From: Candidatus Omnitrophica bacterium UBA6215
Lineage (GTDB): Bacteria; Omnitrophota; Gorgyraeia; Pluralincolimonadales; Pluralincolimonadaceae
Direction: 5' to 3'
NCBI GenBank assembly: GCA_002421665.1
Contig: DISH01000003.1
Location: forward strand, 103,291-167,290
DNA: 64,000 nt
Under the pieces are notes generated by a model that worked only from the letters and a program-made list of their open reading frames with translations, was not told where the DNA came from and did not search any database. Below are positions 1-64,000 of this stretch, piece by piece. How positions within the stretch are numbered: the first letter of the stretch is position 1; the number at the start of each line of letters is the position of its first letter. The translations under genes were made by a program, and so were the position numbers.

Positions 1-837
1 ATAGTCGTAAAGAACCTTTTCGGCGGCGATTATCTGGGCGGAAGCGAGATCCTGGCGCACGAGTCCAAGGACGGCCGTTATAAGATGGACGGTTTCGGCG
101 GAGATCTTATATTCGGCAAGAAACTTACCGAGAATACCCACGGCTTCATGAAATATACATACGAGACGGCGAAGGTCTATAATGTCGCCGAGTGGGCGCC
201 CGAGGATTTCAAAAGGCATACGGGCCGGAGCGGGGTGTCTACACTTACCTTCACCCTCGAAAGGAACACCCTTGACGACTCCCTTTATCCTGTGGACGGT
301 TCGTATTACCGCGGTTGCTTTGATGTATCGTCCAAGGCCTTCGGCGGCGATTATAATTTTATCAGGGCCGTGGGCGAAGGCAGGTGGTATATCTCGACCC
401 CGTACCCCAAGATAACGCTGGTACTCAGGGGCAAGGGCGGCTGGGAAGGCGAATACGGAGATTCATCGGACGTGCCGTTCTTCGAGAGGTTTACGCTCGG
501 CGGCGACGACTCCGTCAGGGGATACAAGTCGAGGTCGCTCGGGCCGCGCGACGAGAATAACCTGCCGCTATGGGGAAACGTCATGCTGCTCGGCAACGTT
601 GAGACGAGGTTTCCCATATACAAATGGTTCAACGGCGCGATATTCTACGATGTCGGCGGAAACTGGGAGCACATCAACAAGGTAAAACTTCCCAAGGACC
701 TCCAGAATTCCGTGGGTGCGGGCATAAGGGTCAGGACAAAGTGGTTCGTTATGCGCTGCGACTATGCCTATCCGCTTAACAAGAACGAGGAAGAAAGGGT
801 AGGCCGGTTCCATGTCGCGGCGGGATTGCCGTTCTGA
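1..837 (+). CDS. bamA: Outer membrane protein assembly factor BamA/Omp85 family, C-terminal beta-barrel part (5' end upstream of window)
   Basis: Frame-1 reading frame is open from nt 1. Omp85 motif FFERFTLGGDDSVRGY is present. The protein ends ...AAGLPF with a terminal aromatic residue typical of OMP barrels. Stop TGA at 835-837. Confidence 0.7.
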   Translation: MVVKNLFGGDYLGGSEILAHESKDGRYKMDGFGGDLIFGKKLTENTHGFMKYTYETAKVYNVAEWAPEDFKRHTGRSGVSTLTFTLERNTLDDSLYPVDGSYYRGCFDVSSKAFGGDYNFIRAVGEGRWYISTPYPKITLVLRGKGGWEGEYGDSSDVPFFERFTLGGDDSVRGYKSRSLGPRDENNLPLWGNVMLLGNVETRFPIYKWFNGAIFYDVGGNWEHINKVKLPKDLQNSVGAGIRVRTKWFVMRCDYAYPLNKNEEERVGRFHVAAGLPF

Positions 838-1499
838 TGAAAGCCGCCATACCCGGTTTCGACAGCCTTCCGGTGGTCTGCGGTATATCGGACAGGCATA
901 TCGGGCATGATGATTTCCTTAAAAGCCTTGGCGTAATCAAGGCAAGACTTGCCAGGATGCAGCAGGTCCATGCGGCCAAAGTGGTAAAGGTCGGCGCCAG
1001 GACCGACCTTTCGCGCGAGATCGCGGAAGCCGATGCCGCAATAACAGATGTCCGCGGTATAGCGCTTTCCGTGAGGACGGCCGATTGCCTACCGGTGCTG
1101 TTCTATGACCCGGAGAACGAGGCGATAGGCGCCGCGCATGCCGGATGGCGCGGCACGAGAGAGCGTATATGCCCCGGCGTTGTCGGGATGATGGTCTCGG
1201 CCTTCGGTACGGACCCGTCGAAACTGGTAGTGGGTTTCGGCCCGGCGCTAAGGCAGTGCTGCTATGAGGTCAACAGCGAATTTTTGGTGCATTTTCCGGG
1301 TTCTGTTGTTAAAATGGCGCATAAACATTATTTTGACATGGTCGGAGAGAATGCCGGGCAGCTTATAAGTGCCGGTGTCAGTTCCAAGAACATATATGAC
1401 TGCGGGATATGCACTTCGTGCATGAACGGCGATTTCTTTTCCTACAGGAGGGAGAAGGATGCCGCCGGGCGCATGCTTACGGTTATAATGTTAAAATAA
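837..1499 (+). CDS. pgeF: Peptidoglycan editing factor PgeF / YfiH (DUF152, laccase-domain purine nucleoside phosphorylase family)
   Basis: 220 aa with ADCLPV and HAGWRG motifs typical of YfiH/PgeF. ATG overlaps the bamA stop (TGATG). Confidence 0.8.
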   Translation: MKAAIPGFDSLPVVCGISDRHIGHDDFLKSLGVIKARLARMQQVHAAKVVKVGARTDLSREIAEADAAITDVRGIALSVRTADCLPVLFYDPENEAIGAAHAGWRGTRERICPGVVGMMVSAFGTDPSKLVVGFGPALRQCCYEVNSEFLVHFPGSVVKMAHKHYFDMVGENAGQLISAGVSSKNIYDCGICTSCMNGDFFSYRREKDAAGRMLTVIMLK

Positions 1500-1512
1500 G
1501 GAGAGACGGTAA

Positions 1513-2004
1513 ATGAAGATAGGAGTAATGTCGGATTCCCACGATAACGTTCCAATGGTAAAGAAAGCCGTGGATGTATTCAACGCCGAAGGATGCAGCC
1601 TTGTGGTGCACGCTGGAGACTACTGTGCGCCGTTCGCGGTCACCCCGCTCGAGAAGCTGAAATGCAAATGGCTCGGCGTCTTCGGCAACAACGACGGCGA
1701 CAAAAAAGCCCTCTCGATGAAGTCCAACGGAATGATAGTAGAGCACCCTTACCGCTATGACCTCTCCAATATAAGGATGATAGTGACGCACGAGATAGAG
1801 GACGTCAAGGACCTCATGGGCATGATACAGCGGCAGGAGGTCCATCTTCTTATACACGGGCACACGCACAAGACGGATATCAAGAAAGTGGAGACTTGCC
1901 TTTTGGTCAACCCCGGGGAGACCGGCGGATGGACGACAGGCAGGTCCACGGTAGCGATCATCGACATCGATACCATGACGGCGAAAGAGATAGAGCTTAA
2001 ATGA
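1513..2004 (+). CDS. Metallophosphoesterase, YfcE/MJ0936 family
   Basis: 163 aa with GDxxxP... GNNDGD ... HGHTH metallophosphoesterase motifs. RBS AAGGAGAGA precedes the ATG. Confidence 0.8.
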   Translation: MKIGVMSDSHDNVPMVKKAVDVFNAEGCSLVVHAGDYCAPFAVTPLEKLKCKWLGVFGNNDGDKKALSMKSNGMIVEHPYRYDLSNIRMIVTHEIEDVKDLMGMIQRQEVHLLIHGHTHKTDIKKVETCLLVNPGETGGWTTGRSTVAIIDIDTMTAKEIELK

Positions 2005-2774
2005 AGCGTATCCTCCTTACCAACGACGACGGCATACATTCACAGGGCATAATGGCCCTGTATAACAGGATAAAGAGGCTCGGCGATGTTACGGTCGTGG
2101 CCCCCGACGCGGAACGCTCCGCGCAGGGCCACGCGATAACGCTTTCGGTGCCGCTTCGCGTTTACGAGACCGACCGCGAAGGCAAGTTCTTCGGCTACGC
2201 GATATCAGGCACGCCCGCGGACTGCGTAAAGATAGCGATGATGTCGATAATGAAGGACAGCAAGCCCGACCTTATAATATCCGGCGTTAACCGCGGGCCC
2301 AACCTGGGGGTCAATGTCCTGTATTCGGGCACGGTATCCGGCGCCACGGAGGGTGCCATACTCGGCGTCCCGTCGTTCGCTGTCTCCCTTAATTCCTTCA
2401 AGTGGGAGAAATTTGACGCGGCGGTTGATTTTTCCTGTAAACTCGCTAAGATGATGCTGGAAAAACGGCTGCCGGTGAATACCCTGCTCAACGTGAACGT
2501 TCCGGCGCTCCCTAAGTCCGCGATAAAAGGCGTTAAGATAACACGGCAGGGTATGTCAACTTTCTATAAAGAGAGCTATGACAGGCGGGAAGACCCAAAT
2601 AAGAGGGTCTACTACTGGCTTTGCAGCCATAAGGCGGATGTCTCGGGAGACGGGATGGTCGACGCCGTCGCGGTGCGCGACGGTTATATCTCGATAACGC
2701 CGCTGCATTATGACATGACGGATTACAAGGACTTGGAAATACTTTCCGATGCGGGAAAAGGGATCTTTAAGTAA
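2001..2774 (+). CDS. surE: 5'/3'-nucleotidase SurE
   Basis: N-terminus ILLTNDDGIHSQGI and the downstream sequence are typical of SurE. 4-nt overlap with the upstream gene. Confidence 0.85.
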   Translation: MKRILLTNDDGIHSQGIMALYNRIKRLGDVTVVAPDAERSAQGHAITLSVPLRVYETDREGKFFGYAISGTPADCVKIAMMSIMKDSKPDLIISGVNRGPNLGVNVLYSGTVSGATEGAILGVPSFAVSLNSFKWEKFDAAVDFSCKLAKMMLEKRLPVNTLLNVNVPALPKSAIKGVKITRQGMSTFYKESYDRREDPNKRVYYWLCSHKADVSGDGMVDAVAVRDGYISITPLHYDMTDYKDLEILSDAGKGIFK

Positions 2775-2793
2775 TTACAGGAAGTTGAAGGCA

Positions 2794-3477
2794 ATGGCTT
2801 TGGCGGAAGGGGCCGCGCTGTTCGGGGTGGCGGACACGGTCCCGGTAAAGGACAGTTTTTGCATAGAGCCCTCATCGGCATGCGAAGGTCTCGACCGCGG
2901 TATCTCTGTCGGGGTGCGCCTGTCGGAGAGGGTGGTCGGGACCATTACGGACGCCCCGACCAGGATATACGCTTTTCACTACAAGAGGGTCAACTCGCTT
3001 CTGGACGAGATAACCCTTAAATTGTCGAATTTCATCCAGAACAGCGGGTATTCCGCGCTGCCGGTCCCGGCCAGTTTCATCGAGGATTGGGACAGGATGC
3101 GCGGGGCCGTTTCCCACAAGAAGATAGGCCATCTCGCGGGCAACGGTTATATCGGGCGCTCGGGGCTCCTCGTGAATCCCAAGTACGGCGCGGCGGTAAG
3201 GTACGCGACGGTTCTTACCGATATGCCCCTAAAGACCGATAAGCCCGTGAAGGCCGGTTGCGGGAAATGCGCGGTATGTGTTGCCCTGTGCCCCGCGAAA
3301 GCCATAAAGAAACAAGCGAAGGACCTGGACCTGGAAGCCTGCCGCGGACTGTTGAAGACCTTTGCCAACAGGCCGGGGATAGGCCATTCGATCTGCGGTA
3401 TTTGCGTAAAGGCGTGCAAAGGCAAACGAAACAAAAAATATTCAGGAGGAACAAATGGGGGCGGTAAGGACACATAA
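2794..3477 (+). CDS. 4Fe-4S ferredoxin-domain protein, epoxyqueuosine reductase QueG-like C-terminal region
   Basis: ORF 2749..3477. The ATG at 2794 is preferred because it has a GAAGG RBS and does not overlap surE. Motifs HKKIGHLAGNGYIGRSGLLVNPKYG and CGKCAVCVALCPAKAI (a CxxCxxCxxxCP Fe-S motif) resemble the QueG family. The protein is shorter than canonical QueG, so the assignment is tentative. Confidence 0.5.
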   Translation: MALAEGAALFGVADTVPVKDSFCIEPSSACEGLDRGISVGVRLSERVVGTITDAPTRIYAFHYKRVNSLLDEITLKLSNFIQNSGYSALPVPASFIEDWDRMRGAVSHKKIGHLAGNGYIGRSGLLVNPKYGAAVRYATVLTDMPLKTDKPVKAGCGKCAVCVALCPAKAIKKQAKDLDLEACRGLLKTFANRPGIGHSICGICVKACKGKRNKKYSGGTNGGGKDT

Positions 3478-3985
3478 ACCTGTTAAGCTTGTCATCGGGA
3501 TGATATCCAACGAAGCCGATCTTATCATGAAAGTGGAAAAACAGCTGGAAGGCCGGTTCGGCCAGATAGATTTTAGGACGGCGCTTTTGGATTTCTCTTA
3601 TACGGACTATTACGCGCCCGAGATGGGCAAAGACCTCAAGAGGCAGTTCGTGTCTTTCAGGAGGCTGGTGAGCCCGGAGCAGCTGCCGAGGATAAAGCAC
3701 CTGACCAACAAGATGGAACTGGGTTTAAGCAGGGAGCGCGGCAGGCCGTCGCGCCGGATAAATATCGACCCGGGCTATATAACCGATGCAAAACTCGTCC
3801 TGGCGACGACGAAGGACAACTCCCACAGGGTATACCTCAACGAGGGGATATTCGCCGAGATAACCCTGCGTTATGTTGATAAATCTTTCCTGCCGTGGGA
3901 ATGGACATACAGGGACTACCAGACGAAGGAGTATGTCGATATCTTCAACGAAATACGCAAAATATACCTGCAACAGGCAAAATGA
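3455..3985 (+). CDS. Hypothetical protein (DUF4416-like)
   Basis: 176-aa ORF with an AGGAGGA RBS upstream. The family assignment comes from memory of the DUF4416 pattern and is tentative. Confidence 0.5.
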   Translation: MGAVRTHKPVKLVIGMISNEADLIMKVEKQLEGRFGQIDFRTALLDFSYTDYYAPEMGKDLKRQFVSFRRLVSPEQLPRIKHLTNKMELGLSRERGRPSRRINIDPGYITDAKLVLATTKDNSHRVYLNEGIFAEITLRYVDKSFLPWEWTYRDYQTKEYVDIFNEIRKIYLQQAK

Positions 3986-5097
3986 TAAGCTACCTTTCGC
4001 AGGAACCCGCGAAAAAATATTCGCGGATAAAGAACATACTCTTTGGCGTTGAACTGGTTATAACGTTCCTCTTCCTGTATATCATGGCGACGCAGGGCCC
4101 GTCCATGTGGATAAGGAATTTCGCCGAGAGAGTCTCGGCAAATCCGTGGGTCTCAACGGCCGTATATTACCTGGTCTTCGGGGTGATATTCAGCGCGGTA
4201 ACCTTCACCCTCGATATGTACCAGGGCTACTCGATAGAGAAGAAGTTCTTGCTCTCAAACCAGAGCTTATTCGGATGGTTCAAGGACTATCTCAAAAAGC
4301 TCCTGCTCAGCGGAGTGATATTCTTCATACTTGTAGAGATGCTATACTTCTTCCTCAGGCGTTCCGATACCTGCTGGTGGGTGTGGATGGCGATCTTCTG
4401 GGTGCTGTTTACAGTCGTGCTCAGCAGGGTGGCCCCCGTGGTGATATTGCCGCTTTTTTTCAAGGTCAAGCAGGTCAATGACGAGGACCTGAAGTCACGC
4501 GTCCTGGGCCTGGCCGCGAAATGCGGCGCCCGGGTAAACGGCGTATACGAGATAGACCTGAGCTCCAAGACGGTTAAAGCGAACGCCGCGCTCGCAGGCC
4601 TTGGCAGGACAAGGAGGATACTCCTTGGGGATACCCTGCTCAAGGAATATTCGCATGAGGAGATAGAGGCGGTCCTGGCCCATGAACTGGGCCACCACAG
4701 GCGCGGGCACATCATGAAGATACTGGTATTCGGGGCCCTTACGGCTTTCGCGGGTTTTTACTTAGCAGGGACGGCATACGAGAAGCTCTCGAGCGCCATA
4801 GGTTTACGCGGGATATCCGACCTTGCGGGCCTGCCGCTGCTTTCCCTGATATTTTCCGCCTTCGCCATCGTGATGATGCCGATCCAGAACGGCCTTAGCA
4901 GGGCCTTCGAGAGGCAGGCGGACCGTTTTGCCCTGGAGATAACACAGAACCCGGATGCTTTCATATCCATGATGAGCAAACTCGGCTCCCAGAACCTCGC
5001 GGACAAGGAACCGGGACGTTTTGAGGAGATATTCCTGTACGACCACCCGCCCATCGGCAAGAGGATAGCCATGGCGGAGGAGTTCAAGAGGCGTTAG
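3982..5097 (+). CDS. M48 family zinc metallopeptidase (HtpX/Ste24-like) with N-terminal TM helices
   Basis: HELGHHRRGH (HExxH) zinc motif with multiple N-terminal hydrophobic helices. The in-frame ATG at 3982 was chosen to avoid a long overlap with the upstream gene. Confidence 0.75.
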   Translation: MISYLSQEPAKKYSRIKNILFGVELVITFLFLYIMATQGPSMWIRNFAERVSANPWVSTAVYYLVFGVIFSAVTFTLDMYQGYSIEKKFLLSNQSLFGWFKDYLKKLLLSGVIFFILVEMLYFFLRRSDTCWWVWMAIFWVLFTVVLSRVAPVVILPLFFKVKQVNDEDLKSRVLGLAAKCGARVNGVYEIDLSSKTVKANAALAGLGRTRRILLGDTLLKEYSHEEIEAVLAHELGHHRRGHIMKILVFGALTAFAGFYLAGTAYEKLSSAIGLRGISDLAGLPLLSLIFSAFAIVMMPIQNGLSRAFERQADRFALEITQNPDAFISMMSKLGSQNLADKEPGRFEEIFLYDHPPIGKRIAMAEEFKRR

Positions 5098-5133
5098 GGA
5101 ATAAAAACCGGCAGATTTCCCCGCAAAGCGGGG

Positions 5134-5162
5134 TTGACACCTTTTGGGATTTGTGGTATTCT
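5134..5162 (+). promoter_or_regulatory. Sigma70-like promoter for the tRNA-Val/tRNA-Asp operon
   Basis: TTGACA (5134-5139), 17-nt spacer, TATTCT (5157-5162). Lies 15 nt upstream of the tRNA-Val 5' end. Confidence 0.5.
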
Positions 5163-5176
5163 ACACACCACTGTTC

Positions 5177-5253
5177 GGGCGCTTAGCTCAGCTGGTTAGA
5201 GCGTCTGACTTACATTCAGAAGGTCAGAGGTTCAAATCCTCTAGTGCCCACCA
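5177..5253 (+). tRNA. tRNA-Val(TAC): tRNA-Val (anticodon TAC)
   Basis: Hand-folded cloverleaf. Acceptor GGGCGCT/AGTGCCC, D-arm TAGCTCAGCTGGTTAGAGC, anticodon loop CTTACAT, T-loop GGTTCAAATCC, encoded CCA. Confidence 0.85.
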
Positions 5254-5294
5254 TTTCGAAGATTCCCCTTCAAAGGGGGTGTTGATTTATCCGC

Positions 5295-5373
5295 GGGCCC
5301 GTGGTGCAGCCTGGTCTAGCACGTCAGATTGTCGATCTGAAGACCGCGAGTTCAAATCTCGTCGGGCCCGCCA
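5295..5373 (+). tRNA. tRNA-Asp(GTC): tRNA-Asp (anticodon GTC)
   Basis: Acceptor GGGCCCG/CGGGCCC, D-stem GTGC/GCAC, anticodon stem TCAGA/TCTGA with loop TTGTCGA, T-arm GCGAG-TTCAAAT-CTCGT, discriminator G, encoded CCA. Confidence 0.85.
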
Positions 5374-5411
5374 GTAATTTCTCTCTAATTACCAAAAGAG
5401 AGAGGCTTGAA

Positions 5412-5447
5412 GCCTTGATCAGTTAACCTGATCAAGGCTTTTTCTTT
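5412..5447 (+). terminator. Rho-independent terminator after the tRNA operon
   Basis: Perfect hairpin GCCTTGATCAG-TTAAC-CTGATCAAGGC followed by TTTTTCTTT. Confidence 0.75.
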
Positions 5448-5719
5448 GTCTTTATATTTTAAAGACTTAGGGCATCGTTTCCCGACGATGTCGTTAGTTT
5501 TATCCACTTTTCTCTTTTAGCGTTTAAAATCTCCGCAAGTTCGGCCAGCTATTCTCCGAAATAGCGCGATTTATCTCTGATTCGGCTTATTTTTGGGCTC
5601 CTGTAGTAAATGCTATTTTGGCCGTAATCTGGTGTTTTCGATTGAGTAAAATGGCCATTTACTAGGAATTGGCGGATATTCGGATGGATTTATCTCTAGT
5701 AAACGGCCTTAAGGTGGGG

Positions 5720-7309
5720 CTAGTTTTGCTGGGGTTTGAGGAGGCCGTTCCAGATCTCCTGCTGCTTATTCCAGTCCATCTCGGTGCTTACGTGGCGCAG
5801 CTTGTACTCGGGGATATCAAATAGCGCCTTATCGGCAGAGAGGAGTATCTCTTCCTGGATTTTTGGCGATATGAGCAACATATTCGCGATATGGCAGATC
5901 CTCGTATGGCTCATACCTAGCCAGCCAGCTATTTCCTTTATAGTGCATTTTCTTTCACGCGCGACCTGGTCAATCTGGTGAGCCAGGATAAGATTTTGAC
6001 GTATAAGTGGTTCCTTGCTTATCCCGGCTTGCTGGCGATGATAGGGGATATGCTTCAATTCGTTCAGTTTTAGCTCGAATTGGCGGCTTTTCTCGCCATT
6101 CTGGAGTACTATTTCGAGGACGCCATTAATCGCGTCGTAATGCGCGACCTTGGCGATTAATTTGAGTATTGGTATCCTTTCTTCTATGGTTAGCGCTTCC
6201 CACGCCTTGGCTTCAATTCGCGGATCTTTGCAGATTGTTCTTAAGAACTCCATAAACTTGTTCTCAATCGCCTGAGCCGAAATAAGGCGTGTTGGGCAGC
6301 TCTTATAGCCCCGTTTTTGGGCGTTCATACAGAGGTAGTAATGGTACCTGGTTGTACCTTTCCTGCTGTAGATGTAGTACATGGTGCTGTCGCAGGCCTT
6401 GCAGCGAAGGATGCCGTTTAATAAGCCTACGCTGGTTGCCACACCTGCGATTTTGCGCTCCCTACGGTTATTGGCCAGTATCTCTTGGGTTTTCTGGAAT
6501 ATCTCATCGGATATTATACGCTCCTGTTCGCCTTGATAAAGTGTTCCGGCATGGTTTACTTTTCCGGTATAGAAGGGGTTCTTTACTATGGACTGGACGC
6601 TGGTGCTCTTGAATTTCATACCACCGGATTTTTTGCCCTTGAAGGTCGTATAGCTCTTTGTGGTATAACCGTTCTCATTGAGAGCTGTTGCCACTGAAAG
6701 AAGGGACTTTTTCTCAAGGTAAAGGTCGAATATCTTTTTAACAAGCTCAGCTTCCTTCGGGTTTATAACCAGCCTTTTGTTTACTTTATCTATGTCATAG
6801 CCTAACGGCGGGCTGCCGCCGACCCATTTGCCTTTCCTCTTGGAGGCGGCCATCTTATCTCTAGTGCGCTCGCTTATTATCTCGCGCTCGAATTGGGCGA
6901 AGGAAAGAAGGATATTCAAGGTGAGCCTTCCCATTGAGGTATTGGTATTGAAGTGCTGGGTTACCGAAACAAAGGATATATTATTCTGCTCGAACGATTC
7001 CAATAACTGGCTAAAGTCCAATAGCGATCTCGACAGCCTATCAACCTTATAGACCACCACACAGTTAACCTTGCCTGCCTTGATATCGGCCATGAGCCTC
7101 TGAAGGGCAGGGCGCTCTGTATTGGCTCCTGTAAAACCAGGATCGTCATAACGCTCGGGAAGAGCTATCCAGCCTTCGGACTTCTGGCTGGCGATGTAGC
7201 TTTCTGCAGACTCGCGCTGGTTATCAAGGGAGGTAAATTCCTGGTCGAGTCCTTCGGTGGTAGAGACTCTCGTGTAAATAGCGCAGTTAACGTTCTTTTT
7301 TTCCATCAT
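5720..7309 (-). CDS. Large serine recombinase (phage integrase / TnpX-CcrB type) with resolvase catalytic domain, recombinase domain and zinc ribbon
   Basis: 529 aa. N-terminus AIYTRVSTTEGLDQ...DRLSRS with the catalytic Ser of the resolvase fold. C-terminal Cys cluster CKACDSTMYY...YYLCMNAQKRGYKSCPTR. Confidence 0.85.
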   Translation of the reverse strand: MMEKKNVNCAIYTRVSTTEGLDQEFTSLDNQRESAESYIASQKSEGWIALPERYDDPGFTGANTERPALQRLMADIKAGKVNCVVVYKVDRLSRSLLDFSQLLESFEQNNISFVSVTQHFNTNTSMGRLTLNILLSFAQFEREIISERTRDKMAASKRKGKWVGGSPPLGYDIDKVNKRLVINPKEAELVKKIFDLYLEKKSLLSVATALNENGYTTKSYTTFKGKKSGGMKFKSTSVQSIVKNPFYTGKVNHAGTLYQGEQERIISDEIFQKTQEILANNRRERKIAGVATSVGLLNGILRCKACDSTMYYIYSRKGTTRYHYYLCMNAQKRGYKSCPTRLISAQAIENKFMEFLRTICKDPRIEAKAWEALTIEERIPILKLIAKVAHYDAINGVLEIVLQNGEKSRQFELKLNELKHIPYHRQQAGISKEPLIRQNLILAHQIDQVARERKCTIKEIAGWLGMSHTRICHIANMLLISPKIQEEILLSADKALFDIPEYKLRHVSTEMDWNKQQEIWNGLLKPQQN

Positions 7310-7314
7310 GCCTC

Positions 7315-7758
7315 CTATAGGTTAAAGAACAGATACCCGTTCCAATGTGAGCCGGTTATCTTTTTGGCGATAGAGGATAAGGTCTTGTATATTTTCCCGT
7401 CATACTCGAAGCCCTTCTCAAGGACCTTCACCTGGTACTTGGCGTCTTTGTATTCCTTGGTTATTGCGGTTCCGGGGATGGGAAGCCGCTTGTCCTTGGC
7501 AGATATTGGATGGCTTACCGCCGGTTTATCCGGCCTCAGGATTTTATTGTTGATTGGATCATACTCCTCAATAAGCGCCTTTAGTTTATTCCTGACTTTG
7601 GGTGACAAATTGCCGTATTCTTGCTCCTGAAGTTTATAGGCAACCTTGCGCCAGAGGTAGAGCTTATGATTACTTACGGCATCTTCGCCGTAGAGTTCCT
7701 TATAGCGCCCAAGGAGTTCTTCTGCGGATGCGTTTTTAAGAGACATTATTTCGCTCAT
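7315..7758 (-). CDS. DUF2924 family protein (serine-recombinase-associated accessory protein)
   Basis: 147 aa. C-terminal pattern KYQVKVLEKGFEYDGKIYKTLSSIAKKITGSHWNGYLFF. Sits 5 nt upstream of, and co-oriented with, the serine recombinase, which is the usual arrangement for this family. Confidence 0.6.
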   Translation of the reverse strand: MSEIMSLKNASAEELLGRYKELYGEDAVSNHKLYLWRKVAYKLQEQEYGNLSPKVRNKLKALIEEYDPINNKILRPDKPAVSHPISAKDKRLPIPGTAITKEYKDAKYQVKVLEKGFEYDGKIYKTLSSIAKKITGSHWNGYLFFNL

Positions 7759-7893
7759 TTTGGCCTCCTTTCATCAGGACATATAAGGGCATACAATTTG
7801 AGAGATATCAAGGGAAATAGAGAGGTAGTTTTTCGATTGTGGGAGAGGAGGAAGAAGTAGTATAATTATCATGTACATTTGTAAGGAGATAGT

Positions 7894-8664
7894 ATGAATA
7901 AATGGATTAAGAAAAGTATAGAAATTGCAAATAGTCCTGGCTACTTAGATAAGCTGGGAAAGATTTATGTTATGAATATGAATCCCGAGCGCCCTCTCGA
8001 TGGCGGTATAGAACGCTCTATTCGCGAAGCCTTCAATAATCACGATACCAAGACGTTAATAAAATTGCTTCTGGAAGCAGAAGTTTTCCCCGTTAAGGAT
8101 TCTTATATAGGATTTATTAGAGCAGATGAAAAGGCAATCGATCAAAATCCCGAGACAGTAGAAAGAATAGGGGATCGTTTGTATGGATTAGGGTTAGAGA
8201 AACTTATTCAAGAAGCGACGCGCCCCAAGGAAACAAACAGGCAATTAGGAAGTTCCTTTCGCAGTTGGCTTCCTTCTTTGGTGTACCCGATACTGGAAGA
8301 GGATGAATTTACTAAAGCTAAAGGCATAGCTTTTTTAGCTGGGAGCGACAAGGCACTTAAAGATTACGCAGTTAAACATCTTGGTTGTAGGCTAACCAAG
8401 GGGATAGATGTTTTATTCAAAAAAGACGATATTTATGTAATTGGCGAAGCGAAATTTTTGACTACGCCTGGAGGCGAACAAGACCGCGGTTTTGACGATG
8501 CATCGAAGTTCATTAAAAGTAGATCTGGTAGGGCAAAGAGGATCGCTTTAATAGACGGTTATATTTGGCTTAAAACAAATAAAGGGCTTCATAGCAAAAT
8601 CGTGAAGAGTAATTTAGATATATTCAGCGCTTTGCTATTAAAAGACTTTATAGAAGTACTTTAG
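7894..8664 (+). CDS. Putative type II restriction endonuclease (PD-(D/E)XK fold)
   Basis: 256 aa. IDVLFKKDDIYVIGEAKF fits a D...(E)xK catalytic core. Convergent with the adjacent DNA methyltransferase and overlaps it by 17 nt. Confidence 0.5.
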   Translation: MNKWIKKSIEIANSPGYLDKLGKIYVMNMNPERPLDGGIERSIREAFNNHDTKTLIKLLLEAEVFPVKDSYIGFIRADEKAIDQNPETVERIGDRLYGLGLEKLIQEATRPKETNRQLGSSFRSWLPSLVYPILEEDEFTKAKGIAFLAGSDKALKDYAVKHLGCRLTKGIDVLFKKDDIYVIGEAKFLTTPGGEQDRGFDDASKFIKSRSGRAKRIALIDGYIWLKTNKGLHSKIVKSNLDIFSALLLKDFIEVL

Positions 8665-10447
8665 CCGTTTTATAAAAAGAAAAAGAAGGGGGGCTTTTAA
8701 ATAAGTCTTGTTTTTGATTTAAGTTGGATAATTTTTCTTCCGCAGTTTTTATTGCAGACTCATTAGAATCAATACCAATCCAACCTCGATTTAATTCTTC
8801 CGCCGCAATGAGAGTAGTGCCAGAACCGCAAAAACAATCTAAGATTAAATCTCCTTCTCTCGAAGAGCACAGGATAATCTGTTTTAACAATTCTTCATTT
8901 TTTTCTGTTGGATAAGTCTCACTAACAAATCCCGGATCTCTGAAATCCCAAATATCTTGAATCTTTTTTCCTTTATTCTCATCAGCATAGATTATTTTTC
9001 TTGGGTTATTAGTTTCTGACCATTCAATTAAACCTAATTTATCTAATCTGGTAAGCTCGGCAGGCGGATAGCGCCAGTGTCTTCCCTTAGGTGGCTTTAA
9101 TTCCTTCCAAGGCTGTCCTGTAGGGCCATTTTTAGTTTCCCCTTTTGCATGCAATGGAGTAGTAGCATAGCGTCTACCTTGCTTATCTATTTTTGGGAAT
9201 TGTTTTTCTATTTCTTCCTCAGAAAGCGTTAATCTATAATCAGACCAATACATAGGATCGTTTCCGTTGGGTTTAGATTTGGAGTAGTAATAAATAACAT
9301 CTTTTATGTTGCCATATGCTTTACGTTCAAAATTCTTAGGATTACATTTTATACGTGTTATGTCATTTCGGAAATTTTCTTCTCCAAACACTTCATCCAT
9401 AATAATTTTTATGTAATGACCTATTTTTTGATCTATATGAAGATATATACTGCCATCTTCGGATAATAATTCGCGGAGAAAAACAAGTCGTTTTCTTAGA
9501 AATTCTAGAAATTCTGTATTAATAAGCTTATCGCTGTAGGATTTTTCTTCTTCGTACCCTACAAATTCCTGTCCAGTGCCGAAGGGCGGATCTATATAAA
9601 TGAGATTAACCTTCCCTTTTATGTCTGGATCATCATAAAAATTTTTTAGTATTCCAAGATTATCACCTAGCATAAGTGCATTTTTTGTTTTAGGATTCGG
9701 ACCATACCTTTTAATAAATTTTAATTCAGCAGATGAAGTTTCAAATAAAATTTGTTCTCTTGTTTGCTTACCGGGATACAAAAGCTCACATCCACCTTTT
9801 GGCCTCTTTTCTTTTGGTATAGTATGATTAACTCGTTCTAGTGTTTCTTCTCGAATTGCAGATTTAATTACATCCGTAACTATTCCCTGAATTATCAATT
9901 CATCTGGTTTAACGAATATCGGCTGTAGCCTAGAATTTGCTGGCTGGAGTCTAATCTTACCTCTTTCCTTATAGAATTGTTTTAACGTTGCCTCTGTGTT
10001 GTTTATGAGAGCGACCACCTTCTGCCCGTTTTCAGCAGTTACCTGTTTTTTGACAAGAATAATATCTCCATCGTTAATATTTTCATCTATCATACTTTTT
10101 CCAACTACTTGTAGAGCGAAATAATTATTACCGGTTTTAATTTTATCCTGAGGAACTGCTATACTTTCTCTATCTTCGATTGCCTCAATTGGAGTACCGG
10201 CTGCTATTCGTCCCAAAAGAGGTATTTGGACTAGCTTCTGTTTCGCAAAGACATCAAGCGCTCGCGGTTGATTTTCTTCCTTTCTTAAATAGCCCATACT
10301 TTGTAAAGCTTGGACGTGATAGTGAGCTGTAGAAACAGAAGAGAGGTGAAGATGTTTTTTGATTTCTTCTAAGGAAGGGGCGAAATCATGTTTATCTATG
10401 TAGGTTCTTATAAAATCTAGTACTTGTTTTTGGCGTTTTGTAAGCAT
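8648..10447 (-). CDS. LexA-like repressor (wHTH + S24 autopeptidase) fused in frame to a beta-class N6A/N4C DNA methyltransferase
   Basis: 599 aa. Residues 1-~225 align with LexA: LTKRQKQVLDFI wHTH, IPLLGRIAAGTPIEA with an Ala-Gly cleavage site, VVGKSM catalytic Ser, TLKQF catalytic Lys. Residues ~230-599 carry methyltransferase motif IV IYIDPPFGTG followed by motif I LDCFCGSGTT (beta-class order). No stop codon lies between the two parts. Confidence 0.75.
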   Translation of the reverse strand: MLTKRQKQVLDFIRTYIDKHDFAPSLEEIKKHLHLSSVSTAHYHVQALQSMGYLRKEENQPRALDVFAKQKLVQIPLLGRIAAGTPIEAIEDRESIAVPQDKIKTGNNYFALQVVGKSMIDENINDGDIILVKKQVTAENGQKVVALINNTEATLKQFYKERGKIRLQPANSRLQPIFVKPDELIIQGIVTDVIKSAIREETLERVNHTIPKEKRPKGGCELLYPGKQTREQILFETSSAELKFIKRYGPNPKTKNALMLGDNLGILKNFYDDPDIKGKVNLIYIDPPFGTGQEFVGYEEEKSYSDKLINTEFLEFLRKRLVFLRELLSEDGSIYLHIDQKIGHYIKIIMDEVFGEENFRNDITRIKCNPKNFERKAYGNIKDVIYYYSKSKPNGNDPMYWSDYRLTLSEEEIEKQFPKIDKQGRRYATTPLHAKGETKNGPTGQPWKELKPPKGRHWRYPPAELTRLDKLGLIEWSETNNPRKIIYADENKGKKIQDIWDFRDPGFVSETYPTEKNEELLKQIILCSSREGDLILDCFCGSGTTLIAAEELNRGWIGIDSNESAIKTAEEKLSNLNQKQDLFKSPPSFSFYKTAKVLL

Positions 10448-10591
10448 TTTAGTTAATATATCTTCTCGCTTGACTTTCGATTTATTTTCGATTATACTAT
10501 ACTCGCGCTAGAAGTCAAGAAAATTCTTAGAAGTTCGTTTCTTGGCAGAGGTAACTGTAAACAACCATAGTTTTTAGGAAGGTAGATTGTT
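10448..10591. promoter_or_regulatory. Divergent promoter/operator region between the LexA-MTase and patatin genes
   Basis: Minus strand: TTGACT - 16/17 nt - TATAAT reads into lexA-MTase. Plus strand: TTGACT - 17 nt - TATACT reads into patatin. The region also has direct repeats TTTCGATT x2 and TAGAAGT x2, which are candidate operators. Confidence 0.45.
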
Positions 10592-11641
10592 ATGGATAAT
10601 TCAAGTAACGCTAGAAACGGCATAGGGTTAGCGCTATCAGGGGGTGGTAGCAGAGCTATAGCATTTCATTATGGTGTTCTTGAAGCGCTCCATGATTTTG
10701 AAATAGACAAAAAAATTAAAGTAGTGTCAGCTATCTCTGGAGGGGCCGTCATCGCTGCTTTATGGACTGTCCATTCTGATGATTGGGACTTATTTACAAA
10801 GAATATAGAGTTGGTATTGGACAAGGGGCTCGAAGGAACAATTTTTAAGAAACTAAAGCATCCGCTCGTTCTATTACAGCAGTTATTCCATTTAGGAATA
10901 GACTCTGGCTTACTTGCGGAAGCCTTGGATGAGCTAGTTTTGAATGGTAAAAAACTTAAAGAATTGCCAGAAAATCCAACCCTTATTTTAAACGCTACTG
11001 ATTTACGCACGGGTAGCAACTTTAAGTTTAGCAAATCAGTGTGTGGATCACATAAGGATGGCGGTAGCGACCTCTGTGACATGCGACTAAGCGATGCCGT
11101 AGCCTGTTCAGCCGCTTACCCGCTGTGTTTTAAGGCTAAGAAGATACGAATGGATAACGGTAAAGATGTATTTCTAACAGATGGCGGATCGTACGATTGT
11201 TTAGGGGCTAATGCATTAATGCCCGATAAAGATGAGGGAATATCAATATTGATCCAAAACTGTGAGACTATTATTACAAGCGATGCCTCGGCTCCATTTT
11301 TAGAAGACAGGAAATATTTAGGAAGGTCTATAGGTGATGCACTGTACTCGTCTTATTTAACCTGCGCTAAGAGGACACGCTCTTTGATATATAACAAAAT
11401 GTATCACCTTAAAGAAATCGGAGAGATACCCTATTTAGGTACAATCAAAATGGACAGCAAACACCCAGACGTAACCGCTAGTTGGAGTAAAGCAGATTTA
11501 GAGTTTGTAAATGGTTATAAGACTAATTTCAAGCCAGTTACTGGAAAGGCTGCCACCTATCTCAAGAAGCGCGGTAAAGAATCGGCAGAAATAATAGTAA
11601 AAAAATATTTACCACACTTAGTTACAAATAAACAGCTATAA
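10592..11641 (+). CDS. Patatin-like phospholipase
   Basis: 349 aa. Oxyanion motif LSGGGSRAIA, GxSxG nucleophile AISGGAV, catalytic Asp in LTDGGSYD. Confidence 0.85.
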   Translation: MDNSSNARNGIGLALSGGGSRAIAFHYGVLEALHDFEIDKKIKVVSAISGGAVIAALWTVHSDDWDLFTKNIELVLDKGLEGTIFKKLKHPLVLLQQLFHLGIDSGLLAEALDELVLNGKKLKELPENPTLILNATDLRTGSNFKFSKSVCGSHKDGGSDLCDMRLSDAVACSAAYPLCFKAKKIRMDNGKDVFLTDGGSYDCLGANALMPDKDEGISILIQNCETIITSDASAPFLEDRKYLGRSIGDALYSSYLTCAKRTRSLIYNKMYHLKEIGEIPYLGTIKMDSKHPDVTASWSKADLEFVNGYKTNFKPVTGKAATYLKKRGKESAEIIVKKYLPHLVTNKQL

Positions 11642-11654
11642 GGAGGAAAATAAA

Positions 11655-12737
11655 ATGGCTAACAAGGCGCAGGAGATTCTAATACCTGGTGAGGGTGTAT
11701 TTCGTACAGTATTTCTTAATGTCGGCCAAGGCGATTCTACTCTTTTAATCATTCCTGATGGAACAGGACATAAATACGTATTAACTGATTCCCATCAGGA
11801 TGATAAAAAGGGAAGCATTGATATAATTAAATTACTAGAAGATCTTCTTGAGGGACAGAAGAGAAAGCTAGATATCTACATCAATACTCATCCCCACAAA
11901 GATCATCTTGGAAAAGTCAAAGAAATGTATGAAAATAAAAAAATTGGCATAAAACAAGTTTGGCATTCCGGGCATAAACCTGGCGGTGATCACAAGGATG
12001 CATATAAAGACCTAGAATACGTTATGGAAAAGGTTGGAAAAGAAAATGTTTTTCAACTTAAAGGTAGCCGTGAAGATAACAAGTTAGATGATAAAGAAGT
12101 TAAGCTGGGAGATATAAGCTTTAATATTTTAGCACCCGCCGATTATGTTACCGATGAAATTGAAGATGAAAAACCTGAAGATAGATACCATAGGATTCAT
12201 GAGCAATGCGGAGTGATTCGATTTAAGTATGGCAAAAAAGAAAAGCAAATATTATTAACCGGCGATGCAGATTACGATGCCTGGACAAAGCATATCACCG
12301 ATTATCATAAAGACAGGCTTCCTGCACACGTCTTGAGCGCGGTTCATCATGGTTCAAATACTTTTTTTTGGAAAGGCGATCCGAAAGACGAAGATCCATA
12401 TACTGAACATTTAGATAAAATTGATCCTAAGCTTATAGTTGTTAGTGCTCCAGCGCGAAAAGATAGCCCACACGGCCATCCCGATAAGGAAGCGATGGGT
12501 CTGTATGAGGACAAGGTCGGTAAAGATAACCTCAAGCATCTAGGGGACAAGCCAAAATGCATAATAGTTGATATAGATAGTGAAGGAAATATTGATATCC
12601 AAGAAGATTATGAGCTAATTAAAGAATACCCCTCAGGGGACGACAATAAAGATGAAGATAAAGAAAATGGTGGGCAAAGTGCATCTGTGATATATAGCTC
12701 AAAGAAACAACCTTCTAAACCGTGGCTTAACGGTTAA
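11655..12737 (+). CDS. Metallo-beta-lactamase fold hydrolase, ComEC-C-terminal-like
   Basis: 360 aa. VGQGDSTLLI ... INTHPHKDHLG (HxHxDH) ... LLTGDAD motifs. Strong AAGGAGGA RBS. Starts 13 nt after the patatin stop. Confidence 0.75.
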   Translation: MANKAQEILIPGEGVFRTVFLNVGQGDSTLLIIPDGTGHKYVLTDSHQDDKKGSIDIIKLLEDLLEGQKRKLDIYINTHPHKDHLGKVKEMYENKKIGIKQVWHSGHKPGGDHKDAYKDLEYVMEKVGKENVFQLKGSREDNKLDDKEVKLGDISFNILAPADYVTDEIEDEKPEDRYHRIHEQCGVIRFKYGKKEKQILLTGDADYDAWTKHITDYHKDRLPAHVLSAVHHGSNTFFWKGDPKDEDPYTEHLDKIDPKLIVVSAPARKDSPHGHPDKEAMGLYEDKVGKDNLKHLGDKPKCIIVDIDSEGNIDIQEDYELIKEYPSGDDNKDEDKENGGQSASVIYSSKKQPSKPWLNG

Positions 12738-12738
12738 A

Positions 12739-13518
12739 ATGTGGCTGTCAGAAAATGATAAAAAATGGATAGAAACCAATTATCCAAATCTTCAAATCGT
12801 AGAAAAACAAGGGACACAAGAAGTAAGAGGACCTCTTAGTTTTTGTATGAGTTACGATAAGCATGATCAGAGTCGTGTTATCTTAACGAATAAAAATTAT
12901 AAAAGGGGTATTGTAATATGCGATAAATATGATATCGAAATTGTTTTCACAAGGGCGATTTATCTGCCAATGGTGCGTGAGACGGGGGGCCGGTTTGAAG
13001 AAATAAGACAGCAAAAGAAAATATCAGATATTCGAGATTTGCATATCTGTAAAAGTAAATGGGATGGTAAAGATGGGTGGGCATGCATGTGCTCAAGACT
13101 TGAAGAGCAAATTAGACTACCACCCGGAAGCTCGATAGATATTTTCTTTTATGAATTATTAATCCCATTTTTTTATGCACAAAGTTATTTTTCGGACTAT
13201 GGTAAATATCCGTGGGGCACCTATAGCCATGGAGCATTTGGAATAATTGAGAGCTACATGCAATTAAGGGGAGGCAAAGGAAAAGAATTTGCTAAGGCTT
13301 GTGTAACTGAACTTATGAAAGAAAAAAAGGGTAAAGGGGGCGAAGAAGCTAAAAAATGTATAGAGTTATTAAAAAGAAAGAAAATAAGAAGACACTGGCC
13401 TTGTATATGTGATAATCCAACCGAAAGATTTTATATATGTCATCCCAAAATATTTGCGGGATTGAGGAGTTTGAAAAAAGACATTAGAAAATATAATATG
13501 AAAAAATATTTGATTTAA
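12739..13518 (+). CDS. Hypothetical Cys-rich protein, third gene of the patatin/MBL cassette
   Basis: 259 aa. Starts 1 nt after the MBL stop. Cys motifs WACMCSRL, HWPCICDNP, YICHP. No confident family assignment. Confidence 0.6.
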   Translation: MWLSENDKKWIETNYPNLQIVEKQGTQEVRGPLSFCMSYDKHDQSRVILTNKNYKRGIVICDKYDIEIVFTRAIYLPMVRETGGRFEEIRQQKKISDIRDLHICKSKWDGKDGWACMCSRLEEQIRLPPGSSIDIFFYELLIPFFYAQSYFSDYGKYPWGTYSHGAFGIIESYMQLRGGKGKEFAKACVTELMKEKKGKGGEEAKKCIELLKRKKIRRHWPCICDNPTERFYICHPKIFAGLRSLKKDIRKYNMKKYLI

Positions 13519-13657
13519 TTCGAGTTAATAGATAATCAAAGAAAGATAACAATGTCAAAGATTATCGACCCCAACAAGATTAGAGTAGGCGATGTCATCC
13601 TTGTGGCCAGTGGTACAAGAGTTACCATCAACATTAAACAAAAACTCGGATAATAAA

Positions 13658-14878
13658 ATGGCAGACAATAACAAAGTTTATTCCCAGTCACGGTTAGGCT
13701 CATTTGACGATTGCAGGTTAAAATATAAGTATCATTATATCGACCATATCGAATCAGACATCAAAACCATCGAAGCCTTTCGCGGAAGCATGGTTCACAA
13801 GGTTCTCGAGGAGCTGTATAAACTCGTGAAGGCCGGTACAGTCAAGCCTCTTGAGTGGGCGGTTGGACTATATGACGATACTTGGAAGAAGAATTATCAT
13901 ACAGGAATAAAGATCGTTAAGAAAGGGGTTACCTTAGATGGTTATTATCAAAAGGGCAAAGAGGCCGTTATCAACTACTACGAGTGCTATAGCCCTTTTG
14001 ACCAGGCCAAAGTAGTCGATACCGAACGCAAGATCAGATTTACATTACGAAACGGCACGGAAGAATATGCTTTTTTAGGGATACTCGATAGGCTTGACTG
14101 GAATGATAAGGCCCAGATATTTGAAATTCACGATTACAAAACCACGTCTTCCCTCATGACCCAACAAGAGGCGGATACGGATTGGCAGCTTGGCCTCTAT
14201 CATATAGCTCTCAAGGAAAAATGGCCTGATATTAAGGATGTCAAACTCATATGGCATTCACTCCTATTTAATAAAGAGGTTATTTCATCAAGGACAGAGG
14301 TTCAGCTTGATTTGCTTCAGAAGGAAGTTATCGATGAAATAAAGAAGGTCGAAGAATGTACGGAATTTCCTCCAAAGAAAAGTGCTCTTTGCGATTGGTG
14401 CGAATATCAAGCGATGTGTCCCGCTTGGAAACATCCTAAGGCCATGGAAGAGCTCTCAGTTAACGAATACAAGAAAGACCCGGGCGTAATGCTGGTTTCA
14501 AAGTATGCAGATTTCGAAAATAAGAAAAAAGAGTTTAAAGAAAAAGTCGTTGAAATAGAACTTGAACAGAGTAAGCTTGAAGAAGCTGCGATAGAGTTTG
14601 CCGAGAAGAATAAAATCGCAATAATAGACGGCCCTGAAAATCAGCTTAAGGTCGATATAAAAGAAGAGCTAAGGGCCCCTACCAAAACAGAAGACGCGCA
14701 GTCATGGCAAGGCCTTAGAGATGCCCTTATAAAGGAAGGCAAATATAACGAAGTATCTACCGTCAATAACAACATGCTCAACTACCGCATACGCATATGG
14801 CCCAAGGAGTTTTTGAAAAAGATAGAAGCATTCCTTAAAAGACAGATAACAAAGTCAGTCAAGCTGATTAAAAAATAA
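13658..14878 (+). CDS. PD-(D/E)XK nuclease, Cas4/AddB-like with C-terminal 4-Cys cluster
   Basis: ORF 13592..14878, with the ATG at 13658 (MADNNKVYSQSRLGSF) preferred. Core motifs LDRLDW...EIHDYKTT (D..E.K) and C-terminal CDWCEYQAMCP plus an upstream Cys, a RecB/Cas4-like Fe-S arrangement. Confidence 0.65.
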   Translation: MADNNKVYSQSRLGSFDDCRLKYKYHYIDHIESDIKTIEAFRGSMVHKVLEELYKLVKAGTVKPLEWAVGLYDDTWKKNYHTGIKIVKKGVTLDGYYQKGKEAVINYYECYSPFDQAKVVDTERKIRFTLRNGTEEYAFLGILDRLDWNDKAQIFEIHDYKTTSSLMTQQEADTDWQLGLYHIALKEKWPDIKDVKLIWHSLLFNKEVISSRTEVQLDLLQKEVIDEIKKVEECTEFPPKKSALCDWCEYQAMCPAWKHPKAMEELSVNEYKKDPGVMLVSKYADFENKKKEFKEKVVEIELEQSKLEEAAIEFAEKNKIAIIDGPENQLKVDIKEELRAPTKTEDAQSWQGLRDALIKEGKYNEVSTVNNNMLNYRIRIWPKEFLKKIEAFLKRQITKSVKLIKK

Positions 14879-14965
14879 TTTTCTTGCTTTTTTTGAAGAT
14901 TAGATATATATTAATTCCGATGGCGACGAAAGTTGCCGAAAAACATAGGCTGTAAATTCAATTAA

Positions 14966-15018
14966 GGCCTGAAACTCTAATGATGCGCTAGTCAGCGCGA
15001 AAACTATAGAGTCAGGCC
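14966..15018 (+). repeat. Nested inverted repeat (compound hairpin) in the intergenic region
   Basis: Outer arms GGCCTGAAACTCTA / TAGAGTCAGGCC. Inner hairpin GCGCT-AGTC-AGCGC. Confidence 0.6.
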
Positions 15019-15055
15019 CTTTGTGTTGTAAGGGGACGCGAAGGGATCCTTCTCT

Positions 15056-15079
15056 GGAAAATTATTAAAACAATTTTCC
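15056..15079 (+). promoter_or_regulatory. Palindrome GGAAAATT-N8-AATTTTCC just upstream of the ParB-MTase start
   Basis: Perfect 8-bp inverted arms, 23 nt upstream of the ATG at 15102, between a putative promoter and the RBS GGAGGAGG. Confidence 0.4.
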
Positions 15080-15101
15080 CCTGCCATGGAGGAGGTTTCC
15101 G

Positions 15102-16367
15102 ATGGAAATCCGCAGAGTCCCTGTTTCAAAAATTAATCCCGCCTCGTATAATCCTCGCATTGACCTCAAGCCAGAAGATTCCGAATATCAAAAGCTGAAA
15201 GAAAGTATCGAAACTTTCGGATACGTAGATCCGATTGTTTGGAATGAATTGACTGGCAATCTTATTGGCGGCCACCAGCGTTTCAAAATCCTAGTTAGCC
15301 AAGAAATGAGGGAGATCGAGGTTAGTGTAGTTAGGCTATCTCTTGAAAAGGAAAAGGCTTTAAATCTCGCCTTAAATAAAGTTGTTGGCTCCTGGGATTA
15401 CGAAAAGCTATCTGCGCTTTTGGATGAATTATCAAAAATCCCCGATTTTGATATCAGCATTACCGGTTTTGGCGATTCAGAAATAAGTCAAATCTTCGAC
15501 CGTTATAGTAGCCAAAAAAATGCGGATGACTTTGATTTTGACAAAACCTTAAAAAATATCACCGTGCCAGTAACAAAACGGGGCGACATCATTAAACTTG
15601 GGCCTCATTTTGTTATGTGCGGAGATTCTGCCTGCGGAAACGATTTAAACGAGCTAATGCGGAATGAAAAGATCGATCTTGTGCATACAGATCCACCATA
15701 CGGTTGTTTATATCTTGCGCAAAATCGGCCTGATCTCGAATCCAGACCGAAAAAATCAAAGCGCTGGGAAAAGTTGTACAAGGACGACCTTAATGAAAAG
15801 GATTATGAGAAGTGGATAAAAAACGTTTTAAATAATATAAGATGTTATCTAAAGGAAGGTGCCTCGGCATATATTTGGAACGGGCATGCAAAGTTTTATT
15901 TTGTCCATCAGGTTTTAAAGGAATTGGGTTTCCACGTTTCAACCGTGATTACTTGGGCTAAACCTACCTTTGCCATTTCATACGGCAATTTTAACCAGCA
16001 GACGGAATTTTGCATTTTTTCGTGGCTTAAAAACGGTCCACACAAATGGTATGGTCCCACGAATGAAACTAATTTGTGGGAAATCAGCAGAGATAAAGCC
16101 TCTGAATTGATTCATCCGACGCAAAAAAGCGTTCAAATTCCATCGAGAGCGATCAGGAATAGCTCGATAAAAGGCGATATTATATTTGACGGGTTCCTCG
16201 GAAGCGGGTCTAGTTTAATTGCAGCAGAGAGTCTTGGGCGATGCTGTTATGGGATGGAAATAGAGCCGCGTTATGTCGACGCTATCGTCAAGCGCTACAT
16301 AGATTTTGTCGGCGCAGACAAAATTTCATCCGATATCCTTAACAAATATCGGAAGGAGGAGGCCTAA
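15102..16367 (+). CDS. ParB-like nuclease domain fused to a beta-class DNA methyltransferase (phage-type)
   Basis: 421 aa. N-terminal ParB-N-like region KINPASYNPR ... GGHQR. Methyltransferase motif IV VHTDPPYG and motif I FDGFLGSGSS. Confidence 0.75.
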   Translation: MEIRRVPVSKINPASYNPRIDLKPEDSEYQKLKESIETFGYVDPIVWNELTGNLIGGHQRFKILVSQEMREIEVSVVRLSLEKEKALNLALNKVVGSWDYEKLSALLDELSKIPDFDISITGFGDSEISQIFDRYSSQKNADDFDFDKTLKNITVPVTKRGDIIKLGPHFVMCGDSACGNDLNELMRNEKIDLVHTDPPYGCLYLAQNRPDLESRPKKSKRWEKLYKDDLNEKDYEKWIKNVLNNIRCYLKEGASAYIWNGHAKFYFVHQVLKELGFHVSTVITWAKPTFAISYGNFNQQTEFCIFSWLKNGPHKWYGPTNETNLWEISRDKASELIHPTQKSVQIPSRAIRNSSIKGDIIFDGFLGSGSSLIAAESLGRCCYGMEIEPRYVDAIVKRYIDFVGADKISSDILNKYRKEEA

Positions 16368-16368
16368 C

Positions 16369-17043
16369 ATGGAATCATCTAAATCCGATAACTCGAATAA
16401 ACCGGCAGTCCAACTGCTCAAGGAGATTGATTCATGCCAGACCGATCCAAGCTTGTTTGATAAGCCGGATCGCCAAAAATGCGTTGAACTCTTGATTTTG
16501 GAAGGTTACAGCTATGCACACATGGCACAGGTACTGAAGTGTTCCGAGAAGACCATTTCCCGAGACATGAAGGAGATTCGTGAGCGAAATGCGATCTCGC
16601 CTAATGTGCAATTCGCCAAAGAATTCATAGGCGATGTGTTCAGGAAGGCGATGAGCCAGCACGATCATCTCGTCCGCTTATCCCGCATGAAGGAGACTCC
16701 CGTAGCCGAGAGAATCCAGGCCACGTTTATGGCATGGAGGATATTGAAGGAACTCACTGAAAGATGCCAGTCTTTAGGTTATTTGCCTTTGCAGCCGCAG
16801 AAGGTCATTGGCGACATCTTTCACCATGTAGAAGAGTCCTCCGAGGCGTCATTCGAAGACATCCGAAAGACCATAAACGAGATCGAGACCATAACAAAAG
16901 AAACAGGAGGCGAGACACCGCAGTTTGCATCTGAGATAACTCAGTTGAAAGCACGACTTGAGAAGGCCCAGCTCGAATACGAGGCAAACAAACTTCTGGA
17001 AGCTCAATTCAAGAAGGAAAAAGACGATGGACCCGAAAATTAA
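16369..17043 (+). CDS. Terminase small subunit-like HTH protein
   Basis: ORF 16306..17043, with the ATG at 16369 preferred because it follows RBS GGAAGGAGGAGG and does not overlap the upstream gene. HTH segment YSYAHMAQVLKCSEKTISRDMKEIR. Position immediately upstream of TerL. Confidence 0.55.
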   Translation: MESSKSDNSNKPAVQLLKEIDSCQTDPSLFDKPDRQKCVELLILEGYSYAHMAQVLKCSEKTISRDMKEIRERNAISPNVQFAKEFIGDVFRKAMSQHDHLVRLSRMKETPVAERIQATFMAWRILKELTERCQSLGYLPLQPQKVIGDIFHHVEESSEASFEDIRKTINEIETITKETGGETPQFASEITQLKARLEKAQLEYEANKLLEAQFKKEKDDGPEN

Positions 17044-18634
17044 TGAAGGAGTATCCTCGGCAAGAAGGACGGCAGGGAAAGGCTCCATTTATACCTTTGC
17101 CGAGATATATATGTCGGACCACCTAAAATACAAGCCTTCACAGGTGCACAAGTATATATATGCTAAGCTTCAAAAGGCTTCAAATGTCAGAGGTACAAAA
17201 CTTGCCATTGCAGCGCCGAGAAATTTTGGAAAATCAACCCTTATCACGTTAATCTACATCCTCTACAGCATATGTTACGACAAGGAGAAATTCATAGTCG
17301 TAATCTCCAACACCGCCTATCAGTCGATGAGGATGCTCGATAACATTAAATCGGAGATTCTTAATAATGAAAAACTAAGAAAAGACTTTCCTCATGTATT
17401 TGGAGACAGCAAAATAAAACTTACTCGTTGGCAGCAAAATTGCATTATCACATGTAACGGTGTACAGGTATTGGTCTTGGGTTCCGGTCAGCAAATTCGG
17501 GGTCTTAGATATGGCATTAATAGGCCCACGCTTATTATTGCAGACGACCTTGAAAATACAAAATCCGTTCACTCGAGCAATATGCGCGAAAAGCTTAAGG
17601 AGTGGTTTTACAACTCGGTCTTAAAGGCTGGAGCCGAGGATACCAACGTTATCTTTATCGGTAATCTGTTCCACCCTTATTCTCTTTTAAGCGAATGTAT
17701 CGAGAATGCCACATGGACGAATGAGGTATATTCGGCGATAGAGACTTGGCCGACCAGGATGGATCTCTGGAACAAATTCGAGAATATATTGCGTGGAAGG
17801 GATAAAAGCGAGGGAGCCGTAGGAAGGGAGGCCGCACGAAAATTCTACGCGGGAAACGCCCAAGCTATGGATGCCGGGGCTAAGCTTCTTTGGCCGGAGC
17901 GCGACAACCTCTGCGATCTTATGGAAAAGTATTATGAGAATGAATTTGGTTTCATGGCGGAAATGCAAAATAAGCCGCGCAACCCAAAGGATTGTCCGTT
18001 TAATGTGGACGAATTCAGTTATTGGAGTGACAAATATAAATCTGCCAGGGAATTATTGCTAGCATCAGGTGATGGCGTTGATTTCTTCGGGGCATGCGAT
18101 CCCAGCATGGGAAAGAGTGATGACTCAGATAATTCTGCCATTATAGTTTTGGCGCGTGACAAGGACGGAGTTCTATATATCGTGGAAGCCGATATTAAAC
18201 GTAGGCAGCCCAACGAGATCATAGATGATATAATTACCTATCATAGAGCCTACAATTTTCAGTTATTTGCAGTTGAGTCCAATAATTTTCAAGAACTTAT
18301 GATTAAACAGCTTGAAGATAAAGCGAGAGCTATGAAGCAATATATACCAATCGAAAGAATAAACAACCGTTCAAACAAGGAAGCCCGTATAAAGTCGCTC
18401 CAATCGTTATTTCATAGAGGTACCGTATGTTTTAACAGAAACGACCTAGACCTTATCAATGAATGCGTGTATTTTCCAAAAGGGAAAAGTGATGACGGTC
18501 TAGATGCTCTTGAAATGGCCATTCATATTGCGCAGGAGCCAGGGGAGGTTAAAGTCTTGATTTGCGGAAGGGATAGAGATGATGATAATTGGCTAAGTGA
18601 TTATCAAAAGAATCTTGGCTGGCCAAAATTATAG
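17027..18634 (+). CDS. Phage terminase large subunit (ATPase + RNaseH-like nuclease)
   Basis: ORF 16958..18634, with the ATG at 17027 (MDPKINEG) and its RBS AAGGAAAAAG preferred. Walker A-like AIAAPRNFGKST. C-terminal nuclease-domain acidic residues FFGACDPSMGKSDDSDNSAIIVLARD. Confidence 0.8.
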   Translation: MDPKINEGVSSARRTAGKGSIYTFAEIYMSDHLKYKPSQVHKYIYAKLQKASNVRGTKLAIAAPRNFGKSTLITLIYILYSICYDKEKFIVVISNTAYQSMRMLDNIKSEILNNEKLRKDFPHVFGDSKIKLTRWQQNCIITCNGVQVLVLGSGQQIRGLRYGINRPTLIIADDLENTKSVHSSNMREKLKEWFYNSVLKAGAEDTNVIFIGNLFHPYSLLSECIENATWTNEVYSAIETWPTRMDLWNKFENILRGRDKSEGAVGREAARKFYAGNAQAMDAGAKLLWPERDNLCDLMEKYYENEFGFMAEMQNKPRNPKDCPFNVDEFSYWSDKYKSARELLLASGDGVDFFGACDPSMGKSDDSDNSAIIVLARDKDGVLYIVEADIKRRQPNEIIDDIITYHRAYNFQLFAVESNNFQELMIKQLEDKARAMKQYIPIERINNRSNKEARIKSLQSLFHRGTVCFNRNDLDLINECVYFPKGKSDDGLDALEMAIHIAQEPGEVKVLICGRDRDDDNWLSDYQKNLGWPKL

Positions 18635-18640
18635 ATAAAT

Positions 18641-18856
18641 TCAAAACTTCAACAACTCGGAGGGTTCAACCTTTAATGCCTTCGCAAGCCTTGCAATGGT
18701 GGTTAGCCTAACATCCGGAGGGGTATTTCCTTCAATTCTTTGGATGTATTTGTAGCTTGTTTTAGTAAGCTCAGATAGCCGCTCCTGCGTAATTCCACGC
18801 TTCTTGCGTAACTTTTTTATTTTCTTACCTAATTCTACCCCCACTGGATAACTCAT
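18641..18856 (-). CDS. XRE-family HTH transcriptional regulator (Cro/CI-like)
   Basis: 71 aa. ITQERLSELTKTSYKYIQRIEGN HTH. Confidence 0.75.
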   Translation of the reverse strand: MSYPVGVELGKKIKKLRKKRGITQERLSELTKTSYKYIQRIEGNTPPDVRLTTIARLAKALKVEPSELLKF

Positions 18857-18970
18857 ACGCCATATTATTACACGGTGTTATACTACTTGACACCCCCATA
18901 TATGATGGTGTAATATCATTGCAGTATGGGGCTGCAGAGGTCTTAAGCTTATCCATTACCAGGGAGGAAG

Positions 18971-19255
18971 ATGGGGATGAAAGAACTAATTGGAATACTG
19001 ATGATATTGCTGTCATTGATAGCAGCGACAGCATATGGCGAAGATGACGGTAAGGATAAAAACGTCAAACAGCCATCATCAGAGTGGATTGATGTCAACG
19101 AAAAGCCAACTTTTTTCGATACAATAGAAGTAGACGGGGTTAAACAAACCAGGTACATCTCTTATGAGGATAGGAAAAAGAAATACGAGGAATACGTTAA
19201 AATAAAGGATTCGCAAAGCCTAAAGACTCCCCGCCAAAATTTTAGCATCTATTAA
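18971..19255 (+). CDS. Small secreted hypothetical protein
   Basis: 94 aa with an N-terminal signal-like hydrophobic segment ILMILLSLIAATAYG. Follows a divergent promoter region shared with the XRE gene. Confidence 0.5.
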   Translation: MGMKELIGILMILLSLIAATAYGEDDGKDKNVKQPSSEWIDVNEKPTFFDTIEVDGVKQTRYISYEDRKKKYEEYVKIKDSQSLKTPRQNFSIY

Positions 19256-19362
19256 TAATCTACGTGTTTTAGTGTATTGACAAAGTAACAAATAGTGATA
19301 GACTAAACCTAATTAGAAGTCGTCCCGAATTTGAAGGGGACAACCTGGATGCTAAAAAATAA

Positions 19363-19404
19363 AACCTTCGTGAGTCGGATTGCGACTTGCGGAGGTTTTT
19401 TATT
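19363..19404 (+). terminator. Putative intrinsic terminator
   Basis: Imperfect hairpin CCTTCGTGAGTCG...CGACTTGCGGAGG followed by TTTTTTATTT. Confidence 0.45.
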
Positions 19405-19425
19405 TGATGGTTAATAGAAAAGATA

Positions 19426-19983
19426 ATGAAGATCCATCCTTTACATAAAATAGTGGGAAAATTTGTATTCGAAAAGTTTAGCTGCATGCCAGATTTTCTT
19501 ATAAAAAGAGATTTTGATTGTTGTCTCAAAAGTGAGCCAAAAGAACAGCTATCTCTTTTTACTCTTGGAAAATCATCGAGAATAACACGACTTTGTAAAG
19601 TTGATATACTTATAATTGTTAGAGGTGAGGTAAAAGTGATTATAGAAATTGAAGAATCAAGCATAATACCAACAAAGATATGCGGAAAGTTTCTTACTTC
19701 CAGACTTTCACGTTATTATATACCTTATAAGAAAAAAGAGATTCCAATTTCCGATAGGACATTGTTTGTTCAAGTTTTAAGCGAAGAACGGATCCCGGAT
19801 AAATCCTCTATTCAAAAGCAGTGGTTAAATATTGAAAACACTTTACGAGACATGAGAGATTTTAACGGAAGGAAGATGTCTTATAAGCTAATATTTGGGA
19901 AGGTCAAAAAATTTGAAGATACACATGCGCAGGAGCTAATCGGATATATAGAAAAATTTTTGCAAAATGCAAACAATGAATAA
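19426..19983 (+). CDS. Hypothetical protein, possible PD-(D/E)XK-like nuclease fold
   Basis: 185 aa. VDILIIVRGEVKVIIEIEES resembles a hhhD...hhEhK core. Overlaps the downstream gene by 17 nt. Confidence 0.5.
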   Translation: MKIHPLHKIVGKFVFEKFSCMPDFLIKRDFDCCLKSEPKEQLSLFTLGKSSRITRLCKVDILIIVRGEVKVIIEIEESSIIPTKICGKFLTSRLSRYYIPYKKKEIPISDRTLFVQVLSEERIPDKSSIQKQWLNIENTLRDMRDFNGRKMSYKLIFGKVKKFEDTHAQELIGYIEKFLQNANNE

Positions 19984-20584
19984 TGAAAATGACATTCTAA
20001 ATGAATTGATAAAACCCGATAGTCGGTGCAGCGTTTTTCATATAACTCTTAAGAGTTTGTCCGAGAAACTTGAAAAGATAAATCTAAATGATAATATTCC
20101 CAAGGAAATCTCAGAGCAAATAAGAATATGTAAAAAGTTATGTTTATACAGTTATTTCGTATATGAATTCGCCACTGTTGGCGAAGAACTATCATATCTA
20201 GCAATAGAGACAGCATTAAAGGAACGCCTGCGTCTATTTTATTTAGATGGTTTCGAATTTAAAAATCTAGAATCGGGATTAATTCAAAAAGAAAAGCCCC
20301 ATTCCCTGCCTCATTTTGAGTCATTACTTAGAAATGATATATTAAAATTTATGGGAGCTGAGGGTTTTTTCAAAAGAGGAATTAACATGTATGATTTAAT
20401 GAATTGGGCGATAGAGAAAGAGATATTGAAAGAAAGCTTTAAGGGGCAAGGAGCCGTGGTAAAAGATTTGCGTAATTTTGCGGCACATCCAAGTGGGCGT
20501 TCAATAAATATTCCCTGGAATGCTATTGATAGCCTAGCAAGGAATGTTAGTTTAATCAACTCGCTGTTTAGAGAAAAATTATAA
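19967..20584 (+). CDS. Hypothetical protein with HEPN-like Rx4H motif (possible abortive-infection/RNase component)
   Basis: 205 aa. C-terminal DLRNFAAHPSG matches the R-x4-H HEPN signature in a predicted helical context. Confidence 0.45.
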   Translation: MQTMNNENDILNELIKPDSRCSVFHITLKSLSEKLEKINLNDNIPKEISEQIRICKKLCLYSYFVYEFATVGEELSYLAIETALKERLRLFYLDGFEFKNLESGLIQKEKPHSLPHFESLLRNDILKFMGAEGFFKRGINMYDLMNWAIEKEILKESFKGQGAVVKDLRNFAAHPSGRSINIPWNAIDSLARNVSLINSLFREKL

Positions 20585-20728
20585 ACTCGAAGTAGGCAAT
20601 AGTCTTGCCGTAGCGCTAAATTTTTAAGCTGGTAAAAACGCGGATATGTCAAACAGGAGGATATGCCAGCCATTTGGGCGTGTATGCAATTAGCCGCCGT
20701 AGTCTTCCGCCTGCACAGGGGGTAGCAA

Positions 20729-21604
20729 ATGTCAAAATTCGAATTCAACTCTAAAAAAACCGATTTCGATCTATTAAATGCCCTTTGTATGGCCGAAAGT
20801 TCCCAGTTAGCCTATAAATCGGAGGCTGAAGTAAAGGAATTCCTTAACGCTAAGTGGGGGATATCAAGAATCAATACCTTTGACAAAGACGAAACCCAGG
20901 CGCTTCTTTGCTCAAATGATGAAGTGGCAATTTTAGCTTTCCGAGGAACGGATTCATTGAAAGATTGGCAGAAAGATTTTAATGCTGTACTTGTCGATTC
21001 AAAAGTAGGCCATATTCACAAGGGTTTTAAGCAGGCTCTAGATAATATATGGGAAAAGATCGACACAGCTCTTGCAGAACATATCAGGGAGGATAGATTG
21101 TTGTGGGTTACAGGCCATAGCCTAGGCGGGGCGCTAGCTACCCTTGCAGTTGACCGACTTACGGATTCCAAAATTCCCATTGGGGGAATGTATACGTTTG
21201 GAGGACCAATGGTAGGGGATGAAAAATTCGCTGATAATTTCGATCGTAAAATAAAAGAACACAGTTTCCGTTTTGTAAATGATGAGGATATAGTAACCTG
21301 GATTTCTTTGCCTGCTTTTTATCATCATATTGGGATCGAGTGCTTTTTTGATTGCGCAGGAGTTCTTCATCGAAAGCATGTATGGTATCACAAGCTTCTA
21401 AGCTATTCAGATAATGCCGAGGTGCGTTCCAGGCCAGAATTAGATAAATTAAAGGCGCAATATCCCAACGGCATTCAAGACCATAGTCTGGATTACTATA
21501 TTAAGTACCTCAAGAAGAATTTATTAGCCGAAAATCCTCCCGAACCGGAACAGAGGACATTTAAGGATTATGCAAATAGACTATTCAGAAAAGGAATTTC
21601 CTGA
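20729..21604 (+). CDS. Class 3 lipase (Lipase_3, alpha/beta hydrolase)
   Basis: 291 aa. ILAFRGTDSLKDW ... WVTGHSLGGALATL (GHSLG nucleophile elbow). Confidence 0.8.
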   Translation: MSKFEFNSKKTDFDLLNALCMAESSQLAYKSEAEVKEFLNAKWGISRINTFDKDETQALLCSNDEVAILAFRGTDSLKDWQKDFNAVLVDSKVGHIHKGFKQALDNIWEKIDTALAEHIREDRLLWVTGHSLGGALATLAVDRLTDSKIPIGGMYTFGGPMVGDEKFADNFDRKIKEHSFRFVNDEDIVTWISLPAFYHHIGIECFFDCAGVLHRKHVWYHKLLSYSDNAEVRSRPELDKLKAQYPNGIQDHSLDYYIKYLKKNLLAENPPEPEQRTFKDYANRLFRKGIS

Positions 21605-22668
21605 TGCGGCAGATAGCGGTCGAAACGAAATACCTCTTCTTAAGGCGCTTAAGTAGGCCAATAATTTTATTTCTTATCGTAGGTTTCTTCTTACTTCCAC
21701 GCGCTGCAATTTCAAATGACAATGTATGTCTCTCGTTAAAAAACCAGATCCGCCTTGGTTCTTTCAACATCGAAAAATTAGGCAAGGATAACTCTTTCCA
21801 AGCCAAAAACGCTGCCATAATACTTAAAAATTACGATATCGTAGCCATCCAGGAGGTTATGAACGCCGGCGCCAAGAAAAACAGCCCTATCGGCACAAAA
21901 GGCACCGATGCCCTAAAACAAATAGTAGCTTACCTTGGCGATGACTGGGCGTACGTGATAAGCCCGGTGCCTAACGGCACTTTGAGCGCAACAAATAGCA
22001 AGGCGTTCCATACATTTGAGTATTACGCCTTCATTTATAGAAAATCGAAGGTTGAGCTTATCCCGAATAGCGCCCATCTTTGGGATGAATCCAAGAATCC
22101 CATGCCGGGGTCAGATGATCAGAGCAGGCAATTCGACAGGCAGCCCTTTATAGCCTCTTTTAAGGCCAAGAATGGCAACCTCGACTTTACTTTAATAACA
22201 ATCCATGCGGCCGAACCTAAGGCCAAATGGCGCAAAGACGAGATAAGGCGCCTAAAGATCGTCTATGAGAAAGTCCAAAACGAAGATCCTGACCAGAATG
22301 ATGTTTTTCTAATGGGGGATTTTAATACAAATGTCGATAAGCCCGAATGGGATGATTTAAAGAGTATCCCAACCATGAAGCATATCCTTACTTCGAAAGA
22401 TATAACGACTTTAAATAAGAAAGAAGGGAAACTTTCAAACAGCCAATATGATACCATATGGTACCAGGGCAAATACAGTGATGAAGACATTGTCTCCGAC
22501 TCAGCGCAAATTGACCAGGCTTGGAAGGACTCGCTTGATATCCCCAATGTTAAGCCTAAAATAAACAGCAGCGATAAGGATCGTAAACTCATATGGTATT
22601 ACGGGAAGTATGCCTCTGACCATCTTCCCGTAACGGTTATTTTATGGACGGGAAAAGATACGGATTAA
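21604..22668 (+). CDS. Endonuclease/exonuclease/phosphatase (EEP, DNase I-like) family protein with N-terminal signal/TM anchor
   Basis: 354 aa. N-terminal hydrophobic segment PIILFLIVGFFLLP. EEP motifs IVAIQEV, LMGDFN, SDHLPV. ATGA start/stop overlap with the lipase gene. Confidence 0.75.
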   Translation: MRQIAVETKYLFLRRLSRPIILFLIVGFFLLPRAAISNDNVCLSLKNQIRLGSFNIEKLGKDNSFQAKNAAIILKNYDIVAIQEVMNAGAKKNSPIGTKGTDALKQIVAYLGDDWAYVISPVPNGTLSATNSKAFHTFEYYAFIYRKSKVELIPNSAHLWDESKNPMPGSDDQSRQFDRQPFIASFKAKNGNLDFTLITIHAAEPKAKWRKDEIRRLKIVYEKVQNEDPDQNDVFLMGDFNTNVDKPEWDDLKSIPTMKHILTSKDITTLNKKEGKLSNSQYDTIWYQGKYSDEDIVSDSAQIDQAWKDSLDIPNVKPKINSSDKDRKLIWYYGKYASDHLPVTVILWTGKDTD

Positions 22669-22693
22669 GCAACTATCTAAACTGCGCAAAATT

Positions 22694-23926
22694 ATGAAAA
22701 TACAAAATACCCTTAATAATATTTTTGATCAATATGATGTGGAAGAAAATAGAGTTACAAATTCTTTTCTTCAAACATTGACACGTAATCCAGATTTATT
22801 AAAGGAGTTTCTCTTCAAATATTTCAAGATTAGAATCGGCAGAAGTTCTAATGTCGAAATTAGCTCTCAAAAAGAACCTTTTTCTTCAGGAGATATTAAG
22901 GAAGTAAAAGAAAAGGTTGAAGGCATTCCCGATGGGTGGATAATAATAGATGATGCTATTGCCGTAGTGTTCGAATCTAAAATTTACAGAGATGCAATAA
23001 AACAGAGCCAATTGCTAGCTCATATAAAACGAATAAAAGGATATTCACAGAAATATTTATGCGTAATTACACCAGATGAAGAATCTCCTCTAAATGGTAT
23101 AGATATTGCGAATGTCAAGATTCAGTGGATCCCTTGGCGGGAAATTTATAGTCTAGTATCCAAGAATAAAGAGACTCAGAGCATTTCAGGTTATTTACGG
23201 AATCAATTAAAGGAGTATTTAGCCATGAAAGAAGATTTAGTGGGTTTTCAAGGCATAAATTATCCATCAGGAACATTTAATTCTAGGGAAGCGAAAATTA
23301 TTATCAAGAGCTTAATACGAGAAATCAAGCCGTATATTCAAAAATTTTATCCGGACCTAAAATATGAGAGAAAATCATATTCTCAGGATGTTCATCCATA
23401 CACAGTCTTCCATCGGAATACATGGTCTTTTCTAGGGACGAACGAGAATTTTACGAAGGATATACATATGACTTTTTGGTTGGCTGAAACCCATATGGGA
23501 ATAGGTCTGACTATTCCGAACGGCGCCGGGAAAAGATGGAAGAGATTGCGAAAAATATTTAAATCCGACGGCCTTTTTTATTCATTTATAGAAAAGTTGA
23601 ACATCTTGCGAGATAAAATGCCTAATCTTTATCTTGAATTCGTCCATAGACATTATCTAGGGCAGAGGGATGGCATTATCGATGGAATACTGGAAATGGA
23701 TTTGGATACCGTAAGGGGCAGAAAAGGGGTAAAAGCAAACAAGAGATGGTTAGAGGTATTAAGGGAGCTTGTTAAAAATAAAAAGGGATATAACGGCCAG
23801 CTAATGTTAAGAGTAAGATACTTTTATAAAGATTACTCCGAAATGCAAACGTCGGCCTTTAAGAATTTAGTAGTTGATACCGCTCACAAATTTAAGGATA
23901 TTTATAATTATTTAGTTGAAGAGTAA
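22694..23926 (+). CDS. Hypothetical protein with N-terminal PD-(D/E)XK-like nuclease core
   Basis: 410 aa. IPDGWIIIDDAIAVVFESKIY fits D...ExK. The rest is unassigned. Confidence 0.5.
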   Translation: MKIQNTLNNIFDQYDVEENRVTNSFLQTLTRNPDLLKEFLFKYFKIRIGRSSNVEISSQKEPFSSGDIKEVKEKVEGIPDGWIIIDDAIAVVFESKIYRDAIKQSQLLAHIKRIKGYSQKYLCVITPDEESPLNGIDIANVKIQWIPWREIYSLVSKNKETQSISGYLRNQLKEYLAMKEDLVGFQGINYPSGTFNSREAKIIIKSLIREIKPYIQKFYPDLKYERKSYSQDVHPYTVFHRNTWSFLGTNENFTKDIHMTFWLAETHMGIGLTIPNGAGKRWKRLRKIFKSDGLFYSFIEKLNILRDKMPNLYLEFVHRHYLGQRDGIIDGILEMDLDTVRGRKGVKANKRWLEVLRELVKNKKGYNGQLMLRVRYFYKDYSEMQTSAFKNLVVDTAHKFKDIYNYLVEE

Positions 23927-23953
23927 AATAGGAAAATAATTTAGAGGCCAAAA

Positions 23954-24814
23954 ATGGATAAAAAGAAAGATATCCCTTACGAAAAAGTCATAAAAGACTT
24001 AACTAGCATAACCGATAAATTTAAAGAAGTTAGTTGTTTTAAGAAAAAAGAGATAGAAGATATCGAACAGACGCGCAGACAACTAGATATTGTAAAGGAT
24101 TACTGGAAGGCAAATCCAAATCCACCTTCATCGTTAGCATATGCCACGCTTACCTCGGCGGCAAGCTATATTCATGAATTCAAAAGCTATGTCAACCACA
24201 TTGGTCCTTCAGAATTTACGGGTTCGCTTTTGGGAACCGCAATTAGTTCCGGCGATTCGATAGTGGCAACTGGCATGACCCTTTCGTATATCGCTCCAAC
24301 TAATGATGAGGCCGTTAAAAAAAAGTTAGAAGTTAAATTTGTTGAAATAAAAGAAGCTCCCAGAAGAAAAAACCGCAGAAAGGAAATCAAAAGATATCTT
24401 AAAAAATTATCCCCTCATTTGGCTTCTGCCTATGAAGGAGCATGGGAAAATCTCGAAACAAATTTTAGCGATTCGGAAAGAGGGGCTGCTTTTCTTATGA
24501 GAGAAGTGGTGTCGCAAGTTTTAGATATTTTAGCTCCAAAAGAGGCAATTAAAACATCAGATTTTATTCCTGACCCAACAGCAAAAGACGGTGTTACTCG
24601 AAAACATAGGTTAGAATACATAGCAACCCATAAGGCAAAAGGCAGTTTTAGCAAGGAATTATTAGATAGAAGTATTCAGGGTTTCTTGGATACTTACGAA
24701 GGTTTAAACGATGCCCATAAGAGAACTTTTCTTGATAAATCAAAAATAGAAAGTTTTTTATTTCAAGCCGATGATTTATTGCATACGCTTTTTAATTCGG
24801 TAATAATCGATTAA
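23954..24814 (+). CDS. Hypothetical protein
   Basis: 286-aa ORF with RBS-like AGAGG upstream. No recognisable family. Sits immediately upstream of the HNH gene. Confidence 0.5.
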   Translation: MDKKKDIPYEKVIKDLTSITDKFKEVSCFKKKEIEDIEQTRRQLDIVKDYWKANPNPPSSLAYATLTSAASYIHEFKSYVNHIGPSEFTGSLLGTAISSGDSIVATGMTLSYIAPTNDEAVKKKLEVKFVEIKEAPRRKNRRKEIKRYLKKLSPHLASAYEGAWENLETNFSDSERGAAFLMREVVSQVLDILAPKEAIKTSDFIPDPTAKDGVTRKHRLEYIATHKAKGSFSKELLDRSIQGFLDTYEGLNDAHKRTFLDKSKIESFLFQADDLLHTLFNSVIID

Positions 24815-24830
24815 ATTAGAGAGACAATTA

Positions 24831-25295
24831 ATGCCAGAATACACATCATCATATGCAAAAAATATAATAAAACGATCTCTACGAGAAATTATCGACCCTG
24901 GTCCTAGTAAGAAAGAAAAGCAAACAATCTGGGATTATTTTGGTTCGGAATGTGCTTATTGTGGTAAGAGACTACATAAAGGGCGTAGAGAAGGGCATAT
25001 TGATCATTTAGTTCCTAATGGTGCTAACCAGCTTTATAATCGGGTACTATCTTGCAAGGAATGCAACGGAGATGAGAAACGCGATAAATCCTGGAAGAGG
25101 TTTCTGGCGCAAAAGCGCTCGAATGTAAAGATCAAAGCCAAAAGAAAAGCGAAAATATTGCAGTGGCAAAAAAGGCATAAAAAGCCTATTTTTAGAAAAG
25201 GCGTTCTATCTAAAGTAGAATCTCTCCAGGATAATGTAATATCGTATTATGAGAGAAATGTAGAGAAGGCGAGAAGACTGCGAAACAAAAGGTAA
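24831..25295 (+). CDS. HNH endonuclease
   Basis: 154 aa. CAYCG ... HIDHLVP ... CKECN HNH/zinc-finger motif. Confidence 0.75.
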   Translation: MPEYTSSYAKNIIKRSLREIIDPGPSKKEKQTIWDYFGSECAYCGKRLHKGRREGHIDHLVPNGANQLYNRVLSCKECNGDEKRDKSWKRFLAQKRSNVKIKAKRKAKILQWQKRHKKPIFRKGVLSKVESLQDNVISYYERNVEKARRLRNKR

Positions 25296-25313
25296 TCTCG
25301 ATAGGTCAAAAGT

Positions 25314-26048
25314 ATGATTTCTGTAAATAGTGATGGTAAATTATGTGTCGGATGGGTTCAAAATGGCATAAACCATAAAAGATATTTTCGCTCTGAAAAG
25401 GAATCCGAACGTTTTCAGGAGATGGTAGTCGACATTCAGAATTGCATGAAGCTTTCTGAAGAGATGGAACGCTTTGCCAGGAATTTTAATTATGATCCAA
25501 AACTCGTTGAGCTAAAATTTGCACAACTTGGCAAAGAAATAGAAGAACTTAAAGAACGAATAAGAATCAAAGAATTGCTCCAAAAGAAACTCGGTATAGC
25601 GGCTCAAAGATTAGCCGACCAGCCAAGAAACGTAATCGACAAGGACGCCTTCTTTAAAGAAATAAAGCAGCTCAAGGTTGAAATTAATAGGCTGGATAGA
25701 TTCTTTAGGGAGCACGCCATCCTTTCTTTGCACAAATCTCTTCAAGAGACTCTTTCTGAAATGAAAGAGTATTTTATGTACCAAAAGGCGACCATTAAAA
25801 ACGTAGAAGAGATGTTTAAGCAGCTAAGAAAAGAGGTCGTTCAGAAATTTTCTAGCATAACGACTAAGGATAAAGTTTTGACTATAAAGGAGACCGCAGA
25901 ATATCTTGGCATAAGCTATTCGACTGTTCAGTCCATGATGTTCATGCAAGGGCTTCCCTATACAAGAGTAGGCAATAGGTATAGGATAAAAGAAAACGAT
26001 CTACAATCCTGGCTGGAAAAACGTAAGCAAAAAACGACAAGAACATAA
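25314..26048 (+). CDS. Excisionase/MerR-like HTH DNA-binding protein with central coiled coil
   Basis: 244 aa. C-terminal LTIKETAEYLGISYSTVQSM...GLPYTRVGNRYRI is an HTH_17/excisionase-type motif. Confidence 0.5.
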   Translation: MISVNSDGKLCVGWVQNGINHKRYFRSEKESERFQEMVVDIQNCMKLSEEMERFARNFNYDPKLVELKFAQLGKEIEELKERIRIKELLQKKLGIAAQRLADQPRNVIDKDAFFKEIKQLKVEINRLDRFFREHAILSLHKSLQETLSEMKEYFMYQKATIKNVEEMFKQLRKEVVQKFSSITTKDKVLTIKETAEYLGISYSTVQSMMFMQGLPYTRVGNRYRIKENDLQSWLEKRKQKTTRT

Positions 26049-26060
26049 TAAAAGGGGCGA

Positions 26061-26750
26061 ATGAAACTCTACAAATTTAGGCCACTTGAAGGCACTGAAC
26101 GTGACATAGATGGTAGTAACGACAGCAACTTTAAGCGCGCTAAAACAATTTTGGAAAATGGTGAGTTCTGGTGCTCTAAATTTTCAGAGCTCAACGATCC
26201 GATGGAAGGCGTATTCTATGGTTCAGCGGATTTAATCGATGCCATATATACAAAGAAGCTCCAGTATAAAATATGTTCTTTTTCAGCTAAAAGAGCCTTT
26301 GAAAAGCCCTACATGTGGGGATATTATGCGAATGGTTTTAAGGGCATGGCAATCGAGATTGAGGTAGACACCGGAGATGTAAAAGAAATATGTTATAGCA
26401 ATAAAATACCAAGCGTGGAATATTTAACAGCTTCTTGCAGAATGTATGGTGATGAAGTGATTTTAAAGATTCTCACGACTAAATCAAGTCCTTGGAAGCG
26501 CGAAGCAGAGTATAGGTTCTTGATAAAAGATGAAAAGAAATACCACAAAATAGGAGAAATCACTAAAGTATATTTTGGAAATCCTTATGGAGGGGTAGGG
26601 AATAAGAAACCCATTTATGAAAATAACCAAAACCTGCTAAACTATGACAAATTAAAAAAATATCTAATAAAGTTCGCAAATGAACGTAATATATGTTGTT
26701 ACTCTATTAAAATCAAAGATGGTAAAGTGCTACCCGATGAGAAATTGTGA
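26061..26750 (+). CDS. DUF2971 family protein
   Basis: 229 aa. N-terminal LYKFR...FWCSKFSELNDPMEG matches the DUF2971 signature. Confidence 0.55.
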   Translation: MKLYKFRPLEGTERDIDGSNDSNFKRAKTILENGEFWCSKFSELNDPMEGVFYGSADLIDAIYTKKLQYKICSFSAKRAFEKPYMWGYYANGFKGMAIEIEVDTGDVKEICYSNKIPSVEYLTASCRMYGDEVILKILTTKSSPWKREAEYRFLIKDEKKYHKIGEITKVYFGNPYGGVGNKKPIYENNQNLLNYDKLKKYLIKFANERNICCYSIKIKDGKVLPDEKL

Positions 26751-26798
26751 GCGAATTATGGCATAGATTTTCCCTAAAGCAAATCTTAGGAGATCGGC

Positions 26799-27437
26799 AT
26801 GAAAATAGTTTGCACCCGCTGCAGAACAGTTATGGGCGAACAAAAGCCATATAAAGACCCCTCCGAAATCAAAGCTACCTGCACTGCCTGTATCGAAAAA
26901 GCAAAAGAGGAAGCCGCACGATTTGTGCCCGAGCCTGAACCTAGTGATGGGCAAGAGATAATGCTGGAAAATGGCCTTAAGGGCACGCTCTGGGTCGCAA
27001 AAGACAAAAAGGGGAAGCTTTCCTTTGGGGAGCTGGTCGTTAGTGGTAGAAAGTTCTATTGTTTAAGTAATGGACGAGATAAATTTCAGGAGTATCTTGG
27101 CAGTTTAAAAGACGAAGAGGCCGATGTTTCATTTCTCCATTCCATGACGTGTAAAATAGACTCTCTTCCCAGAGGTCAGAGAAAAAAGCAAGATCCCCCT
27201 AAGGCAGAAGAATCAAAAAAGGACGAAAGCATTTATTATAACTGTACGGTGAGGGTACCTAAGCATTGTGTTCAGCCAATGTTTGATGATATGGCCGAAC
27301 GGATGGATAAGGTCGCTAAAATACTCGCAGAAGCAGCGCTTAACTTATATAAGAAAGAGCGTCAAAAGGCTGCCCAAGATGGCGGCCTAGCGCCGATGTC
27401 CACCTTTAAAGGGGCGGACATCCATAACTCCAGATAG
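26799..27437 (+). CDS. Hypothetical protein (N-terminal CxxC...CxxC)
   Basis: 212 aa. CTRCRT...CTAC Cys pairs. GC content is higher than the neighbouring island genes. Confidence 0.5.
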   Translation: MKIVCTRCRTVMGEQKPYKDPSEIKATCTACIEKAKEEAARFVPEPEPSDGQEIMLENGLKGTLWVAKDKKGKLSFGELVVSGRKFYCLSNGRDKFQEYLGSLKDEEADVSFLHSMTCKIDSLPRGQRKKQDPPKAEESKKDESIYYNCTVRVPKHCVQPMFDDMAERMDKVAKILAEAALNLYKKERQKAAQDGGLAPMSTFKGADIHNSR

Positions 27438-27598
27438 CTTAAAAAGTTGCGCAGTTTTGAGCCAAAATTGACCGGACAAAACGGACAAATTCTAGACTAT
27501 TTTGTCCGCTTAAATGACTGTTTCCCGGTCCGGTAGGCAGCGAGGAATAGTATCTCGGAGCTGGAATATTGCTTGATACGATAGGGTAGTACGGCTAT

Positions 27599-27840
27599 AA
27601 TACCCCTGTATAAAAGAGAGATACTTTATCGTAGTGAGACGGCCAACGGCCGCCATTACTTCCCCTATATAGGCGTAACGAAGTATGCCGAGTTCAGCCG
27701 TGGAGGATTCTGTAAGAATCCGACCGGCGTTTTGAACGAGGAATAAGGTGTATAGGCAAGCAGCAGGAGCGGTTAAGATGGGTAATTTACATTTATTATA
27801 GTAATCATAGGGCGTTAGGAAACTAACGCCCTTTTTATTT
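27599..27840 (+). ncRNA. Candidate small non-coding RNA (promoter-to-terminator unit, no plausible ORF)
   Basis: Sigma70-like promoter: TTGATA (27564-27569), 17 nt, TATAAT (27587-27592). A strong terminator lies at 27809-27840. The internal stem-loops include GGATTCT-GTA-AGAATCC nested in GTTCAGCCG...CGGCGTTTTGAAC. Only 7- and 16-codon ORFs are present. Confidence 0.4.
27809..27840 (+). terminator. Rho-independent terminator
   Basis: AGGGCGTTAG-GAAA-CTAACGCCCT followed by TTTTTATTT. Confidence 0.75.
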
Positions 27841-28015
27841 CGCTATGCTATAAAAAGCGAAGTTCGTCTATTAAGCTAATACCGGCAAACTACGAAGTTT
27901 TTTCTCAAAATCCGTGTTTGCTGCAAGTTATTAAGATGTTATAATTTAGTATGGTTTCAAGTCAATAGCACAAAAAACGACACTCGTCTATTAAATGTTA
28001 GAATAATGATAAATA

Positions 28016-28696
28016 ATGATAAACATAGAAAATAAAGCAATGATGAAACAGGTAATAATATCGGTCAGTATTTGTGCATGCTGTTTTATGCTATTCGGCT
28101 GCGTTTCTCTATCAACAAATAAAACACAAGTCATAAATTTACCTTATGATATATCTATGTCTGATACTATTAGAAAACTTGGAGAACCATTAGAGCAAAA
28201 GAAAATATCTTCTGATATTACTCGACTCGCTTACAAAAATTCAATGTGGTCATCATTTGAACAATATTGGCTGTATTTTCGTAATGATAAATTGATAAAA
28301 AAATCCTATAGAGAAAATATCTATAAAGATATCCAAGATTATTACGAATTAGGCTTAATATCAAAAGATGAAATGGAGCGTCAATGCAGTATAAGACAAG
28401 CCAATGCAATGCAGATACTTCAGGCGTATAGTGAAATAAAAACTATGGAGTACGAACGCGAATCTCTCGATAACCAAAAACAAATTATATCCAATCAGAA
28501 AAAAATATTGAAACAGCAAACGGGTACCACATTTACCCCTGGCCAGAATCTTTATGACCAATATGGCAACTCCCTTGGTCGTATTGATAGCAACGGGCAT
28601 GTGTACGACCAGTATGGAAACCCGCAAGGTAGTATAGATAGCAGTGGGAACATCTATGACCAGTACGGCAACTCTCTTGGTCGTATAGGCCGTTAA
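28016..28696 (+). CDS. Lipoprotein with C-terminal tandem 17-aa repeats
   Basis: 226 aa. Signal peptide plus lipobox MLFGC. C-terminal repeats YDQYGNSLGRIDSNGHV / YDQYGNPQGSIDSSGNI / YDQYGNSLGRIGR. Confidence 0.65.
   Translation: MINIENKAMMKQVIISVSICACCFMLFGCVSLSTNKTQVINLPYDISMSDTIRKLGEPLEQKKISSDITRLAYKNSMWSSFEQYWLYFRNDKLIKKSYRENIYKDIQDYYELGLISKDEMERQCSIRQANAMQILQAYSEIKTMEYERESLDNQKQIISNQKKILKQQTGTTFTPGQNLYDQYGNSLGRIDSNGHVYDQYGNPQGSIDSSGNIYDQYGNSLGRIGR
28553..28696 (+). repeat. Tandem repeat, about 2.8 copies of a 51-bp unit inside the lipoprotein gene
   Basis: Units at 28553-28603, 28604-28654 and 28655-28696 (TATGACCA(A/G)TA(T/C)GG(C/A)AAC...). Confidence 0.8.
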
Positions 28697-28722
28697 CTTG
28701 TCTAATACGATGCTAAGCTCCA

Positions 28723-29412
28723 ATGGTTGAAACTAAAATGAAAAGAATGAAATTAACCCTTCAACAAGAATTCAGTAAGGAAGAATATGAAGTTCTTAGA
28801 ATTATGCGCCAAGTATTGCTTGATACCAGCGATGGTTCTATTTATTCTTGGGCAAAAACGACTAAATCAAAAGAATTGGCCGTAATCCTTCACCATTTGT
28901 TATTTTCCTGCAGAGATTCCTTAGGTAGCATTTTCACCTTAATGCATGATTACGGATATTTTTCTATATATATAATAGGCGCTACACTAGTTGAATATTT
29001 TATAGATTTCTCCTTTATTCTAAAAATCAAAGAGCTTGCCGGCTCAAGAGCCAAAGAATACTTCAATGCTTTAAAGGATAATAGAAAGCCCTTTTTAAGA
29101 AATAAAAAGTATCATTGTTTAGAACAACGCGCAAAAGAAGCCGGATTAACCAGTTTGTACAACAAAACGTATAGGTCCCTATGTTCCTTTAAGCATGTAA
29201 ATTTAAAAGGGCATTTGACAACTCGTCGAGACGATAAATTGAAAAAAGACAGGAAAATATTTATGCTGCAAATGACAAATCTATATTTAGAAATGTGGCA
29301 AACACTTAATGATTATTTGAATAACCGCAATCTTAACGTAAAGATACGAGGCTTGCTTAATAAAGAATTCGTTGAAATAGAAGGATTAATAAAGAAAGAT
29401 TTAATTTTCTAA
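28723..29412 (+). CDS. Hypothetical protein
   Basis: 229-aa AT-rich ORF with no recognisable family. Last island-type gene before the boundary repeats. Confidence 0.5.
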   Translation: MVETKMKRMKLTLQQEFSKEEYEVLRIMRQVLLDTSDGSIYSWAKTTKSKELAVILHHLLFSCRDSLGSIFTLMHDYGYFSIYIIGATLVEYFIDFSFILKIKELAGSRAKEYFNALKDNRKPFLRNKKYHCLEQRAKEAGLTSLYNKTYRSLCSFKHVNLKGHLTTRRDDKLKKDRKIFMLQMTNLYLEMWQTLNDYLNNRNLNVKIRGLLNKEFVEIEGLIKKDLIF

Positions 29413-29487
29413 CAATTCACTCCAGCGGACAGCGCCAGCGTGTTTATGAGGGTCGCCGCCGCTGAGTTCAAATGTTAAAGGAATAAC

Positions 29488-29715
29488 ATGGAAAATAATA
29501 AAAAAGAGATCAGATTGATTTTAATACTGCAGATAGCAACAGCATGCTTTATGGCAATCGTTACCGTGACAGAGATAAACAAATTAAATGCTTATAATAG
29601 TATAGTAAAGGAATATAAAGAGGAAATGGTTAAATATAAGCAAAGAAACGCTCAATATGATGAGGAGATGAGAAAGTACAAGGAACGCGTTAACCGGCAA
29701 AACAAAGACTTCTAA
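29488..29715 (+). CDS. Small membrane protein (1 TM + coiled-coil tail)
   Basis: 75 aa. Hydrophobic LILILQIATACFMAIVTVT followed by a charged KEYKEEMVKYKQRNAQYDEEMRKYKER tail. Flanked by 12-bp direct repeats. Confidence 0.5.
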   Translation: MENNKKEIRLILILQIATACFMAIVTVTEINKLNAYNSIVKEYKEEMVKYKQRNAQYDEEMRKYKERVNRQNKDF

Positions 29716-29739
29716 CAATTCGCTTCAACGGATTAACAA

Positions 29740-29994
29740 ATGGATTATATGAACTTTCTCGGCTTCGCTGCTGCCACATGCACCACCATAGCCCTGTTCC
29801 CGCAGATCTATAAGATCCACCGGACCAAACACGCCCGCGACCTGTCATTCCCGATGTATATTATATTCTCCACGGGCATCCTCCTCTGGCTCATATACGG
29901 CATTGTGATCGGCAACCTTCCCATAATCTGCGCAAATTCCATAACCCTCTTGTCCTGCGCCTACATCCTGGTAATGATGGTAAGGTATAAATAA
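29740..29994 (+). CDS. SemiSWEET / PQ-loop family sugar transporter
   Basis: 84 aa, 3 TM, with PQ motif ALFPQIYKI. GC-rich again, marking the return to core composition. Confidence 0.7.
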   Translation: MDYMNFLGFAAATCTTIALFPQIYKIHRTKHARDLSFPMYIIFSTGILLWLIYGIVIGNLPIICANSITLLSCAYILVMMVRYK

Positions 29995-30074
29995 AGGTCA
30001 TTCCTTGACCGTACCTTTCGATAGTGGTAAACTGGACAAAATAACCGGTAAGTGACACAAGAAGGGAGGAAGCC

Positions 30075-30797
30075 ATGAAACGCTTCGCCGCAACGATCAT
30101 CTTCCTTTACGGCGCCATCCTGGTGGTCCTTACTCAACCGGTCCTGCTTACGTGCTTTACGTCGATGTTCGAGGCTCAGAATTGGATGGAAACCGTCAAG
30201 GTTTTCAACAGCCTCAGGTATTGGGTACTGTTCGCGATAATGCTCCTTTGCCAGGCGGCATTGCTCGGCATCCCGGTCAGGATGAATAGCGCAAGGCCCG
30301 TTACGCAGCGGCCCGTGGTCTTCCTGGCGTTGGCTTCGAGCCTTTTGGCTGCGATACTCGTCTGGGGGATAGTCGCCGCGCTATACGAATATACAGGCCG
30401 CAAGCTCGATATGTTCGTGGGGACGTTCTTCCTGATGGACCTTGACGAAATGAAGAATGTTTTTTCGCAGGAGCGGGCAATATGGCTTTGGATGGCCGGC
30501 TTTGCAGCCATATGGACGTTTTGGGGCATAGTATTTTACAGGCAGGGCAGGAAACTCGAGCCGAAGACTTTTGTGGAACGCCAGTGCAAGTTCCTTCTTG
30601 CGGGCAGCGCGCTCGAGCTGTTGGTAGCCGTGCCCACGCACATTATCGCCAGGGGCAGGGATTACTGCTGCGCCGGGTTTTCGACATTCGTGGGGATAGC
30701 GGCGGGGATCTCGATAATGCTCATCTCGTTCGGGCCGGGAGTATTCTTCCTTTACGCCGACAGGTGGAAGAAACTTCGCCCCGGGCGCGGTAAATAA
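30075..30797 (+). CDS. Integral membrane protein, unknown function
   Basis: 240 aa with about 6 hydrophobic helices. RBS GGGAGGAAG precedes the ATG. Confidence 0.6.
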   Translation: MKRFAATIIFLYGAILVVLTQPVLLTCFTSMFEAQNWMETVKVFNSLRYWVLFAIMLLCQAALLGIPVRMNSARPVTQRPVVFLALASSLLAAILVWGIVAALYEYTGRKLDMFVGTFFLMDLDEMKNVFSQERAIWLWMAGFAAIWTFWGIVFYRQGRKLEPKTFVERQCKFLLAGSALELLVAVPTHIIARGRDYCCAGFSTFVGIAAGISIMLISFGPGVFFLYADRWKKLRPGRGK

Positions 30798-31135
30798 TGG
30801 ATGATAAGTCCTTCGAAGAGCTCGTCATTTCGGCCGTAGAAAGCCTGCCGGAAGAGTTCAGGAAAAAGCTCGAGAACATAGATATAGTCATCGAAGAGGC
30901 AAAAGAGGGTAAAGACGGCCTGCTTGGGATTTACCAGGGCGTGCCCCTTTCCCGCAGGACGCATTATTACGGCAATGTCCTGCCGGACAAGATAACGATA
31001 TTCAAGAACAACATTGAGCGCATGTGCCGGACCGAAGAAGAGATAAAGGAGACGGTCAGGAGAACGGTCATACACGAAATAGCGCATTATTTCGGATTGT
31101 CCGACGAGCACATGAAACGATCCGGGACATACTGA
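30797..31135 (+). CDS. Zincin-like metallopeptidase (DUF1025 family)
   Basis: 112 aa. FEELV...LPEEF N-terminus and TVIHEIAHYFGLSDEHM (HExxH). Confidence 0.65.
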   Translation: MDDKSFEELVISAVESLPEEFRKKLENIDIVIEEAKEGKDGLLGIYQGVPLSRRTHYYGNVLPDKITIFKNNIERMCRTEEEIKETVRRTVIHEIAHYFGLSDEHMKRSGTY

Positions 31136-31139
31136 ATAT

Positions 31140-32480
31140 ATGAAAAGAAGAATAGAAGAAGAGACGATACTTTTAATAAGCGTGGTAAAGTGGGTCTTCC
31201 TCGCCACTGTAATAGGCGTTATAGTGGGCCTTTCAACCACGTTCTTCCTGAAGGTCCTGAAATGGTGCACCTTGCTGGGGGACAGGTTCCCTTATTATTT
31301 CCTGTTCATGCCGTTGGCGTTCTTCCTGAGCGTCGTGATGATAAAATATTTCGCTCCGGACGCAAAGGGCCACGGCACGGAGAAGGTCATAGAGGCCATC
31401 CATAAGCGTGCAGGGAAGATAAAGTTCATCGTGGTTCCCGTCAAGCTTGTAGCTACCCTTATTACTATAGCCGCCGGAGGTTCAGTGGGCAAGGAAGGCC
31501 CTTGCGCCCAGATAGGCGGAGGCCTGGCGTCGAAATTCGCGGATATATTTAAATTCGACAGCAACGACCGCAGGAAACTGGTCATTTGCGGTATCAGCGC
31601 GGGTTTCGCTTCGGTATTCGGGACACCGATAGCCGGCGCCATATTCGGCGTCGAGGTCCTGTTCGTGGGCAGCCTTCTCTACGACGTTCTCCTGCCGTCG
31701 TTCGTTGCGGGTATCATAAGCTACCAGATCTCCTCGGCCTTCGGGGTGACCTATTTCTACCATACGCTTAATTTTGTCCCGGTCTTCTCGGAGGTTTTCT
31801 TCCTGAAGGTCATACTCGCGGGCATGTTCTTCGGGATCTGTTCGGCGCTCCTTATAGAGATGCTGAACTTCTCGGAAAGGATATCGGGTAAGATAAAAGT
31901 TTGGGAGCCCCTGAAAGGGATCATAGGCGGCGCGTTGCTAATAGGGCTTACGTTCATATTTTCCAAAGACTACCTCGGTTTGGGCCTCGACAGCATAGAA
32001 GGCGCCCTTACCGGCGCAAAGATAGTCTGGTACGCATTCATCCTCAAGATGGTATTTACCAGCATAACGCTGAGTTTCGGAGGGAGTGGGGGGATCGTGA
32101 CGCCTATATTCTTTATCGGCGCTACCGCGGGCGTGTTCTTCGGCAAAATGCTCGGCCTGGATACCTCTACTTTCGCGGCCATAGGTGTTGTGAGCCTTCT
32201 CGCGGGCGCGGCAAATACCCCTATCTCCGCGAGCATCATGAGCGTGGAACTCTTCGGCCCGAAGGTGGCGGCATACGCCACGGCGGCATGCGTGGTCAGC
32301 TTCCTTATAACCGGGCACAGGAGCGTTTATCCGTCCCAGGTATTGGCCATAAAGAAGTCGGGGTCGCTTTCGGTCGATACCAGCACGGATATAGAGGACG
32401 TTGTGGTCAAGATAAAGCCGAGGGAGAGGAGCCTGACCAGGTTCCTTATCGACTTGGTAAGGAGGAACGGAAAAAAATGA
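31140..32480 (+). CDS. ClC family chloride channel / H+-Cl- antiporter
   Basis: 446 aa. GSVGKEGP and GTPIAGAIFGVEV selectivity-filter motifs. Polytopic. Confidence 0.85.
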   Translation: MKRRIEEETILLISVVKWVFLATVIGVIVGLSTTFFLKVLKWCTLLGDRFPYYFLFMPLAFFLSVVMIKYFAPDAKGHGTEKVIEAIHKRAGKIKFIVVPVKLVATLITIAAGGSVGKEGPCAQIGGGLASKFADIFKFDSNDRRKLVICGISAGFASVFGTPIAGAIFGVEVLFVGSLLYDVLLPSFVAGIISYQISSAFGVTYFYHTLNFVPVFSEVFFLKVILAGMFFGICSALLIEMLNFSERISGKIKVWEPLKGIIGGALLIGLTFIFSKDYLGLGLDSIEGALTGAKIVWYAFILKMVFTSITLSFGGSGGIVTPIFFIGATAGVFFGKMLGLDTSTFAAIGVVSLLAGAANTPISASIMSVELFGPKVAAYATAACVVSFLITGHRSVYPSQVLAIKKSGSLSVDTSTDIEDVVVKIKPRERSLTRFLIDLVRRNGKK

Positions 32481-33058
32481 AGACAGCGGGGATCCTCTGC
32501 CTGGCCGCAATTTCGGTATCGCTCTTTTGCGCGGCGGGTTTTGCCGCGATGTCGGATAAGGACGGCGAGCTCCTGAACGCGGCCCTGACCGGCAACAAGG
32601 CCAATGTCGAGAAATACCTCAGGAGGGGAGCTTTTATCAACGCCAAAGGCGAGAATGCGAAGACGCCCCTCATACTGGCGATAGAGAACGAGCACCCGGA
32701 TGTCGCGGAGCTCCTGATAAAAAAAGGAGCGAACGTGAATTTCGCGGACAATAACGGGATGACCCCGCTGATGTTCGCTGCGCAGAAAGGCCAGGCGAAT
32801 ATAGTGAAGCTGCTGTTGTCGAAGAGGGCCAACCCTAACGTCCAGCAGAGCAATATAAAGTCTGTGTACGCAACGGCCAATATGACCGCCCTGATGTTCG
32901 CGGTGGAGAGCGGTAAGTCGGAGATAGTCAGGATGCTGATAGAGGCCGGGGTGAACGTCAATAAAAAGAACAGGGACGGCAAGACGGCCTTGGTGATAGC
33001 CGAAGAAAAAGACGATTCAACGATAATTGATATACTTGTCAAGGCGGGCGCAAGGTAA
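32477..33058 (+). CDS. Secreted ankyrin-repeat protein
   Basis: Translation starts at ATG 32477 (MKTAGIL...), overlapping the ClC stop (ATGA). The longer ORF from 31901 is an artefact. Signal peptide plus about 4 ANK repeats (TPLILAIENEHPDVAELLIKKGANVN etc.). Confidence 0.75.
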   Translation: MKTAGILCLAAISVSLFCAAGFAAMSDKDGELLNAALTGNKANVEKYLRRGAFINAKGENAKTPLILAIENEHPDVAELLIKKGANVNFADNNGMTPLMFAAQKGQANIVKLLLSKRANPNVQQSNIKSVYATANMTALMFAVESGKSEIVRMLIEAGVNVNKKNRDGKTALVIAEEKDDSTIIDILVKAGAR

Positions 33059-33104
33059 ATTTTATCATATGGAGCAAAAAGATGTTTTATGGTAGAATCC
33101 CCCT

Positions 33105-33428
33105 ATGACGTTTAAAGACCTGATGGAAGACATAAAGGGTATCGAGTTCGATACCATCAGGGTAGACAGCTACTACTATTTTGAAGCTGTGATACTCAGG
33201 GATAAACTTCCCGCGCTGGCAGAGAAGCTGGACAAAGTCTTCGGCGAAAAGATATGCCCGTCAAAGAAAAAGGTATCGCCCGAGGTGCAACAGGCGATAG
33301 AGGATTTCGGCGGGATAAGGGACGACCAAGTCCTTTACTTCAAGAAGGACAATGAGTATTCCTTTTTCGCCATGCTTTGGCCTTGGACCGACGAATACCA
33401 CATCACCGTAAAAATAGGCAGAAGATGA
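33105..33428 (+). CDS. Hypothetical protein
   Basis: 107 aa with no family recognised. Its stop overlaps the next gene's ATG. Confidence 0.5.
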   Translation: MTFKDLMEDIKGIEFDTIRVDSYYYFEAVILRDKLPALAEKLDKVFGEKICPSKKKVSPEVQQAIEDFGGIRDDQVLYFKKDNEYSFFAMLWPWTDEYHITVKIGRR

Positions 33429-33805
33429 AGACGGTTTTTTCCGTGCTTTTCCCGGTTTTGTTCCTTTCCGCGCACTTGTGTTACGCGGACGGTCTCGGTT
33501 CACTTATCGAGGTCAGCAACAGTATGGACCAGGCGCAGAAGGCCTATGACGCGGAGACCGCGCAGTTCGAGGGGCTGAAAACCGCGCTCGAGAGCGGGGC
33601 CATAGAGAAGGGCATGTCCCGGGATGATATATTGAAGAAGTACGGCAAGCCGCAGGTCTCTTTCAGGGAAGCCCTCTCCCAAAGGCAGAAATGGGTCTAC
33701 AAACCGGGCACATCGGACTATTTTACCGGTATGAAGATATATATGTTCTTCGACGACGGCGGTTTGCTTGAAGAGATCCAAGAGATAGAATTGATGGGCA
33801 AGTGA
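33425..33805 (+). CDS. Secreted BamE/SmpA-OmlA-like protein
   Basis: ATG at 33425 (MKTVFSVLFPVLFLSAHLCYA signal peptide). GMSRDDILKKYGKPQ...WVY pattern resembles the SmpA_OmlA fold. Confidence 0.45.
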   Translation: MKTVFSVLFPVLFLSAHLCYADGLGSLIEVSNSMDQAQKAYDAETAQFEGLKTALESGAIEKGMSRDDILKKYGKPQVSFREALSQRQKWVYKPGTSDYFTGMKIYMFFDDGGLLEEIQEIELMGK

Positions 33806-33814
33806 GGCCCGGCA

Positions 33815-34267
33815 ATGATCCTGGACAAACTCGTAAACTCCGAAAGATACTATAACCTGCACGCGGGTTTCAAGAAGGCCTTCGAGTTCCTGCGCAGGGG
33901 AGACCTCGCCGACCTTCCCGACGCCGGATATGAGATAGACGGCGAGCGTATCCATGCCGCCATCTTCGAAGGCAAGGGTAACGGCCGCAAAGCAGCGAAG
34001 CTCGAGTCCCACAGGCAGAATATAGACATTCAATATTGTATCTCGGGTTTTGACGAGATAGGCTGGAACCCCGCATCAGAGTGTTCCGTAAAGGACGGAG
34101 GTTATGATCCCGGGAAAGATCTCCAGCTTTATTCCGATGCGCCCAAGATATGGGTCCCCCATGCGCCCGGAACTTTCATGATCTTTTTCCCCGAAGACGC
34201 CCATGCCCCGATGATCGCGGACAGGGCCCTGCGCAAGGTTGTGGTAAAGGTTTCGGTTAAATGGTAA
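33815..34267 (+). CDS. YhcH/YjgK/YiaL family protein (DUF386)
   Basis: 150 aa. N-terminus MILDKL...YYNLH..FKKAFEFL...GYEIDGERIHA and LESHRQNIDIQY match the family consensus. Confidence 0.8.
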   Translation: MILDKLVNSERYYNLHAGFKKAFEFLRRGDLADLPDAGYEIDGERIHAAIFEGKGNGRKAAKLESHRQNIDIQYCISGFDEIGWNPASECSVKDGGYDPGKDLQLYSDAPKIWVPHAPGTFMIFFPEDAHAPMIADRALRKVVVKVSVKW

Positions 34268-34689
34268 AAAAAGCGATATACGCGTCTGTCGCGGCGGTCC
34301 TCCTGCTTGTCCTTAATGTTCCAGTTTATTGCGGGATAGACCCGGGCCTTACGGTAAAGAAATATTACCGTCCGGACGGGTCCGTGCAGAAGGTCGAGAT
34401 ATTTGATGCCGACGGCAGGAAGACCGGAGAGGCTTATTACGGAGCGGACGGCAATCTTGACAAGAACCCTGTTGACGACTGGGCCGCGGCGGAATGGCGT
34501 TATTCAGGGGACCGGCTCGCGGAAGAAAGGTATTACGGGGAAGACGGCCGCCTCAAAGAAAGAAAGGTCTATGGCGAGACCGGCGACCTGGTGGACAAGG
34601 ATTATTACGGAGGCGAAAAGAATATAGATGAATACGAGGAATATAATACGCAGACCTTCCCTTACGGGGAAGTTCGTATGTATGAATAG
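34261..34689 (+). CDS. Secreted MORN-variant (YwqK-like) repeat protein
   Basis: 142 aa. Signal peptide. Repeated YYGADGNLDK / YYGEDGRLKERKVYGETGDL motifs. Confidence 0.45.
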   Translation: MVKKAIYASVAAVLLLVLNVPVYCGIDPGLTVKKYYRPDGSVQKVEIFDADGRKTGEAYYGADGNLDKNPVDDWAAAEWRYSGDRLAEERYYGEDGRLKERKVYGETGDLVDKDYYGGEKNIDEYEEYNTQTFPYGEVRMYE

Positions 34690-34690
34690 C

Positions 34691-35023
34691 ATGCGCGTCT
34701 TATTGCTTTCCGTGGCTTTGCTTTCCGTGCCCGCCTTTGGTCATTGCGAGGACCAGGGCCAGCGCGTCGTAAATACCGCAGAAGGGCAGATATCTGATAT
34801 AGACTGGGCCGGCTCAAAGCTGACGGTCAAATGGCTCAGCCAGGACGATAACGTCTTTCACGAAACGACCATCTCCGTACCCGACGATGCCGTGATGAGG
34901 AAGAACGGCGACAGCATAGATTTTTCCGAACTGGAGATATCAGATGACGTTACGGTCAAGTATTATGAGGATTTTTACGGCAACGCTACCCTTATAACCC
35001 TGAACGTCACCAACCCCGGCTGA
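34691..35023 (+). CDS. Secreted hypothetical protein
   Basis: ORF 34628..35023, with the start taken at 34691 (MRVLLLSVALLSVPAFG), just after the upstream stop. Start at 34682 is also possible. Confidence 0.5.
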   Translation: MRVLLLSVALLSVPAFGHCEDQGQRVVNTAEGQISDIDWAGSKLTVKWLSQDDNVFHETTISVPDDAVMRKNGDSIDFSELEISDDVTVKYYEDFYGNATLITLNVTNPG

Positions 35024-35034
35024 ACGGAGGGAGC

Positions 35035-35436
35035 ATGCGCATCCTTGCTTCTGTCTTTATCGCGGTCTTCGCGGCAGTTTTGTTTACCGGCTGTTCCCGG
35101 GAATGTTCAATGGGATCAAAAAAGGTCATAGAGAAAGATTCCGGTAAGACGGTAGAGATTAGGGTGGGCGACACCCTTATCGTGGATTTGCCGGGAAATC
35201 CTTCCACGGGATACAGCTGGGAGACGGTATCGGCGGATGGCTCCATCCTTCAGAGTTCCGGAAGCGCCGCTTTTGTTCCCGATTCAAACATGATCGGAGC
35301 TCCGGGAAAAGTCTCGCTGCGTTTCAAAGCGATTGCCGCAGGCAGGACCGCATTGAAGCTTGCCTATCGGCGTGTATGGGAAAAAGAGATCCCACCGCTT
35401 AAGACATTTGAACTGAATGTTGAAGTGGCTAAATAG
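35035..35436 (+). CDS. Chagasin-family (I42) peptidase-inhibitor lipoprotein
   Basis: 133 aa. Lipobox LFTGC. Hallmark motif GNPSTGYSWE. Confidence 0.8.
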   Translation: MRILASVFIAVFAAVLFTGCSRECSMGSKKVIEKDSGKTVEIRVGDTLIVDLPGNPSTGYSWETVSADGSILQSSGSAAFVPDSNMIGAPGKVSLRFKAIAAGRTALKLAYRRVWEKEIPPLKTFELNVEVAK

Positions 35437-35440
35437 CTAT

Positions 35441-36337
35441 ATGCCCGCGCCTGTATTGACCGTAACGCTCAATCCTGCCGTAGACAAGACCATAAAAGGC
35501 CCGCGCGTAAAGTTAAGCGCCGGGGGAAAAGGGATAAACGTTTCTCGCGCCCTCAAGGCGATGGGCGTGCGCAGTATTGCTACGGGGCTTGCGGCAGGCG
35601 CCTCCGGAAAATTCATATTATCGGAGTTGAAAAAAGAGGGAATAAAAGGCAGGTTCTCTCAGGTCAAGGGCCTTACCAGGACCAATCTCACAGTCATAGA
35701 TGCGAGAGGAAGGATAATACGCGGCATACAGGACGGGCCCGCCGTTGCAAGAAAGGAATTCTCGGGTTTCAAGAAAAAATTCACCGCACTACTCAAGGGG
35801 CGCTGTTATGCGGTATTCTCCGGCGCCAATGCGAACGGCCTCGGTCCGTCTGCCTACGCGGAGCTTATAGGCATATCGCGGAAAGCGGGGGTGGTGACTG
35901 TCCTTGATACCAGGGGGGAGGCCCTCAAGCGGGGCCTTCGGGCGCGTCCGGATATAACCAAGCCCAACGCCGAAGAGGCGGAATATATATGCGGGATAAG
36001 CCCTCGTACCCGGGGTGATATAAGGAAGATAATGCGGGTATTCCACAGAAAAGGCGCGCGGACAGTATTGCTTACGCTCGGGGCGAAAGGCGCGGCAGCC
36101 TCTGACGGAGAACGCTTGGTATTTGCCCGTCCGCCTAAGGTATTGACCGGCAACAGTGTCGGTTGCGGGGACGCTTTCCTGGCGGGGTTCATAGCGCGGC
36201 GCCTTGAAGGCGGGAACCTTGCCTCTTGCCTGCGCGCGGCTACAGCCGCCGGGACGGCGAACGCGGCAGGGATGGTTCCGGGAGCATTCAAGAAAAAGGA
36301 CTATAAATGGATATATTCGGCAACAACGCTCACCTAA
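35441..36337 (+). CDS. PfkB-family sugar kinase (1-phosphofructokinase/tagatose-6-phosphate kinase-like)
   Basis: ATG at 35441 (MPAPVLTVTLNPAVDKT). GGKGINVS and C-terminal VGCGDAF motifs. Confidence 0.7.
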   Translation: MPAPVLTVTLNPAVDKTIKGPRVKLSAGGKGINVSRALKAMGVRSIATGLAAGASGKFILSELKKEGIKGRFSQVKGLTRTNLTVIDARGRIIRGIQDGPAVARKEFSGFKKKFTALLKGRCYAVFSGANANGLGPSAYAELIGISRKAGVVTVLDTRGEALKRGLRARPDITKPNAEEAEYICGISPRTRGDIRKIMRVFHRKGARTVLLTLGAKGAAASDGERLVFARPPKVLTGNSVGCGDAFLAGFIARRLEGGNLASCLRAATAAGTANAAGMVPGAFKKKDYKWIYSATTLT

Positions 36338-37224
36338 GGGAAGCCGTAAATTTTTTTGTATATGACACGATAAAGATATTCCTGCTGCTCGCGGTGATCA
36401 TATTCATCGTTTCGCTGGTCAGGTCGTTCCTGCCCCCCGAAAGGATAAGGAAGATCCTTTCCAGTAAGGACAAGTACACGGGGCATGTGCTGGCGTCTTT
36501 GCTCGGTATAATAACGCCTTTTTGCTCATGCAGCGCCATACCGCTTTTTCTCGGCTTCGTGGAGGCAGGAGTCCCGCTCGGGGTTACTTTCAGTTTTCTT
36601 GTGGCTTCTCCGATGATAAACGAAGTGGCGCTGATAATGCTCCTGGGGATGTTCGGCTGGAAGATAGCCCTGCTGTATATCTTGAGCGGGATGCTCGTAT
36701 CAGTAGTTTCGGGCATAGTGATCGGCCTTATGAGGCCGGAAAGGCTGCTCGAGCCGATGGAGATGAAGACGTCAAAGAACCCCCTGACGGATAACATTGA
36801 GCTGAAGTGGCCGGACAGGTTCAGGTATGCTAGGGCCTATACGGCCTTTATCATAAAGAAAGTCTGGCTATATGTGGTCATAGGCGTAGGCGCGGGCGCC
36901 TTCATACACGGGTATGTGCCCACCGATTTTCTCGCCAGGTATGCGGGAGGCGACAAGTGGTATGCCGTGCCGTTCGCTACCCTTATCGGGATACCGCTGT
37001 ATTCGAACGCGGCCGGGATAATACCGCTTGTCAGCGCGCTGACGGAGAAGGGCGTGGCCATGGGCACGACATTGTCTTTCATGATGGCCGTTACGGCCCT
37101 CTCGTTGCCGGAGTTCATGATATTGAAGAAAGTCATGAAGATGCGGCTCATACTGGCGTTTGCCGGGATAGTCGGCGCGGGAATAATATTTACCGGATAT
37201 CTTTTTAATATCCTGTTGAAATAA
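36307..37224 (+). CDS. Permease, UPF0718/DUF318 family
   Basis: 305 aa, polytopic. Hallmark [13 protein letters not shown] motif. Confidence 0.7.
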
Positions 37225-37244
37225 ATATAAGGTATAATCATATA

Positions 37245-37610
37245 TTGATGTTCGAGCTCGATGAACGCGATATAGAAGAGACATTCGTCAGGTCCGGCGG
37301 CCACGGCGGACAGAACGTAAACAAAGTGTCCACGTGTGTCAAGCTCAGGCACAGGCCGACCGGCATAGAGGTCAGGTGTTCGCAGGAACGCTCCCAGGCG
37401 ATGAACCGCGTCCTCGCCCGGCGCATACTTGCCCGCAAGGTAGAACAGCGGTTACTCGGTCGCAGATCAGAGATACAACGCAAGATAGAGAAGATCCGCA
37501 GGCAGAAACGCAAGCGCTCCAAGAGGGCGAAAGAAAAGATGCTCGCAGCCAAAAAGCAGCATTCGATCAAAAAATCATTCCGGAAGAAAATGGAGGCTGA
37601 TTATGAATAG
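37245..37610 (+). CDS. arfB: Alternative ribosome-rescue factor ArfB (peptidyl-tRNA hydrolase, RF-1 domain)
   Basis: 121 aa. GGQ motif [11 protein letters not shown] followed by a basic C-terminal tail. Confidence 0.8.
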
Positions 37611-38871
37611 GAAGACAGCCGTTGCAGCGGTCCTGGCGGTATGCCTGTTCGCATTATCCGCTGCCGCCTACGCAATAAGCTGGAAGTCCGATTTTCAGTC
37701 CGCGCTTAAGGCGGCGCGGGAATCAGGCAAGCCCGTGATGGTCGATTTCTATACCGATTGGTGCGGCTGGTGCAAGAAACTTGACACCGACACCTATTCC
37801 AATGCCAGGGTCTCATCGCTTTCGGATAAATTTGTGTGCGTAAAGGTCGATGCCGAAAAGAACGCCAGGCTTGCCGCGGCCTACAAAGTCACCGGTTATC
37901 CGACGGTCCTTTTTATCGACGGGAACGGGGCCGTACTCCAGAAAGTGCCCGGTTACCTTCCGGCAGACCGTTTTGCCGCAGTGATGAACAACGTACTGCT
38001 GACGATGCCCCGGGCAGAGAAGCAGACCGGGGAGAAGGGCGGCGGTTTCGTCGTCCTGGAAGACAGGCCGAAGGGCAAGGACGGCAAGCCGTTGCCTGCC
38101 AAGGCGGTCGGGCAGGAGTTCGTTTATAACGGTTTTGTGGAATCCCGGGGAGATAAACTCCTGGTGCAGATAAATTATAAAGGCAGCACCTATTTTGTAA
38201 CAAGAGGGGAAAAATTCGCGGAGTATACCGTAGTCTCGGCGGATAAGGATAAAGTCGTCCTTTCCGGCGATAAAGGTGACACATTCGCGCTGGAATTCAA
38301 AAAACCGTTCAAACTTGACGAACCTTTGCATGGGATAGCCCGGATATTCGAAGACGGCCAGCCGGATAAGGCTGCCGCGATCCCCCTGGCGGAGCCTTCC
38401 GCGCCGGAGGTATTTGCCGGACAGGCGAGGACAACCGCCCTCGCAATACCCGCCGCGGTATTCTCGGCGTTGGTTTTGGTATTTTATGCGTATTTTGCGA
38501 TATGCCTGCAGGTGATCGCGGCCAAGACAGGCACGGGCAATGCCTGGATGGCATGGCTGCCGGTATTTAACATATTCCTTATGTTGAATATCAGCAAGAT
38601 AAGATACAGGATGTTCCTTTTGCCGATAGCCGTTTTCGTGCTGTTGGCTGTCTCCGCCGCGGCTGTACCGATAAACGCGCTCGCCGGCCTTATAATTGTA
38701 CTGGCAATGATGCTCAACTCCATATATTTCATATTCCTGATGGCGTATGTCTGGTACAGGATATCCACCGCGAGAGGCAAGTCTACGGGGCTTTCCGTAG
38801 TGTTCTGCATAATGATGTTCGTTTCTCCGCTGAACCTGATAGCGTTGGGATACCTGGCCTTTTCAAAATAA
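37603..38871 (+). CDS. Thioredoxin-domain protein with C-terminal polytopic membrane domain
   Basis: 422 aa. Signal peptide. [15 protein letters not shown] (CxxC thioredoxin_7-like). Multiple C-terminal hydrophobic helices. Confidence 0.7.
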
Positions 38872-38880
38872 GGGGCGACA

Positions 38881-40011
38881 ATGTTCTGGAAGAGATTTTT
38901 CATAGTAGCGGGCGTGTTGGTGATATTGGCCTTTTTGGCGCAGCTGATGGTGGCCCCGCGCATGAAGGACCTGTTGACAGGCGCCGCAAAGGACCATCTC
39001 GGCCTGGATATATCGATAGGCGACTGCAATATGAGCGTGCTCAAAAGGAAGATAGTCCTGACCGATGTCAAGGTCCTGAACCCCGAAAGGGAAGGCGACT
39101 ATTTCTTCAAGGCGAAAGAATTGAGCGCGGACTTCTACCTGATACCGATCCTTTTTAACAAACAGGTCCTCAAGACGGTCTCGCTCACCGACCCGGAGGT
39201 TATCCTGACCCTCGGCGAGGACGGGAAGTTCAAACTGCCCGAAATAAAGAAGACGGATAAGGGCCCTTCGAAGCGCGCAGGGGACCTTCTTTTCAAGAAG
39301 TTCTCGGTAACGGGAGGCAGCCTCCAATTTATAGACCAGAAGATATCGTCCCCGGCGATCATAACCCGGTTCTCGGGCATCGACGGACAGGTCGTCAACT
39401 CGGTATCCTTGTCCGACAGGAGCATCATCACAAGCATAAACGTCAAAGGCAATATAGAGGGGCAGGGGTCCTTCTCGGTTGACGGAAAGGGCAAGTTCCT
39501 CGAGAAACCGATCAGCTTCGACGGAAAGGTAAAGATAGAGAACGTGCCGTTGCCGAAGTTCTCGCCTTATTACGGCAATAACCTTTCGGTCAAGGTAAGG
39601 AAGGGCAATTTGTTCGTGGATACCGGGGCGGTATGCGATAAGGGCGCCTTGAACGTTAGGACCGGGATAAAAATACAGGATGTCGACCTTGAACCCGTTG
39701 GCGACCCCAACAAGACCGTCCTCTTCGAGATAAAGACCAGCGATGTCATAGAGTTCCTCAGGGACGAAGACAATGCGGTAAGTTTCAGTTTCGAAATAAA
39801 GGGAGATTTGAGCAAGCCGGATTTCAAATGGGGCGATGAAATGGCCCGCGCGCTGCGCAACTCAATGCTAAAGGCGTTTACGGACGGTGTGGTAAGGCTT
39901 TTAAGGAGCCCGGTCAAGGCCGGCGAGAAGATAGGGGAGATTTTGGGCGGCGAGGCCGGCGAGACTGCCAAAAAAATAGGCGAAAAGCTGCAGGGTATAC
40001 TCGGAAAATAG
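38881..40011 (+). CDS. Membrane-anchored protein, possibly AsmA-like/DUF748
   Basis: 376 aa. N-terminal TM helix with a beta-rich remainder. The family assignment is tentative. Confidence 0.45.
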   Translation: MFWKRFFIVAGVLVILAFLAQLMVAPRMKDLLTGAAKDHLGLDISIGDCNMSVLKRKIVLTDVKVLNPEREGDYFFKAKELSADFYLIPILFNKQVLKTVSLTDPEVILTLGEDGKFKLPEIKKTDKGPSKRAGDLLFKKFSVTGGSLQFIDQKISSPAIITRFSGIDGQVVNSVSLSDRSIITSINVKGNIEGQGSFSVDGKGKFLEKPISFDGKVKIENVPLPKFSPYYGNNLSVKVRKGNLFVDTGAVCDKGALNVRTGIKIQDVDLEPVGDPNKTVLFEIKTSDVIEFLRDEDNAVSFSFEIKGDLSKPDFKWGDEMARALRNSMLKAFTDGVVRLLRSPVKAGEKIGEILGGEAGETAKKIGEKLQGILGK

Positions 40012-40013
40012 GG

Positions 40014-40042
40014 TTGACTTACCGGCTTCGAAATTATATAAT
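40014..40042 (+). promoter_or_regulatory. Sigma70 consensus promoter for tRNA-Phe
   Basis: TTGACT (40014-40019), 17 nt, TATAAT (40037-40042). tRNA 5' end at 40074. Confidence 0.6.
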
Positions 40043-40073
40043 ATCGAAACCTTTCAATAATCCGTAAATTTAT

Positions 40074-40149
40074 GCCGAGGTAGCTCAGTTGGTAGAGCGC
40101 GGGACTGAAAATCCCGGCGTGAACGGTTCGATTCCGTTCCTCGGCACCA
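40074..40149 (+). tRNA. tRNA-Phe(GAA): tRNA-Phe (anticodon GAA)
   Basis: Acceptor GCCGAGG/CCTCGGC, D-arm TAGCTCAGTTGGTAGAGC, anticodon loop CTGAAAA, T-loop GGTTCGATTCC, CCA encoded. Confidence 0.85.
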
Positions 40150-40182
40150 TTTCTGTATATAAAAAATAAGGAGGGAGCGGTC

Positions 40183-40467
40183 ATGGCAAAGGCAGTGAAG
40201 AAGTCTGGGACAAAGAAGGTAACGTTCAAGTTGATAGCCCCTTACGCCAACAGTGTCAGCGTCGCCGGGGATTTTAATGGTTGGGACGTCAACGCTACGC
40301 CTATGAAGAAGGATTGGAAGGACGACTGGACAGCCGCCCTTAGCCTGAAACCCGGGCGTTATGAGTACAAATTCTACGTTGACGGTTCGTGGCAGAACGA
40401 CCCCAGCTGCGACGCCTGCGTACAGAACGAGTTCGGAAGCACGAACTGCGTCGTAGAAGTAAAATAA
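40183..40467 (+). CDS. Stand-alone CBM48/E-set glycogen-binding domain protein (isoamylase N-terminal-like)
   Basis: 94 aa. VSVAGDFNGWD ... LKPGRYEYKFYVDGSWQNDP. RBS AAGGAGGGAG. Confidence 0.75.
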   Translation: MAKAVKKSGTKKVTFKLIAPYANSVSVAGDFNGWDVNATPMKKDWKDDWTAALSLKPGRYEYKFYVDGSWQNDPSCDACVQNEFGSTNCVVEVK

Positions 40468-40496
40468 CAAAGGTTTCCCCGTATCCAGGCGTTTGG

Positions 40497-40572
40497 GCTG
40501 GCGTAGCTCAGTTGGTAGAGCAGCGGTTTCGTAAATCGCGGGTCGGAGGTTCAATTCCTCTCGCCAGCTCCA
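40497..40572 (+). tRNA. tRNA-Thr(CGT): tRNA-Thr (anticodon CGT)
   Basis: Acceptor GCTGGCG/CGCCAGC, anticodon stem GCGGT/ATCGC with loop TTCGTAA, T-loop GGTTCAATTCC, CCA encoded. Confidence 0.8.
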
Positions 40573-40605
40573 TAAGTTCCCGCTCACAACCACTCAGAGT
40601 CTAAT

Positions 40606-41871
40606 TTGGCGCATTTCAGGGAAGTTCTACGAGAGCGTAATTTTTTCCTCCTCTGGCTTGGGCAGATAATCTCGCAATTCGGCGACAGGCTCAACCAGAT
40701 GGTCCTAATTGCCATAGTCTATGCCAGGACCCCCGGCTCGCCTTTTGAGCTGGCTAAGTTCTTTTCTTTTACCATAATCCCTTCGTTCTTCGTCAGCCCC
40801 ATAGCCGGGGCGTTCATAGACAGGTGGGACAAGAAGAGGACGATGATCGTCTGCGATATACTCAGGGCTTTGGTTGTCCTTGCGGTGCCGCTTATGTTCA
40901 TAGACGTCAAGACCGCGCCGTCGCTCCCCATATATGCGGCGGTATTCCTGATATTCGCGGTCAGCTGTTTCTTCCTGCCGGCAAGACTTTCCATAATACC
41001 CGATCTCGTTTCCAAGGAAAAACTGCTGATGGCGAATTCCCTTTTTACCGTAACGGGCATGATAGGGGCCATATTCTGGTTCGTTGTCGGAGGCATCCTT
41101 GTAGAGATGATGAAGGTCAGGGGCGGGCTTTACCTCAACGGCCTGATATACCTGTGTTCGGCCGCGGCGATAATTTTTATAACCGGGCACAAGAGGAAGG
41201 CGGCCAAACCCGTCGGCCTTGCCGAGATAGAGAAGGTGATCAAGAAATCCCTTGTCTCGGAGATCACCGACGGCCTGAAGTATCTCAAGGGCCACCGCGA
41301 GGCGAGGTTCGCTTTCCGCGTCCTATTCGTGATGATGGCCGGCGCCGGCGCTGCATATGCCGTCATAATAGTCTTCATACAGGAGGCTATGGGTTCGGTG
41401 ACGCGCGACCTGGGCCTTCTGGGATTGTTCCTCGGCGGAGGTTTCTTTTTAGGTTCTGTGATCTACGGCAGGGCAGGGCACCGGTTGTCCAAGCACAAGA
41501 CGATATTCGGCTGCTTTATCACCGCGGGCCTGGCCATGTTGCTTTTTACCATGCTGCTGAAATGGACGCAGTCTTTCCTGTTCGCGTCGGTTATGGCGAT
41601 GTTCCTTGGGATATTCCTGGCCCCGGTAGGTATATCCACGAACACCATGATACACGAGATGGTGGTCGAGAACATGCGCGGAAGGATATTCAGTTCGCTC
41701 GGGATAGCGATGAACGTCGCTTTCCTTATATTCATGCTTTGTTCTTCCATGCTCGCCGAGACGATCGACAGGAGCTGGATATTGTATTCGGTCAGCGGTT
41801 TCTACGTGACGGCCGGAATACTCGGTTTTGCGGACCTCTACCTTTTTAAGGAGAAACACGTCAATGGCTGA
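40606..41871 (+). CDS. MFS transporter
   Basis: 421 aa, 12 predicted TM helices, with the typical MFS N-terminus FFLLWLGQIISQFGDRL. Confidence 0.8.
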   Translation: MAHFREVLRERNFFLLWLGQIISQFGDRLNQMVLIAIVYARTPGSPFELAKFFSFTIIPSFFVSPIAGAFIDRWDKKRTMIVCDILRALVVLAVPLMFIDVKTAPSLPIYAAVFLIFAVSCFFLPARLSIIPDLVSKEKLLMANSLFTVTGMIGAIFWFVVGGILVEMMKVRGGLYLNGLIYLCSAAAIIFITGHKRKAAKPVGLAEIEKVIKKSLVSEITDGLKYLKGHREARFAFRVLFVMMAGAGAAYAVIIVFIQEAMGSVTRDLGLLGLFLGGGFFLGSVIYGRAGHRLSKHKTIFGCFITAGLAMLLFTMLLKWTQSFLFASVMAMFLGIFLAPVGISTNTMIHEMVVENMRGRIFSSLGIAMNVAFLIFMLCSSMLAETIDRSWILYSVSGFYVTAGILGFADLYLFKEKHVNG

Positions 41872-42784
41872 CTATGATGTAGTGATAATCGGGGGAGGCC
41901 CTGCCGGCCTGACGGCCGGAATATATGCTTCCCGGGCCAGGCTCAAGACCCTGTTGCTCGAGAAGATGATGCCGGGCGGGCAGATATTGACCTCGCCCTT
42001 GCTCGAGAATTATCCGGGTTTCCCGGAAGGGGTAGCGGGCCCAAAGGTGATAGATGACATGGTCAAACAGGCGCAGCGTTTCGGCCTTGAAATAAAGAAT
42101 GCGGAAGTCGTTAAAATAGAGGATGACGGCCCGCGTAAGCGGTTGTCCTGCGCCGACGGGTCCTTTGGCGCGCCGGCGGTCATATTGGCAATGGGCGCCA
42201 GTTACTCCTCCTTGGGCGTGCCGGGCGAAAAAGAACTCGAAGGCAGGGGCGTCTCATATTGCGCTACGTGCGACGGGCCGCTGTTCAGGAACAAGGAAAC
42301 GGTTGTGGTCGGCGGCGGCGATACTGCCATAGAAGAGGCCCTGCACCTGACGCATTTCTGTTCCAAGGTATCGGTAGTCCACCGCAGGAACGAGCTTCGG
42401 GCCACGAAGATACTACAGGAAAGGGCTTTTGCCGAGAAGAAGATCGAGATGGTCTGGGACAGCGTGGTTACCGAGATATTGGGCAAAGAGCGCGTTGAAG
42501 GCGTCATGACCAAAAACGTCAAGACCTCCGGGCAGAAGCTGGTCCCGGCAAGCGGGGTCTTCCTTGCGGTAGGATTTACGCCGCATACGGTGCTCGTAAA
42601 AGGACTTGTCGAGACCGATGATAAGGGGTATATTATAACCGACGATAACATGTCTGCATCGCGGCCGGGATTCTTTGCCGCTGGAGATTGCAGGAAAAAA
42701 TCACTCCGCCAGTTTGTCACTGCCTGCGGGGACGGCGCGACCGCCGCATTCTCCGCACAGAGATATATCGAAAACCGCAATTAG
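41864..42784 (+). CDS. trxB: Thioredoxin-disulfide reductase
   Basis: ATG at 41864 (MADYDVVIIGGGPAGLTAG). Redox-active CATC. GGGDTA NADPH site. Confidence 0.85.
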   Translation: MADYDVVIIGGGPAGLTAGIYASRARLKTLLLEKMMPGGQILTSPLLENYPGFPEGVAGPKVIDDMVKQAQRFGLEIKNAEVVKIEDDGPRKRLSCADGSFGAPAVILAMGASYSSLGVPGEKELEGRGVSYCATCDGPLFRNKETVVVGGGDTAIEEALHLTHFCSKVSVVHRRNELRATKILQERAFAEKKIEMVWDSVVTEILGKERVEGVMTKNVKTSGQKLVPASGVFLAVGFTPHTVLVKGLVETDDKGYIITDDNMSASRPGFFAAGDCRKKSLRQFVTACGDGATAAFSAQRYIENRN

Positions 42785-42813
42785 GCCGCAAGGCCTCATT
42801 AAGGAGGACAGGG

Positions 42814-43224
42814 ATGAAAAAACTGCTGTCGGCTTTCCTCGTTATCGCGTTGAGCGCGGGAATATGTTTTGCGGCAAGTCCCGAGAAGAAGGCCGAGAAG
42901 GCCGCCAACAACTGGCTTGAGCTGCTTGATAACAAAGATTATGCCCGGAGCTATGATGAGTCTTCCTCGCTTTTCAAGGCTTCGGTGCAGAAGGACGGAT
43001 GGATAAGAACGTGCGGTTCGCTCCGGGACATGCTTGGCGCGGCAAAGTCCAGGAAACTTGTATCGGCTACGCGCCAGAGCAAGATGCAGGGCGCGCCCGA
43101 CGGCGAATACGTGATCCTCGTTTATAAGACCCAGTTCAAGAAGAAGTCCGACGCCCAGGAGATAGTAGTGCCCATGCTGGACAGGGACGGGAAATGGAGA
43201 ATCTCCGGATATCACATTGATTAG
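42814..43224 (+). CDS. Secreted DUF4019-like protein
   Basis: ATG at 42814 with RBS AAGGAGGA. Signal peptide. The family assignment is tentative. Confidence 0.5.
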   Translation: MKKLLSAFLVIALSAGICFAASPEKKAEKAANNWLELLDNKDYARSYDESSSLFKASVQKDGWIRTCGSLRDMLGAAKSRKLVSATRQSKMQGAPDGEYVILVYKTQFKKKSDAQEIVVPMLDRDGKWRISGYHID

Positions 43225-43245
43225 GTCATAACAACGGAGTCGAGC

Positions 43246-43575
43246 ATGTCTGACAACATATTGCATTTAAAGGACGGCGATTTTGATAAAGCGATAACGG
43301 AGGCGAAAGGGGTGGCCCTGGTGGATTTTTGGGCGCAGTGGTGCATGCCCTGCAAAATGATCGCCCCTGTGATCGAGGCTGTCGCTAAGGATTTCGCGGG
43401 CAAAGTGACCGTGGCAAAGATAGAGGTAGACGAGGCCGGAGAGACCGCCTCGCGCTTCAACGTCATGAACATACCCACCCTCATATTCTTCAAGGAGGGT
43501 AAAGAGGCCGGGCGGACGGTCGGTGTAATATCCAAAGAGGACCTAATAAGAAGGCTGGAAGAGCTCCTGAAATGA
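43246..43575 (+). CDS. trxA: Thioredoxin
   Basis: 109 aa. WAQWCMPCK active site (a WCxPC variant). Confidence 0.85.
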   Translation: MSDNILHLKDGDFDKAITEAKGVALVDFWAQWCMPCKMIAPVIEAVAKDFAGKVTVAKIEVDEAGETASRFNVMNIPTLIFFKEGKEAGRTVGVISKEDLIRRLEELLK

Positions 43576-44171
43576 ATTTTGCGGTTTTCTGTTCGGGACA
43601 TGGGACGAACCTGCAGGCGATAATAGATGCCTGCCGCAAAAGACGCCTTACGGCAAAACTGGCGCTGGTAGTCTGTGATAATCCCCGCGCTTACGCTGTC
43701 GAAAGGGCGAAGCGCGCGGGCATCCCAGTTGCGGTGTTCGGCCCCAAGGATTTCCAGTCGAAGAAAACGCTTGAGGCCGCCATAGCCAAGGAACTTGACC
43801 GCAGGCGTATAAAGCTCATCGCGCTGGCCGGTTACATGCGAATATTAAGCGACGGTTTCGTCAGGAAGTACAGGAACAGGATAATCAACATCCACCCGGC
43901 GCTCCTGCCCGCATTTAAAGGTGGACAAGCGATAAAAGATGCGATACAATATGGCGTCAAAGTAACGGGCCCGACGGTTCACTTCGTGACCGAGGAGGTC
44001 GACGGCGGTCCCATAATCCTCCAGGAGACGTGCCCCGTAAAGGATGACGATACGGAAGCTGCGCTCTTGGCGCGTGTCCACAAACTGGAACACAGCATCT
44101 ATCCCCGGGCAATAGACCTTTTTGCGAAGGGGAAGTTAAAATTAAGGGGCAGGAAGGTAATAGTAAAGTAG
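43572..44171 (+). CDS. purN: Phosphoribosylglycinamide formyltransferase
   Basis: 199 aa. FAVFCSGHGTNLQAI and INIHPALLP motifs. Confidence 0.85.
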   Translation: MNFAVFCSGHGTNLQAIIDACRKRRLTAKLALVVCDNPRAYAVERAKRAGIPVAVFGPKDFQSKKTLEAAIAKELDRRRIKLIALAGYMRILSDGFVRKYRNRIINIHPALLPAFKGGQAIKDAIQYGVKVTGPTVHFVTEEVDGGPIILQETCPVKDDDTEAALLARVHKLEHSIYPRAIDLFAKGKLKLRGRKVIVK

Positions 44172-45593
44172 ATGGCAATAAAGTTCGGCACCAGCGGTTG
44201 GCGGGCAGTTATCGCCGATCAATTCACATTCTCTAACGTAAGAAAAGCAGCGCAGGCAATAGCAGGTTACGTAAAGGCGCATCATTCTCCGAAGAAGACC
44301 CCGCCTCTCGTAGTTATCGGCCATGACACTCGTTTTAATTCAAGGGAATTTGCCGTTTCTGCGGCCAGGGTGCTTTCGGCGAACGGAGTAAAAGCGCTCT
44401 TGACTGACCGCGATACCCCCACGCCTGTCATATCTTACCAGGTGATAAACAGGAAAGCCGACGGAGCCGTCAACATAACGGCAAGCCATAACCCTCCGGA
44501 ATATAATGGTCTTAAATTTTCGCCTTTCCATGGCGGACCTGCCGCGCCGGAAGTGACCGGTGAGATAGAGAAGCGCGCCGCCGCGATAAAGAGAGAAGTC
44601 CCTGAGCCGGCGGTAACCGACCTGAAATATCCCATAGAGATATTCGATCCTAAGCCGGAATATTTTGCCAGGATAAAGAACCTGGTGGACCTGGAGACGA
44701 TAAAGAAGGCCAGGCCGAAGGTGGTTGTCGATGTCATGCACGGGACAGGCCGCGGCTACCTGGACCATATATTGAAAGGATGCGGCTGCGAGGTAGAGGT
44801 ATTGAATGCGGAACTTGACCCGCTCTTTGGAGGGCATCCTCCCGAACCCGCTAAGGACAACATACAGAAGATGCTTCACGAAGTAAAGAGGCGCAGGGCG
44901 CGCCTGGGGCTCGGCTTAGACGGAGATGCCGACAGGTTCGGGATAGTGGACGAGGAAGGGCGTTTTTATACGCCGGATGAAGTCATCGCTCTGCTGTTCG
45001 AGCACCTTATAGAGACGAGGCCAAAACTTCCGCAGGTTGCGCGCACCCATTCGACCACGACCCTCATAGACAGGATAGCCAGGAAGTACGGCATAGAAGT
45101 GGTTGAGACGCCAATAGGGTTCAAGTATATAGGCGAGGTCCTCATGTCCGGAAAGTGCATAATAGGCGGGGAAGAGTCCGGCGGGCTTTCCGTTGCCAAG
45201 CACGTCCCGGAGAAAGACGGTATCCTCGCATGCCTGCTCGTCACCGAGATGGTGGCGGCCCGCAGGAAGAAGCTTAGCTCAATAATGGAAGGTATCTACA
45301 GGGAATTCGGCCGTTCGTACCCCGGCAAGATGAACATAAAGCTGGATGATTCCCGCAAGGCGAAGCTCCTTAGAATGCTTGCCGGGCAGCCCCTTAAGGA
45401 GATTGCCGGCATGAAGGTAGTAAAGACATGCGCCAGGGACGGCCATAAATATACGCTCGAGGACTCAAGCTGGCTTCTGATACGCCCGTCAGGGACAGAG
45501 CCGCTCATAAGGTTCCATTTTGAAGGGACTACGGCTGCCAAGAACAGGAAATTGGCGGCGTATTGCCAAAAACTCATAAATCAGTTAAAATAA
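44172..45593 (+). CDS. Phosphoglucomutase/phosphomannomutase family protein (alpha-D-phosphohexomutase)
   Basis: 473 aa. Active-site TASHNPPEYNGLKF. GLDGDADR metal-binding loop. Confidence 0.8.
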   Translation: MAIKFGTSGWRAVIADQFTFSNVRKAAQAIAGYVKAHHSPKKTPPLVVIGHDTRFNSREFAVSAARVLSANGVKALLTDRDTPTPVISYQVINRKADGAVNITASHNPPEYNGLKFSPFHGGPAAPEVTGEIEKRAAAIKREVPEPAVTDLKYPIEIFDPKPEYFARIKNLVDLETIKKARPKVVVDVMHGTGRGYLDHILKGCGCEVEVLNAELDPLFGGHPPEPAKDNIQKMLHEVKRRRARLGLGLDGDADRFGIVDEEGRFYTPDEVIALLFEHLIETRPKLPQVARTHSTTTLIDRIARKYGIEVVETPIGFKYIGEVLMSGKCIIGGEESGGLSVAKHVPEKDGILACLLVTEMVAARRKKLSSIMEGIYREFGRSYPGKMNIKLDDSRKAKLLRMLAGQPLKEIAGMKVVKTCARDGHKYTLEDSSWLLIRPSGTEPLIRFHFEGTTAAKNRKLAAYCQKLINQLK

Positions 45594-47138
<1,545 letters not shown>

Positions 47139-47149
<11 letters not shown>

Positions 47150-47588
47150 TTTGATAAAGATCGACGATATGGTCGACGCCGAAATAACCAGGATAACGGA
47201 TTTCGGCGCGTTCGTGAAGTTCGGTGTCGGGAAGAAGGGACTTATTCATATATCGCAGGTCTCGGATTCCTATGTCAAGAAAGTGGATGACCACCTCAAG
47301 GTTGGGGACAAGGTAAAGGCCAAGATAATAAAGATATCGCCCGACGGGAAGATAGACCTTACCCTGAAGAACGGGTCCTCAAAGCCCGTTTCCGGAGCCA
47401 AGGAACAGGGCGGTGGACGCAGGCCCGGCCGCCAGGACACCAGTTACCGCGAAAACATGTCGTCATCCCCGGACGGAAAGTCGTTCAGGACCTCGTCTTT
47501 CGAGGATAAACTCCAGCTTTTCCTCAAAGAGAGCGGAGAACGCCAGTCCGACTTCAAAAAACACATCGAAGACAAACAGGGCCGCTGA
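47139..47588 (+). CDS. S1 RNA-binding domain protein (YabR-like)
   Basis: 149 aa. GAFVKFGVGKKGLIHISQV ... GDKVKAKIIKI S1 fold. Confidence 0.75.
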
Positions 47589-47680
47589 TACCGTCGATTT
47601 AACCCTTGCTATTGAACGGGGGGTTTGTTATAATCAAAAATGGCAATGCAGACCTGTGCCAAGACAGCCGTAAATACTAC

Positions 47681-47757
47681 CGCGGGGTGGAGCAGCCTGG
47701 TAGCTCGCAAGGCTCATAACCTTGAGGCCAGAGGTTCAAATCCTCTCCCCGCTACCA
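47681..47757 (+). tRNA. tRNA-Met(CAT): tRNA with CAT anticodon (Met, or Ile2 if lysidinylated)
   Basis: D-arm GAGCAGCCTGGTAGCTC, anticodon stem CAAGG/CCTTG with loop CTCATAA, T-loop GGTTCAAATCC, CCA encoded. Position 1-72 appears to be a C-U mismatch. Confidence 0.75.
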
Positions 47758-47830
47758 ATACAAAAGGGTGCCAATCAAAAGTTGGCGCCCTTTTTAATTT
47801 TCCCGCGGTTTCACATCGGAGAAATAGACC

Positions 47831-48688
47831 ATGGTGATCGGGAATAAGGGTATTTACCGGTTGTTTGCCACTCTTAGGGACATCAACCGGCTTAAGATAA
47901 GCAAAGGACTGAAAGGAAAGATAAGGTCCAGCTGGTTTAAGGTCTTCTATCTCAACATATACGACGCCAGAGACAGGATCGCGGATATCGCAGGTTCCGG
48001 CGTGAAGTTCCTTGATTACGGGGACCTGTCCTACCTCTTCAATGAGATATTCCTAAGAAATGAATACTGTTTTGTCTCCCGGAAAGAAGATCCGTATATT
48101 ATCGATTGCGGAAGCAATATAGGTATGTCCGTACTTTACTTCAAGATGCTTTATCCGGGTTCGTCGATACTGGCGTTTGAGCCCGGCGAAGAAGCCTACA
48201 CTTGCCTGGAAGAGAATATAAGGAATAACCGCTGGGGTTCGGTTATCGCGCACAAGACGGCGCTTTCTAACAGGGAAGGGGAGGCCGATTATTATTACGA
48301 TCCTGATAACGCCGGTTCCCTGGCTATGGGCCTGAAGCGCGCCAGGATGCCTAAGAATAGACGGAGCGTGAAGACCTCCCTTCTTTCGAAATATATAGAA
48401 AGGCAGGTGGATTTCCTGAAAATGGATATCGAGGGCTCGGAATTCGACGTTATAGAGGAACTTAACTCTTCCGGGAAATTGAGACGCATAAAACAGATGG
48501 CTATAGAATATCACCATAATATCCCCGAAGAACCGGGCATGCTCTCGCGGTTTCTTAAGCTGTTGGAAGATGCCGGGTTCGGCTACCAGGCGGGCAGCCG
48601 CCTCGAAAGGCCTTTTGCGCGGGACAGGTACCAGGATATACTTATTTATGCTTACCAGTCTGAGGAGGTTACCGATGAGATACCTTAA
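47831..48688 (+). CDS. FkbM-family methyltransferase
   Basis: 285 aa. IIDCGSNIG ... FEP ... DFLKMDIEGSEFDVI pattern. Confidence 0.6.
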   Translation: MVIGNKGIYRLFATLRDINRLKISKGLKGKIRSSWFKVFYLNIYDARDRIADIAGSGVKFLDYGDLSYLFNEIFLRNEYCFVSRKEDPYIIDCGSNIGMSVLYFKMLYPGSSILAFEPGEEAYTCLEENIRNNRWGSVIAHKTALSNREGEADYYYDPDNAGSLAMGLKRARMPKNRRSVKTSLLSKYIERQVDFLKMDIEGSEFDVIEELNSSGKLRRIKQMAIEYHHNIPEEPGMLSRFLKLLEDAGFGYQAGSRLERPFARDRYQDILIYAYQSEEVTDEIP

Positions 48689-49574
48689 GGCAGCGGTATG
48701 TGTTGTAGCGGTTTATACGGTGTTCACCGTGTTTACAGGATACGCGTTTGCCGATGACAGGGAGGATGCGCTTGTCGCTGCCGCGGCGTCCGGCGATATA
48801 GCCAAGGTCAGATGGTATGTCGGCGAGGTGGTAAATGTCAATTGCCGCGACCAGAATGACCAAACCCCCCTTATAGCCGCTGTTAAGAACGGCCGCGAAG
48901 ATGTCGTGAAATATCTCCTGATGAACTTTGCCTCGGTAAACCTCGACGATAATAATAATATGTCGCCCTTGATGTTCGCTGCCAAGAACGGCAATGCCGC
49001 AATAACCGGCGATCTGCTATCGGCCGGTGCCAATGTCAATGCGCAGGATGTACAGGGATATTCGTCCCTTATGTTCGCCTCCGAAGGCGGATATACAGAA
49101 ACGGTCAAGATCCTCCTTTCCAGGGGCGCCGACCCGAATGAAAGATGTAACACTACCGACACGGCGCTTACTTTGGCGATCGCGGGCAAGAATAAGGAAA
49201 TAGTCCGGATTCTCCTGGACAAGGGCGCCGACCCCAACACCAAGCTGACGGAAGGGACTTTTTACGGCAGGCACGGAGACCGCGGTGGGCTTGACGGTAT
49301 AACCGCGTTGATGCGCGCAGCCCAGGCCGGGGACCCGGATATCGCGCAGATTCTCCTGGACAAGGGCGCCGACGTCAACGCCGTGACTACACTTAACAAT
49401 ACCGCCCTGATGTATGCCGTGGAGTCGGGCCACTATGATATAGCCAAGATGCTTGTCAATAAGGGCGCCGACGTCAATATCAAGGACTGGACGGGCAAGA
49501 GCGCCTACATGATGCTCAACAAGGATGCCGCGCCGGACCTGGCGGATATGATGGTTAACGCCGGAGCGAAATAA
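48675..49574 (+). CDS. Secreted ankyrin-repeat protein
   Basis: ATG at 48675 with RBS GAGGAGG (MRYLKAAVCVVAVYTVF signal peptide). At least 7 ANK repeats (TPLIAAVKNGREDVVKYLL...). Confidence 0.75.
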   Translation: MRYLKAAVCVVAVYTVFTVFTGYAFADDREDALVAAAASGDIAKVRWYVGEVVNVNCRDQNDQTPLIAAVKNGREDVVKYLLMNFASVNLDDNNNMSPLMFAAKNGNAAITGDLLSAGANVNAQDVQGYSSLMFASEGGYTETVKILLSRGADPNERCNTTDTALTLAIAGKNKEIVRILLDKGADPNTKLTEGTFYGRHGDRGGLDGITALMRAAQAGDPDIAQILLDKGADVNAVTTLNNTALMYAVESGHYDIAKMLVNKGADVNIKDWTGKSAYMMLNKDAAPDLADMMVNAGAK

Positions 49575-49709
49575 GTTTTGACACCACAACGCGGTTGTGG
49601 TATAAATAATCGTAGTAAAAGCCTACATCAAACAAGAATTCCTCTTTAAAAGAAGAAAAATTATGTCCCTCGGACTGTCCTTAATTGACGTTGCGTCATC
49701 GGAGGCAAG

Positions 49710-51002
49710 ATGATCGAGAGGTATACCCTGCCCAGGATGGGCAAGATATGGCAAGACCATAACCGTTTCCAGCGCATGCTCGACGTAGAGATAACCGCCT
49801 GCGAAGCGTTCGCCAGGAAGAAGCTCATACCAAAATCTGCCCTTTTCGAGATAAAGAAACGCGCCCGTTTCGATGTAGAACGCATAAAAGAGATCGAAAG
49901 CCAGACAAAACACGACGTAATAGCCTTCATAAAGAACGTTTCCGAGAATATAGGGCCTGATGCCAAGTATATACATATGGGCCTGACATCCAGCGACGTC
50001 CTGGATACGGCCCTGTCGCTTCAGATGCGTGACGCGGCGGATATATTGCTCGCCGACTTGAAGCGTTTCCTCATAGCCCTGGAGCGGAAAGCCAAGAAAT
50101 ACAAGAATACCCCTTGCGTAGGCAGGACCCACGGTATACACGCCGAGCCCATGACTTTTGGGCTGAAATTCGCCCTTATCTACGTGGAGACGCAGAGGAA
50201 CATAGAGAGGATGAAATATGCCCGCGAGATGATCAGCGTGGGTAAACTCTCAGGTGCCGTCGGGACATTTGCCAACGTGGATCCTTCCGTGGAGGAATAT
50301 GTCTGCAAGCGGCTCGGACTAAATCCCGCGCCGATATCCACCCAAGTCATCCAGCGCGACAGGCACGCCCAATTCCTTACCACTATAGCCTTGATAGGCG
50401 CTACGCTCGAGAAGTTTGCCACCGAGATCAGGGCCTTACAGAGGACGGAGATCCTTGAGGCGGAAGAACCCTTTACCGAAGGGCAGAAAGGTTCCTCGGC
50501 AATGCCGCACAAGCGTAACCCGGTTGTATGCGAACGTATAGCCGGACTGGCAAGGGTATTACGAGGTAACGCGACAGCCTCGATAGAGAATATAGCCCTG
50601 TGGCACGAGAGGGACATATCGCACTCGTCTGTGGAACGCGTTATATTACCGGACTCGTGCATAATGCTTGATTATATGCTGGAGCTCGCTACGGATGTTG
50701 CAATGCATATGGCCGTATATCCCGAAAGGATGATGGAGAACCTGAACAGGATGAAAGGCCTTGTCTTCTCCCAGAGGGTGCTCCTGGCCCTTATAGGCAA
50801 GGGTGCGACGAGGAACGAGGCCTATGATATCGTCCAGCGCTGTGCCATGCGCGTATGGAAGGAAGGCATAGAGTTCAGGGTTGCCCTTTCGGAGGATAAA
50901 GATGTGACAGGGCAGCTGGCATATGAAGAGATAGATGCCTGTTTTGACCTCGGTTATTACACCAAGAACGTAGATAAAATATACAAACGGTTAGGTATAT
51001 GA
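49710..51002 (+). CDS. purB: Adenylosuccinate lyase
   Basis: 430 aa. [10 protein letters not shown] fumarate-lyase signature. Confidence 0.9.
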
Positions 51003-51904
51003 CAGAGAAGACCAAAGAGGAAATAGTACTTACTACCGAAGGCGTTCCCCTTAAGTTCTACAAGCGCGGCAAAGTCCGCGATATTTACGAGTTTGAAAAC
51101 AAGCTTCTTATAGTTGCTACCGACAGGATATCATGCTTTGACGTTATTTTGCAGGAAGGCGTGCCCTTCAAAGGCAAGGTCCTGACGCAGATATCAAAAT
51201 TCTGGTTCGACTTCCTGCGCGATATAACGGATAACCACGTAGTGACATTTGATATGGATTCCCTGCGCGACAAACTTGGGGACTCGACGGACACGCTGCG
51301 TGACCGTTCTATGCTGGTTAAGAAAACCAGGCCCCTTCCCATAGAATGCGTTGTACGCGGTTACCTGTCCGGGTCCGGATGGAAGGAGTACAAGGAGAAC
51401 GGGGAGATCTGCGGCATAAAACTGCCCAGGGGGCTTAAGGAATCCGACCAGTTACCGGAACCGATTTTTACCCCGTCTACAAAGGAAGACGTGGGACACG
51501 ACATGAACATAACCGAGATAGGCGCCCGCAAGAAGCTCGGAGACAGGCTCTATGAACTCGTAAAGTGCAAGGCGATATCTATATACAGGAAGGCCGCCGA
51601 ATACGCGGATTCCAGGGGGATAATCATAGCCGACACAAAGTTCGAGTTCGGCGTGACGGAAGAGGGCAAGACGATATTAATAGACGAGGTCCTTACCCCG
51701 GACTCTTCCAGGTTTTGGCCGAAAGAAAAGTACAAGCCGGGCGGGCCGCAGGCAAGCTTCGACAAGCAGTTCGTCCGCGATTATCTCGAAGGGCTCGGCT
51801 GGTGCAAGTCTCCGCCTGCCCCCGGGCTGCCAGAGGATATAATCAAGAAGACGAGCAAGAAGTACCTTGAGGCGTTGAAGAAGTTAACCGGTAAGGAGCT
51901 TTAA
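50999..51904 (+). CDS. purC: Phosphoribosylaminoimidazole-succinocarboxamide synthase
   Basis: 301 aa. YRGKVRDIY and [12 protein letters not shown] motifs. Confidence 0.9.
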
Positions 51905-54802
51905 GTGCTGTGGCGTATTGAGGTAAGCAACAGGAAGGGCGTGTTCGATTCCGCCGGAGAAGGTGTCAGGAAAGACATCGAAGACCTCGGCATCAGCGGC
52001 GTCGATTCGGTTGAGGTTATCCAGGTATATATAATCGAAGGTGATGTAAAACAGCCCGAGATAAAGAGAATATCCAGGGAGTTATTGTCGGATCCGGTGA
52101 CCCGGGAGTGTGCCTTTACCCCGGGACCGCTTGGCTCGGGGAAGGGCAGACCGGGCAAGAAAGCCATCGTCGAAGTGACATACAATTCGGGCGTTATGGA
52201 TCCTGTTGAAGAGAGTGTCAGGAAGGGCATAGCCGATCTCGGGATATCCGGGGTAGAAACGGTCAAGACCGCCAAGAGATATATTATCAAAGGGAAGTTA
52301 GACGATAAACAGCTCAATGTGATCAGCGAAAAGCTCCTTTTCAACAAAGTTATAGAGCATGTCGTTACGGGACATGATTCATACACTTCAAAGAACCCTC
52401 CGAAATATAATTTTAATCTTATAACAGTCATCCTGCTGGACGCTTCCGACAGGGACTTGGACAGGATCAGCAAGGAAGGCCAGCTGTTCCTTAACGTTAC
52501 CGAGATGCGCCGGATAAAGGAATATTTTACGAAACTGGGCCGCAATCCCACGGATATCGAGCTCGAGACACTTGCGCAGACCTGGTCCGAGCACTGCGGG
52601 CACAAGACGTTCCGCGGTATGATCGATTACGAATGCGCCGGGAAGAAACGCAGGATAAAGAACCTTCTTAAAGAGACGATAATGAAGGCCACGAAAGAAC
52701 TCGCGAAACCGTGGTGTGTTTCAGTGTTTAAGGATAATTCAGGCGTCATCCGTTTCGATGAGAAATATAATGTCTGCTTCAAGGCCGAGACGCATAACCA
52801 CCCGTCCGCTATAGAGCCGTATGGAGGCGCTAATACGGGTCTCGGCGGTGTTATCCGCGATCCACTCGGGACAGGGCTTGGCGCCAAGCCGATACTTAAC
52901 ACAGATGTATTTTGTTTTGCCGAGCCCGATTATCCGTTCTCGCGGCTGCCTAAAGGCGTCCTTCACCCGAAGAGGGTGATGAAGGGCGTCGTGTCCGGTG
53001 TGCGCGATTACGGCAACAAGATGGGCATACCCACCGTTAACGGTGCGGTACTGTTCGATAACCGCTATATCGGCAACCCCCTGGTATATTGCGGCAATGT
53101 CGGGCTAATACCGAAGGATAAATCTTTTAAGGAGGTCGAGAGCGGCGACCTGGTGGTGCTTGTCGGGGGCAAGACCGGCCGCGACGGTATCCACGGCGCG
53201 ACGTTCTCTTCCGGAGAGCTGACGACCGAATCCGAGCAGGTATCGGCTCAGGCGGTTCAGATAGGCAATCCCATCGAGGAGAAGAAGATGGCCGATTGCA
53301 TACTCAAGGCCCGCGATATGGGACTCTATGACGCTATAACCGACTGCGGAGGAGGCGGCCTTTCGAGTGCCGTAGGAGAGATGGGCGCCGAAACCGGCGT
53401 CAAGGTAGACCTCTCAAAAATCCCGTTAAAATACGGAGGGCTAACCTATACCGAGATATGGATATCCGAAGCCCAGGAGAGGATGGTCCTTTCCGTTCCA
53501 AGGAACAAGGTAAAGAAACTTCTTGAGGTGTTCAGGAAAGAAGATGTGGAAGCCAACGTCGTAGGGGAGTTTACCAGGACGAAGAAGCTCGAACTTTATT
53601 ACGGTGACAGCAAAGTCTGCAACTTGGAGATGGATTTCCTGCATGACGGAAACCCGAAGGTCGTCAGGAAAGCAAGGTGGAAGAAACCTGCGCATACGGA
53701 GCCCCGCTTCCCATGTCCCAGGGACCTTACGGCGTCGCTGTTGAAGATACTTTCGGATTGGAATGTCTGCAGTAAGGAATGGATAATAAGGCAATACGAC
53801 CATGAAGTCCAGGCGGGCTCGGTGATCAAACCGCTTGTGGGCGCATGCAATGACGGCCCGTCGGATGCGGCTGTAGCAAGGCCGCTTATTGGGTCTAAGA
53901 AGGGTGTTGCCATATCAAACGGGATCAATCCCAGGTATGGTGATATAGACCCCTACTGGATGGCTGCCTCTAATATCGATGAGGCCCTCAGGCAGATAAC
54001 GGCCGTTGGGGGAGATCTTAAGGAAGTCGCGATACTCGATAATTTCTGTTGGGGCGACACCGACCAGCCTCCGCAGCTGGGCGGACTGGTCAGGGCCGCT
54101 TACGGCTGCTATGACGCTTCGAAGGCCTTCGGGACCCCTTTCGTCTCGGGCAAGGACAGCCTGCATAATGAGTATGTAATGGGCAGCAGGAGGGTTTCGA
54201 TACCCGGGACGCTGCTTATCTCTGCGATAAGCGTAGTAGATGATGTCGCTAAATGCATAACGATGGATCTAAAGGAGCCCGGGAGCCTTATATATGTCGT
54301 TGGAATGACTTTCGACGAGCTTGGAGGCTCATACTATTACGGACTTAACGCTGTCACCGGGAATTCGGTGCCTGTGGTCGATTTCAAACATGCCCGTTCC
54401 CTTATGGACAAGCTTGCCGCATGCATAAGGTCCGGGCTGGTCAATGCCTGCCATGATTGCTCGGAGGGCGGGATAGGGGTAGCCGCGGCTGAAATGGCTT
54501 TTGCGGGGCGTTTGGGGGCGGAGATATCTCTCAGGGATGTGCCTTATACGAGCAGGAGGTCTTTGGCCGGCAGGCGCAATGATTACATATTATTTTCAGA
54601 ATCGAATACAAGGTTCATAGTCGAGGTAAGCGCACGTAACCGCGCGGCTTTCGAGAAATATATGAAGGGTTTCCGGACGGCCGCAATAGGCAGGGTCCTG
54701 GACCATAAGGATTTTGTGGTATACGGGCTTGACGGAAAAGTTGTCGTCAGGTCGCATATCAACGAAATGAAGGAGGCGTGGCAGAGTCCGCTGAGATGGT
54801 AG
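51905..54802 (+). CDS. purL: Phosphoribosylformylglycinamidine synthase, PurS-PurS-PurL fusion (small-type FGAM synthase II with two N-terminal PurS-like domains)
   Basis: 965 aa with a GTG start overlapping the purC stop. Two roughly 90-aa PurS-like repeats occupy residues ~1-210. The PurL hallmark TWSEHCGHKTF lies at ~residue 225, then the AIR-synthase-related domains follow. Confidence 0.8.
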   Translation: MLWRIEVSNRKGVFDSAGEGVRKDIEDLGISGVDSVEVIQVYIIEGDVKQPEIKRISRELLSDPVTRECAFTPGPLGSGKGRPGKKAIVEVTYNSGVMDPVEESVRKGIADLGISGVETVKTAKRYIIKGKLDDKQLNVISEKLLFNKVIEHVVTGHDSYTSKNPPKYNFNLITVILLDASDRDLDRISKEGQLFLNVTEMRRIKEYFTKLGRNPTDIELETLAQTWSEHCGHKTFRGMIDYECAGKKRRIKNLLKETIMKATKELAKPWCVSVFKDNSGVIRFDEKYNVCFKAETHNHPSAIEPYGGANTGLGGVIRDPLGTGLGAKPILNTDVFCFAEPDYPFSRLPKGVLHPKRVMKGVVSGVRDYGNKMGIPTVNGAVLFDNRYIGNPLVYCGNVGLIPKDKSFKEVESGDLVVLVGGKTGRDGIHGATFSSGELTTESEQVSAQAVQIGNPIEEKKMADCILKARDMGLYDAITDCGGGGLSSAVGEMGAETGVKVDLSKIPLKYGGLTYTEIWISEAQERMVLSVPRNKVKKLLEVFRKEDVEANVVGEFTRTKKLELYYGDSKVCNLEMDFLHDGNPKVVRKARWKKPAHTEPRFPCPRDLTASLLKILSDWNVCSKEWIIRQYDHEVQAGSVIKPLVGACNDGPSDAAVARPLIGSKKGVAISNGINPRYGDIDPYWMAASNIDEALRQITAVGGDLKEVAILDNFCWGDTDQPPQLGGLVRAAYGCYDASKAFGTPFVSGKDSLHNEYVMGSRRVSIPGTLLISAISVVDDVAKCITMDLKEPGSLIYVVGMTFDELGGSYYYGLNAVTGNSVPVVDFKHARSLMDKLAACIRSGLVNACHDCSEGGIGVAAAEMAFAGRLGAEISLRDVPYTSRRSLAGRRNDYILFSESNTRFIVEVSARNRAAFEKYMKGFRTAAIGRVLDHKDFVVYGLDGKVVVRSHINEMKEAWQSPLRW

Positions 54803-55605
54803 CTGTCAAGGGCAAGCCAAAGGTAATGATATTGCGCGCCGCGGGCACCAACTGCGACGAGGAGACGGCGTTTGCGTTCGAATACGCCGGGGCCAGGACG
54901 GAGAAGGTCCATATAAACCGCATAGTCAGCGGAGAAAAGAGGCTTCGCGATTACCACATACTCGCGATCCCCGGCGGGTTTACCTACGGCGATGACGTCG
55001 CCTCCGGAAAGATCCTTGCGAACGAGCTCAAGTATAAGCTTGCCCCGGACCTCGAGAGGTTCATAGAGGCGGGCAAGTTGATAATAGGTATATGCAACGG
55101 CTTCCAGGTGCTGGTGAAGTCAGGCCTCTTGCCCGGCAAGGGCGAAGGCGGCGAGGACCTGGATGCTACGCTCACCACCAACGATTCCGCCAGGTATGAG
55201 GACAGGTGGGTCTATCTTCGAATGGCGAAAAGCCCCAATATGGAATCGGAGAACAGGTGCGTATGGACGCGGGGACTTGACGAAATAATATATATTCCCG
55301 CCGCTCACGGCGAAGGGAAGTTCGTGCCCAAGAACGAGGATGTGCTTGGGAAATTATGGGCCAACGGGCAGGTTGTATTCAGGTATGTCGATCCCCACGG
55401 AAAACTTGCGGGATTCCCTTGGAATCCCAACGGTTCCGTCGATAACATAGCGGGGATATGCGATATAACAGGAAGGATATTCGGGCTTATGCCGCATCCC
55501 GAAAGACATCTGTTTTCGACGCAGCATCCGCGCTGGACACGCGGCGAAGCGCAGCGCGAGGGCGACGGCGTCAGGATATTCAGGAACGGGGTAAAAAGCG
55601 TTTAG
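54778..55605 (+). CDS. purQ: Phosphoribosylformylglycinamidine synthase glutaminase subunit
   Basis: 275 aa. ILRAAGTNCDEE, IPGGFTYGDD, ICNGFQVL (catalytic Cys). The start could instead be at 54799. Confidence 0.85.
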   Translation: MAESAEMVAVKGKPKVMILRAAGTNCDEETAFAFEYAGARTEKVHINRIVSGEKRLRDYHILAIPGGFTYGDDVASGKILANELKYKLAPDLERFIEAGKLIIGICNGFQVLVKSGLLPGKGEGGEDLDATLTTNDSARYEDRWVYLRMAKSPNMESENRCVWTRGLDEIIYIPAAHGEGKFVPKNEDVLGKLWANGQVVFRYVDPHGKLAGFPWNPNGSVDNIAGICDITGRIFGLMPHPERHLFSTQHPRWTRGEAQREGDGVRIFRNGVKSV

Positions 55606-55613
55606 AGGGGAAA

Positions 55614-57014
55614 ATGGACGATAAAATAAATGAGTATTGCGGTCTTTTCGGCGTATACGGCCATAAGGATGCCGCCAGGCTTACGTATCTGGGATTGTAC
55701 GCGCTCCAGCATCGCGGCGAAGAGTCTGCCGGGATAGCCACCTATGACGGTGAAGCGACGCATGCCCATAAAGGCATGGGGTTGGTTGCCGATGTCTTCA
55801 ACGAAGAGAAGCTCGAGAGCCTCAAAGGCCATGCTGCGATAGGCCATGTGAGGTATTCAACGACGGGCTCAACCACCCTGAAGAATGCCCAGCCTGTAGT
55901 CGTAGATTATTCCCGCGGGATGATAGCAGTGGGGCATAACGGCAACCTCGTCAACGGATCGCGCCTGCGCGATGAGCTCGAAGCGCGCGGCTCTATATTT
56001 CAGACCACGTTGGATTCCGAGATAATAATACATCTCATGGCGCGCCCCGAGCATAAGAATTTCGAGGAAGGGCTTATCTACGCCATCAAGCAGATCAAAG
56101 GCGCGTATTCTCTGGTGATATTAAAGGAAGATATGCTTGTCGGCGTCCGCGATCCGCACGGGTGGAAACCGTTGTGCCTGGGTAAACTCGGAGATGCTTA
56201 TGTGCTTGCCAGCGAGACGACGGCCCTCGACCTCATAGAGGCGGAGTTTGTCCGCGAGATCGAACCGGGGGAGGCCGTTTTCATAACCAGGAAAGGCCTG
56301 CGTTCGGTCATGCCTTTCGGGGAGAGCAAGAAGCTGTCGCATTGCATATTCGAACACATATATTTTGCCAGGCCGGATTCATACATATTCGGGGAATCGG
56401 TCCACCTCGTAAGGCAGAGGCTTGGCCACATGCTTGCCAAAGAGCACCCGGTGGACGCAGATCTCATCATACCCGTCCCGGATTCCGGGACGCCGGCGGC
56501 GCTTGGCCTGTCGCATGAATCCGGTATAGAGCTGGAGATGGGCATTATCCGAAACCATTACGTAGGCAGGACGTTCATCCAGCCGCTGCAGCATATAAGG
56601 GATTTCAGCGTAAAGATAAAGCTAAACCCGATAAGGGCCCTGCTAAAAGACAAGAGGGTCATAGTGGTCGACGATTCTATAGTGCGCGGCACCACTTCGA
56701 GGGCAAGGATAAAGAAACTCTATGATGCGGGAGCCAAGGAAGTCCATATGAGGATATCCTGCCCGCCTATCAGGTTCCCGTGTTTCTACGGTATAGACTT
56801 TCCGACCAAGAAGGAATTGATCGCCTCGACGCACACGGTCGAAGAGATAAGGAAATACCTGGGGGTCACTACGCTTGGCTACCTTTCCGTGGAAGGATTG
56901 CTCAGCTGCGTATCGTGCCCGAAGAACTATTGCACGGCATGCTTTACCGGCGATTATCCGGTGCCGTTCGGCGGCGAAGCGAACAAGTTCGCCACGGAAC
57001 ATAAAGGATATTGA
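55614..57014 (+). CDS. purF: Amidophosphoribosyltransferase
   Basis: ATG at 55614 with RBS AGAGGGG. N-terminal propeptide MDDKINEY then nucleophile CGLFGV. PRPP-binding VVDDSIVRGTT. Confidence 0.85.
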   Translation: MDDKINEYCGLFGVYGHKDAARLTYLGLYALQHRGEESAGIATYDGEATHAHKGMGLVADVFNEEKLESLKGHAAIGHVRYSTTGSTTLKNAQPVVVDYSRGMIAVGHNGNLVNGSRLRDELEARGSIFQTTLDSEIIIHLMARPEHKNFEEGLIYAIKQIKGAYSLVILKEDMLVGVRDPHGWKPLCLGKLGDAYVLASETTALDLIEAEFVREIEPGEAVFITRKGLRSVMPFGESKKLSHCIFEHIYFARPDSYIFGESVHLVRQRLGHMLAKEHPVDADLIIPVPDSGTPAALGLSHESGIELEMGIIRNHYVGRTFIQPLQHIRDFSVKIKLNPIRALLKDKRVIVVDDSIVRGTTSRARIKKLYDAGAKEVHMRISCPPIRFPCFYGIDFPTKKELIASTHTVEEIRKYLGVTTLGYLSVEGLLSCVSCPKNYCTACFTGDYPVPFGGEANKFATEHKGY

Positions 57015-57015
57015 T

Positions 57016-58020
57016 ATGGGGCTTACTTACAAGAAAGCCGGGGTCGATATAGTCGAGGCGGGCCGTTTTGTTGACGCCATAAAGAAATACACCGGGTCCA
57101 CCGCCCGCCGCGGCGCCAACTGCAAACTTGGCGGGTTCGGGGGCGCCTTTGACATCAAGGCCGCGGGGTATAACGACCCGGTGCTTGTCTCGTCTACCGA
57201 CGGCGTAGGAACTAAACTTAAGATAGCGTTCCTGGCGGGCAAACACGATACCGTTGGCATAGACATGGTGGCCATGAACGTAAACGACGTCCTGACTACC
57301 GGCGCCGAGCCGCTCTTTTTCCTGGACTACATAGCTACCGGCAAGATAGACAAAAAAGTGCTGGCTGATGTCGTCAAGGGTATTGCCGCGGGATGCCGCC
57401 AGGCCGGTTGCGCGCTGATAGGCGGAGAGACGGCCGAGATGCCGTCATTTTATAAGACCGGCGAGTATGATCTGGCGGGTTTCTGCGTAGGGGCGGTCGA
57501 GAGGAAAAACGCGGTCGATAACTCGAAGATGAAGACCGGGGACATCGCGGTAGGGCTGGCCTCCAACGGCCTGCATTCGAACGGCTATTCGCTTGTCAGA
57601 AAGGTATTTTCGGAGACTGAACAAAAAAGACTGGCCGGTGAATTATTAAAACCAACGAGAATATACGTTAAGCCGGTCCTTGAGCTTAGAAAAAAGATCA
57701 CAGTAAAAGGTATAGCCCATATGACCGGAGGGGCTTTTTTCGAGAAACTGCCGAGGATAGTTCCCCTCGGAAAGACCATAGTCGTGGAGAAGGGCTCCTG
57801 GGTTGTTCCGGAGATATTCAGGAAGATACAGCTGAAAGGCCGAATAGAAGATATGGAGATGTTCCGCACCTTCAATATGGGCCTCGGCATGATAATAGTG
57901 ATCTCCCCGGAGGATTTCAGAACGGCAAAGAGGATCTTTGACAAATGGGGTATAGACTCGTGGATAATAGGTTCGGTCAATAAAGGAAAATCCAGGGTAA
58001 AGATAATATGCGGGTTTTAG
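57016..58020 (+). CDS. purM: Phosphoribosylformylglycinamidine cyclo-ligase (AIR synthetase)
   Basis: ATG at 57016 (MGLTYKKAGVDI). DGVGTK and GGETAEMP motifs. Confidence 0.85.
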   Translation: MGLTYKKAGVDIVEAGRFVDAIKKYTGSTARRGANCKLGGFGGAFDIKAAGYNDPVLVSSTDGVGTKLKIAFLAGKHDTVGIDMVAMNVNDVLTTGAEPLFFLDYIATGKIDKKVLADVVKGIAAGCRQAGCALIGGETAEMPSFYKTGEYDLAGFCVGAVERKNAVDNSKMKTGDIAVGLASNGLHSNGYSLVRKVFSETEQKRLAGELLKPTRIYVKPVLELRKKITVKGIAHMTGGAFFEKLPRIVPLGKTIVVEKGSWVVPEIFRKIQLKGRIEDMEMFRTFNMGLGMIIVISPEDFRTAKRIFDKWGIDSWIIGSVNKGKSRVKIICGF

Positions 58021-59279
58021 TCGTCGGTTCCGGAGGAAGGGAACATACCCTTGCCTGGAAGATAAAGCAGTCGACCCTCGTCGAAAAGGTCTATTGTGCC
58101 CCCGGCAACGGCGGGATAGCGGGAATAGCCGAATGTGTGGATGTAAAGCCCGATGACATCACCGGTCTCATAGGGTTCGCGACGAGGAACAAGATAGACC
58201 TTACCGTAGTGGGCCCGGAAGCTCCGCTGGCCCAGGGCATAGTCGACAGGTTCTGTATCAACGGCCTGAGGATATTCGGACCGACGAAAGCCGCAGCCAG
58301 GATAGAGGCCAGCAAGGTCTTTATGAAAGACATCATGCGCAGGTATGATATCCCGACCGCGGGATTCGAGGTCTTCGAGGACAGCACGGCAGCGAAGACC
58401 TATATAAAGGGCTTAAAAGGGAATTTTGTAGTTAAGGCGGACGGCCTTGCGGCGGGCAAAGGAGTGGTCGTTTGTTCGTCGAGGGAAGAAGGCCTAATGG
58501 CCGTAGAGTCCATGATGGAGAAACGCGCTTTCAGGGATGCCGGCAGCAAGGTAATAATAGAGGAGTGCCTCGAGGGTGAAGAGGCTTCCATACTCGTCGT
58601 TACCGACGGGAAAGATTGCGTGCCGCTGGCTTCCGCGCAGGACCATAAAAGGGTTTTTGACGGGGATAACGGCCCGAATACCGGAGGCATGGGAGCGTAT
58701 TCGCCTGCGCCTGTGGTTACCGGTCCCATGATGGATACGATAATGGAGAAGATAATAAAGCCTACGGTGTCGGCAATGGATAGGGAAGGCTCCCGTTATG
58801 CCGGGGTCCTTTACGCGGGCGTCATGGTGACCGCAGAAGGCCCGAAAGTCCTCGAGTTCAATTGCAGGTTCGGAGACCCCGAGACGCAGGCGATACTGCC
58901 TAGGCTCAAGAGCGACATAATCGAATTGATGGAAGCCTCGATAGACGATGAGATAGACATGGTTTCCCTGGATTGGGATGAACGCCCGTGCGTTTCTGTG
59001 GTGATATCCTCTGGCGGATATCCGGGGGAGTATGAGACAGGCTACGAGATAGACGGCTTGGATGCCCTGGATAACGCAAAGGACATATGCGTCTTCCACG
59101 CCGGGACAAGGTTAGTCGACGGCAAGATAATCACCTCGGGAGGCAGGGTCCTTAACGTGACCGCTCTGGGCTCCGATATCAAGGATGCCATAGATAGGTG
59201 TTATAACGCCGTAAACTTGATAGAATTCGAAGGTATGTATTTCAGAAGGGACATAGGCCACAGGGCCTTGAACAGGTGA
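58008..59279 (+). CDS. purD: Phosphoribosylamine--glycine ligase
   Basis: 423 aa. MRVLVVGSGGREH N-terminus. ATP-grasp. Confidence 0.9.
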   Translation: MRVLVVGSGGREHTLAWKIKQSTLVEKVYCAPGNGGIAGIAECVDVKPDDITGLIGFATRNKIDLTVVGPEAPLAQGIVDRFCINGLRIFGPTKAAARIEASKVFMKDIMRRYDIPTAGFEVFEDSTAAKTYIKGLKGNFVVKADGLAAGKGVVVCSSREEGLMAVESMMEKRAFRDAGSKVIIEECLEGEEASILVVTDGKDCVPLASAQDHKRVFDGDNGPNTGGMGAYSPAPVVTGPMMDTIMEKIIKPTVSAMDREGSRYAGVLYAGVMVTAEGPKVLEFNCRFGDPETQAILPRLKSDIIELMEASIDDEIDMVSLDWDERPCVSVVISSGGYPGEYETGYEIDGLDALDNAKDICVFHAGTRLVDGKIITSGGRVLNVTALGSDIKDAIDRCYNAVNLIEFEGMYFRRDIGHRALNR

Positions 59280-59298
59280 AGACCGGAGGGACCCTAAG

Positions 59299-59796
59299 AT
59301 GTCGAATACAAAGATAGCCGTGGTTTTGGGATCCGATTCAGACCTCCCCGTTATGGAGGAGGGGCTGAAAGTGTTGAAGGATTTCAACGTATCGTTCGGC
59401 CTGAAGATAATGTCGGCGCACAGAAGCCCGGCGCTGGTGCATGATTTTGCCAGGAACGCGGAGAAAGAAGGCATAAAGGTCATAATAGCCGCAGCCGGCG
59501 GAGCCGCACACCTGGCGGGCGTGATAGCTTCGATGACGCGCCTTCCCGTAATAGGCGTGCCAATGGAAACAAGCAGCCTTAACGGAATGGATTCCCTTTT
59601 CTCTACGGTGCAGATGCCTTACGGTGTCCCGGTAGCCACGATGGCCATAGGTAAATCCGGGGCCCGGAACGCTTCTATATTCGCACTGCAGATACTTGCC
59701 CTCGGCGATAAGAAGATAGCCGTGGAACTCAGCGCTTTTAAGAAAAGGCTCGAGGCCGACGTAATAGCAAAGAACAAGAGACTAAGGGATAGATGA
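59299..59796 (+). CDS. purE: N5-carboxyaminoimidazole ribonucleotide mutase
   Basis: 165 aa. VVLGSDSDLPVM ... SAHRSP ... AAGGAAHL. Confidence 0.85.
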   Translation: MSNTKIAVVLGSDSDLPVMEEGLKVLKDFNVSFGLKIMSAHRSPALVHDFARNAEKEGIKVIIAAAGGAAHLAGVIASMTRLPVIGVPMETSSLNGMDSLFSTVQMPYGVPVATMAIGKSGARNASIFALQILALGDKKIAVELSAFKKRLEADVIAKNKRLRDR

Positions 59797-60401
59797 CAAT
59801 AGTTACGCGCGTCAACGCCTCACGGCCGGATGCGGCCAAGATAGATGACGCGGCTTTGATATTGAAGAACGGCGGACTGGTGGCTTTCCCTACGGAGACT
59901 GTCTACGGTCTTGGGGCTAACCTCCTGGATAAGAATGCGGTCAGGAGGCTGTATAAGATAAAGGCCCGTCCGCTTAATAAGCCTTTGACCGTGCATATAT
60001 CGGATGTCAAGACGGTCAGGGAGATGGCGGGCAGGATACCGGCGAAGGCCGCCAGGCTGATGAAAAAATATTGGCCCGGGCCGCTAACGCTGGTATTAAA
60101 GGATAAACGCGGCGGGAAGACCGGCTTCAGGATGCCCGACAATAAAATAGCCTTGATGCTAATAAAGGCTACGGGCGTGCCGGTAGTGGCTCCGAGCGCG
60201 AATATCTCCGGGAATAAGCCTCCGGCGAGCGCAAAAGAGGTCCTGTGCGACCTGGATGGCAGGATAGATGTGTTGATAGACGGGGGAAAGACAAGTATAG
60301 GCAAGGAATCTACGGTCGTTGATGTTTCGGGCCGGAAACCCGTAGTGCTCAGGGAAGGGGCCGTCCCGGGCCGAAAGATAATAGAGGTGGCCAATGGTTA
60401 A
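59793..60401 (+). CDS. tsaC: L-threonylcarbamoyladenylate synthase (YrdC/Sua5 family)
   Basis: 202 aa. GGLVAFPTETVYGLGAN motif. Confidence 0.8.
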   Translation: MTIVTRVNASRPDAAKIDDAALILKNGGLVAFPTETVYGLGANLLDKNAVRRLYKIKARPLNKPLTVHISDVKTVREMAGRIPAKAARLMKKYWPGPLTLVLKDKRGGKTGFRMPDNKIALMLIKATGVPVVAPSANISGNKPPASAKEVLCDLDGRIDVLIDGGKTSIGKESTVVDVSGRKPVVLREGAVPGRKIIEVANG

Positions 60402-60867
60402 ATCCGTTCTTTTGGTGTGCACGGGAAATTCATGCCGCAGCGTCATGGCTGAAGGCCTGTTGCGCAAGTGGATCAAAGACAGGAATTGCAGTAATATTAA
60501 GGTCTCTTCTGCGGGTATAGCCACTATACCGGGAATGATGGCAAGCTCTAATGCGGTAGAAGTCATGAAGAGGGAGCATATAGATGTTTCAGGGCACCGG
60601 GCGCAGGTGGTCTCGGGCCAACTTATAAAGGATTTTGACCTCATACTTTGCATGGAGCCTATCCATGTCCAGGCGATAAAAGAACTGCTTCCCGAAGCTG
60701 CCTTCAAGACGTACCTGTTGGTCGAATATGCTTATGAGGGTGAGCAGGAGAAACCCCGTAACTTATGGGTCACCGACCCGATAGGCAAACCCAAGGAAGT
60801 ATACGAATCGGTTTTAATGACACTAAAAGACGCGATAGAAAGGGTGGGCAAAAAGATATGCGTATAG
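60394..60867 (+). CDS. Low-molecular-weight protein-tyrosine phosphatase
   Basis: 157 aa. VLLVCTGNSCRS (CX5R P-loop). Confidence 0.8.
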   Translation: MVKSVLLVCTGNSCRSVMAEGLLRKWIKDRNCSNIKVSSAGIATIPGMMASSNAVEVMKREHIDVSGHRAQVVSGQLIKDFDLILCMEPIHVQAIKELLPEAAFKTYLLVEYAYEGEQEKPRNLWVTDPIGKPKEVYESVLMTLKDAIERVGKKICV

Positions 60868-61301
60868 CGATAGGGGCCGATCACGGGGGTTTTGACCTCA
60901 AGTTAAAGATAATAAAATACCTGAGGTCAAAAGGCCACGAGATTAAGGACCTCGGATGTTATTCCGCCGAATCCTGCGATTATCCCAGGTACGGAGCGGC
61001 CGTTGCTTCTGCCGTAAGCAAAAAGAAGTTCCCGCGGGGTATATTGATATGTAAGAGCGGCATAGGGATGTCAGTGGTCGCGAACAAATATCGCGGGGTA
61101 AGGGCCGCCCTTGTGTTTGATGTGGAGAGTGCGCGCTCTTCCCGGGAACACAATGATGCTAATGTGCTCGTATTGTCGGCCAGAAGCATAAATATATTCA
61201 AGGCGAAGAAGATACTCGACGTTTGGATGTACACAAGACGTCTCGGAGGAAGGCATTTGAGGAGGGTAAAACAGATATCAGACCTGGAGGCTGACAGATG
61301 A
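60858..61301 (+). CDS. rpiB: Ribose-5-phosphate isomerase B (RpiB/LacAB family)
   Basis: ATG at 60858 ([15 protein letters not shown]). [14 protein letters not shown] motif. Confidence 0.8.
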
Positions 61302-62551
61302 ACGAACTTAAGAAGACCGATCCCGAGATATTTGAGACCATAGTTGACGAGACGCGGCGCGAAGAGGGCAACATAGAACTCATCGCCAGCGAGAACTTCG
61401 TCAGCCGCGCGGTCCTGGAGGCCCAGGGCTCGGTCCTTACCAATAAGTATGCCGAAGGCTATCCCTCGGCACGATGGTACGGCGGATGTGAATATATAGA
61501 TGTCGCTGAGAAGCTTGCCATCGAACGCGCAAAAGAGCTCTTCAAGGCAGAGCACGCGAACGTCCAGCCGCATTGCGGTTCTTCGGCGAACATGGCCGTT
61601 TATTTTGCGGCACTTTCAATGGGAGATACCGTCATGGCGCTTGACCTGGCATGCGGCGGCCACCTGACGCACGGACATAAGGCGAATTTTTCCGGGAAAT
61701 ATTTTAATATAGTACCTTATATGGTAGACCGCAAGACCGAGATGCTCAATTATGACGAGATCGAGAAGACGGCTGTTGAATGCAAACCCAGGATGATACT
61801 GGCCGGCGCGTCGAATTATCCGCGCGCAATAGATTTTAAACGGTTCCGCGGTATATGCGATAAGGTCGGCGCATATCTTATGGTCGATATGGCGCATTTT
61901 GCAGGATTGGTCGCGGCCGGGCTCCATCCGGACCCTGTGCCCTACGCAGAGTTTGTCACTACTACTACACACAAGACACTTCGCGGACCGCGCGGAGGCA
62001 TGATACTCTGTCGTAAGGAATTCGCAAAGAAGATAGACGCGATGGTCTTCCCCGGGATCCAGGGCGGCCCGCTGATGCATGTAATAGCAGCCAAGGCCGT
62101 TGCCTTCAAGGAAGCGCTGAAGCCGGAGTTCAAGGAATACCAGAAGCAGATAGTAGCCAATGCGCGTGAATTAGCTGCGGCTTTCCAGAAAAAAGGATAC
62201 AGGATAGTTTCAGGAGGCACGGATAACCACCTCTTCTCCATAGACCTTAACAATAAGGGGCTTAACGGCAGGGACGCTCAAGAGGCCCTGGACAAGGCGA
62301 GGATAACCGTGAACAAGAACACCATCCCGTATGATCCTAACCCGCCGATGAAACCCAGCGGCATAAGGATAGGGGTCCCTGCGGTTACCACGCGCGGTAT
62401 GAAGGAAAAGGAGATGGAAGAGATAGCGTCGCTTATAGACGAGGTTTTAAGCAACATAAAAGATGAAACAGCGGCAAAACGTGTCGGAGAGAAAGTAGGC
62501 GCCATGGTGAAGAGATTTCCGCTCTATGCCGACTTGCTCAAAGGGGTCTGA
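61298..62551 (+). CDS. glyA: Serine hydroxymethyltransferase
   Basis: 417 aa. LIASENF... and [17 protein letters not shown]-lysine motif. Confidence 0.9.
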
Positions 62552-62552
62552 T

Positions 62553-63038
62553 ATGGCAAAAAAACCCGCACCCGGAAAAAGACGCCCGGATTGGGATGAG
62601 TATTTCATGGGAATAGCAAAGCTCGTCGCGGAACGATCCACCTGCCTCAGGAGGGCGGTCGGGGCCCTTATCGTCAAGAACAGGAGGATACTTACGACCG
62701 GATACAACGGCACTCCGAGCGGGATATCGCACTGCGAGGACCAGGGTTGCCTGCGTGATAAACTTAAGGTCCCTTCCGGAGAGCGCCATGAACTCTGCAG
62801 GGGCCTGCACGCGGAGCAGAACGCCATAATACAGGCGGCTTTGTACGGAGTCGATATCCACGGCGGCACGCTCTACTGCACCAACCAGCCGTGCTCGATA
62901 TGCGCCAAGATGCTCATAAACGCGGGCATAAAAGAGATAGTAATGGAATCGGGCTATCCCGATGAGATGGCCCGTAAGTTTTTCGAGGAAGCCGGGATAA
63001 CCGTAAGGACCCAGGAGGTAAAGAAGAGGAAGAGATGA
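62553..63038 (+). CDS. Deoxycytidylate (dCMP) deaminase, ComEB-like
   Basis: ATG at 62553 (MAKKPAP). HAEQNAI and PCSICAKM zinc-ligand (CDA fold) motifs. Confidence 0.8.
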
Positions 63039-63517
63039 AATGTCCTTTCTGCGGGAATATTGAGGATAAGGTCATCGACTCCAGGATATCGGCCGAAGGC
63101 GATACGATACGCCGCCGGCGCGAATGCCTCAAGTGCCAGAAGAGGTTCACTACTTACGAGCGTCTCGAAGAACATTCGCTTATGGTCATAAAGAAGGACG
63201 GGAGGCGCGAGCCGTTCGACAGGAAAAAACTGCTCTCGGGCATAATAAAGGCCTGCGAGAAACGTCCCGTCCCGATGGATAATATAGAGGGTATGGTCGA
63301 CGAGGTCGAGAGGATAATACAGCGCAATTATGAAAAGGAAGTCTCCTCGACCACGATCGGAGAATTCGTGATGAAACAGCTCCATGACCTCGATGAAGTC
63401 GCCTATGTAAGATTCGCCTCGGTCTACCGCCAGTTTAAGGACATCAACCAGTTCATGAAAGAGCTGTCATCACTCCTTAAAGAAGGGCAGAAACCCGAGG
63501 AGAAGAACAGGTTTTGA
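63035..63517 (+). CDS. nrdR: Transcriptional repressor NrdR
   Basis: 160 aa. MKCPFCG...CLKCQKRF zinc ribbon plus ATP-cone. Confidence 0.9.
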
Positions 63518-64000
63518 AGGAAGCTCTTTATTGGGAAGAAGAAGGCGGGGAAGGGCAGGTCCGCTGCAGGCTGTGCCCGCACGAATGCAGGATAGTCAAC
63601 GGCCTTACGGGGATATGCGGCGTCAGGCAGAACCTGGGCGGAAAGCTGTATTCGACGGTATACGGAGAGACGACTTCCGTCGCGCTGGACCCTATAGAGA
63701 AGAAGCCTCTTTATCATTTTCATCCCGGGGAATACATACTTTCGCTCGGGACAAAGGGTTGTAATTTCAAGTGCCCGTTCTGCCAGAACTGGGCCATATC
63801 CCAGGATATAGAAGCGCGTACGGAGGCGATAACCCCGGACTGGGCCGTCGCCAAGGCGAATGAATGCGGATCGTTTGGTATAGCTTATACGTACAACGAG
63901 CCGTTCATATGGTATGAATTTGTGCTCGATACCGCTAAGCTTGCCAGGAGGAAGGGGCTCAAGAACGTCCTTGTTACCAACGGTTACGTGAACCCGGGGC
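63514..64000 (+). CDS. Radical SAM enzyme, AmmeMemoRadiSam-system/PFL-activase-like (3' end beyond window; start uncertain)
   Basis: Frame-1 translation is open to the window end: ...[11 protein letters not shown]...[14 protein letters not shown]...[15 protein letters not shown] (CxxxCxxC). No in-frame ATG lies near the nrdR stop, so a TTG at 63514 or another non-ATG start is likely. Confidence 0.55.

What the first reader, a model, noticed from the sequence alone, without database searches (positions are those of the whole stretch)
19426..20584. Overlapping two-gene module: small PD-(D/E)XK-like protein + HEPN-like (Rx4H) protein
The genes overlap by 17 nt (translational coupling). The upstream 185-aa protein has a VDILIIVRGEVKVIIEIEE nuclease-like core. 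The downstream 205-aa protein ends with DLRNFAAHPSG, matching the HEPN Rx4-6H RNase signature. A HEPN + partner pair in a defence island is the classic layout of abortive-infection/toxin-antitoxin modules. I cannot assign either protein to a named family.
Basis: partly seen in the sequence, partly recalled or inferred. Interest (0 to 1): 0.55.

Follow-up and report, generated by a model that had tools for sequence, protein, structure and literature searches.

The report
Restriction-like nuclease gene plus HEPN RNase gene
Two overlapping genes in a mobile defence island of an Omnitrophota bacterium encode an unannotated restriction-endonuclease-like protein and a divergent HEPN (DUF4145-like) RNase; both are real and probably defensive, but the pairing occurs only in this island, so this is a fairly ordinary new variant and not a conserved toxin-antitoxin module.

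Summary
Two same-strand ORFs (A, 19426-19983, 185 aa; B, 19967/19976-20584, 205/202 aa) overlap by 17 nt, or 8 nt from the more likely start. Both have many homologues and confident AlphaFold models.

B is a HEPN protein. R169-N-x3-H174 and E81-x3-K85 are invariant and sit where HEPN active-site motifs sit. The family profile reaches 1168 relatives. In a sample of 146, 25 match Pfam DUF4145 and 10 match other HEPN families. The only PDB sequence hit is the HEPN protein HI0074. B itself matches no curated model.

A belongs to an unannotated family of about 710 clusters in bacteria and archaea. It has a restriction-endonuclease-like predicted fold and a D60...E74-x-E76 motif.

The pairing is not conserved. 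B homologues sit between hsdM and hsdS of type I R-M operons (3 loci) or in other defence contexts. A homologues are solitary or precede swappable hydrolases: HD (7 loci), metallo-beta-lactamase (3), ERCC4 (1).

The A-antitoxin/B-toxin reading is unlikely. The best reading is a restriction-linked, latent HEPN RNase coupled here to a DNA-nuclease-like partner. Their functional coupling is inferred, not shown.

Verdict: new variant of a known kind, moderate interest.

The parts
19426..19983 (+). Gene A, 185 aa. It belongs to an unannotated family with a restriction-endonuclease-like fold. Invariant residues are H7, C32, C57, D60, E74, I75, P82, C86, G87, K88, F89 and L90.
   Evidence: ORF. 55, then 710, homologues with no Pfam domain. 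Alignment A2. AF2 pLDDT 93.7. Foldseek top hits are EcoT38I REase (E 0.018, prob 0.93) and the BFVD entry 'Restriction endonuclease' of Synechococcus phage S-CAM7 (E 2.8e-4, prob 0.99).
19603..19656 (+). Putative catalytic core of A: D60 (19603-19605) and E74-I75-E76-E77 (19645-19656), on adjacent predicted beta-strands. This is a D...ExE arrangement (as in BamHI), not the canonical D...ExK.
   Evidence: Invariant or nearly invariant columns in 35 sequences. Strands 55-59, 61-65 and 68-76 in the model. The BamHI comparison is from established knowledge and was not tested here.
19967..20584 (+). Gene B, 205 aa from the first ATG. The probable start is Met4 at 19976 (202 aa). It is a stand-alone, divergent DUF4145-like HEPN-domain protein and a predicted metal-independent RNase.
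   Evidence: gene and start. (model; top PDB fold hit is the 7ae6 HEPN toxin, weak). (profile reaches DUF4145 and other HEPN families). (the only PDB sequence hit is the HEPN protein HI0074, 1jog, E 0.0056, with motifs aligned).
20207..20221 (+). E81-x3-K85 of B. This is the HEPN helix-2 acidic motif (Ex3[KR]).
   Evidence: E81 and K85 are invariant in 17 sequences. E81 is at least 90% conserved in 147 superfamily members. It lies in predicted helix 68-91. The motif definition is in PMC3710099.
20471..20488 (+). R169-N170-F-A-A-H174 of B. This is the Rx4H HEPN catalytic motif, with a polar residue after R.
   Evidence: L168, R169, N170, H174 and P175 are invariant. R169, N170 and H174 are at least 90% conserved across 147 superfamily members. 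The motif lies at the end of predicted helix 161-173, with H174 in the loop before helix 183-200. This is the position described for HEPN in PMC3710099.
19361..19406 (+). Strong intrinsic-terminator-like hairpin (17-bp stem plus T-run) ending about 20 nt before A's ATG. A promoter-like site lies at 19277-19304. It may end the upstream 94-aa ORF's transcript, or it may be a leader/attenuator or small RNA preceding A-B.
   Evidence: scan. (fold -41.6 kcal/mol, z = -5.2). No Rfam family.
5400..30000 (.). Context: an integrated low-GC mobile island beside tRNA-Val/tRNA-Asp. Contents: large serine recombinase + DUF2924, Tsp45I REase + LexA/S24-MTase, patatin, MBL, PDDEXK_1/Cas4, ParB-MTase, TerS-like, TerL, HTH. 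After these comes a + strand cargo run: A, B, lipase_3, EEP, a 410-aa protein, pP_pnuc_1, HNH, HTH_17, DUF5677.
   Evidence: ORFs, tRNAs, GC. (Pfam/PHROGs). (the same island in three metagenome contigs). (host is Candidatus Omnitrophota).

Best explanation
Gene B encodes a latent, stand-alone HEPN ribonuclease of the DUF4145-like branch. By analogy with characterised HEPN enzymes, it should dimerise. It should use R169/N170/H174 together with E81 to cut RNA without metal, leaving 2',3'-cyclic phosphate ends. Once unleashed during infection, it should arrest translation (abortive-infection type defence).

Its family is a promiscuous accessory gene that is usually bolted onto DNA-restriction machinery. 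Most often it sits translationally coupled behind hsdM inside type I R-M operons. In this island the restriction-type partner is gene A, an unannotated restriction-endonuclease-fold protein with a BamHI-like D...ExE acidic site and a conserved His/Cys set.

A's own family behaves as a conserved upstream gene followed by interchangeable hydrolases: HD phosphohydrolase most often, then metallo-beta-lactamase/RMMBL, ERCC4, and HEPN here. The window pair is therefore best read as an 'A + swappable effector' cassette in which a HEPN RNase occupies the effector slot. A supplies DNA recognition or cleavage. B is the RNA-directed back-up.

Shown: gene structure, overlap, homology, motif conservation, predicted folds and contexts.
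Inferred: all enzymatic activities, dimerisation, latency and activation, and any physical or regulatory A-B coupling.
For: B is HEPN:
- R-N-x3-H and E-x3-K are invariant and conserved in 147 superfamily members.
[quoted passage not shown] This matches the published HEPN definition (PMC3710099).
- The family profile finds 1168 relatives. Of 146 sampled, 25 match Pfam DUF4145, 6 HEPN_RiboL-PSP, 2 HepT, 1 MAE_28990 and 1 Apea.
- The only PDB sequence hit of the superfamily profile is the HEPN protein HI0074 (1jog), with both motifs aligned.
- The top Foldseek PDB hit is the HEPN toxin 7ae6.
- DUF4145 proteins are proven defence RNases: RAZR (PMC13017515), BxaP (PMC10799925) and Ishtar.

B is linked to restriction:
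- hsdR-hsdM-[B]-hsdS occurs in L004, L007 and L016, with a 23-38 nt overlap onto hsdM.
- DUF4145 is known to be fused to REase domains and to occur in R-M operons.

A has a REase fold:
-, plus the acidic motif.

A has swappable partners:
- A homologous ~200-aa HD-domain protein (Pfam HD confirmed in L020, L033 and L069) sits downstream in 7 loci (L020, L022, L026, L033, L067, L069, L070).
- MBL/RMMBL in 3 (L028, L041, L065), ERCC4 in 1 (L021), ARPP-1 in 1 (L032).
- In 20 of about 50 distinct loci the downstream same-strand ORF starts between 43 nt before and 30 nt after A's stop.
- HD partners are about 80% identical across A clades that are only 37-40% identical. This argues for a retained A-partner link.
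Against: - The A-B combination was found only in this island (L001-L003 are the same element). No B-like ORF lies near any other A, and no A lies near any other B.
- About half of A loci show no tightly linked downstream gene, so A can act alone.
- In a related TerL-HTH-cargo island (L006), B sits among different genes without A. This fits independent cargo genes placed next to each other.
- No A-like domain is fused to any B-like domain.
- B does not reach any curated HEPN model directly.
- Fold matches are weak for B (E 1.6) and modest for A.
- No activity was measured.
Confidence: 0.5

Rival explanations
1. Independent neighbours. A and B are two separate single-gene defence or selfish cargo genes. 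They were packed head-to-tail in a cargo hotspot of the mobile island, and the overlap reflects only genome compaction. B works alone as an auto-inhibited HEPN RNase (like RAZR, activated directly by phage proteins). A works alone as a solitary nuclease, for example a modification-dependent one.
For: - The pairing is unique to this island.
- B occurs without A in 6 other contexts, including a homologous TerL-HTH island.
- A is solitary in many genomes, for example L011-L014.
- Characterised DUF4145 defence proteins are single-gene systems.
- The whole cargo run from 19.4 to 29.4 kb is same-strand with short gaps.
Against: - Both families tend to be translationally coupled to a specific class of neighbour. 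B overlaps hsdM in 3 loci. A has a closely spaced or overlapping downstream ORF in 20 of about 50 loci, 12 of which are HD, MBL/RMMBL or ERCC4 hydrolases.
- The A-HD link is retained across deep A divergence.
- B lacks the extra sensor domains (zinc finger, HEAT-like, C-terminal beta/alpha) of the characterised single-gene DUF4145 systems.
Confidence: 0.35
2. Type II toxin-antitoxin / classic Abi pair. B is a constitutively active HEPN toxin. The upstream protein A is its dedicated antitoxin and neutralises it by binding or modification.
For: - The layout is upstream-small-gene/downstream-toxin with overlapping codons.
- HEPN toxins are common in TA systems (PMC3710099). The top fold hit, 7ae6, is a HEPN toxin of a HEPN-MNT TA pair.
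Against: - A dedicated antitoxin should co-occur with its toxin. It does not.
- A is not a minimal nucleotidyltransferase. It has no NTP_transf_2 or other Pfam hit, and its fold is REase-like with a conserved catalytic-looking acidic site.
- A is larger and far more conserved than typical antitoxins.
- A partners with four or more unrelated enzyme folds, which a specific inhibitor could hardly serve.
- B homologues live without any A.
Confidence: 0.1
3. A is the endonuclease of a restriction-modification system whose methyltransferase lies elsewhere in the island (for example the ParB-N6_N4 MTase at 15102-16367). B is merely the R-M-associated HEPN guard, as in hsd operons.
For: - In L009/L010, A overlaps by 4 nt an 829-aa HsdM_N/N6_Mtase protein.
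- The fold matches type II REases.
- An orphan-looking MTase lies 3 kb upstream in the window.
- B's commonest context is R-M.
Against: - Most A loci have no adjacent methyltransferase.
- ParB-MTase fusions are typically orphan phage-type methylases (general knowledge).
- The A-HD and A-MBL pairings are not R-M-like.
Confidence: 0.05

Closest known systems
DUF4145 (Pfam PF13643) branch of the HEPN superfamily, as defined by Anantharaman et al. 2013 (PMC3710099)
   Same: [quoted passage not shown]
- Occurs in R-M operons and defence islands.
- Associated with REase-fold domains.
- 25 of 146 profile-detected relatives of B are Pfam DUF4145.
   Different: - B itself does not reach the DUF4145 model, even at E <= 1.
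- It has its own conserved N-terminal segment of about 45 residues (E13, D18, R20, F24) and a beta-hairpin-containing insert.
- The REase-like partner is a separate gene of an unrelated, unannotated family, not a fused domain.
RAZR / PD-T7-4 (DUF4145 HEPN RNase activated by assembling on phage ring proteins; PMC13017515)
   Same: - HEPN-like DUF4145-type RNase domain in an anti-phage setting.
- The same best structural neighbour (7AE6).
- The arginine and histidine of the motif are essential for defence in RAZR.
   Different: - B has no N-terminal Cys4 zinc-finger domain.
- It has no PADLOC hit at E <= 1.
- Its motif spacing is Rx4H, whereas RAZR has R146...H154.
- B is gene-coupled to a second protein.
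PrrC / RloC anticodon nucleases embedded in type I R-M loci
   Same: A HEPN RNase encoded inside hsd operons (B homologues in L004, L007 and L016). This suggests a latent RNase held in check by, or backing up, a restriction complex (HEPN assignment of PrrC/RloC).
   Different: - B is only about 200 aa and has no N-terminal ABC-type ATPase domain.
- In the window the neighbour is A, not an hsd gene.
- No sequence relationship to PrrC was detected.
HEPN-MNT type II/VII toxin-antitoxin pairs (e.g. 7AE6, HI0073/HI0074)
   Same: - Small stand-alone HEPN protein in a two-gene overlapping arrangement.
- HI0074 (1jog) is the only PDB sequence hit of the superfamily profile, and 7ae6 is the top fold hit.
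   Different: - The partner is not a nucleotidyltransferase.
- The partner is upstream with a REase-like fold.
- The pair is not conserved.
Small type II restriction endonucleases with a D...ExE site (BamHI-type) and other PD-(D/E)XK nucleases (EcoT38I, Mrr, XisH, MmcB, VRR-NUC)
   Same: - Predicted alpha-beta-beta-beta-alpha-beta core with an acidic residue after strand 1 and ExE on the next-but-one strand.
- These nucleases are the best fold hits in PDB and BFVD.
   Different: - No profile-level similarity to any PD-(D/E)XK Pfam family.
- The canonical lysine is replaced by glutamate.
- An invariant His/Cys set (H7, C32, C57, C86) of unknown role is present.
- There is usually no cognate methyltransferase.

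Membership tests
HEPN superfamily | Rx4-6H motif with a polar residue (N/D/H) right after R | tested here: met
   R169-N170-F-A-A-H174. R, N and H are invariant in 17 family members and at least 90% conserved in 147 superfamily members. Definition from PMC3710099.
HEPN superfamily | Motif located at the end of helix 3 / start of the loop to helix 4 of an all-alpha four-helix core, often with an insert between helices 2 and 3 | tested here: met
   The AF2 model (pLDDT 83.9) has helices 46-61, 68-91, 161-173 and 183-200, with an insert at 92-160. R169-A173 end helix 161-173 and H174 is in the loop. This was judged from secondary structure only, because model coordinates could not be inspected.
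HEPN superfamily | Conserved acidic residue in helix 2, typically Ex3[KR] | tested here: met
   E81-T-A-L-K85 in helix 68-91. E81 and K85 are invariant. E81 is at least 90% conserved in the superfamily.
HEPN superfamily | Significant sequence or structure similarity to recognised HEPN domains | tested here: met
   - Transitive sequence link: 35 of 146 profile hits match Pfam HEPN-clan families.
- The superfamily profile hits only HI0074 (1jog) in the PDB, at E 0.0056, with motifs aligned.
- The direct fold search is weak (7ae6, E 1.6, prob 0.30; 1wwp at rank 18).
HEPN superfamily | Metal-independent RNase activity | not testable with these tools
   Needs biochemistry.
DUF4145 (PF13643) | Protein scores above the Pfam gathering threshold for PF13643 | tested here: not met
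   B has no Pfam hit, even at E <= 1. Only its remote relatives do (25 of 146, best E 1.5e-6). It is therefore filed as 'DUF4145-like' and not as a member.
RAZR / PD-T7-4 | N-terminal Cys4 zinc-finger domain plus C-terminal DUF4145, and a match to the PADLOC model | tested here: not met
   No PADLOC hit. B's N-terminus is helical with no CxxC pairs. Architecture from PMC13017515.
PrrC/RloC R-M-linked anticodon nucleases | N-terminal NTPase domain fused to a C-terminal HEPN ACNase; encoded within an hsd locus | tested here: not met
   B is a 202-205 aa single domain. The hsd linkage holds for homologues but not in the window.
HEPN-MNT toxin-antitoxin | Adjacent minimal nucleotidyltransferase partner | tested here: not met
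   A has no NTP_transf_2 or any other Pfam hit, and its fold matches REases.
Two-gene TA/Abi module (generic) | The two genes co-occur as a conserved pair across genomes | tested here: not met
   A and B are adjacent only in this island. 0 of 6 other B contexts have A and 0 of about 50 other A loci have B. The sample is limited by look-up caps.
PD-(D/E)XK nuclease superfamily (protein A) | alpha-beta-beta-beta-alpha-beta core fold | tested here: met
   The AF2 model (pLDDT 93.7) has helix 5-18, strands 55-59, 61-65 and 68-76, helix 82-94 and strand 106-119. Best fold hits are EcoT38I (E 0.018, prob 0.93), XisH, the S-CAM7 'Restriction endonuclease' (E 2.8e-4, prob 0.99), Mrr, MmcB and VRR-NUC. 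TM-scores are only 0.35-0.5.
PD-(D/E)XK nuclease superfamily (protein A) | Catalytic D ... (D/E)xK motif on strands 2 and 3 | tested here: inconclusive
   D60 and E74-x-E76 are invariant or nearly so, but the lysine position is glutamate. An invariant K88 lies in the following helix. ExE variants exist (BamHI; established knowledge), so the site may be active. This is not shown.
PD-(D/E)XK nuclease superfamily (protein A) | Profile match to a family of the Pfam PDDEXK clan | tested here: not met
   No hit for A or 44 relatives. No PDB sequence hit. UniRef labels one member (P0128) 'Type I restriction enzyme R protein N-terminal domain-containing'. This label was not reproduced with current Pfam.

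The most novel reading that the evidence does not exclude
The A family (about 710 clusters in bacteria and archaea, no annotation) could be the conserved sensor/nuclease subunit of an undescribed modular two-gene defence system. In that system a fast-evolving restriction-endonuclease-fold protein is translationally coupled to interchangeable effectors: HD phosphohydrolase, metallo-beta-lactamase/RMMBL nuclease, ERCC4 nuclease, and the HEPN RNase found in this window. The window pair would be its HEPN-effector variant.
Probability: 0.2. Interest if true: 0.6.

Novelty: new variant of a known kind. Interest (0 to 1): 0.38.

Why it matters
If B is active, it adds a compact, stand-alone branch to the DUF4145-type HEPN RNases. 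These are only now being characterised (RAZR, BxaP, Ishtar). B shows this branch hopping between type I R-M operons, kinase/Hsp70 clusters, cyclase-linked loci and mobile-island cargo. That gives material for asking how a sensor-less HEPN is kept silent.

The more useful by-product is protein A. It belongs to a widespread, unannotated restriction-fold family whose tightly linked downstream gene is swapped among several hydrolase types. That pattern is typical of defence systems and could be tested directly.

Neither point overturns current understanding.

Tried and rejected
- **Curated-library scans of A and B.** Pfam, PADLOC, NCBIfam and PHROGs gave no hits.
- **PDB sequence search with family profiles.** Nothing for A. 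Only chance hits for the narrow B profile.
- **Rosetta-stone test.** I looked for A-like domains in 41 longer B-like proteins. hmmsearch found nothing below E 0.09. hhalign of A against three groups of extra domains gave probabilities below 1%. Rejected.
- **Distant B-like HEPN next to other A genes.** A search with the broad superfamily HMM found none.
- **UniRef's 'HsdR N-terminal domain' label for one A homologue.** It could not be reproduced.
- **Rfam search of 18.5-21 kb.** Done to test for a type III antitoxin RNA or another RNA upstream of A. It returned only a chance lncRNA hit. No tandem repeats were evident by eye in the leader.
- **gyrA downstream of A in Methanoperedens (L037, L048).** Treated as housekeeping adjacency and not as a partner.
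- **HEPN-MNT and PrrC membership.** Rejected on architecture.
Full report
**1. Observation**

The window holds two same-strand ORFs, A (19426-19983, 185 aa) and B (19967-20584, 205 aa), exactly as described.
- The quoted peptides are present. VDILIIVRGEVKVIIEIEE is A residues 59-77. DLRNFAAHPSG is B residues 167-177, which is about 28 residues before the C-terminus and not at the end.
- From the first ATG the overlap is 17 nt. Gene callers on identical metagenome contigs start B at Met4 (19976, 202 aa), and homologues begin MEDQILNEL. The likely overlap is therefore 8 nt.
- Both ORFs are genuine genes. B has 17 close homologues (E down to 1e-128) and A has 55, rising to 710 with a profile.
- The AlphaFold2 models are confident: pLDDT 83.9 for B and 93.7 for A.

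**2. Setting**

The host is a Candidatus Omnitrophota MAG. The pair lies in a low-GC island (0.36-0.40 against 0.53) from about 5.4 to 30 kb, beside tRNA-Val/tRNA-Asp. The island contains, in order:
- a large serine recombinase plus DUF2924;
- a Tsp45I restriction enzyme with a LexA/S24-methyltransferase fusion;
- patatin, an MBL protein, a PDDEXK_1/Cas4 nuclease and a ParB-methyltransferase;
- TerS-like and TerL genes and an HTH regulator;
- a same-strand cargo run: a 94-aa ORF, A, B, lipase_3, an EEP nuclease, a 410-aa protein, pP_pnuc_1, HNH, HTH_17 and DUF5677.

The same island is present in several metagenomes. 'Defence island on a mobile element' is a fair description.

**3. Protein B is a HEPN protein**

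B hits no curated model: Pfam and PADLOC even at E <= 1, NCBIfam at E <= 0.1 and PHROGs at E <= 0.01. Four independent lines still place it in the HEPN superfamily.
- *Motifs.* L168-R169-N170-x-x-A173-H174-P175 and E81-x3-K85 are invariant or nearly invariant in the family (A173 nearly so). P45, Y66, E81, A83, R169, N170 and H174 stay at least 90% conserved across 147 distant relatives.
- *Predicted structure.* The model has helices 46-61, 68-91, 161-173 and 183-200, with an insert at 92-160. E-x3-K therefore sits in helix 2. R-N-x3-H sits at the end of helix 3, running into the loop to helix 4. This is the arrangement Anantharaman et al. describe for HEPN active sites (PMC3710099).
- *Profile search.* An exhaustive search with the family profile finds 1168 relatives. 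Of 146 sampled, 25 match Pfam DUF4145, 6 HEPN_RiboL-PSP, 2 HepT, 1 MAE_28990 and 1 Apea. No unrelated family recurs.
- *Solved structures.* The superfamily profile hits a single PDB sequence, the classic HEPN protein HI0074 (1jog, E 0.0056), with both motifs aligned. The best Foldseek PDB hit of the model is the HEPN toxin 7ae6, though only at E 1.6. 7AE6 is also the structure used for superposition with the RAZR DUF4145 domain.

I therefore call B a DUF4145-like HEPN protein with an intact catalytic set. I do not file it as a DUF4145 member, because it fails that model directly.

**4. Protein A is restriction-endonuclease-like**

A's family has no annotation. There are no Pfam hits for A or for 44 relatives, and no PDB sequence hit.
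- The model has an alpha-beta-beta-beta-alpha-beta core: helix 5-18, strands 55-59, 61-65 and 68-76, helix 82-94 and strand 106-119.
- D60 lies between the first two core strands and E74-I-E76(-E77) lies on the third. An invariant PTKICGKFL helix follows.
- The best structural neighbours are restriction or PD-(D/E)XK nucleases. In the PDB they are EcoT38I (E 0.018, prob 0.93) and XisH. In BFVD they are a cyanophage 'Restriction endonuclease' (E 2.8e-4, prob 0.99), Mrr, MmcB and VRR-NUC.
- The canonical lysine is a glutamate. This resembles BamHI's D/E/E site (established knowledge, not tested here).
- An invariant H7/C32/C57/C86 set hints at a metal site, but I could not inspect coordinates.

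'PD-(D/E)XK-like' is supported at the fold level only.

**5. Is it a module?**

I recovered seven distinct contexts for B:
- three type I R-M operons, with B between hsdM and hsdS and overlapping hsdM by 23-38 nt (L004, L007, L016);
- an Hsp70-kinase-FHA cluster (L017);
- a related TerL(40% id)-HTH-cargo island with Abi_C (L006);
- a locus behind a DACNG-DACNH-DAC cyclase-type protein, for the closest homologue at 82% identity (L062);
- the window itself.

None except the window has A.

Conversely, none of about 50 A loci from bacteria and archaea has B or any distant B-like ORF. No protein fuses A-like and B-like domains.

**6. What the A contexts do show**

A is often followed, from a 43-nt overlap to a 30-nt gap, by a hydrolase gene that differs between loci:
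- a ~200-aa HD-domain protein in seven loci (L020, L022, L026, L033, L067, L069, L070);
- a metallo-beta-lactamase/RMMBL protein in three (L028, L041, L065);
- ERCC4 in one (L021) and ARPP-1 in one (L032);
- an HsdM-like methyltransferase in one (L009).

The HD partners are about 80% identical even where their A proteins are only 37-40% identical and belong to different A clades. The A-partner link is therefore retained while A diverges. Within the window's own A clade the partners are HD (3 loci), MBL (1) and HEPN (the window). About half of A loci have no tightly linked downstream gene, so A can also stand alone.

**7. Mechanism**

I commit to the following reading. B is a latent HEPN RNase acting as an abortive-infection style effector. 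It normally rides on restriction machinery, following the logic of PrrC/RloC and of R-M-linked DUF4145. In this island it is translationally coupled to a restriction-fold protein, A, and occupies the 'swappable hydrolase' slot behind A.
- Shown: genes, overlap, homology, motif conservation, predicted folds and neighbourhoods.
- Inferred: RNase and nuclease activities, dimerisation, latency and trigger, and any A-B interaction.

The main rival, at 0.35, is that A and B are independent cargo genes that happen to abut. A dedicated toxin-antitoxin pair is unlikely (0.1), for three reasons. The pair is not conserved. A is not an MNT-type antitoxin. One inhibitor could hardly serve HD, MBL, ERCC4 and HEPN partners. 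A as the endonuclease of an R-M system with a distant methylase is possible but poorly supported (0.05).

**8. Comparison with known systems, and novelty**

B works like DUF4145-type defence RNases: RAZR/PD-T7-4, BxaP and Ishtar. It lacks their extra domains and fails their models. It resembles PrrC/RloC in its R-M linkage but lacks the ATPase domain. It resembles HEPN-MNT toxins in size but lacks the MNT partner.

REase-DUF4145 fusions and R-M operon linkage are already described. A separate REase-fold gene coupled to a stand-alone DUF4145-like HEPN is therefore a new variant of a known kind and not a new category.

The most novel reading still open is that the A family defines an undescribed modular 'A + interchangeable effector' defence system (probability about 0.2).

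**9. Limits**
- Model coordinates could not be inspected.
- Context sampling was capped: 12 contig look-ups, plus 43 genome and 3 metagenome loci.
- Most contigs carrying the closest homologues are short.
- No activity is demonstrated.

Noticed in passing
window 19277-19406 (+): A promoter-like site (TTGACA-16 nt-TAGACT with a TG extension, 10/12) is followed by a small hairpin. Next comes a 17-bp-stem terminator with a T-run (19361-19399) ending about 20 nt before A's ATG. The fold energy is -41.6 kcal/mol (z = -5.2). It could be a ~90-nt small RNA, a leader/attenuator for A-B, or just the terminator of the 94-aa ORF at 18971-19255. No Rfam family matches.
   Followed up: partly
window 7894-10447: A Tsp45I-type restriction enzyme (7894-8664, +) is paired convergently with a 599-aa fusion (8648-10447, -). 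The fusion has a LexA DNA-binding domain, a Peptidase_S24 autoprotease and an N6_N4 DNA methyltransferase. Its methylase is wired to a LexA-like self-cleaving repressor.
   Followed up: no
window ~5400-30000: A low-GC integrated element lies beside tRNA-Val/tRNA-Asp. It has a large serine recombinase + DUF2924, a TerS-like protein and TerL (phrog_38, E 7e-108), but no capsid, portal or tail genes were detected. A homologous TerL-HTH-cargo arrangement with different defence cargo occurs in L006. This suggests a family of satellite-like or degraded-prophage elements with a cargo hotspot downstream of terL.
   Followed up: partly
L062:184-1887 and L070:261-1112: The closest B homologue (82% id) sits directly behind a DACNG-DACNH-DAC (diadenylate-cyclase-type) protein. 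One A-HD pair sits behind a GGDEF/Cas10-palm-like protein (PADLOC Cas10, E 1.9e-6). These links hint at nucleotide signalling for both families.
   Followed up: no
window 22694-23926 (+) and 28723-29412 (+): The unannotated 410-aa protein has a textbook PD...ExK-like string (IPDGWIIIDD...VVFESK). The 229-aa protein matches DUF5677 at threshold, and DUF5677 also turned up in one distant B-like HEPN relative. The island may therefore hold further nuclease and HEPN-like genes.
   Followed up: no
L020, L022, L026, L033, L067, L069, L070 (genes downstream of A homologues): The ~200-aa HD-domain proteins next to A homologues are 77-87% identical to each other across loci whose A proteins are only 37-40% identical (Omnitrophota, Syntrophaceae and unbinned metagenomes). 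Conservation is unusually asymmetric within a gene pair.
   Followed up: partly
L037:1338-3923 and L048:5541-8087: In two Methanoperedens genomes the A homologue lies directly upstream of gyrA, with a 4-nt overlap in L037. This is an odd housekeeping neighbour for a defence-island gene.
   Followed up: no

Follow-up and report, generated by a model that had tools for sequence, protein, structure and literature searches.

An outward-facing promoter at the edge of an Omnitrophota defence island probably marks the right attachment site of a tRNA-inserted element

We analysed a window of 64,000 nucleotides from Candidatus Omnitrophica bacterium UBA6215, in which the interval 27564-27840 had been read, from its letters, as a candidate gene for one structured non-coding RNA. 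We favour a different reading, to which we give a probability of roughly 0.6: the interval is attR, the right end of a 22.3-kb element inserted at a tRNA gene, and the ~232-nt RNA predicted from it is a junction transcript rather than a conserved structured RNA. A single structured RNA gene fits poorly with the comparison to related loci. Only the first ~48 nt of the RNA are conserved, and the interval has neither an Rfam match nor a consensus fold. Sequence comparison demonstrates a boundary, a conservation pattern on its two sides, two att copies and, elsewhere, a joined (attP-form) unit.

The interval contains four features:

27573-27601, plus strand: outward-facing promoter TTGATA-N17-TATAAT, kept in related loci
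27608-27655, plus strand: conserved leader, from the inferred transcription start to the element boundary, with a hairpin and the att core inside
27656-27808, plus strand: non-conserved flank outside the element (GC 0.30-0.43), holding the nested stems at 27692-27737
27809-27840, plus strand only (the minus strand lacks a T-run): intrinsic terminator, predicted to end the junction transcript

The promoter hexamers and their spacing are as the sequence-only reading gave them, but they had been placed at 27564-27592 and lie 9 nt further right. The promoter is the top sigma-70-like match in 24000-31000 (11/12). Promoter-like sites are frequent in that region (24 found versus 16.4 expected), so the match on its own proves little. 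What makes the promoter credible is its retention: TTGAnn-N16/17-TATAAT, spacer included, is kept in 14 related loci, and one further locus (L155) adds TTGTTT-N17-TATAAT. Conservation in about 15 loci supports selection on the promoter, and we infer that it fires. The terminator is exactly as described, a 10-bp GC-rich hairpin with a T-tract. Its stem (27809-27818 / 27823-27832) has six G-C pairs and a GAAA loop, is followed by TTTTTATTT reaching 27840, begins 207 nt past the -10 hexamer and forms the strongest terminator-like site of 24-31 kb.

The 16-codon (27685-27735) and 7-codon (from 27779) ATG ORFs reported for the interval are indeed present on the plus strand, but they are not the only ones. 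GTG ORFs of 12 and 17 codons lie between promoter and terminator on the same strand, and the minus strand has ORFs of 48 aa (27510-27656) and 21 aa. We considered the 48-aa frame, which runs across the leader, as a conserved gene and rejected it, since a stop codon closes the frame in locus L141. There is thus no credible predicted ORF between promoter and terminator. The stems named earlier can all be located: GGCC-AAC-GGCC at 27641-27651, and GGATTCT-GTA-AGAATCC at 27705-27721 nested in 27692-27737. A further stem, AAGCAGCAGGAG, lies at 27758-27769. The nested stems have no counterpart in the fetched loci, in IMG/VR or in the phage and plasmid collections. Their flank, 27656-27808, would be either the displaced original trailer of the tRNA or older island debris.

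To find relatives of the locus, we used the gene upstream of the promoter as a marker:

26799-27437, plus strand: gene for a 212-aa protein with an N-terminal Cys4 zinc ribbon

Seventy loci were fetched from genome and metagenome collections through an alignment of homologues of this protein, and more were added by exact-protein look-ups. An nhmmer search with 27438-28015 matched about a dozen loci, only over the first ~220 nt (E 1e-12 to 1e-24), and a profile built from these matches enlarged the locus set. Comparisons drew on about 15 related Omnitrophota loci of metagenomic origin. For the 212-aa protein, 55 homologues are on record; where a source is named, it is nearly always called Candidatus Omnitrophota. 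Its gene is usually the last or near-last one ahead of the conserved block described below. The protein has no sequence match in Pfam, PHROG, NCBIfam, PADLOC or PDB; its AlphaFold model (pLDDT 81) matched no PDB fold (best Foldseek E 0.6), and IMG/VR holds no relative. A BLAST search of 27440-27860 against phage and plasmid collections returned only a 28-nt chance match. All 60 IMG/VR matches to ACCGGACAAAACGGACA were bare 17-mers, and the 32-nt hairpin was absent from IMG/VR.

Comparison of the window with seven full-length relatives revealed a conserved block that ends abruptly. Column identity is 0.55-0.86 over 27388-27657 and falls to background (0.10-0.35) from 27658, which sets the conservation boundary at 27657/27658. 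Four parts make up the block: the inverted repeat ATGTCCG...CGGACAT, additional copies of CGGACA(A/T), the promoter together with its spacer, and the first ~50 transcribed nucleotides. Its repeats are:

27395-27422, no strand: inverted repeat GATGTCCACC / GGCGGACATC (relatives: ATGTCCG...CGGACAT), first of the elements of the block
27468-27513, no strand: CGGACAAA twice in direct orientation (27473 and 27482) and once inverted (27501-27508), identity 0.79-0.86
27549-27625, no strand: perfect 8-nt inverted repeat AGTATCTC (27549-27556) / GAGATACT (27618-27625)

The first repeat overlaps the 3' end of the 212-aa gene; additional copies of the ATGTCCG...CGGACAT type occur at cargo-gene ends in two loci (L012 and L010). 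The stretch 27468-27513 is the best-conserved part of the block, and its repeats look like protein-binding repeats. The arms of the third repeat bracket the promoter symmetrically, each 16 nt outside the nearer hexamer (-35 or -10), and they covary between loci (AATCTC/GAGATT in L010, CCTCTC/GAGAGG in L045). The upstream arm precedes the start site, so the arms are more naturally read as half-sites for a protein than as the strands of an RNA helix. We also considered, and rejected, an invertible promoter switch: the arms are 7-8 nt long and only 61 nt apart, which to our knowledge is closer than known invertases allow.

The conserved leader follows. With the transcription start taken as 7 nt past the -10, the distance from start to core end is 47-49 nt in all 15 loci. 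The leader of the window carries the GGCC-AAC-GGCC hairpin and, overlapping it, a displaced copy of a tRNA end, CGGCCGCCA (27647-27655), which is the attR core. Twelve of the 15 loci have a hairpin that stops 2-8 nt short of the core end and whose sequence is specific to the lineage. This hairpin may be a feature of the RNA or a palindrome to which the recombinase binds; it may also be a relic or mimic of a tRNA T-arm and acceptor strand.

Where does the tRNA-end copy come from? The chromosome in the window has ~53% GC, and a tract of ~38% GC extends from just past tRNA-Val and tRNA-Asp (5177-5373) to ~29.7 kb. The second of these tRNA genes would be the integration target:

5295-5373, plus strand: tRNA-Asp(GTC), found by ARAGORN and Rfam

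Its last bases, GGGCCCGCCA (5364-5373), represent attL, the att core copy on the left. The two copies, CGGCCGCCA at 27647-27655 and GGGCCCGCCA at 5364-5373, match imperfectly, and the core repeat of the window is short: CCGCCA is identical and one base is missing. We placed the element at 5374-27655 because CGGCCGCCA stands at the aligned leader position and corresponds to the GGGCCCGCCA of tRNA-Asp. In five relatives (L024, L012, L027, L007 and L008), GC climbs at the promoter and host-type genes follow (Rex, PEP mutase, CpaB/secretin), which places the end of a low-GC element at the block.

A second complete element, spread over L154 and L010 on one contig, has the gene order of the window, with tRNA-Glu where the window has tRNA-Asp. 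It runs from tRNA-Glu through the trailer, recombinase, DUF2924, LexA and methylases to ParB-methylase, TerS and TerL, and then to the 212-aa gene and the block. Its tRNA-Glu ends in GGTTGGGGCTACCA and its leader in CTAAGGGCTACCA (shared ends ...GGGGCTACCA for the tRNA and ...AAGGGCTACCA for the leader), so that the 9-nt direct repeat GGGCTACCA, the tRNA 3' end, stands at both ends. Such a repeat is a signature of tRNA-targeting islands (PMC4383910). Islands of this class restore the tRNA gene that they split, and a displaced fragment marks the far end (Islander, PMC4383910). The same arrangement is seen here, where one end has an intact tRNA and the opposite end a displaced duplicate of the tRNA 3' end, clearly in L010/L154 and imperfectly in the window, and composition and conservation both shift at the boundary. 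Of the host itself, the collections yielded only near-identical strains.

Two other placements of the ends were rejected. A crossover at GGCC-AA-GG would put attL at 5705-5722, beside the recombinase stop codon, but no copy of the block is found there: nhmmer detected none in 5300-5900, Smith-Waterman alignment of that region with the block gave only the 12-mer TTTATCTCTGAT, and L155 indicates that 5374-5719 is internal to the element. The ends of Logan contigs (27992/28001, with a restart at 29447) were likewise discarded as island boundaries, as neither repeats nor conservation support them.

The left end of the element provides the counterpart of the block:

5374-5489, plus strand: trailer (P' arm), identified by homology as the 3' half of a split promoter-to-terminator unit
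5490-5719, plus strand: rest of the left arm, from the trailer to the recombinase stop codon, matched to L155 by eye and unscored

The trailer contains a CUCUCU/AGAGAG hairpin, TTCTCTCT / AGAGAGAGG (5379-5405), and a terminator, AAGCCTTGATCAG-TTAAC-CTGATCAAGGCTT with a T-run (5410-5447), followed by the conserved CAAAGACTTAGGG. Homologues stand after tRNA-Asp in the window, after tRNA-Glu in L154, and right behind the leader and core in L045, L028, L053 and L155. The similarity is strong (nhmmer E 1e-23 to 1e-32 across related loci; a Smith-Waterman score of 53, where shuffles reach at most 27), and 11 of the 28 predicted trailer pairs have changed in a compensatory manner, chiefly within the stem of the terminator. 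We asked whether the trailer could be native host DNA and rejected this, since the same trailer lies behind both tRNA-Asp and tRNA-Glu whereas the flanks past the core in L010, L008 and L012 are unrelated; the trailer is therefore most simply element-borne. The rest of the left arm has two TTTATCTCT(G/A) motifs, at 5570 and 5689, and shares a borderline 12-mer with the upstream block arm in L007 and L141.

In four loci, the two halves are found joined in the attP form: L155, which includes the recombinase, and L045, L028 and L053. The joined unit is ~115 nt long and consists of promoter, leader, tRNA-like core, CUCUCU/AGAGAG hairpin and terminator. L155 reads TerL, a block-like arm with TTGTTT-N17-TATAAT, core, trailer, a region resembling the left arm (by eye) and a recombinase 82% identical to that of the window. 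In L045, a host-type nhaA-I riboswitch lies ~150 nt past the trailer, so some loci of attP form may be attR beside the trailer of an older element, the result of serial or tandem insertions. The block of L141 points, in antisense, into a recombinase gene whose product shares just 26% identity with that of the window, and no trailer separates the two.

The element carries its own candidate integrase:

5720-7309, minus strand: 529-aa large serine recombinase (Pfam Resolvase, Recombinase and Zn_ribbon_recom), its 3' end toward the tRNA
7315-7758, minus strand: DUF2924 protein (Pfam), a constant neighbour of the recombinase

The large serine recombinase is most likely the integrase. Homologues at 58-86% identity are common in Omnitrophota; the gene likewise lies next to a tRNA in L154 and probably in L013, and its pair with DUF2924 recurs in the L154, L155 and P0058 contigs. 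Islands that target tRNA genes normally carry tyrosine integrases (PMC4383910); the sole recombinase found in the element of the window is, contrary to this, a serine recombinase. Beyond these two genes, the island codes for a Tsp45I-type restriction enzyme, a fusion of LexA with a methylase, a patatin, a metallo-beta-lactamase, an E2-like protein and a PD-(D/E)XK nuclease. To the right of these lie a ParB-methylase, the small and large terminases, a lipase, an EEP nuclease and a nuclease of the pPIWI-associated type; an HNH protein, an excisionase-like HTH_17 protein, a PDC-S31-like protein and the 212-aa zinc-ribbon protein complete the list. Judged by its predicted genes, 5374-27655 is an integrative, phage-like defence island. 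The setting among defence-like genes is thus as it had been described, but the feature does not lie inside the island: it sits exactly at its edge.

Taken together, these results suggest the following model. The 22.3-kb element (5374-27655) would have entered the chromosome at the 3' end of tRNA-Asp, and the enzyme responsible would most likely be the large serine recombinase encoded near the left end of the element. Its last ~260 bp would form a control block made of the CGGACA repeats, the bracketed promoter and a transcribed stretch of 47-49 nt. Before insertion, this block would be joined directly to the CUCUCU/AGAGAG hairpin and strong terminator, making a self-contained unit of ~115 nt. 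Insertion would cut the unit at the core. The 3' half (5374-5447) would from then on supply the host tRNA with its trailer and terminator, and the 5' half would be left at attR pointing outward, transcribing the flank up to the next terminator at 27809-27840. The ~232-nt RNA would then be a chimera of 48 nt from the element and 185 nt of unrelated flank, and the empty target site would read as the tRNA-Asp 3' end followed by TTACTTCCCCTATATAGG (27656 onward). The promoter may serve to transcribe across the att site, or it may restore transcription into DNA that lies beyond the tRNA. In our committed reading, selection would act on the promoter block as part of the element end. We infer that the RNA of the integrated state is a by-product of the junction, functionless beyond whatever its first 48 nt carry. 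The elaborate repeats that flank the promoter suggest regulation, for a purpose that the junction model does not name.

A more elaborate version, which we regard as distinctly improbable, would make the unit a small RNA gene that spans the attachment site. In the free form of the element, this gene would yield a ~115-nt precursor, from which trimming of the tRNA kind would leave a ~48-nt hairpin-NCCA "acceptor mimic". Insertion would split the gene so that the 3' context of the RNA reports integration. Recombination, expression of the recombinase or host tRNA-directed processes would then receive feedback from the mimic or from transcription across the site.

We then weighed the interval as a genuine structured or trans-acting regulatory RNA of ~232 nt. 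A promoter and a terminator with no credible ORF between them invite this reading, and many sRNAs with a 5' seed likewise combine a conserved 5' end and a variable body. The whole interval (27599-27840) also folds better than shuffled sequences, with a z-score of -3.7. However, the z-score is just -2.0 when the terminator is excluded (27608-27805), and 9 of 200 shuffles fold equally well. The Rfam scan that had been proposed as a check gave zero matches at gathering score across the feature; at that score, the whole window yields five tRNAs only, and a permissive search of 27400-28050 gave best E-values of 2.9-10, all driven by the terminator. Rfam and ARAGORN also left the promoter-to-terminator unit of the attP-form loci unmatched, with nothing tRNA-like. 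Covariation, the other comparative check, pointed the same way: RNAalifold yielded no fold supported by covariation, with 0 pairs for 14 aligned leaders and only the 4-bp GGCC hairpin, itself without covariation, for the 8 closest leaders. Compensatory changes were confined to the promoter-bracketing repeat and the P'-arm terminator at 5410-5440.

The specific RNA classes that had been proposed found no partner either. A type III antitoxin would consist of a tandem array of ~30-40 nt units; Tandem Repeats Finder reported a single 10-nt x2.2 repeat at 28002-28023, which argues against this class, and the downstream gene is lipoprotein-like rather than an endoribonuclease toxin. A retron-like RNA is disfavoured by the absence of both a nearby reverse transcriptase and a1/a2 repeats. 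Pfam, run on the large ORFs of 5720-29412 other than three between 16306 and 20584, found no reverse transcriptase; PHROGs and NCBIfam found none in those three, and none is listed for L001 in its precomputed Pfam tables. The two ends of 27608-27808 are not connected by any inverted repeat; the repeats detected are local hairpins or bracket the promoter. The weak resemblance to SRP RNA dissolved, as Rfam gives no SRP match. We also tried and rejected a trans target in the island: the search for complementarity found one low-complexity 10-mer, fewer than shuffled leaders yield, and no target of at least 11 nt. Tandem repeats, reverse transcriptase and toxin partner are all missing. Because the body is conserved in no locus, the 3' 185 nt are largely refuted as part of such an RNA, and we hold this reading to be scarcely credible.

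Other explanations take the conserved 5' part more seriously. The functional product could be a short RNA resembling a tRNA acceptor, the first 47-49 nt being released by the tRNA 3'-end trimming of the host and the rest discarded. It could comprise a single-stranded AGAGAUA stretch, the hairpin and an NCCA-like tail, and could act as a mimic, a decoy or a partner of the recombinase. The constant length of 47-49 nt speaks for it, as do the 12 of 15 hairpins that end 2-8 nt before the core while differing in sequence between lineages, the tail that is a real tRNA 3' end in L010/L154, and the sequence downstream in the attP form, which is the trailer found behind real tRNAs. Yet RNAalifold finds no consensus structure, ARAGORN and Rfam detect nothing tRNA-like, and the hairpin z-scores are modest and even positive (+0.45 to +0.81) in the window, L029 and L054. 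Moreover, the hairpin is equally expected if the attP arm holds a decayed copy of a tRNA T-arm and acceptor strand, and it could also be a palindrome bound by the recombinase; we consider such an RNA unlikely. A comparably small chance goes to the view that there is no meaningful RNA at all and that the block is kept as a DNA att arm, with sites for the recombinase, a directionality factor or a repressor, the hexamers being silent or part of the protein-binding architecture. This would account for the five CGGACA(T/A) copies in direct and inverted orientation, for the conserved spacer, for the lack of a conserved RNA fold, and for the symmetric inverted repeat, whose arms change together as a dimeric DNA-binding protein would impose and whose upstream arm lies outside any RNA begun at the 27573-27601 promoter. 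Without transcription, however, it is hard to explain why in 14-15 loci the two hexamers have kept a consensus or near-consensus sequence and a 16-17-nt spacing even as neighbouring bases drift, or why most loci have a terminator on the same strand within 60-225 nt.

The last alternative borrows from phage lambda, where Q acts by antitermination at PR', a promoter with a short "6S" leader transcript that ends at the terminator tR'. The locus could similarly hold a late-gene promoter with a terminated leader, the 212-aa protein being an antiterminator or activator for the packaging genes in the circle. The likeness is real in several respects: a constitutive-looking promoter, a short terminated non-coding transcript, a small regulatory-looking gene upstream and, in some relatives, packaging genes downstream. 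Thus L031 and L038 run from the 212-aa gene through a promoter-like site, ~130 nt, a strong terminator and a small ORF to ParB-methylase, TerS and TerL. A -10-like TATAAA also lies in the early transcribed region (27609-27614), and the conserved spacer could serve as a binding site. However, the leaders of L031 and L038 are not homologous to the block. The 212-aa protein did not qualify as a Q-family antiterminator and resembles no solved structure in sequence or fold, Q proteins included; unlike the lambda arrangement, the unit here spans an attachment site and the downstream gene appears to have its own promoter. In the circle formed from the window, transcription would meet the P'-arm terminator and then the antisense recombinase and DUF2924 genes, ~10 kb ahead of the terminase genes. 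We judge this reading very unlikely.

The junction model has relatives among known systems in which integration splits a unit. In lambda sib retroregulation, the split unit is the 3' region of the int mRNA, and in the integration-dependent immunity of mycobacteriophages it is the repressor gene. As in these cases, the unit here would straddle attP, and insertion would separate its parts and alter expression; the difference is that it is small and non-coding and that an effect on the recombinase is only putative. The closest parallels are islands and prophages at tRNA genes (Islander, PMC4383910). Like them, the element lies directly behind the tRNA, brings its own copy of the tRNA 3' end with a trailer so that the gene stays intact, leaves a displaced fragment of the tRNA end at the far boundary, and has its recombinase gene at the tRNA-proximal end. 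It differs from them (PMC4383910) in its large serine recombinase in place of a tyrosine integrase, in a repeat of only 6-9 nt at the extreme 3' end, and in a strong outward promoter 47-49 nt from the core at the far end. An outward promoter is known from ICEclc of Pseudomonas knackmussii B13, where Pcirc becomes fused upstream of the integrase gene after excision and boosts integrase expression (PMC5812530). The two share an outward promoter at the end of an element located at a tRNA 3' end, which crosses the joined ends after excision (PMC5812530), and in silico an outward-facing promoter does stand at the end of the present element. Neither L155 nor the reconstructed circle of the window places the promoter in a co-oriented fusion with the integrase; such a fusion is impossible here because the hairpin and terminator lie right behind the core and the recombinase gene is convergent.

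For the question of a non-coding RNA, the outcome is deflating: the eye-catching stems belong to a locus-specific flank, and most of the "gene" would be an accident of insertion. What deserves to be kept is the anatomy of a widespread, undescribed family of mobile elements in Omnitrophota that combine a large serine recombinase with DUF2924 and appear to target the extreme 3' end of tRNAs. The family would bring its own tRNA trailer and terminator and carries a tightly conserved outward promoter 47-49 nt from the crossover. This anatomy offers exact boundaries for defence islands of an uncultured phylum, candidate attP/attB pairs for a new group of serine integrases, and a system in which the assembly or splitting of a transcription unit by site-specific recombination could be put to the test.

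Beyond the element, the sequence past the core differs from locus to locus. At least seven loci have a terminator 60-150 nt past the core, with perfect stems in six and an imperfect one in L008. Their sequences differ, as expected if the terminators derive from the flank or the P' arm. In the window, one more signal follows the terminator:

27937-27945, plus strand: extended -10 (TGTTATAAT) of the next gene, 28016-28696, by sequence

This gene encodes a lipoprotein-like repeat protein and, given the extended -10, seems to own its promoter. In L024, a host gene begins ~72 nt past the -10 hexamer with no terminator between them. The downstream genes are co-oriented with the outward promoter in all seven integrated loci.

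Within the 22.3-kb element, one ORF joins a LexA DNA-binding domain and an S24 peptidase to an N6/N4 DNA methylase. In L154, one end of a related element inserted at tRNA-Glu, LexA and methylases are encoded by separate genes, whereas they are fused in the window. The fusion of a methylase with a self-cleaving repressor is unusual. Four further consecutive genes may constitute a defence operon that includes a ubiquitin-conjugation-type component; the E2-like protein gave a PADLOC E2 match of 1e-28.

Window 8648-10447, minus strand: LexA-methylase fusion gene, one 599-aa ORF
Window 10592-14878: consecutive genes for a patatin phospholipase, an LmuA/PDC-M48-like metallo-beta-lactamase, an E2-like protein and a Cas4-like PD-(D/E)XK nuclease

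The interval between the gene for the 212-aa zinc-ribbon protein and the promoter block, the conserved right end of the element, looks like a cargo hotspot. Related loci carry variable cargo there: DUF3800, Fic, a Panacea-type antitoxin and a PDC-S31-like gene. Additional copies of the ATGTCCG...CGGACAT hairpin, or of the first half of the promoter block, are found at cassette ends. The interior of this block is also the point at which many assemblies break.

L012 7522-7565 and 9603-9884: cargo or extra repeat copies
L010 7319-7601 and 8846-8995: the same; also in L136 and L140

The Cys4 zinc ribbon, which occupies the N-terminal ~35 residues of the 212-aa protein, also opens otherwise unrelated ORFs at 43-50% identity (L020-L023 and L056-L075, from MAGs of Planctomycetia and others). 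Such an ORF lies directly after ParB-methylase, TerS and TerL in L056 at least.

GGCCCCATCGTCTAGCCTG, the first 19 nt of tRNA-Glu, is present twice in L154. The copies are ~100 nt apart, and the upstream one is followed by a hairpin region rich in GC. The duplicated start could represent a 5' piece that was displaced, or else a pseudo-tRNA.

L154 about 12095-12113 and 11995-12013, minus strand: two copies of the first 19 nt of tRNA-Glu

In L007 (4298-4365), the leader's GGGCTATTAAAA is followed by a 40-nt hairpin region and then by CCGGTTGGGGCTATTAAAAAA, a second copy of the tRNA-Glu 3' end that is longer and lacks an encoded CCA. This second copy suggests two insertions in succession at the same tRNA.

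In L045, a match to the nhaA-I RNA, a candidate Na+ riboswitch, sits ~150 nt past the trailer, the element-borne hairpin and terminator stretch.

L045 1132-1178, plus strand: nhaA-I RNA, 47.8 bits versus a gathering score of 37

To the right of the element, Logan contigs assembled independently from the same organism stop at window 27992/28001 and resume at 29447. The 1.45 kb in between, where the lipoprotein-like gene and the DUF5677 gene lie, may vary or may have poor coverage. Window 28002-28023 holds a 10-nt tandem repeat, AATAATGATA (x2.2). Each copy of a longer direct repeat follows a stop codon, at two small neighbouring genes. The 226-aa lipoprotein-like gene contains in-frame repeats that encode YDQYGN(S/P)xGRI units, with a weak match to the 5-fold beta-flower family.

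Window 29409-29436 and 29713-29738: direct repeat TTCTAACAATTC(A/G)CT(C/T)CA(G/A)CGGA
Window 28546-28686: three 51-nt in-frame repeats
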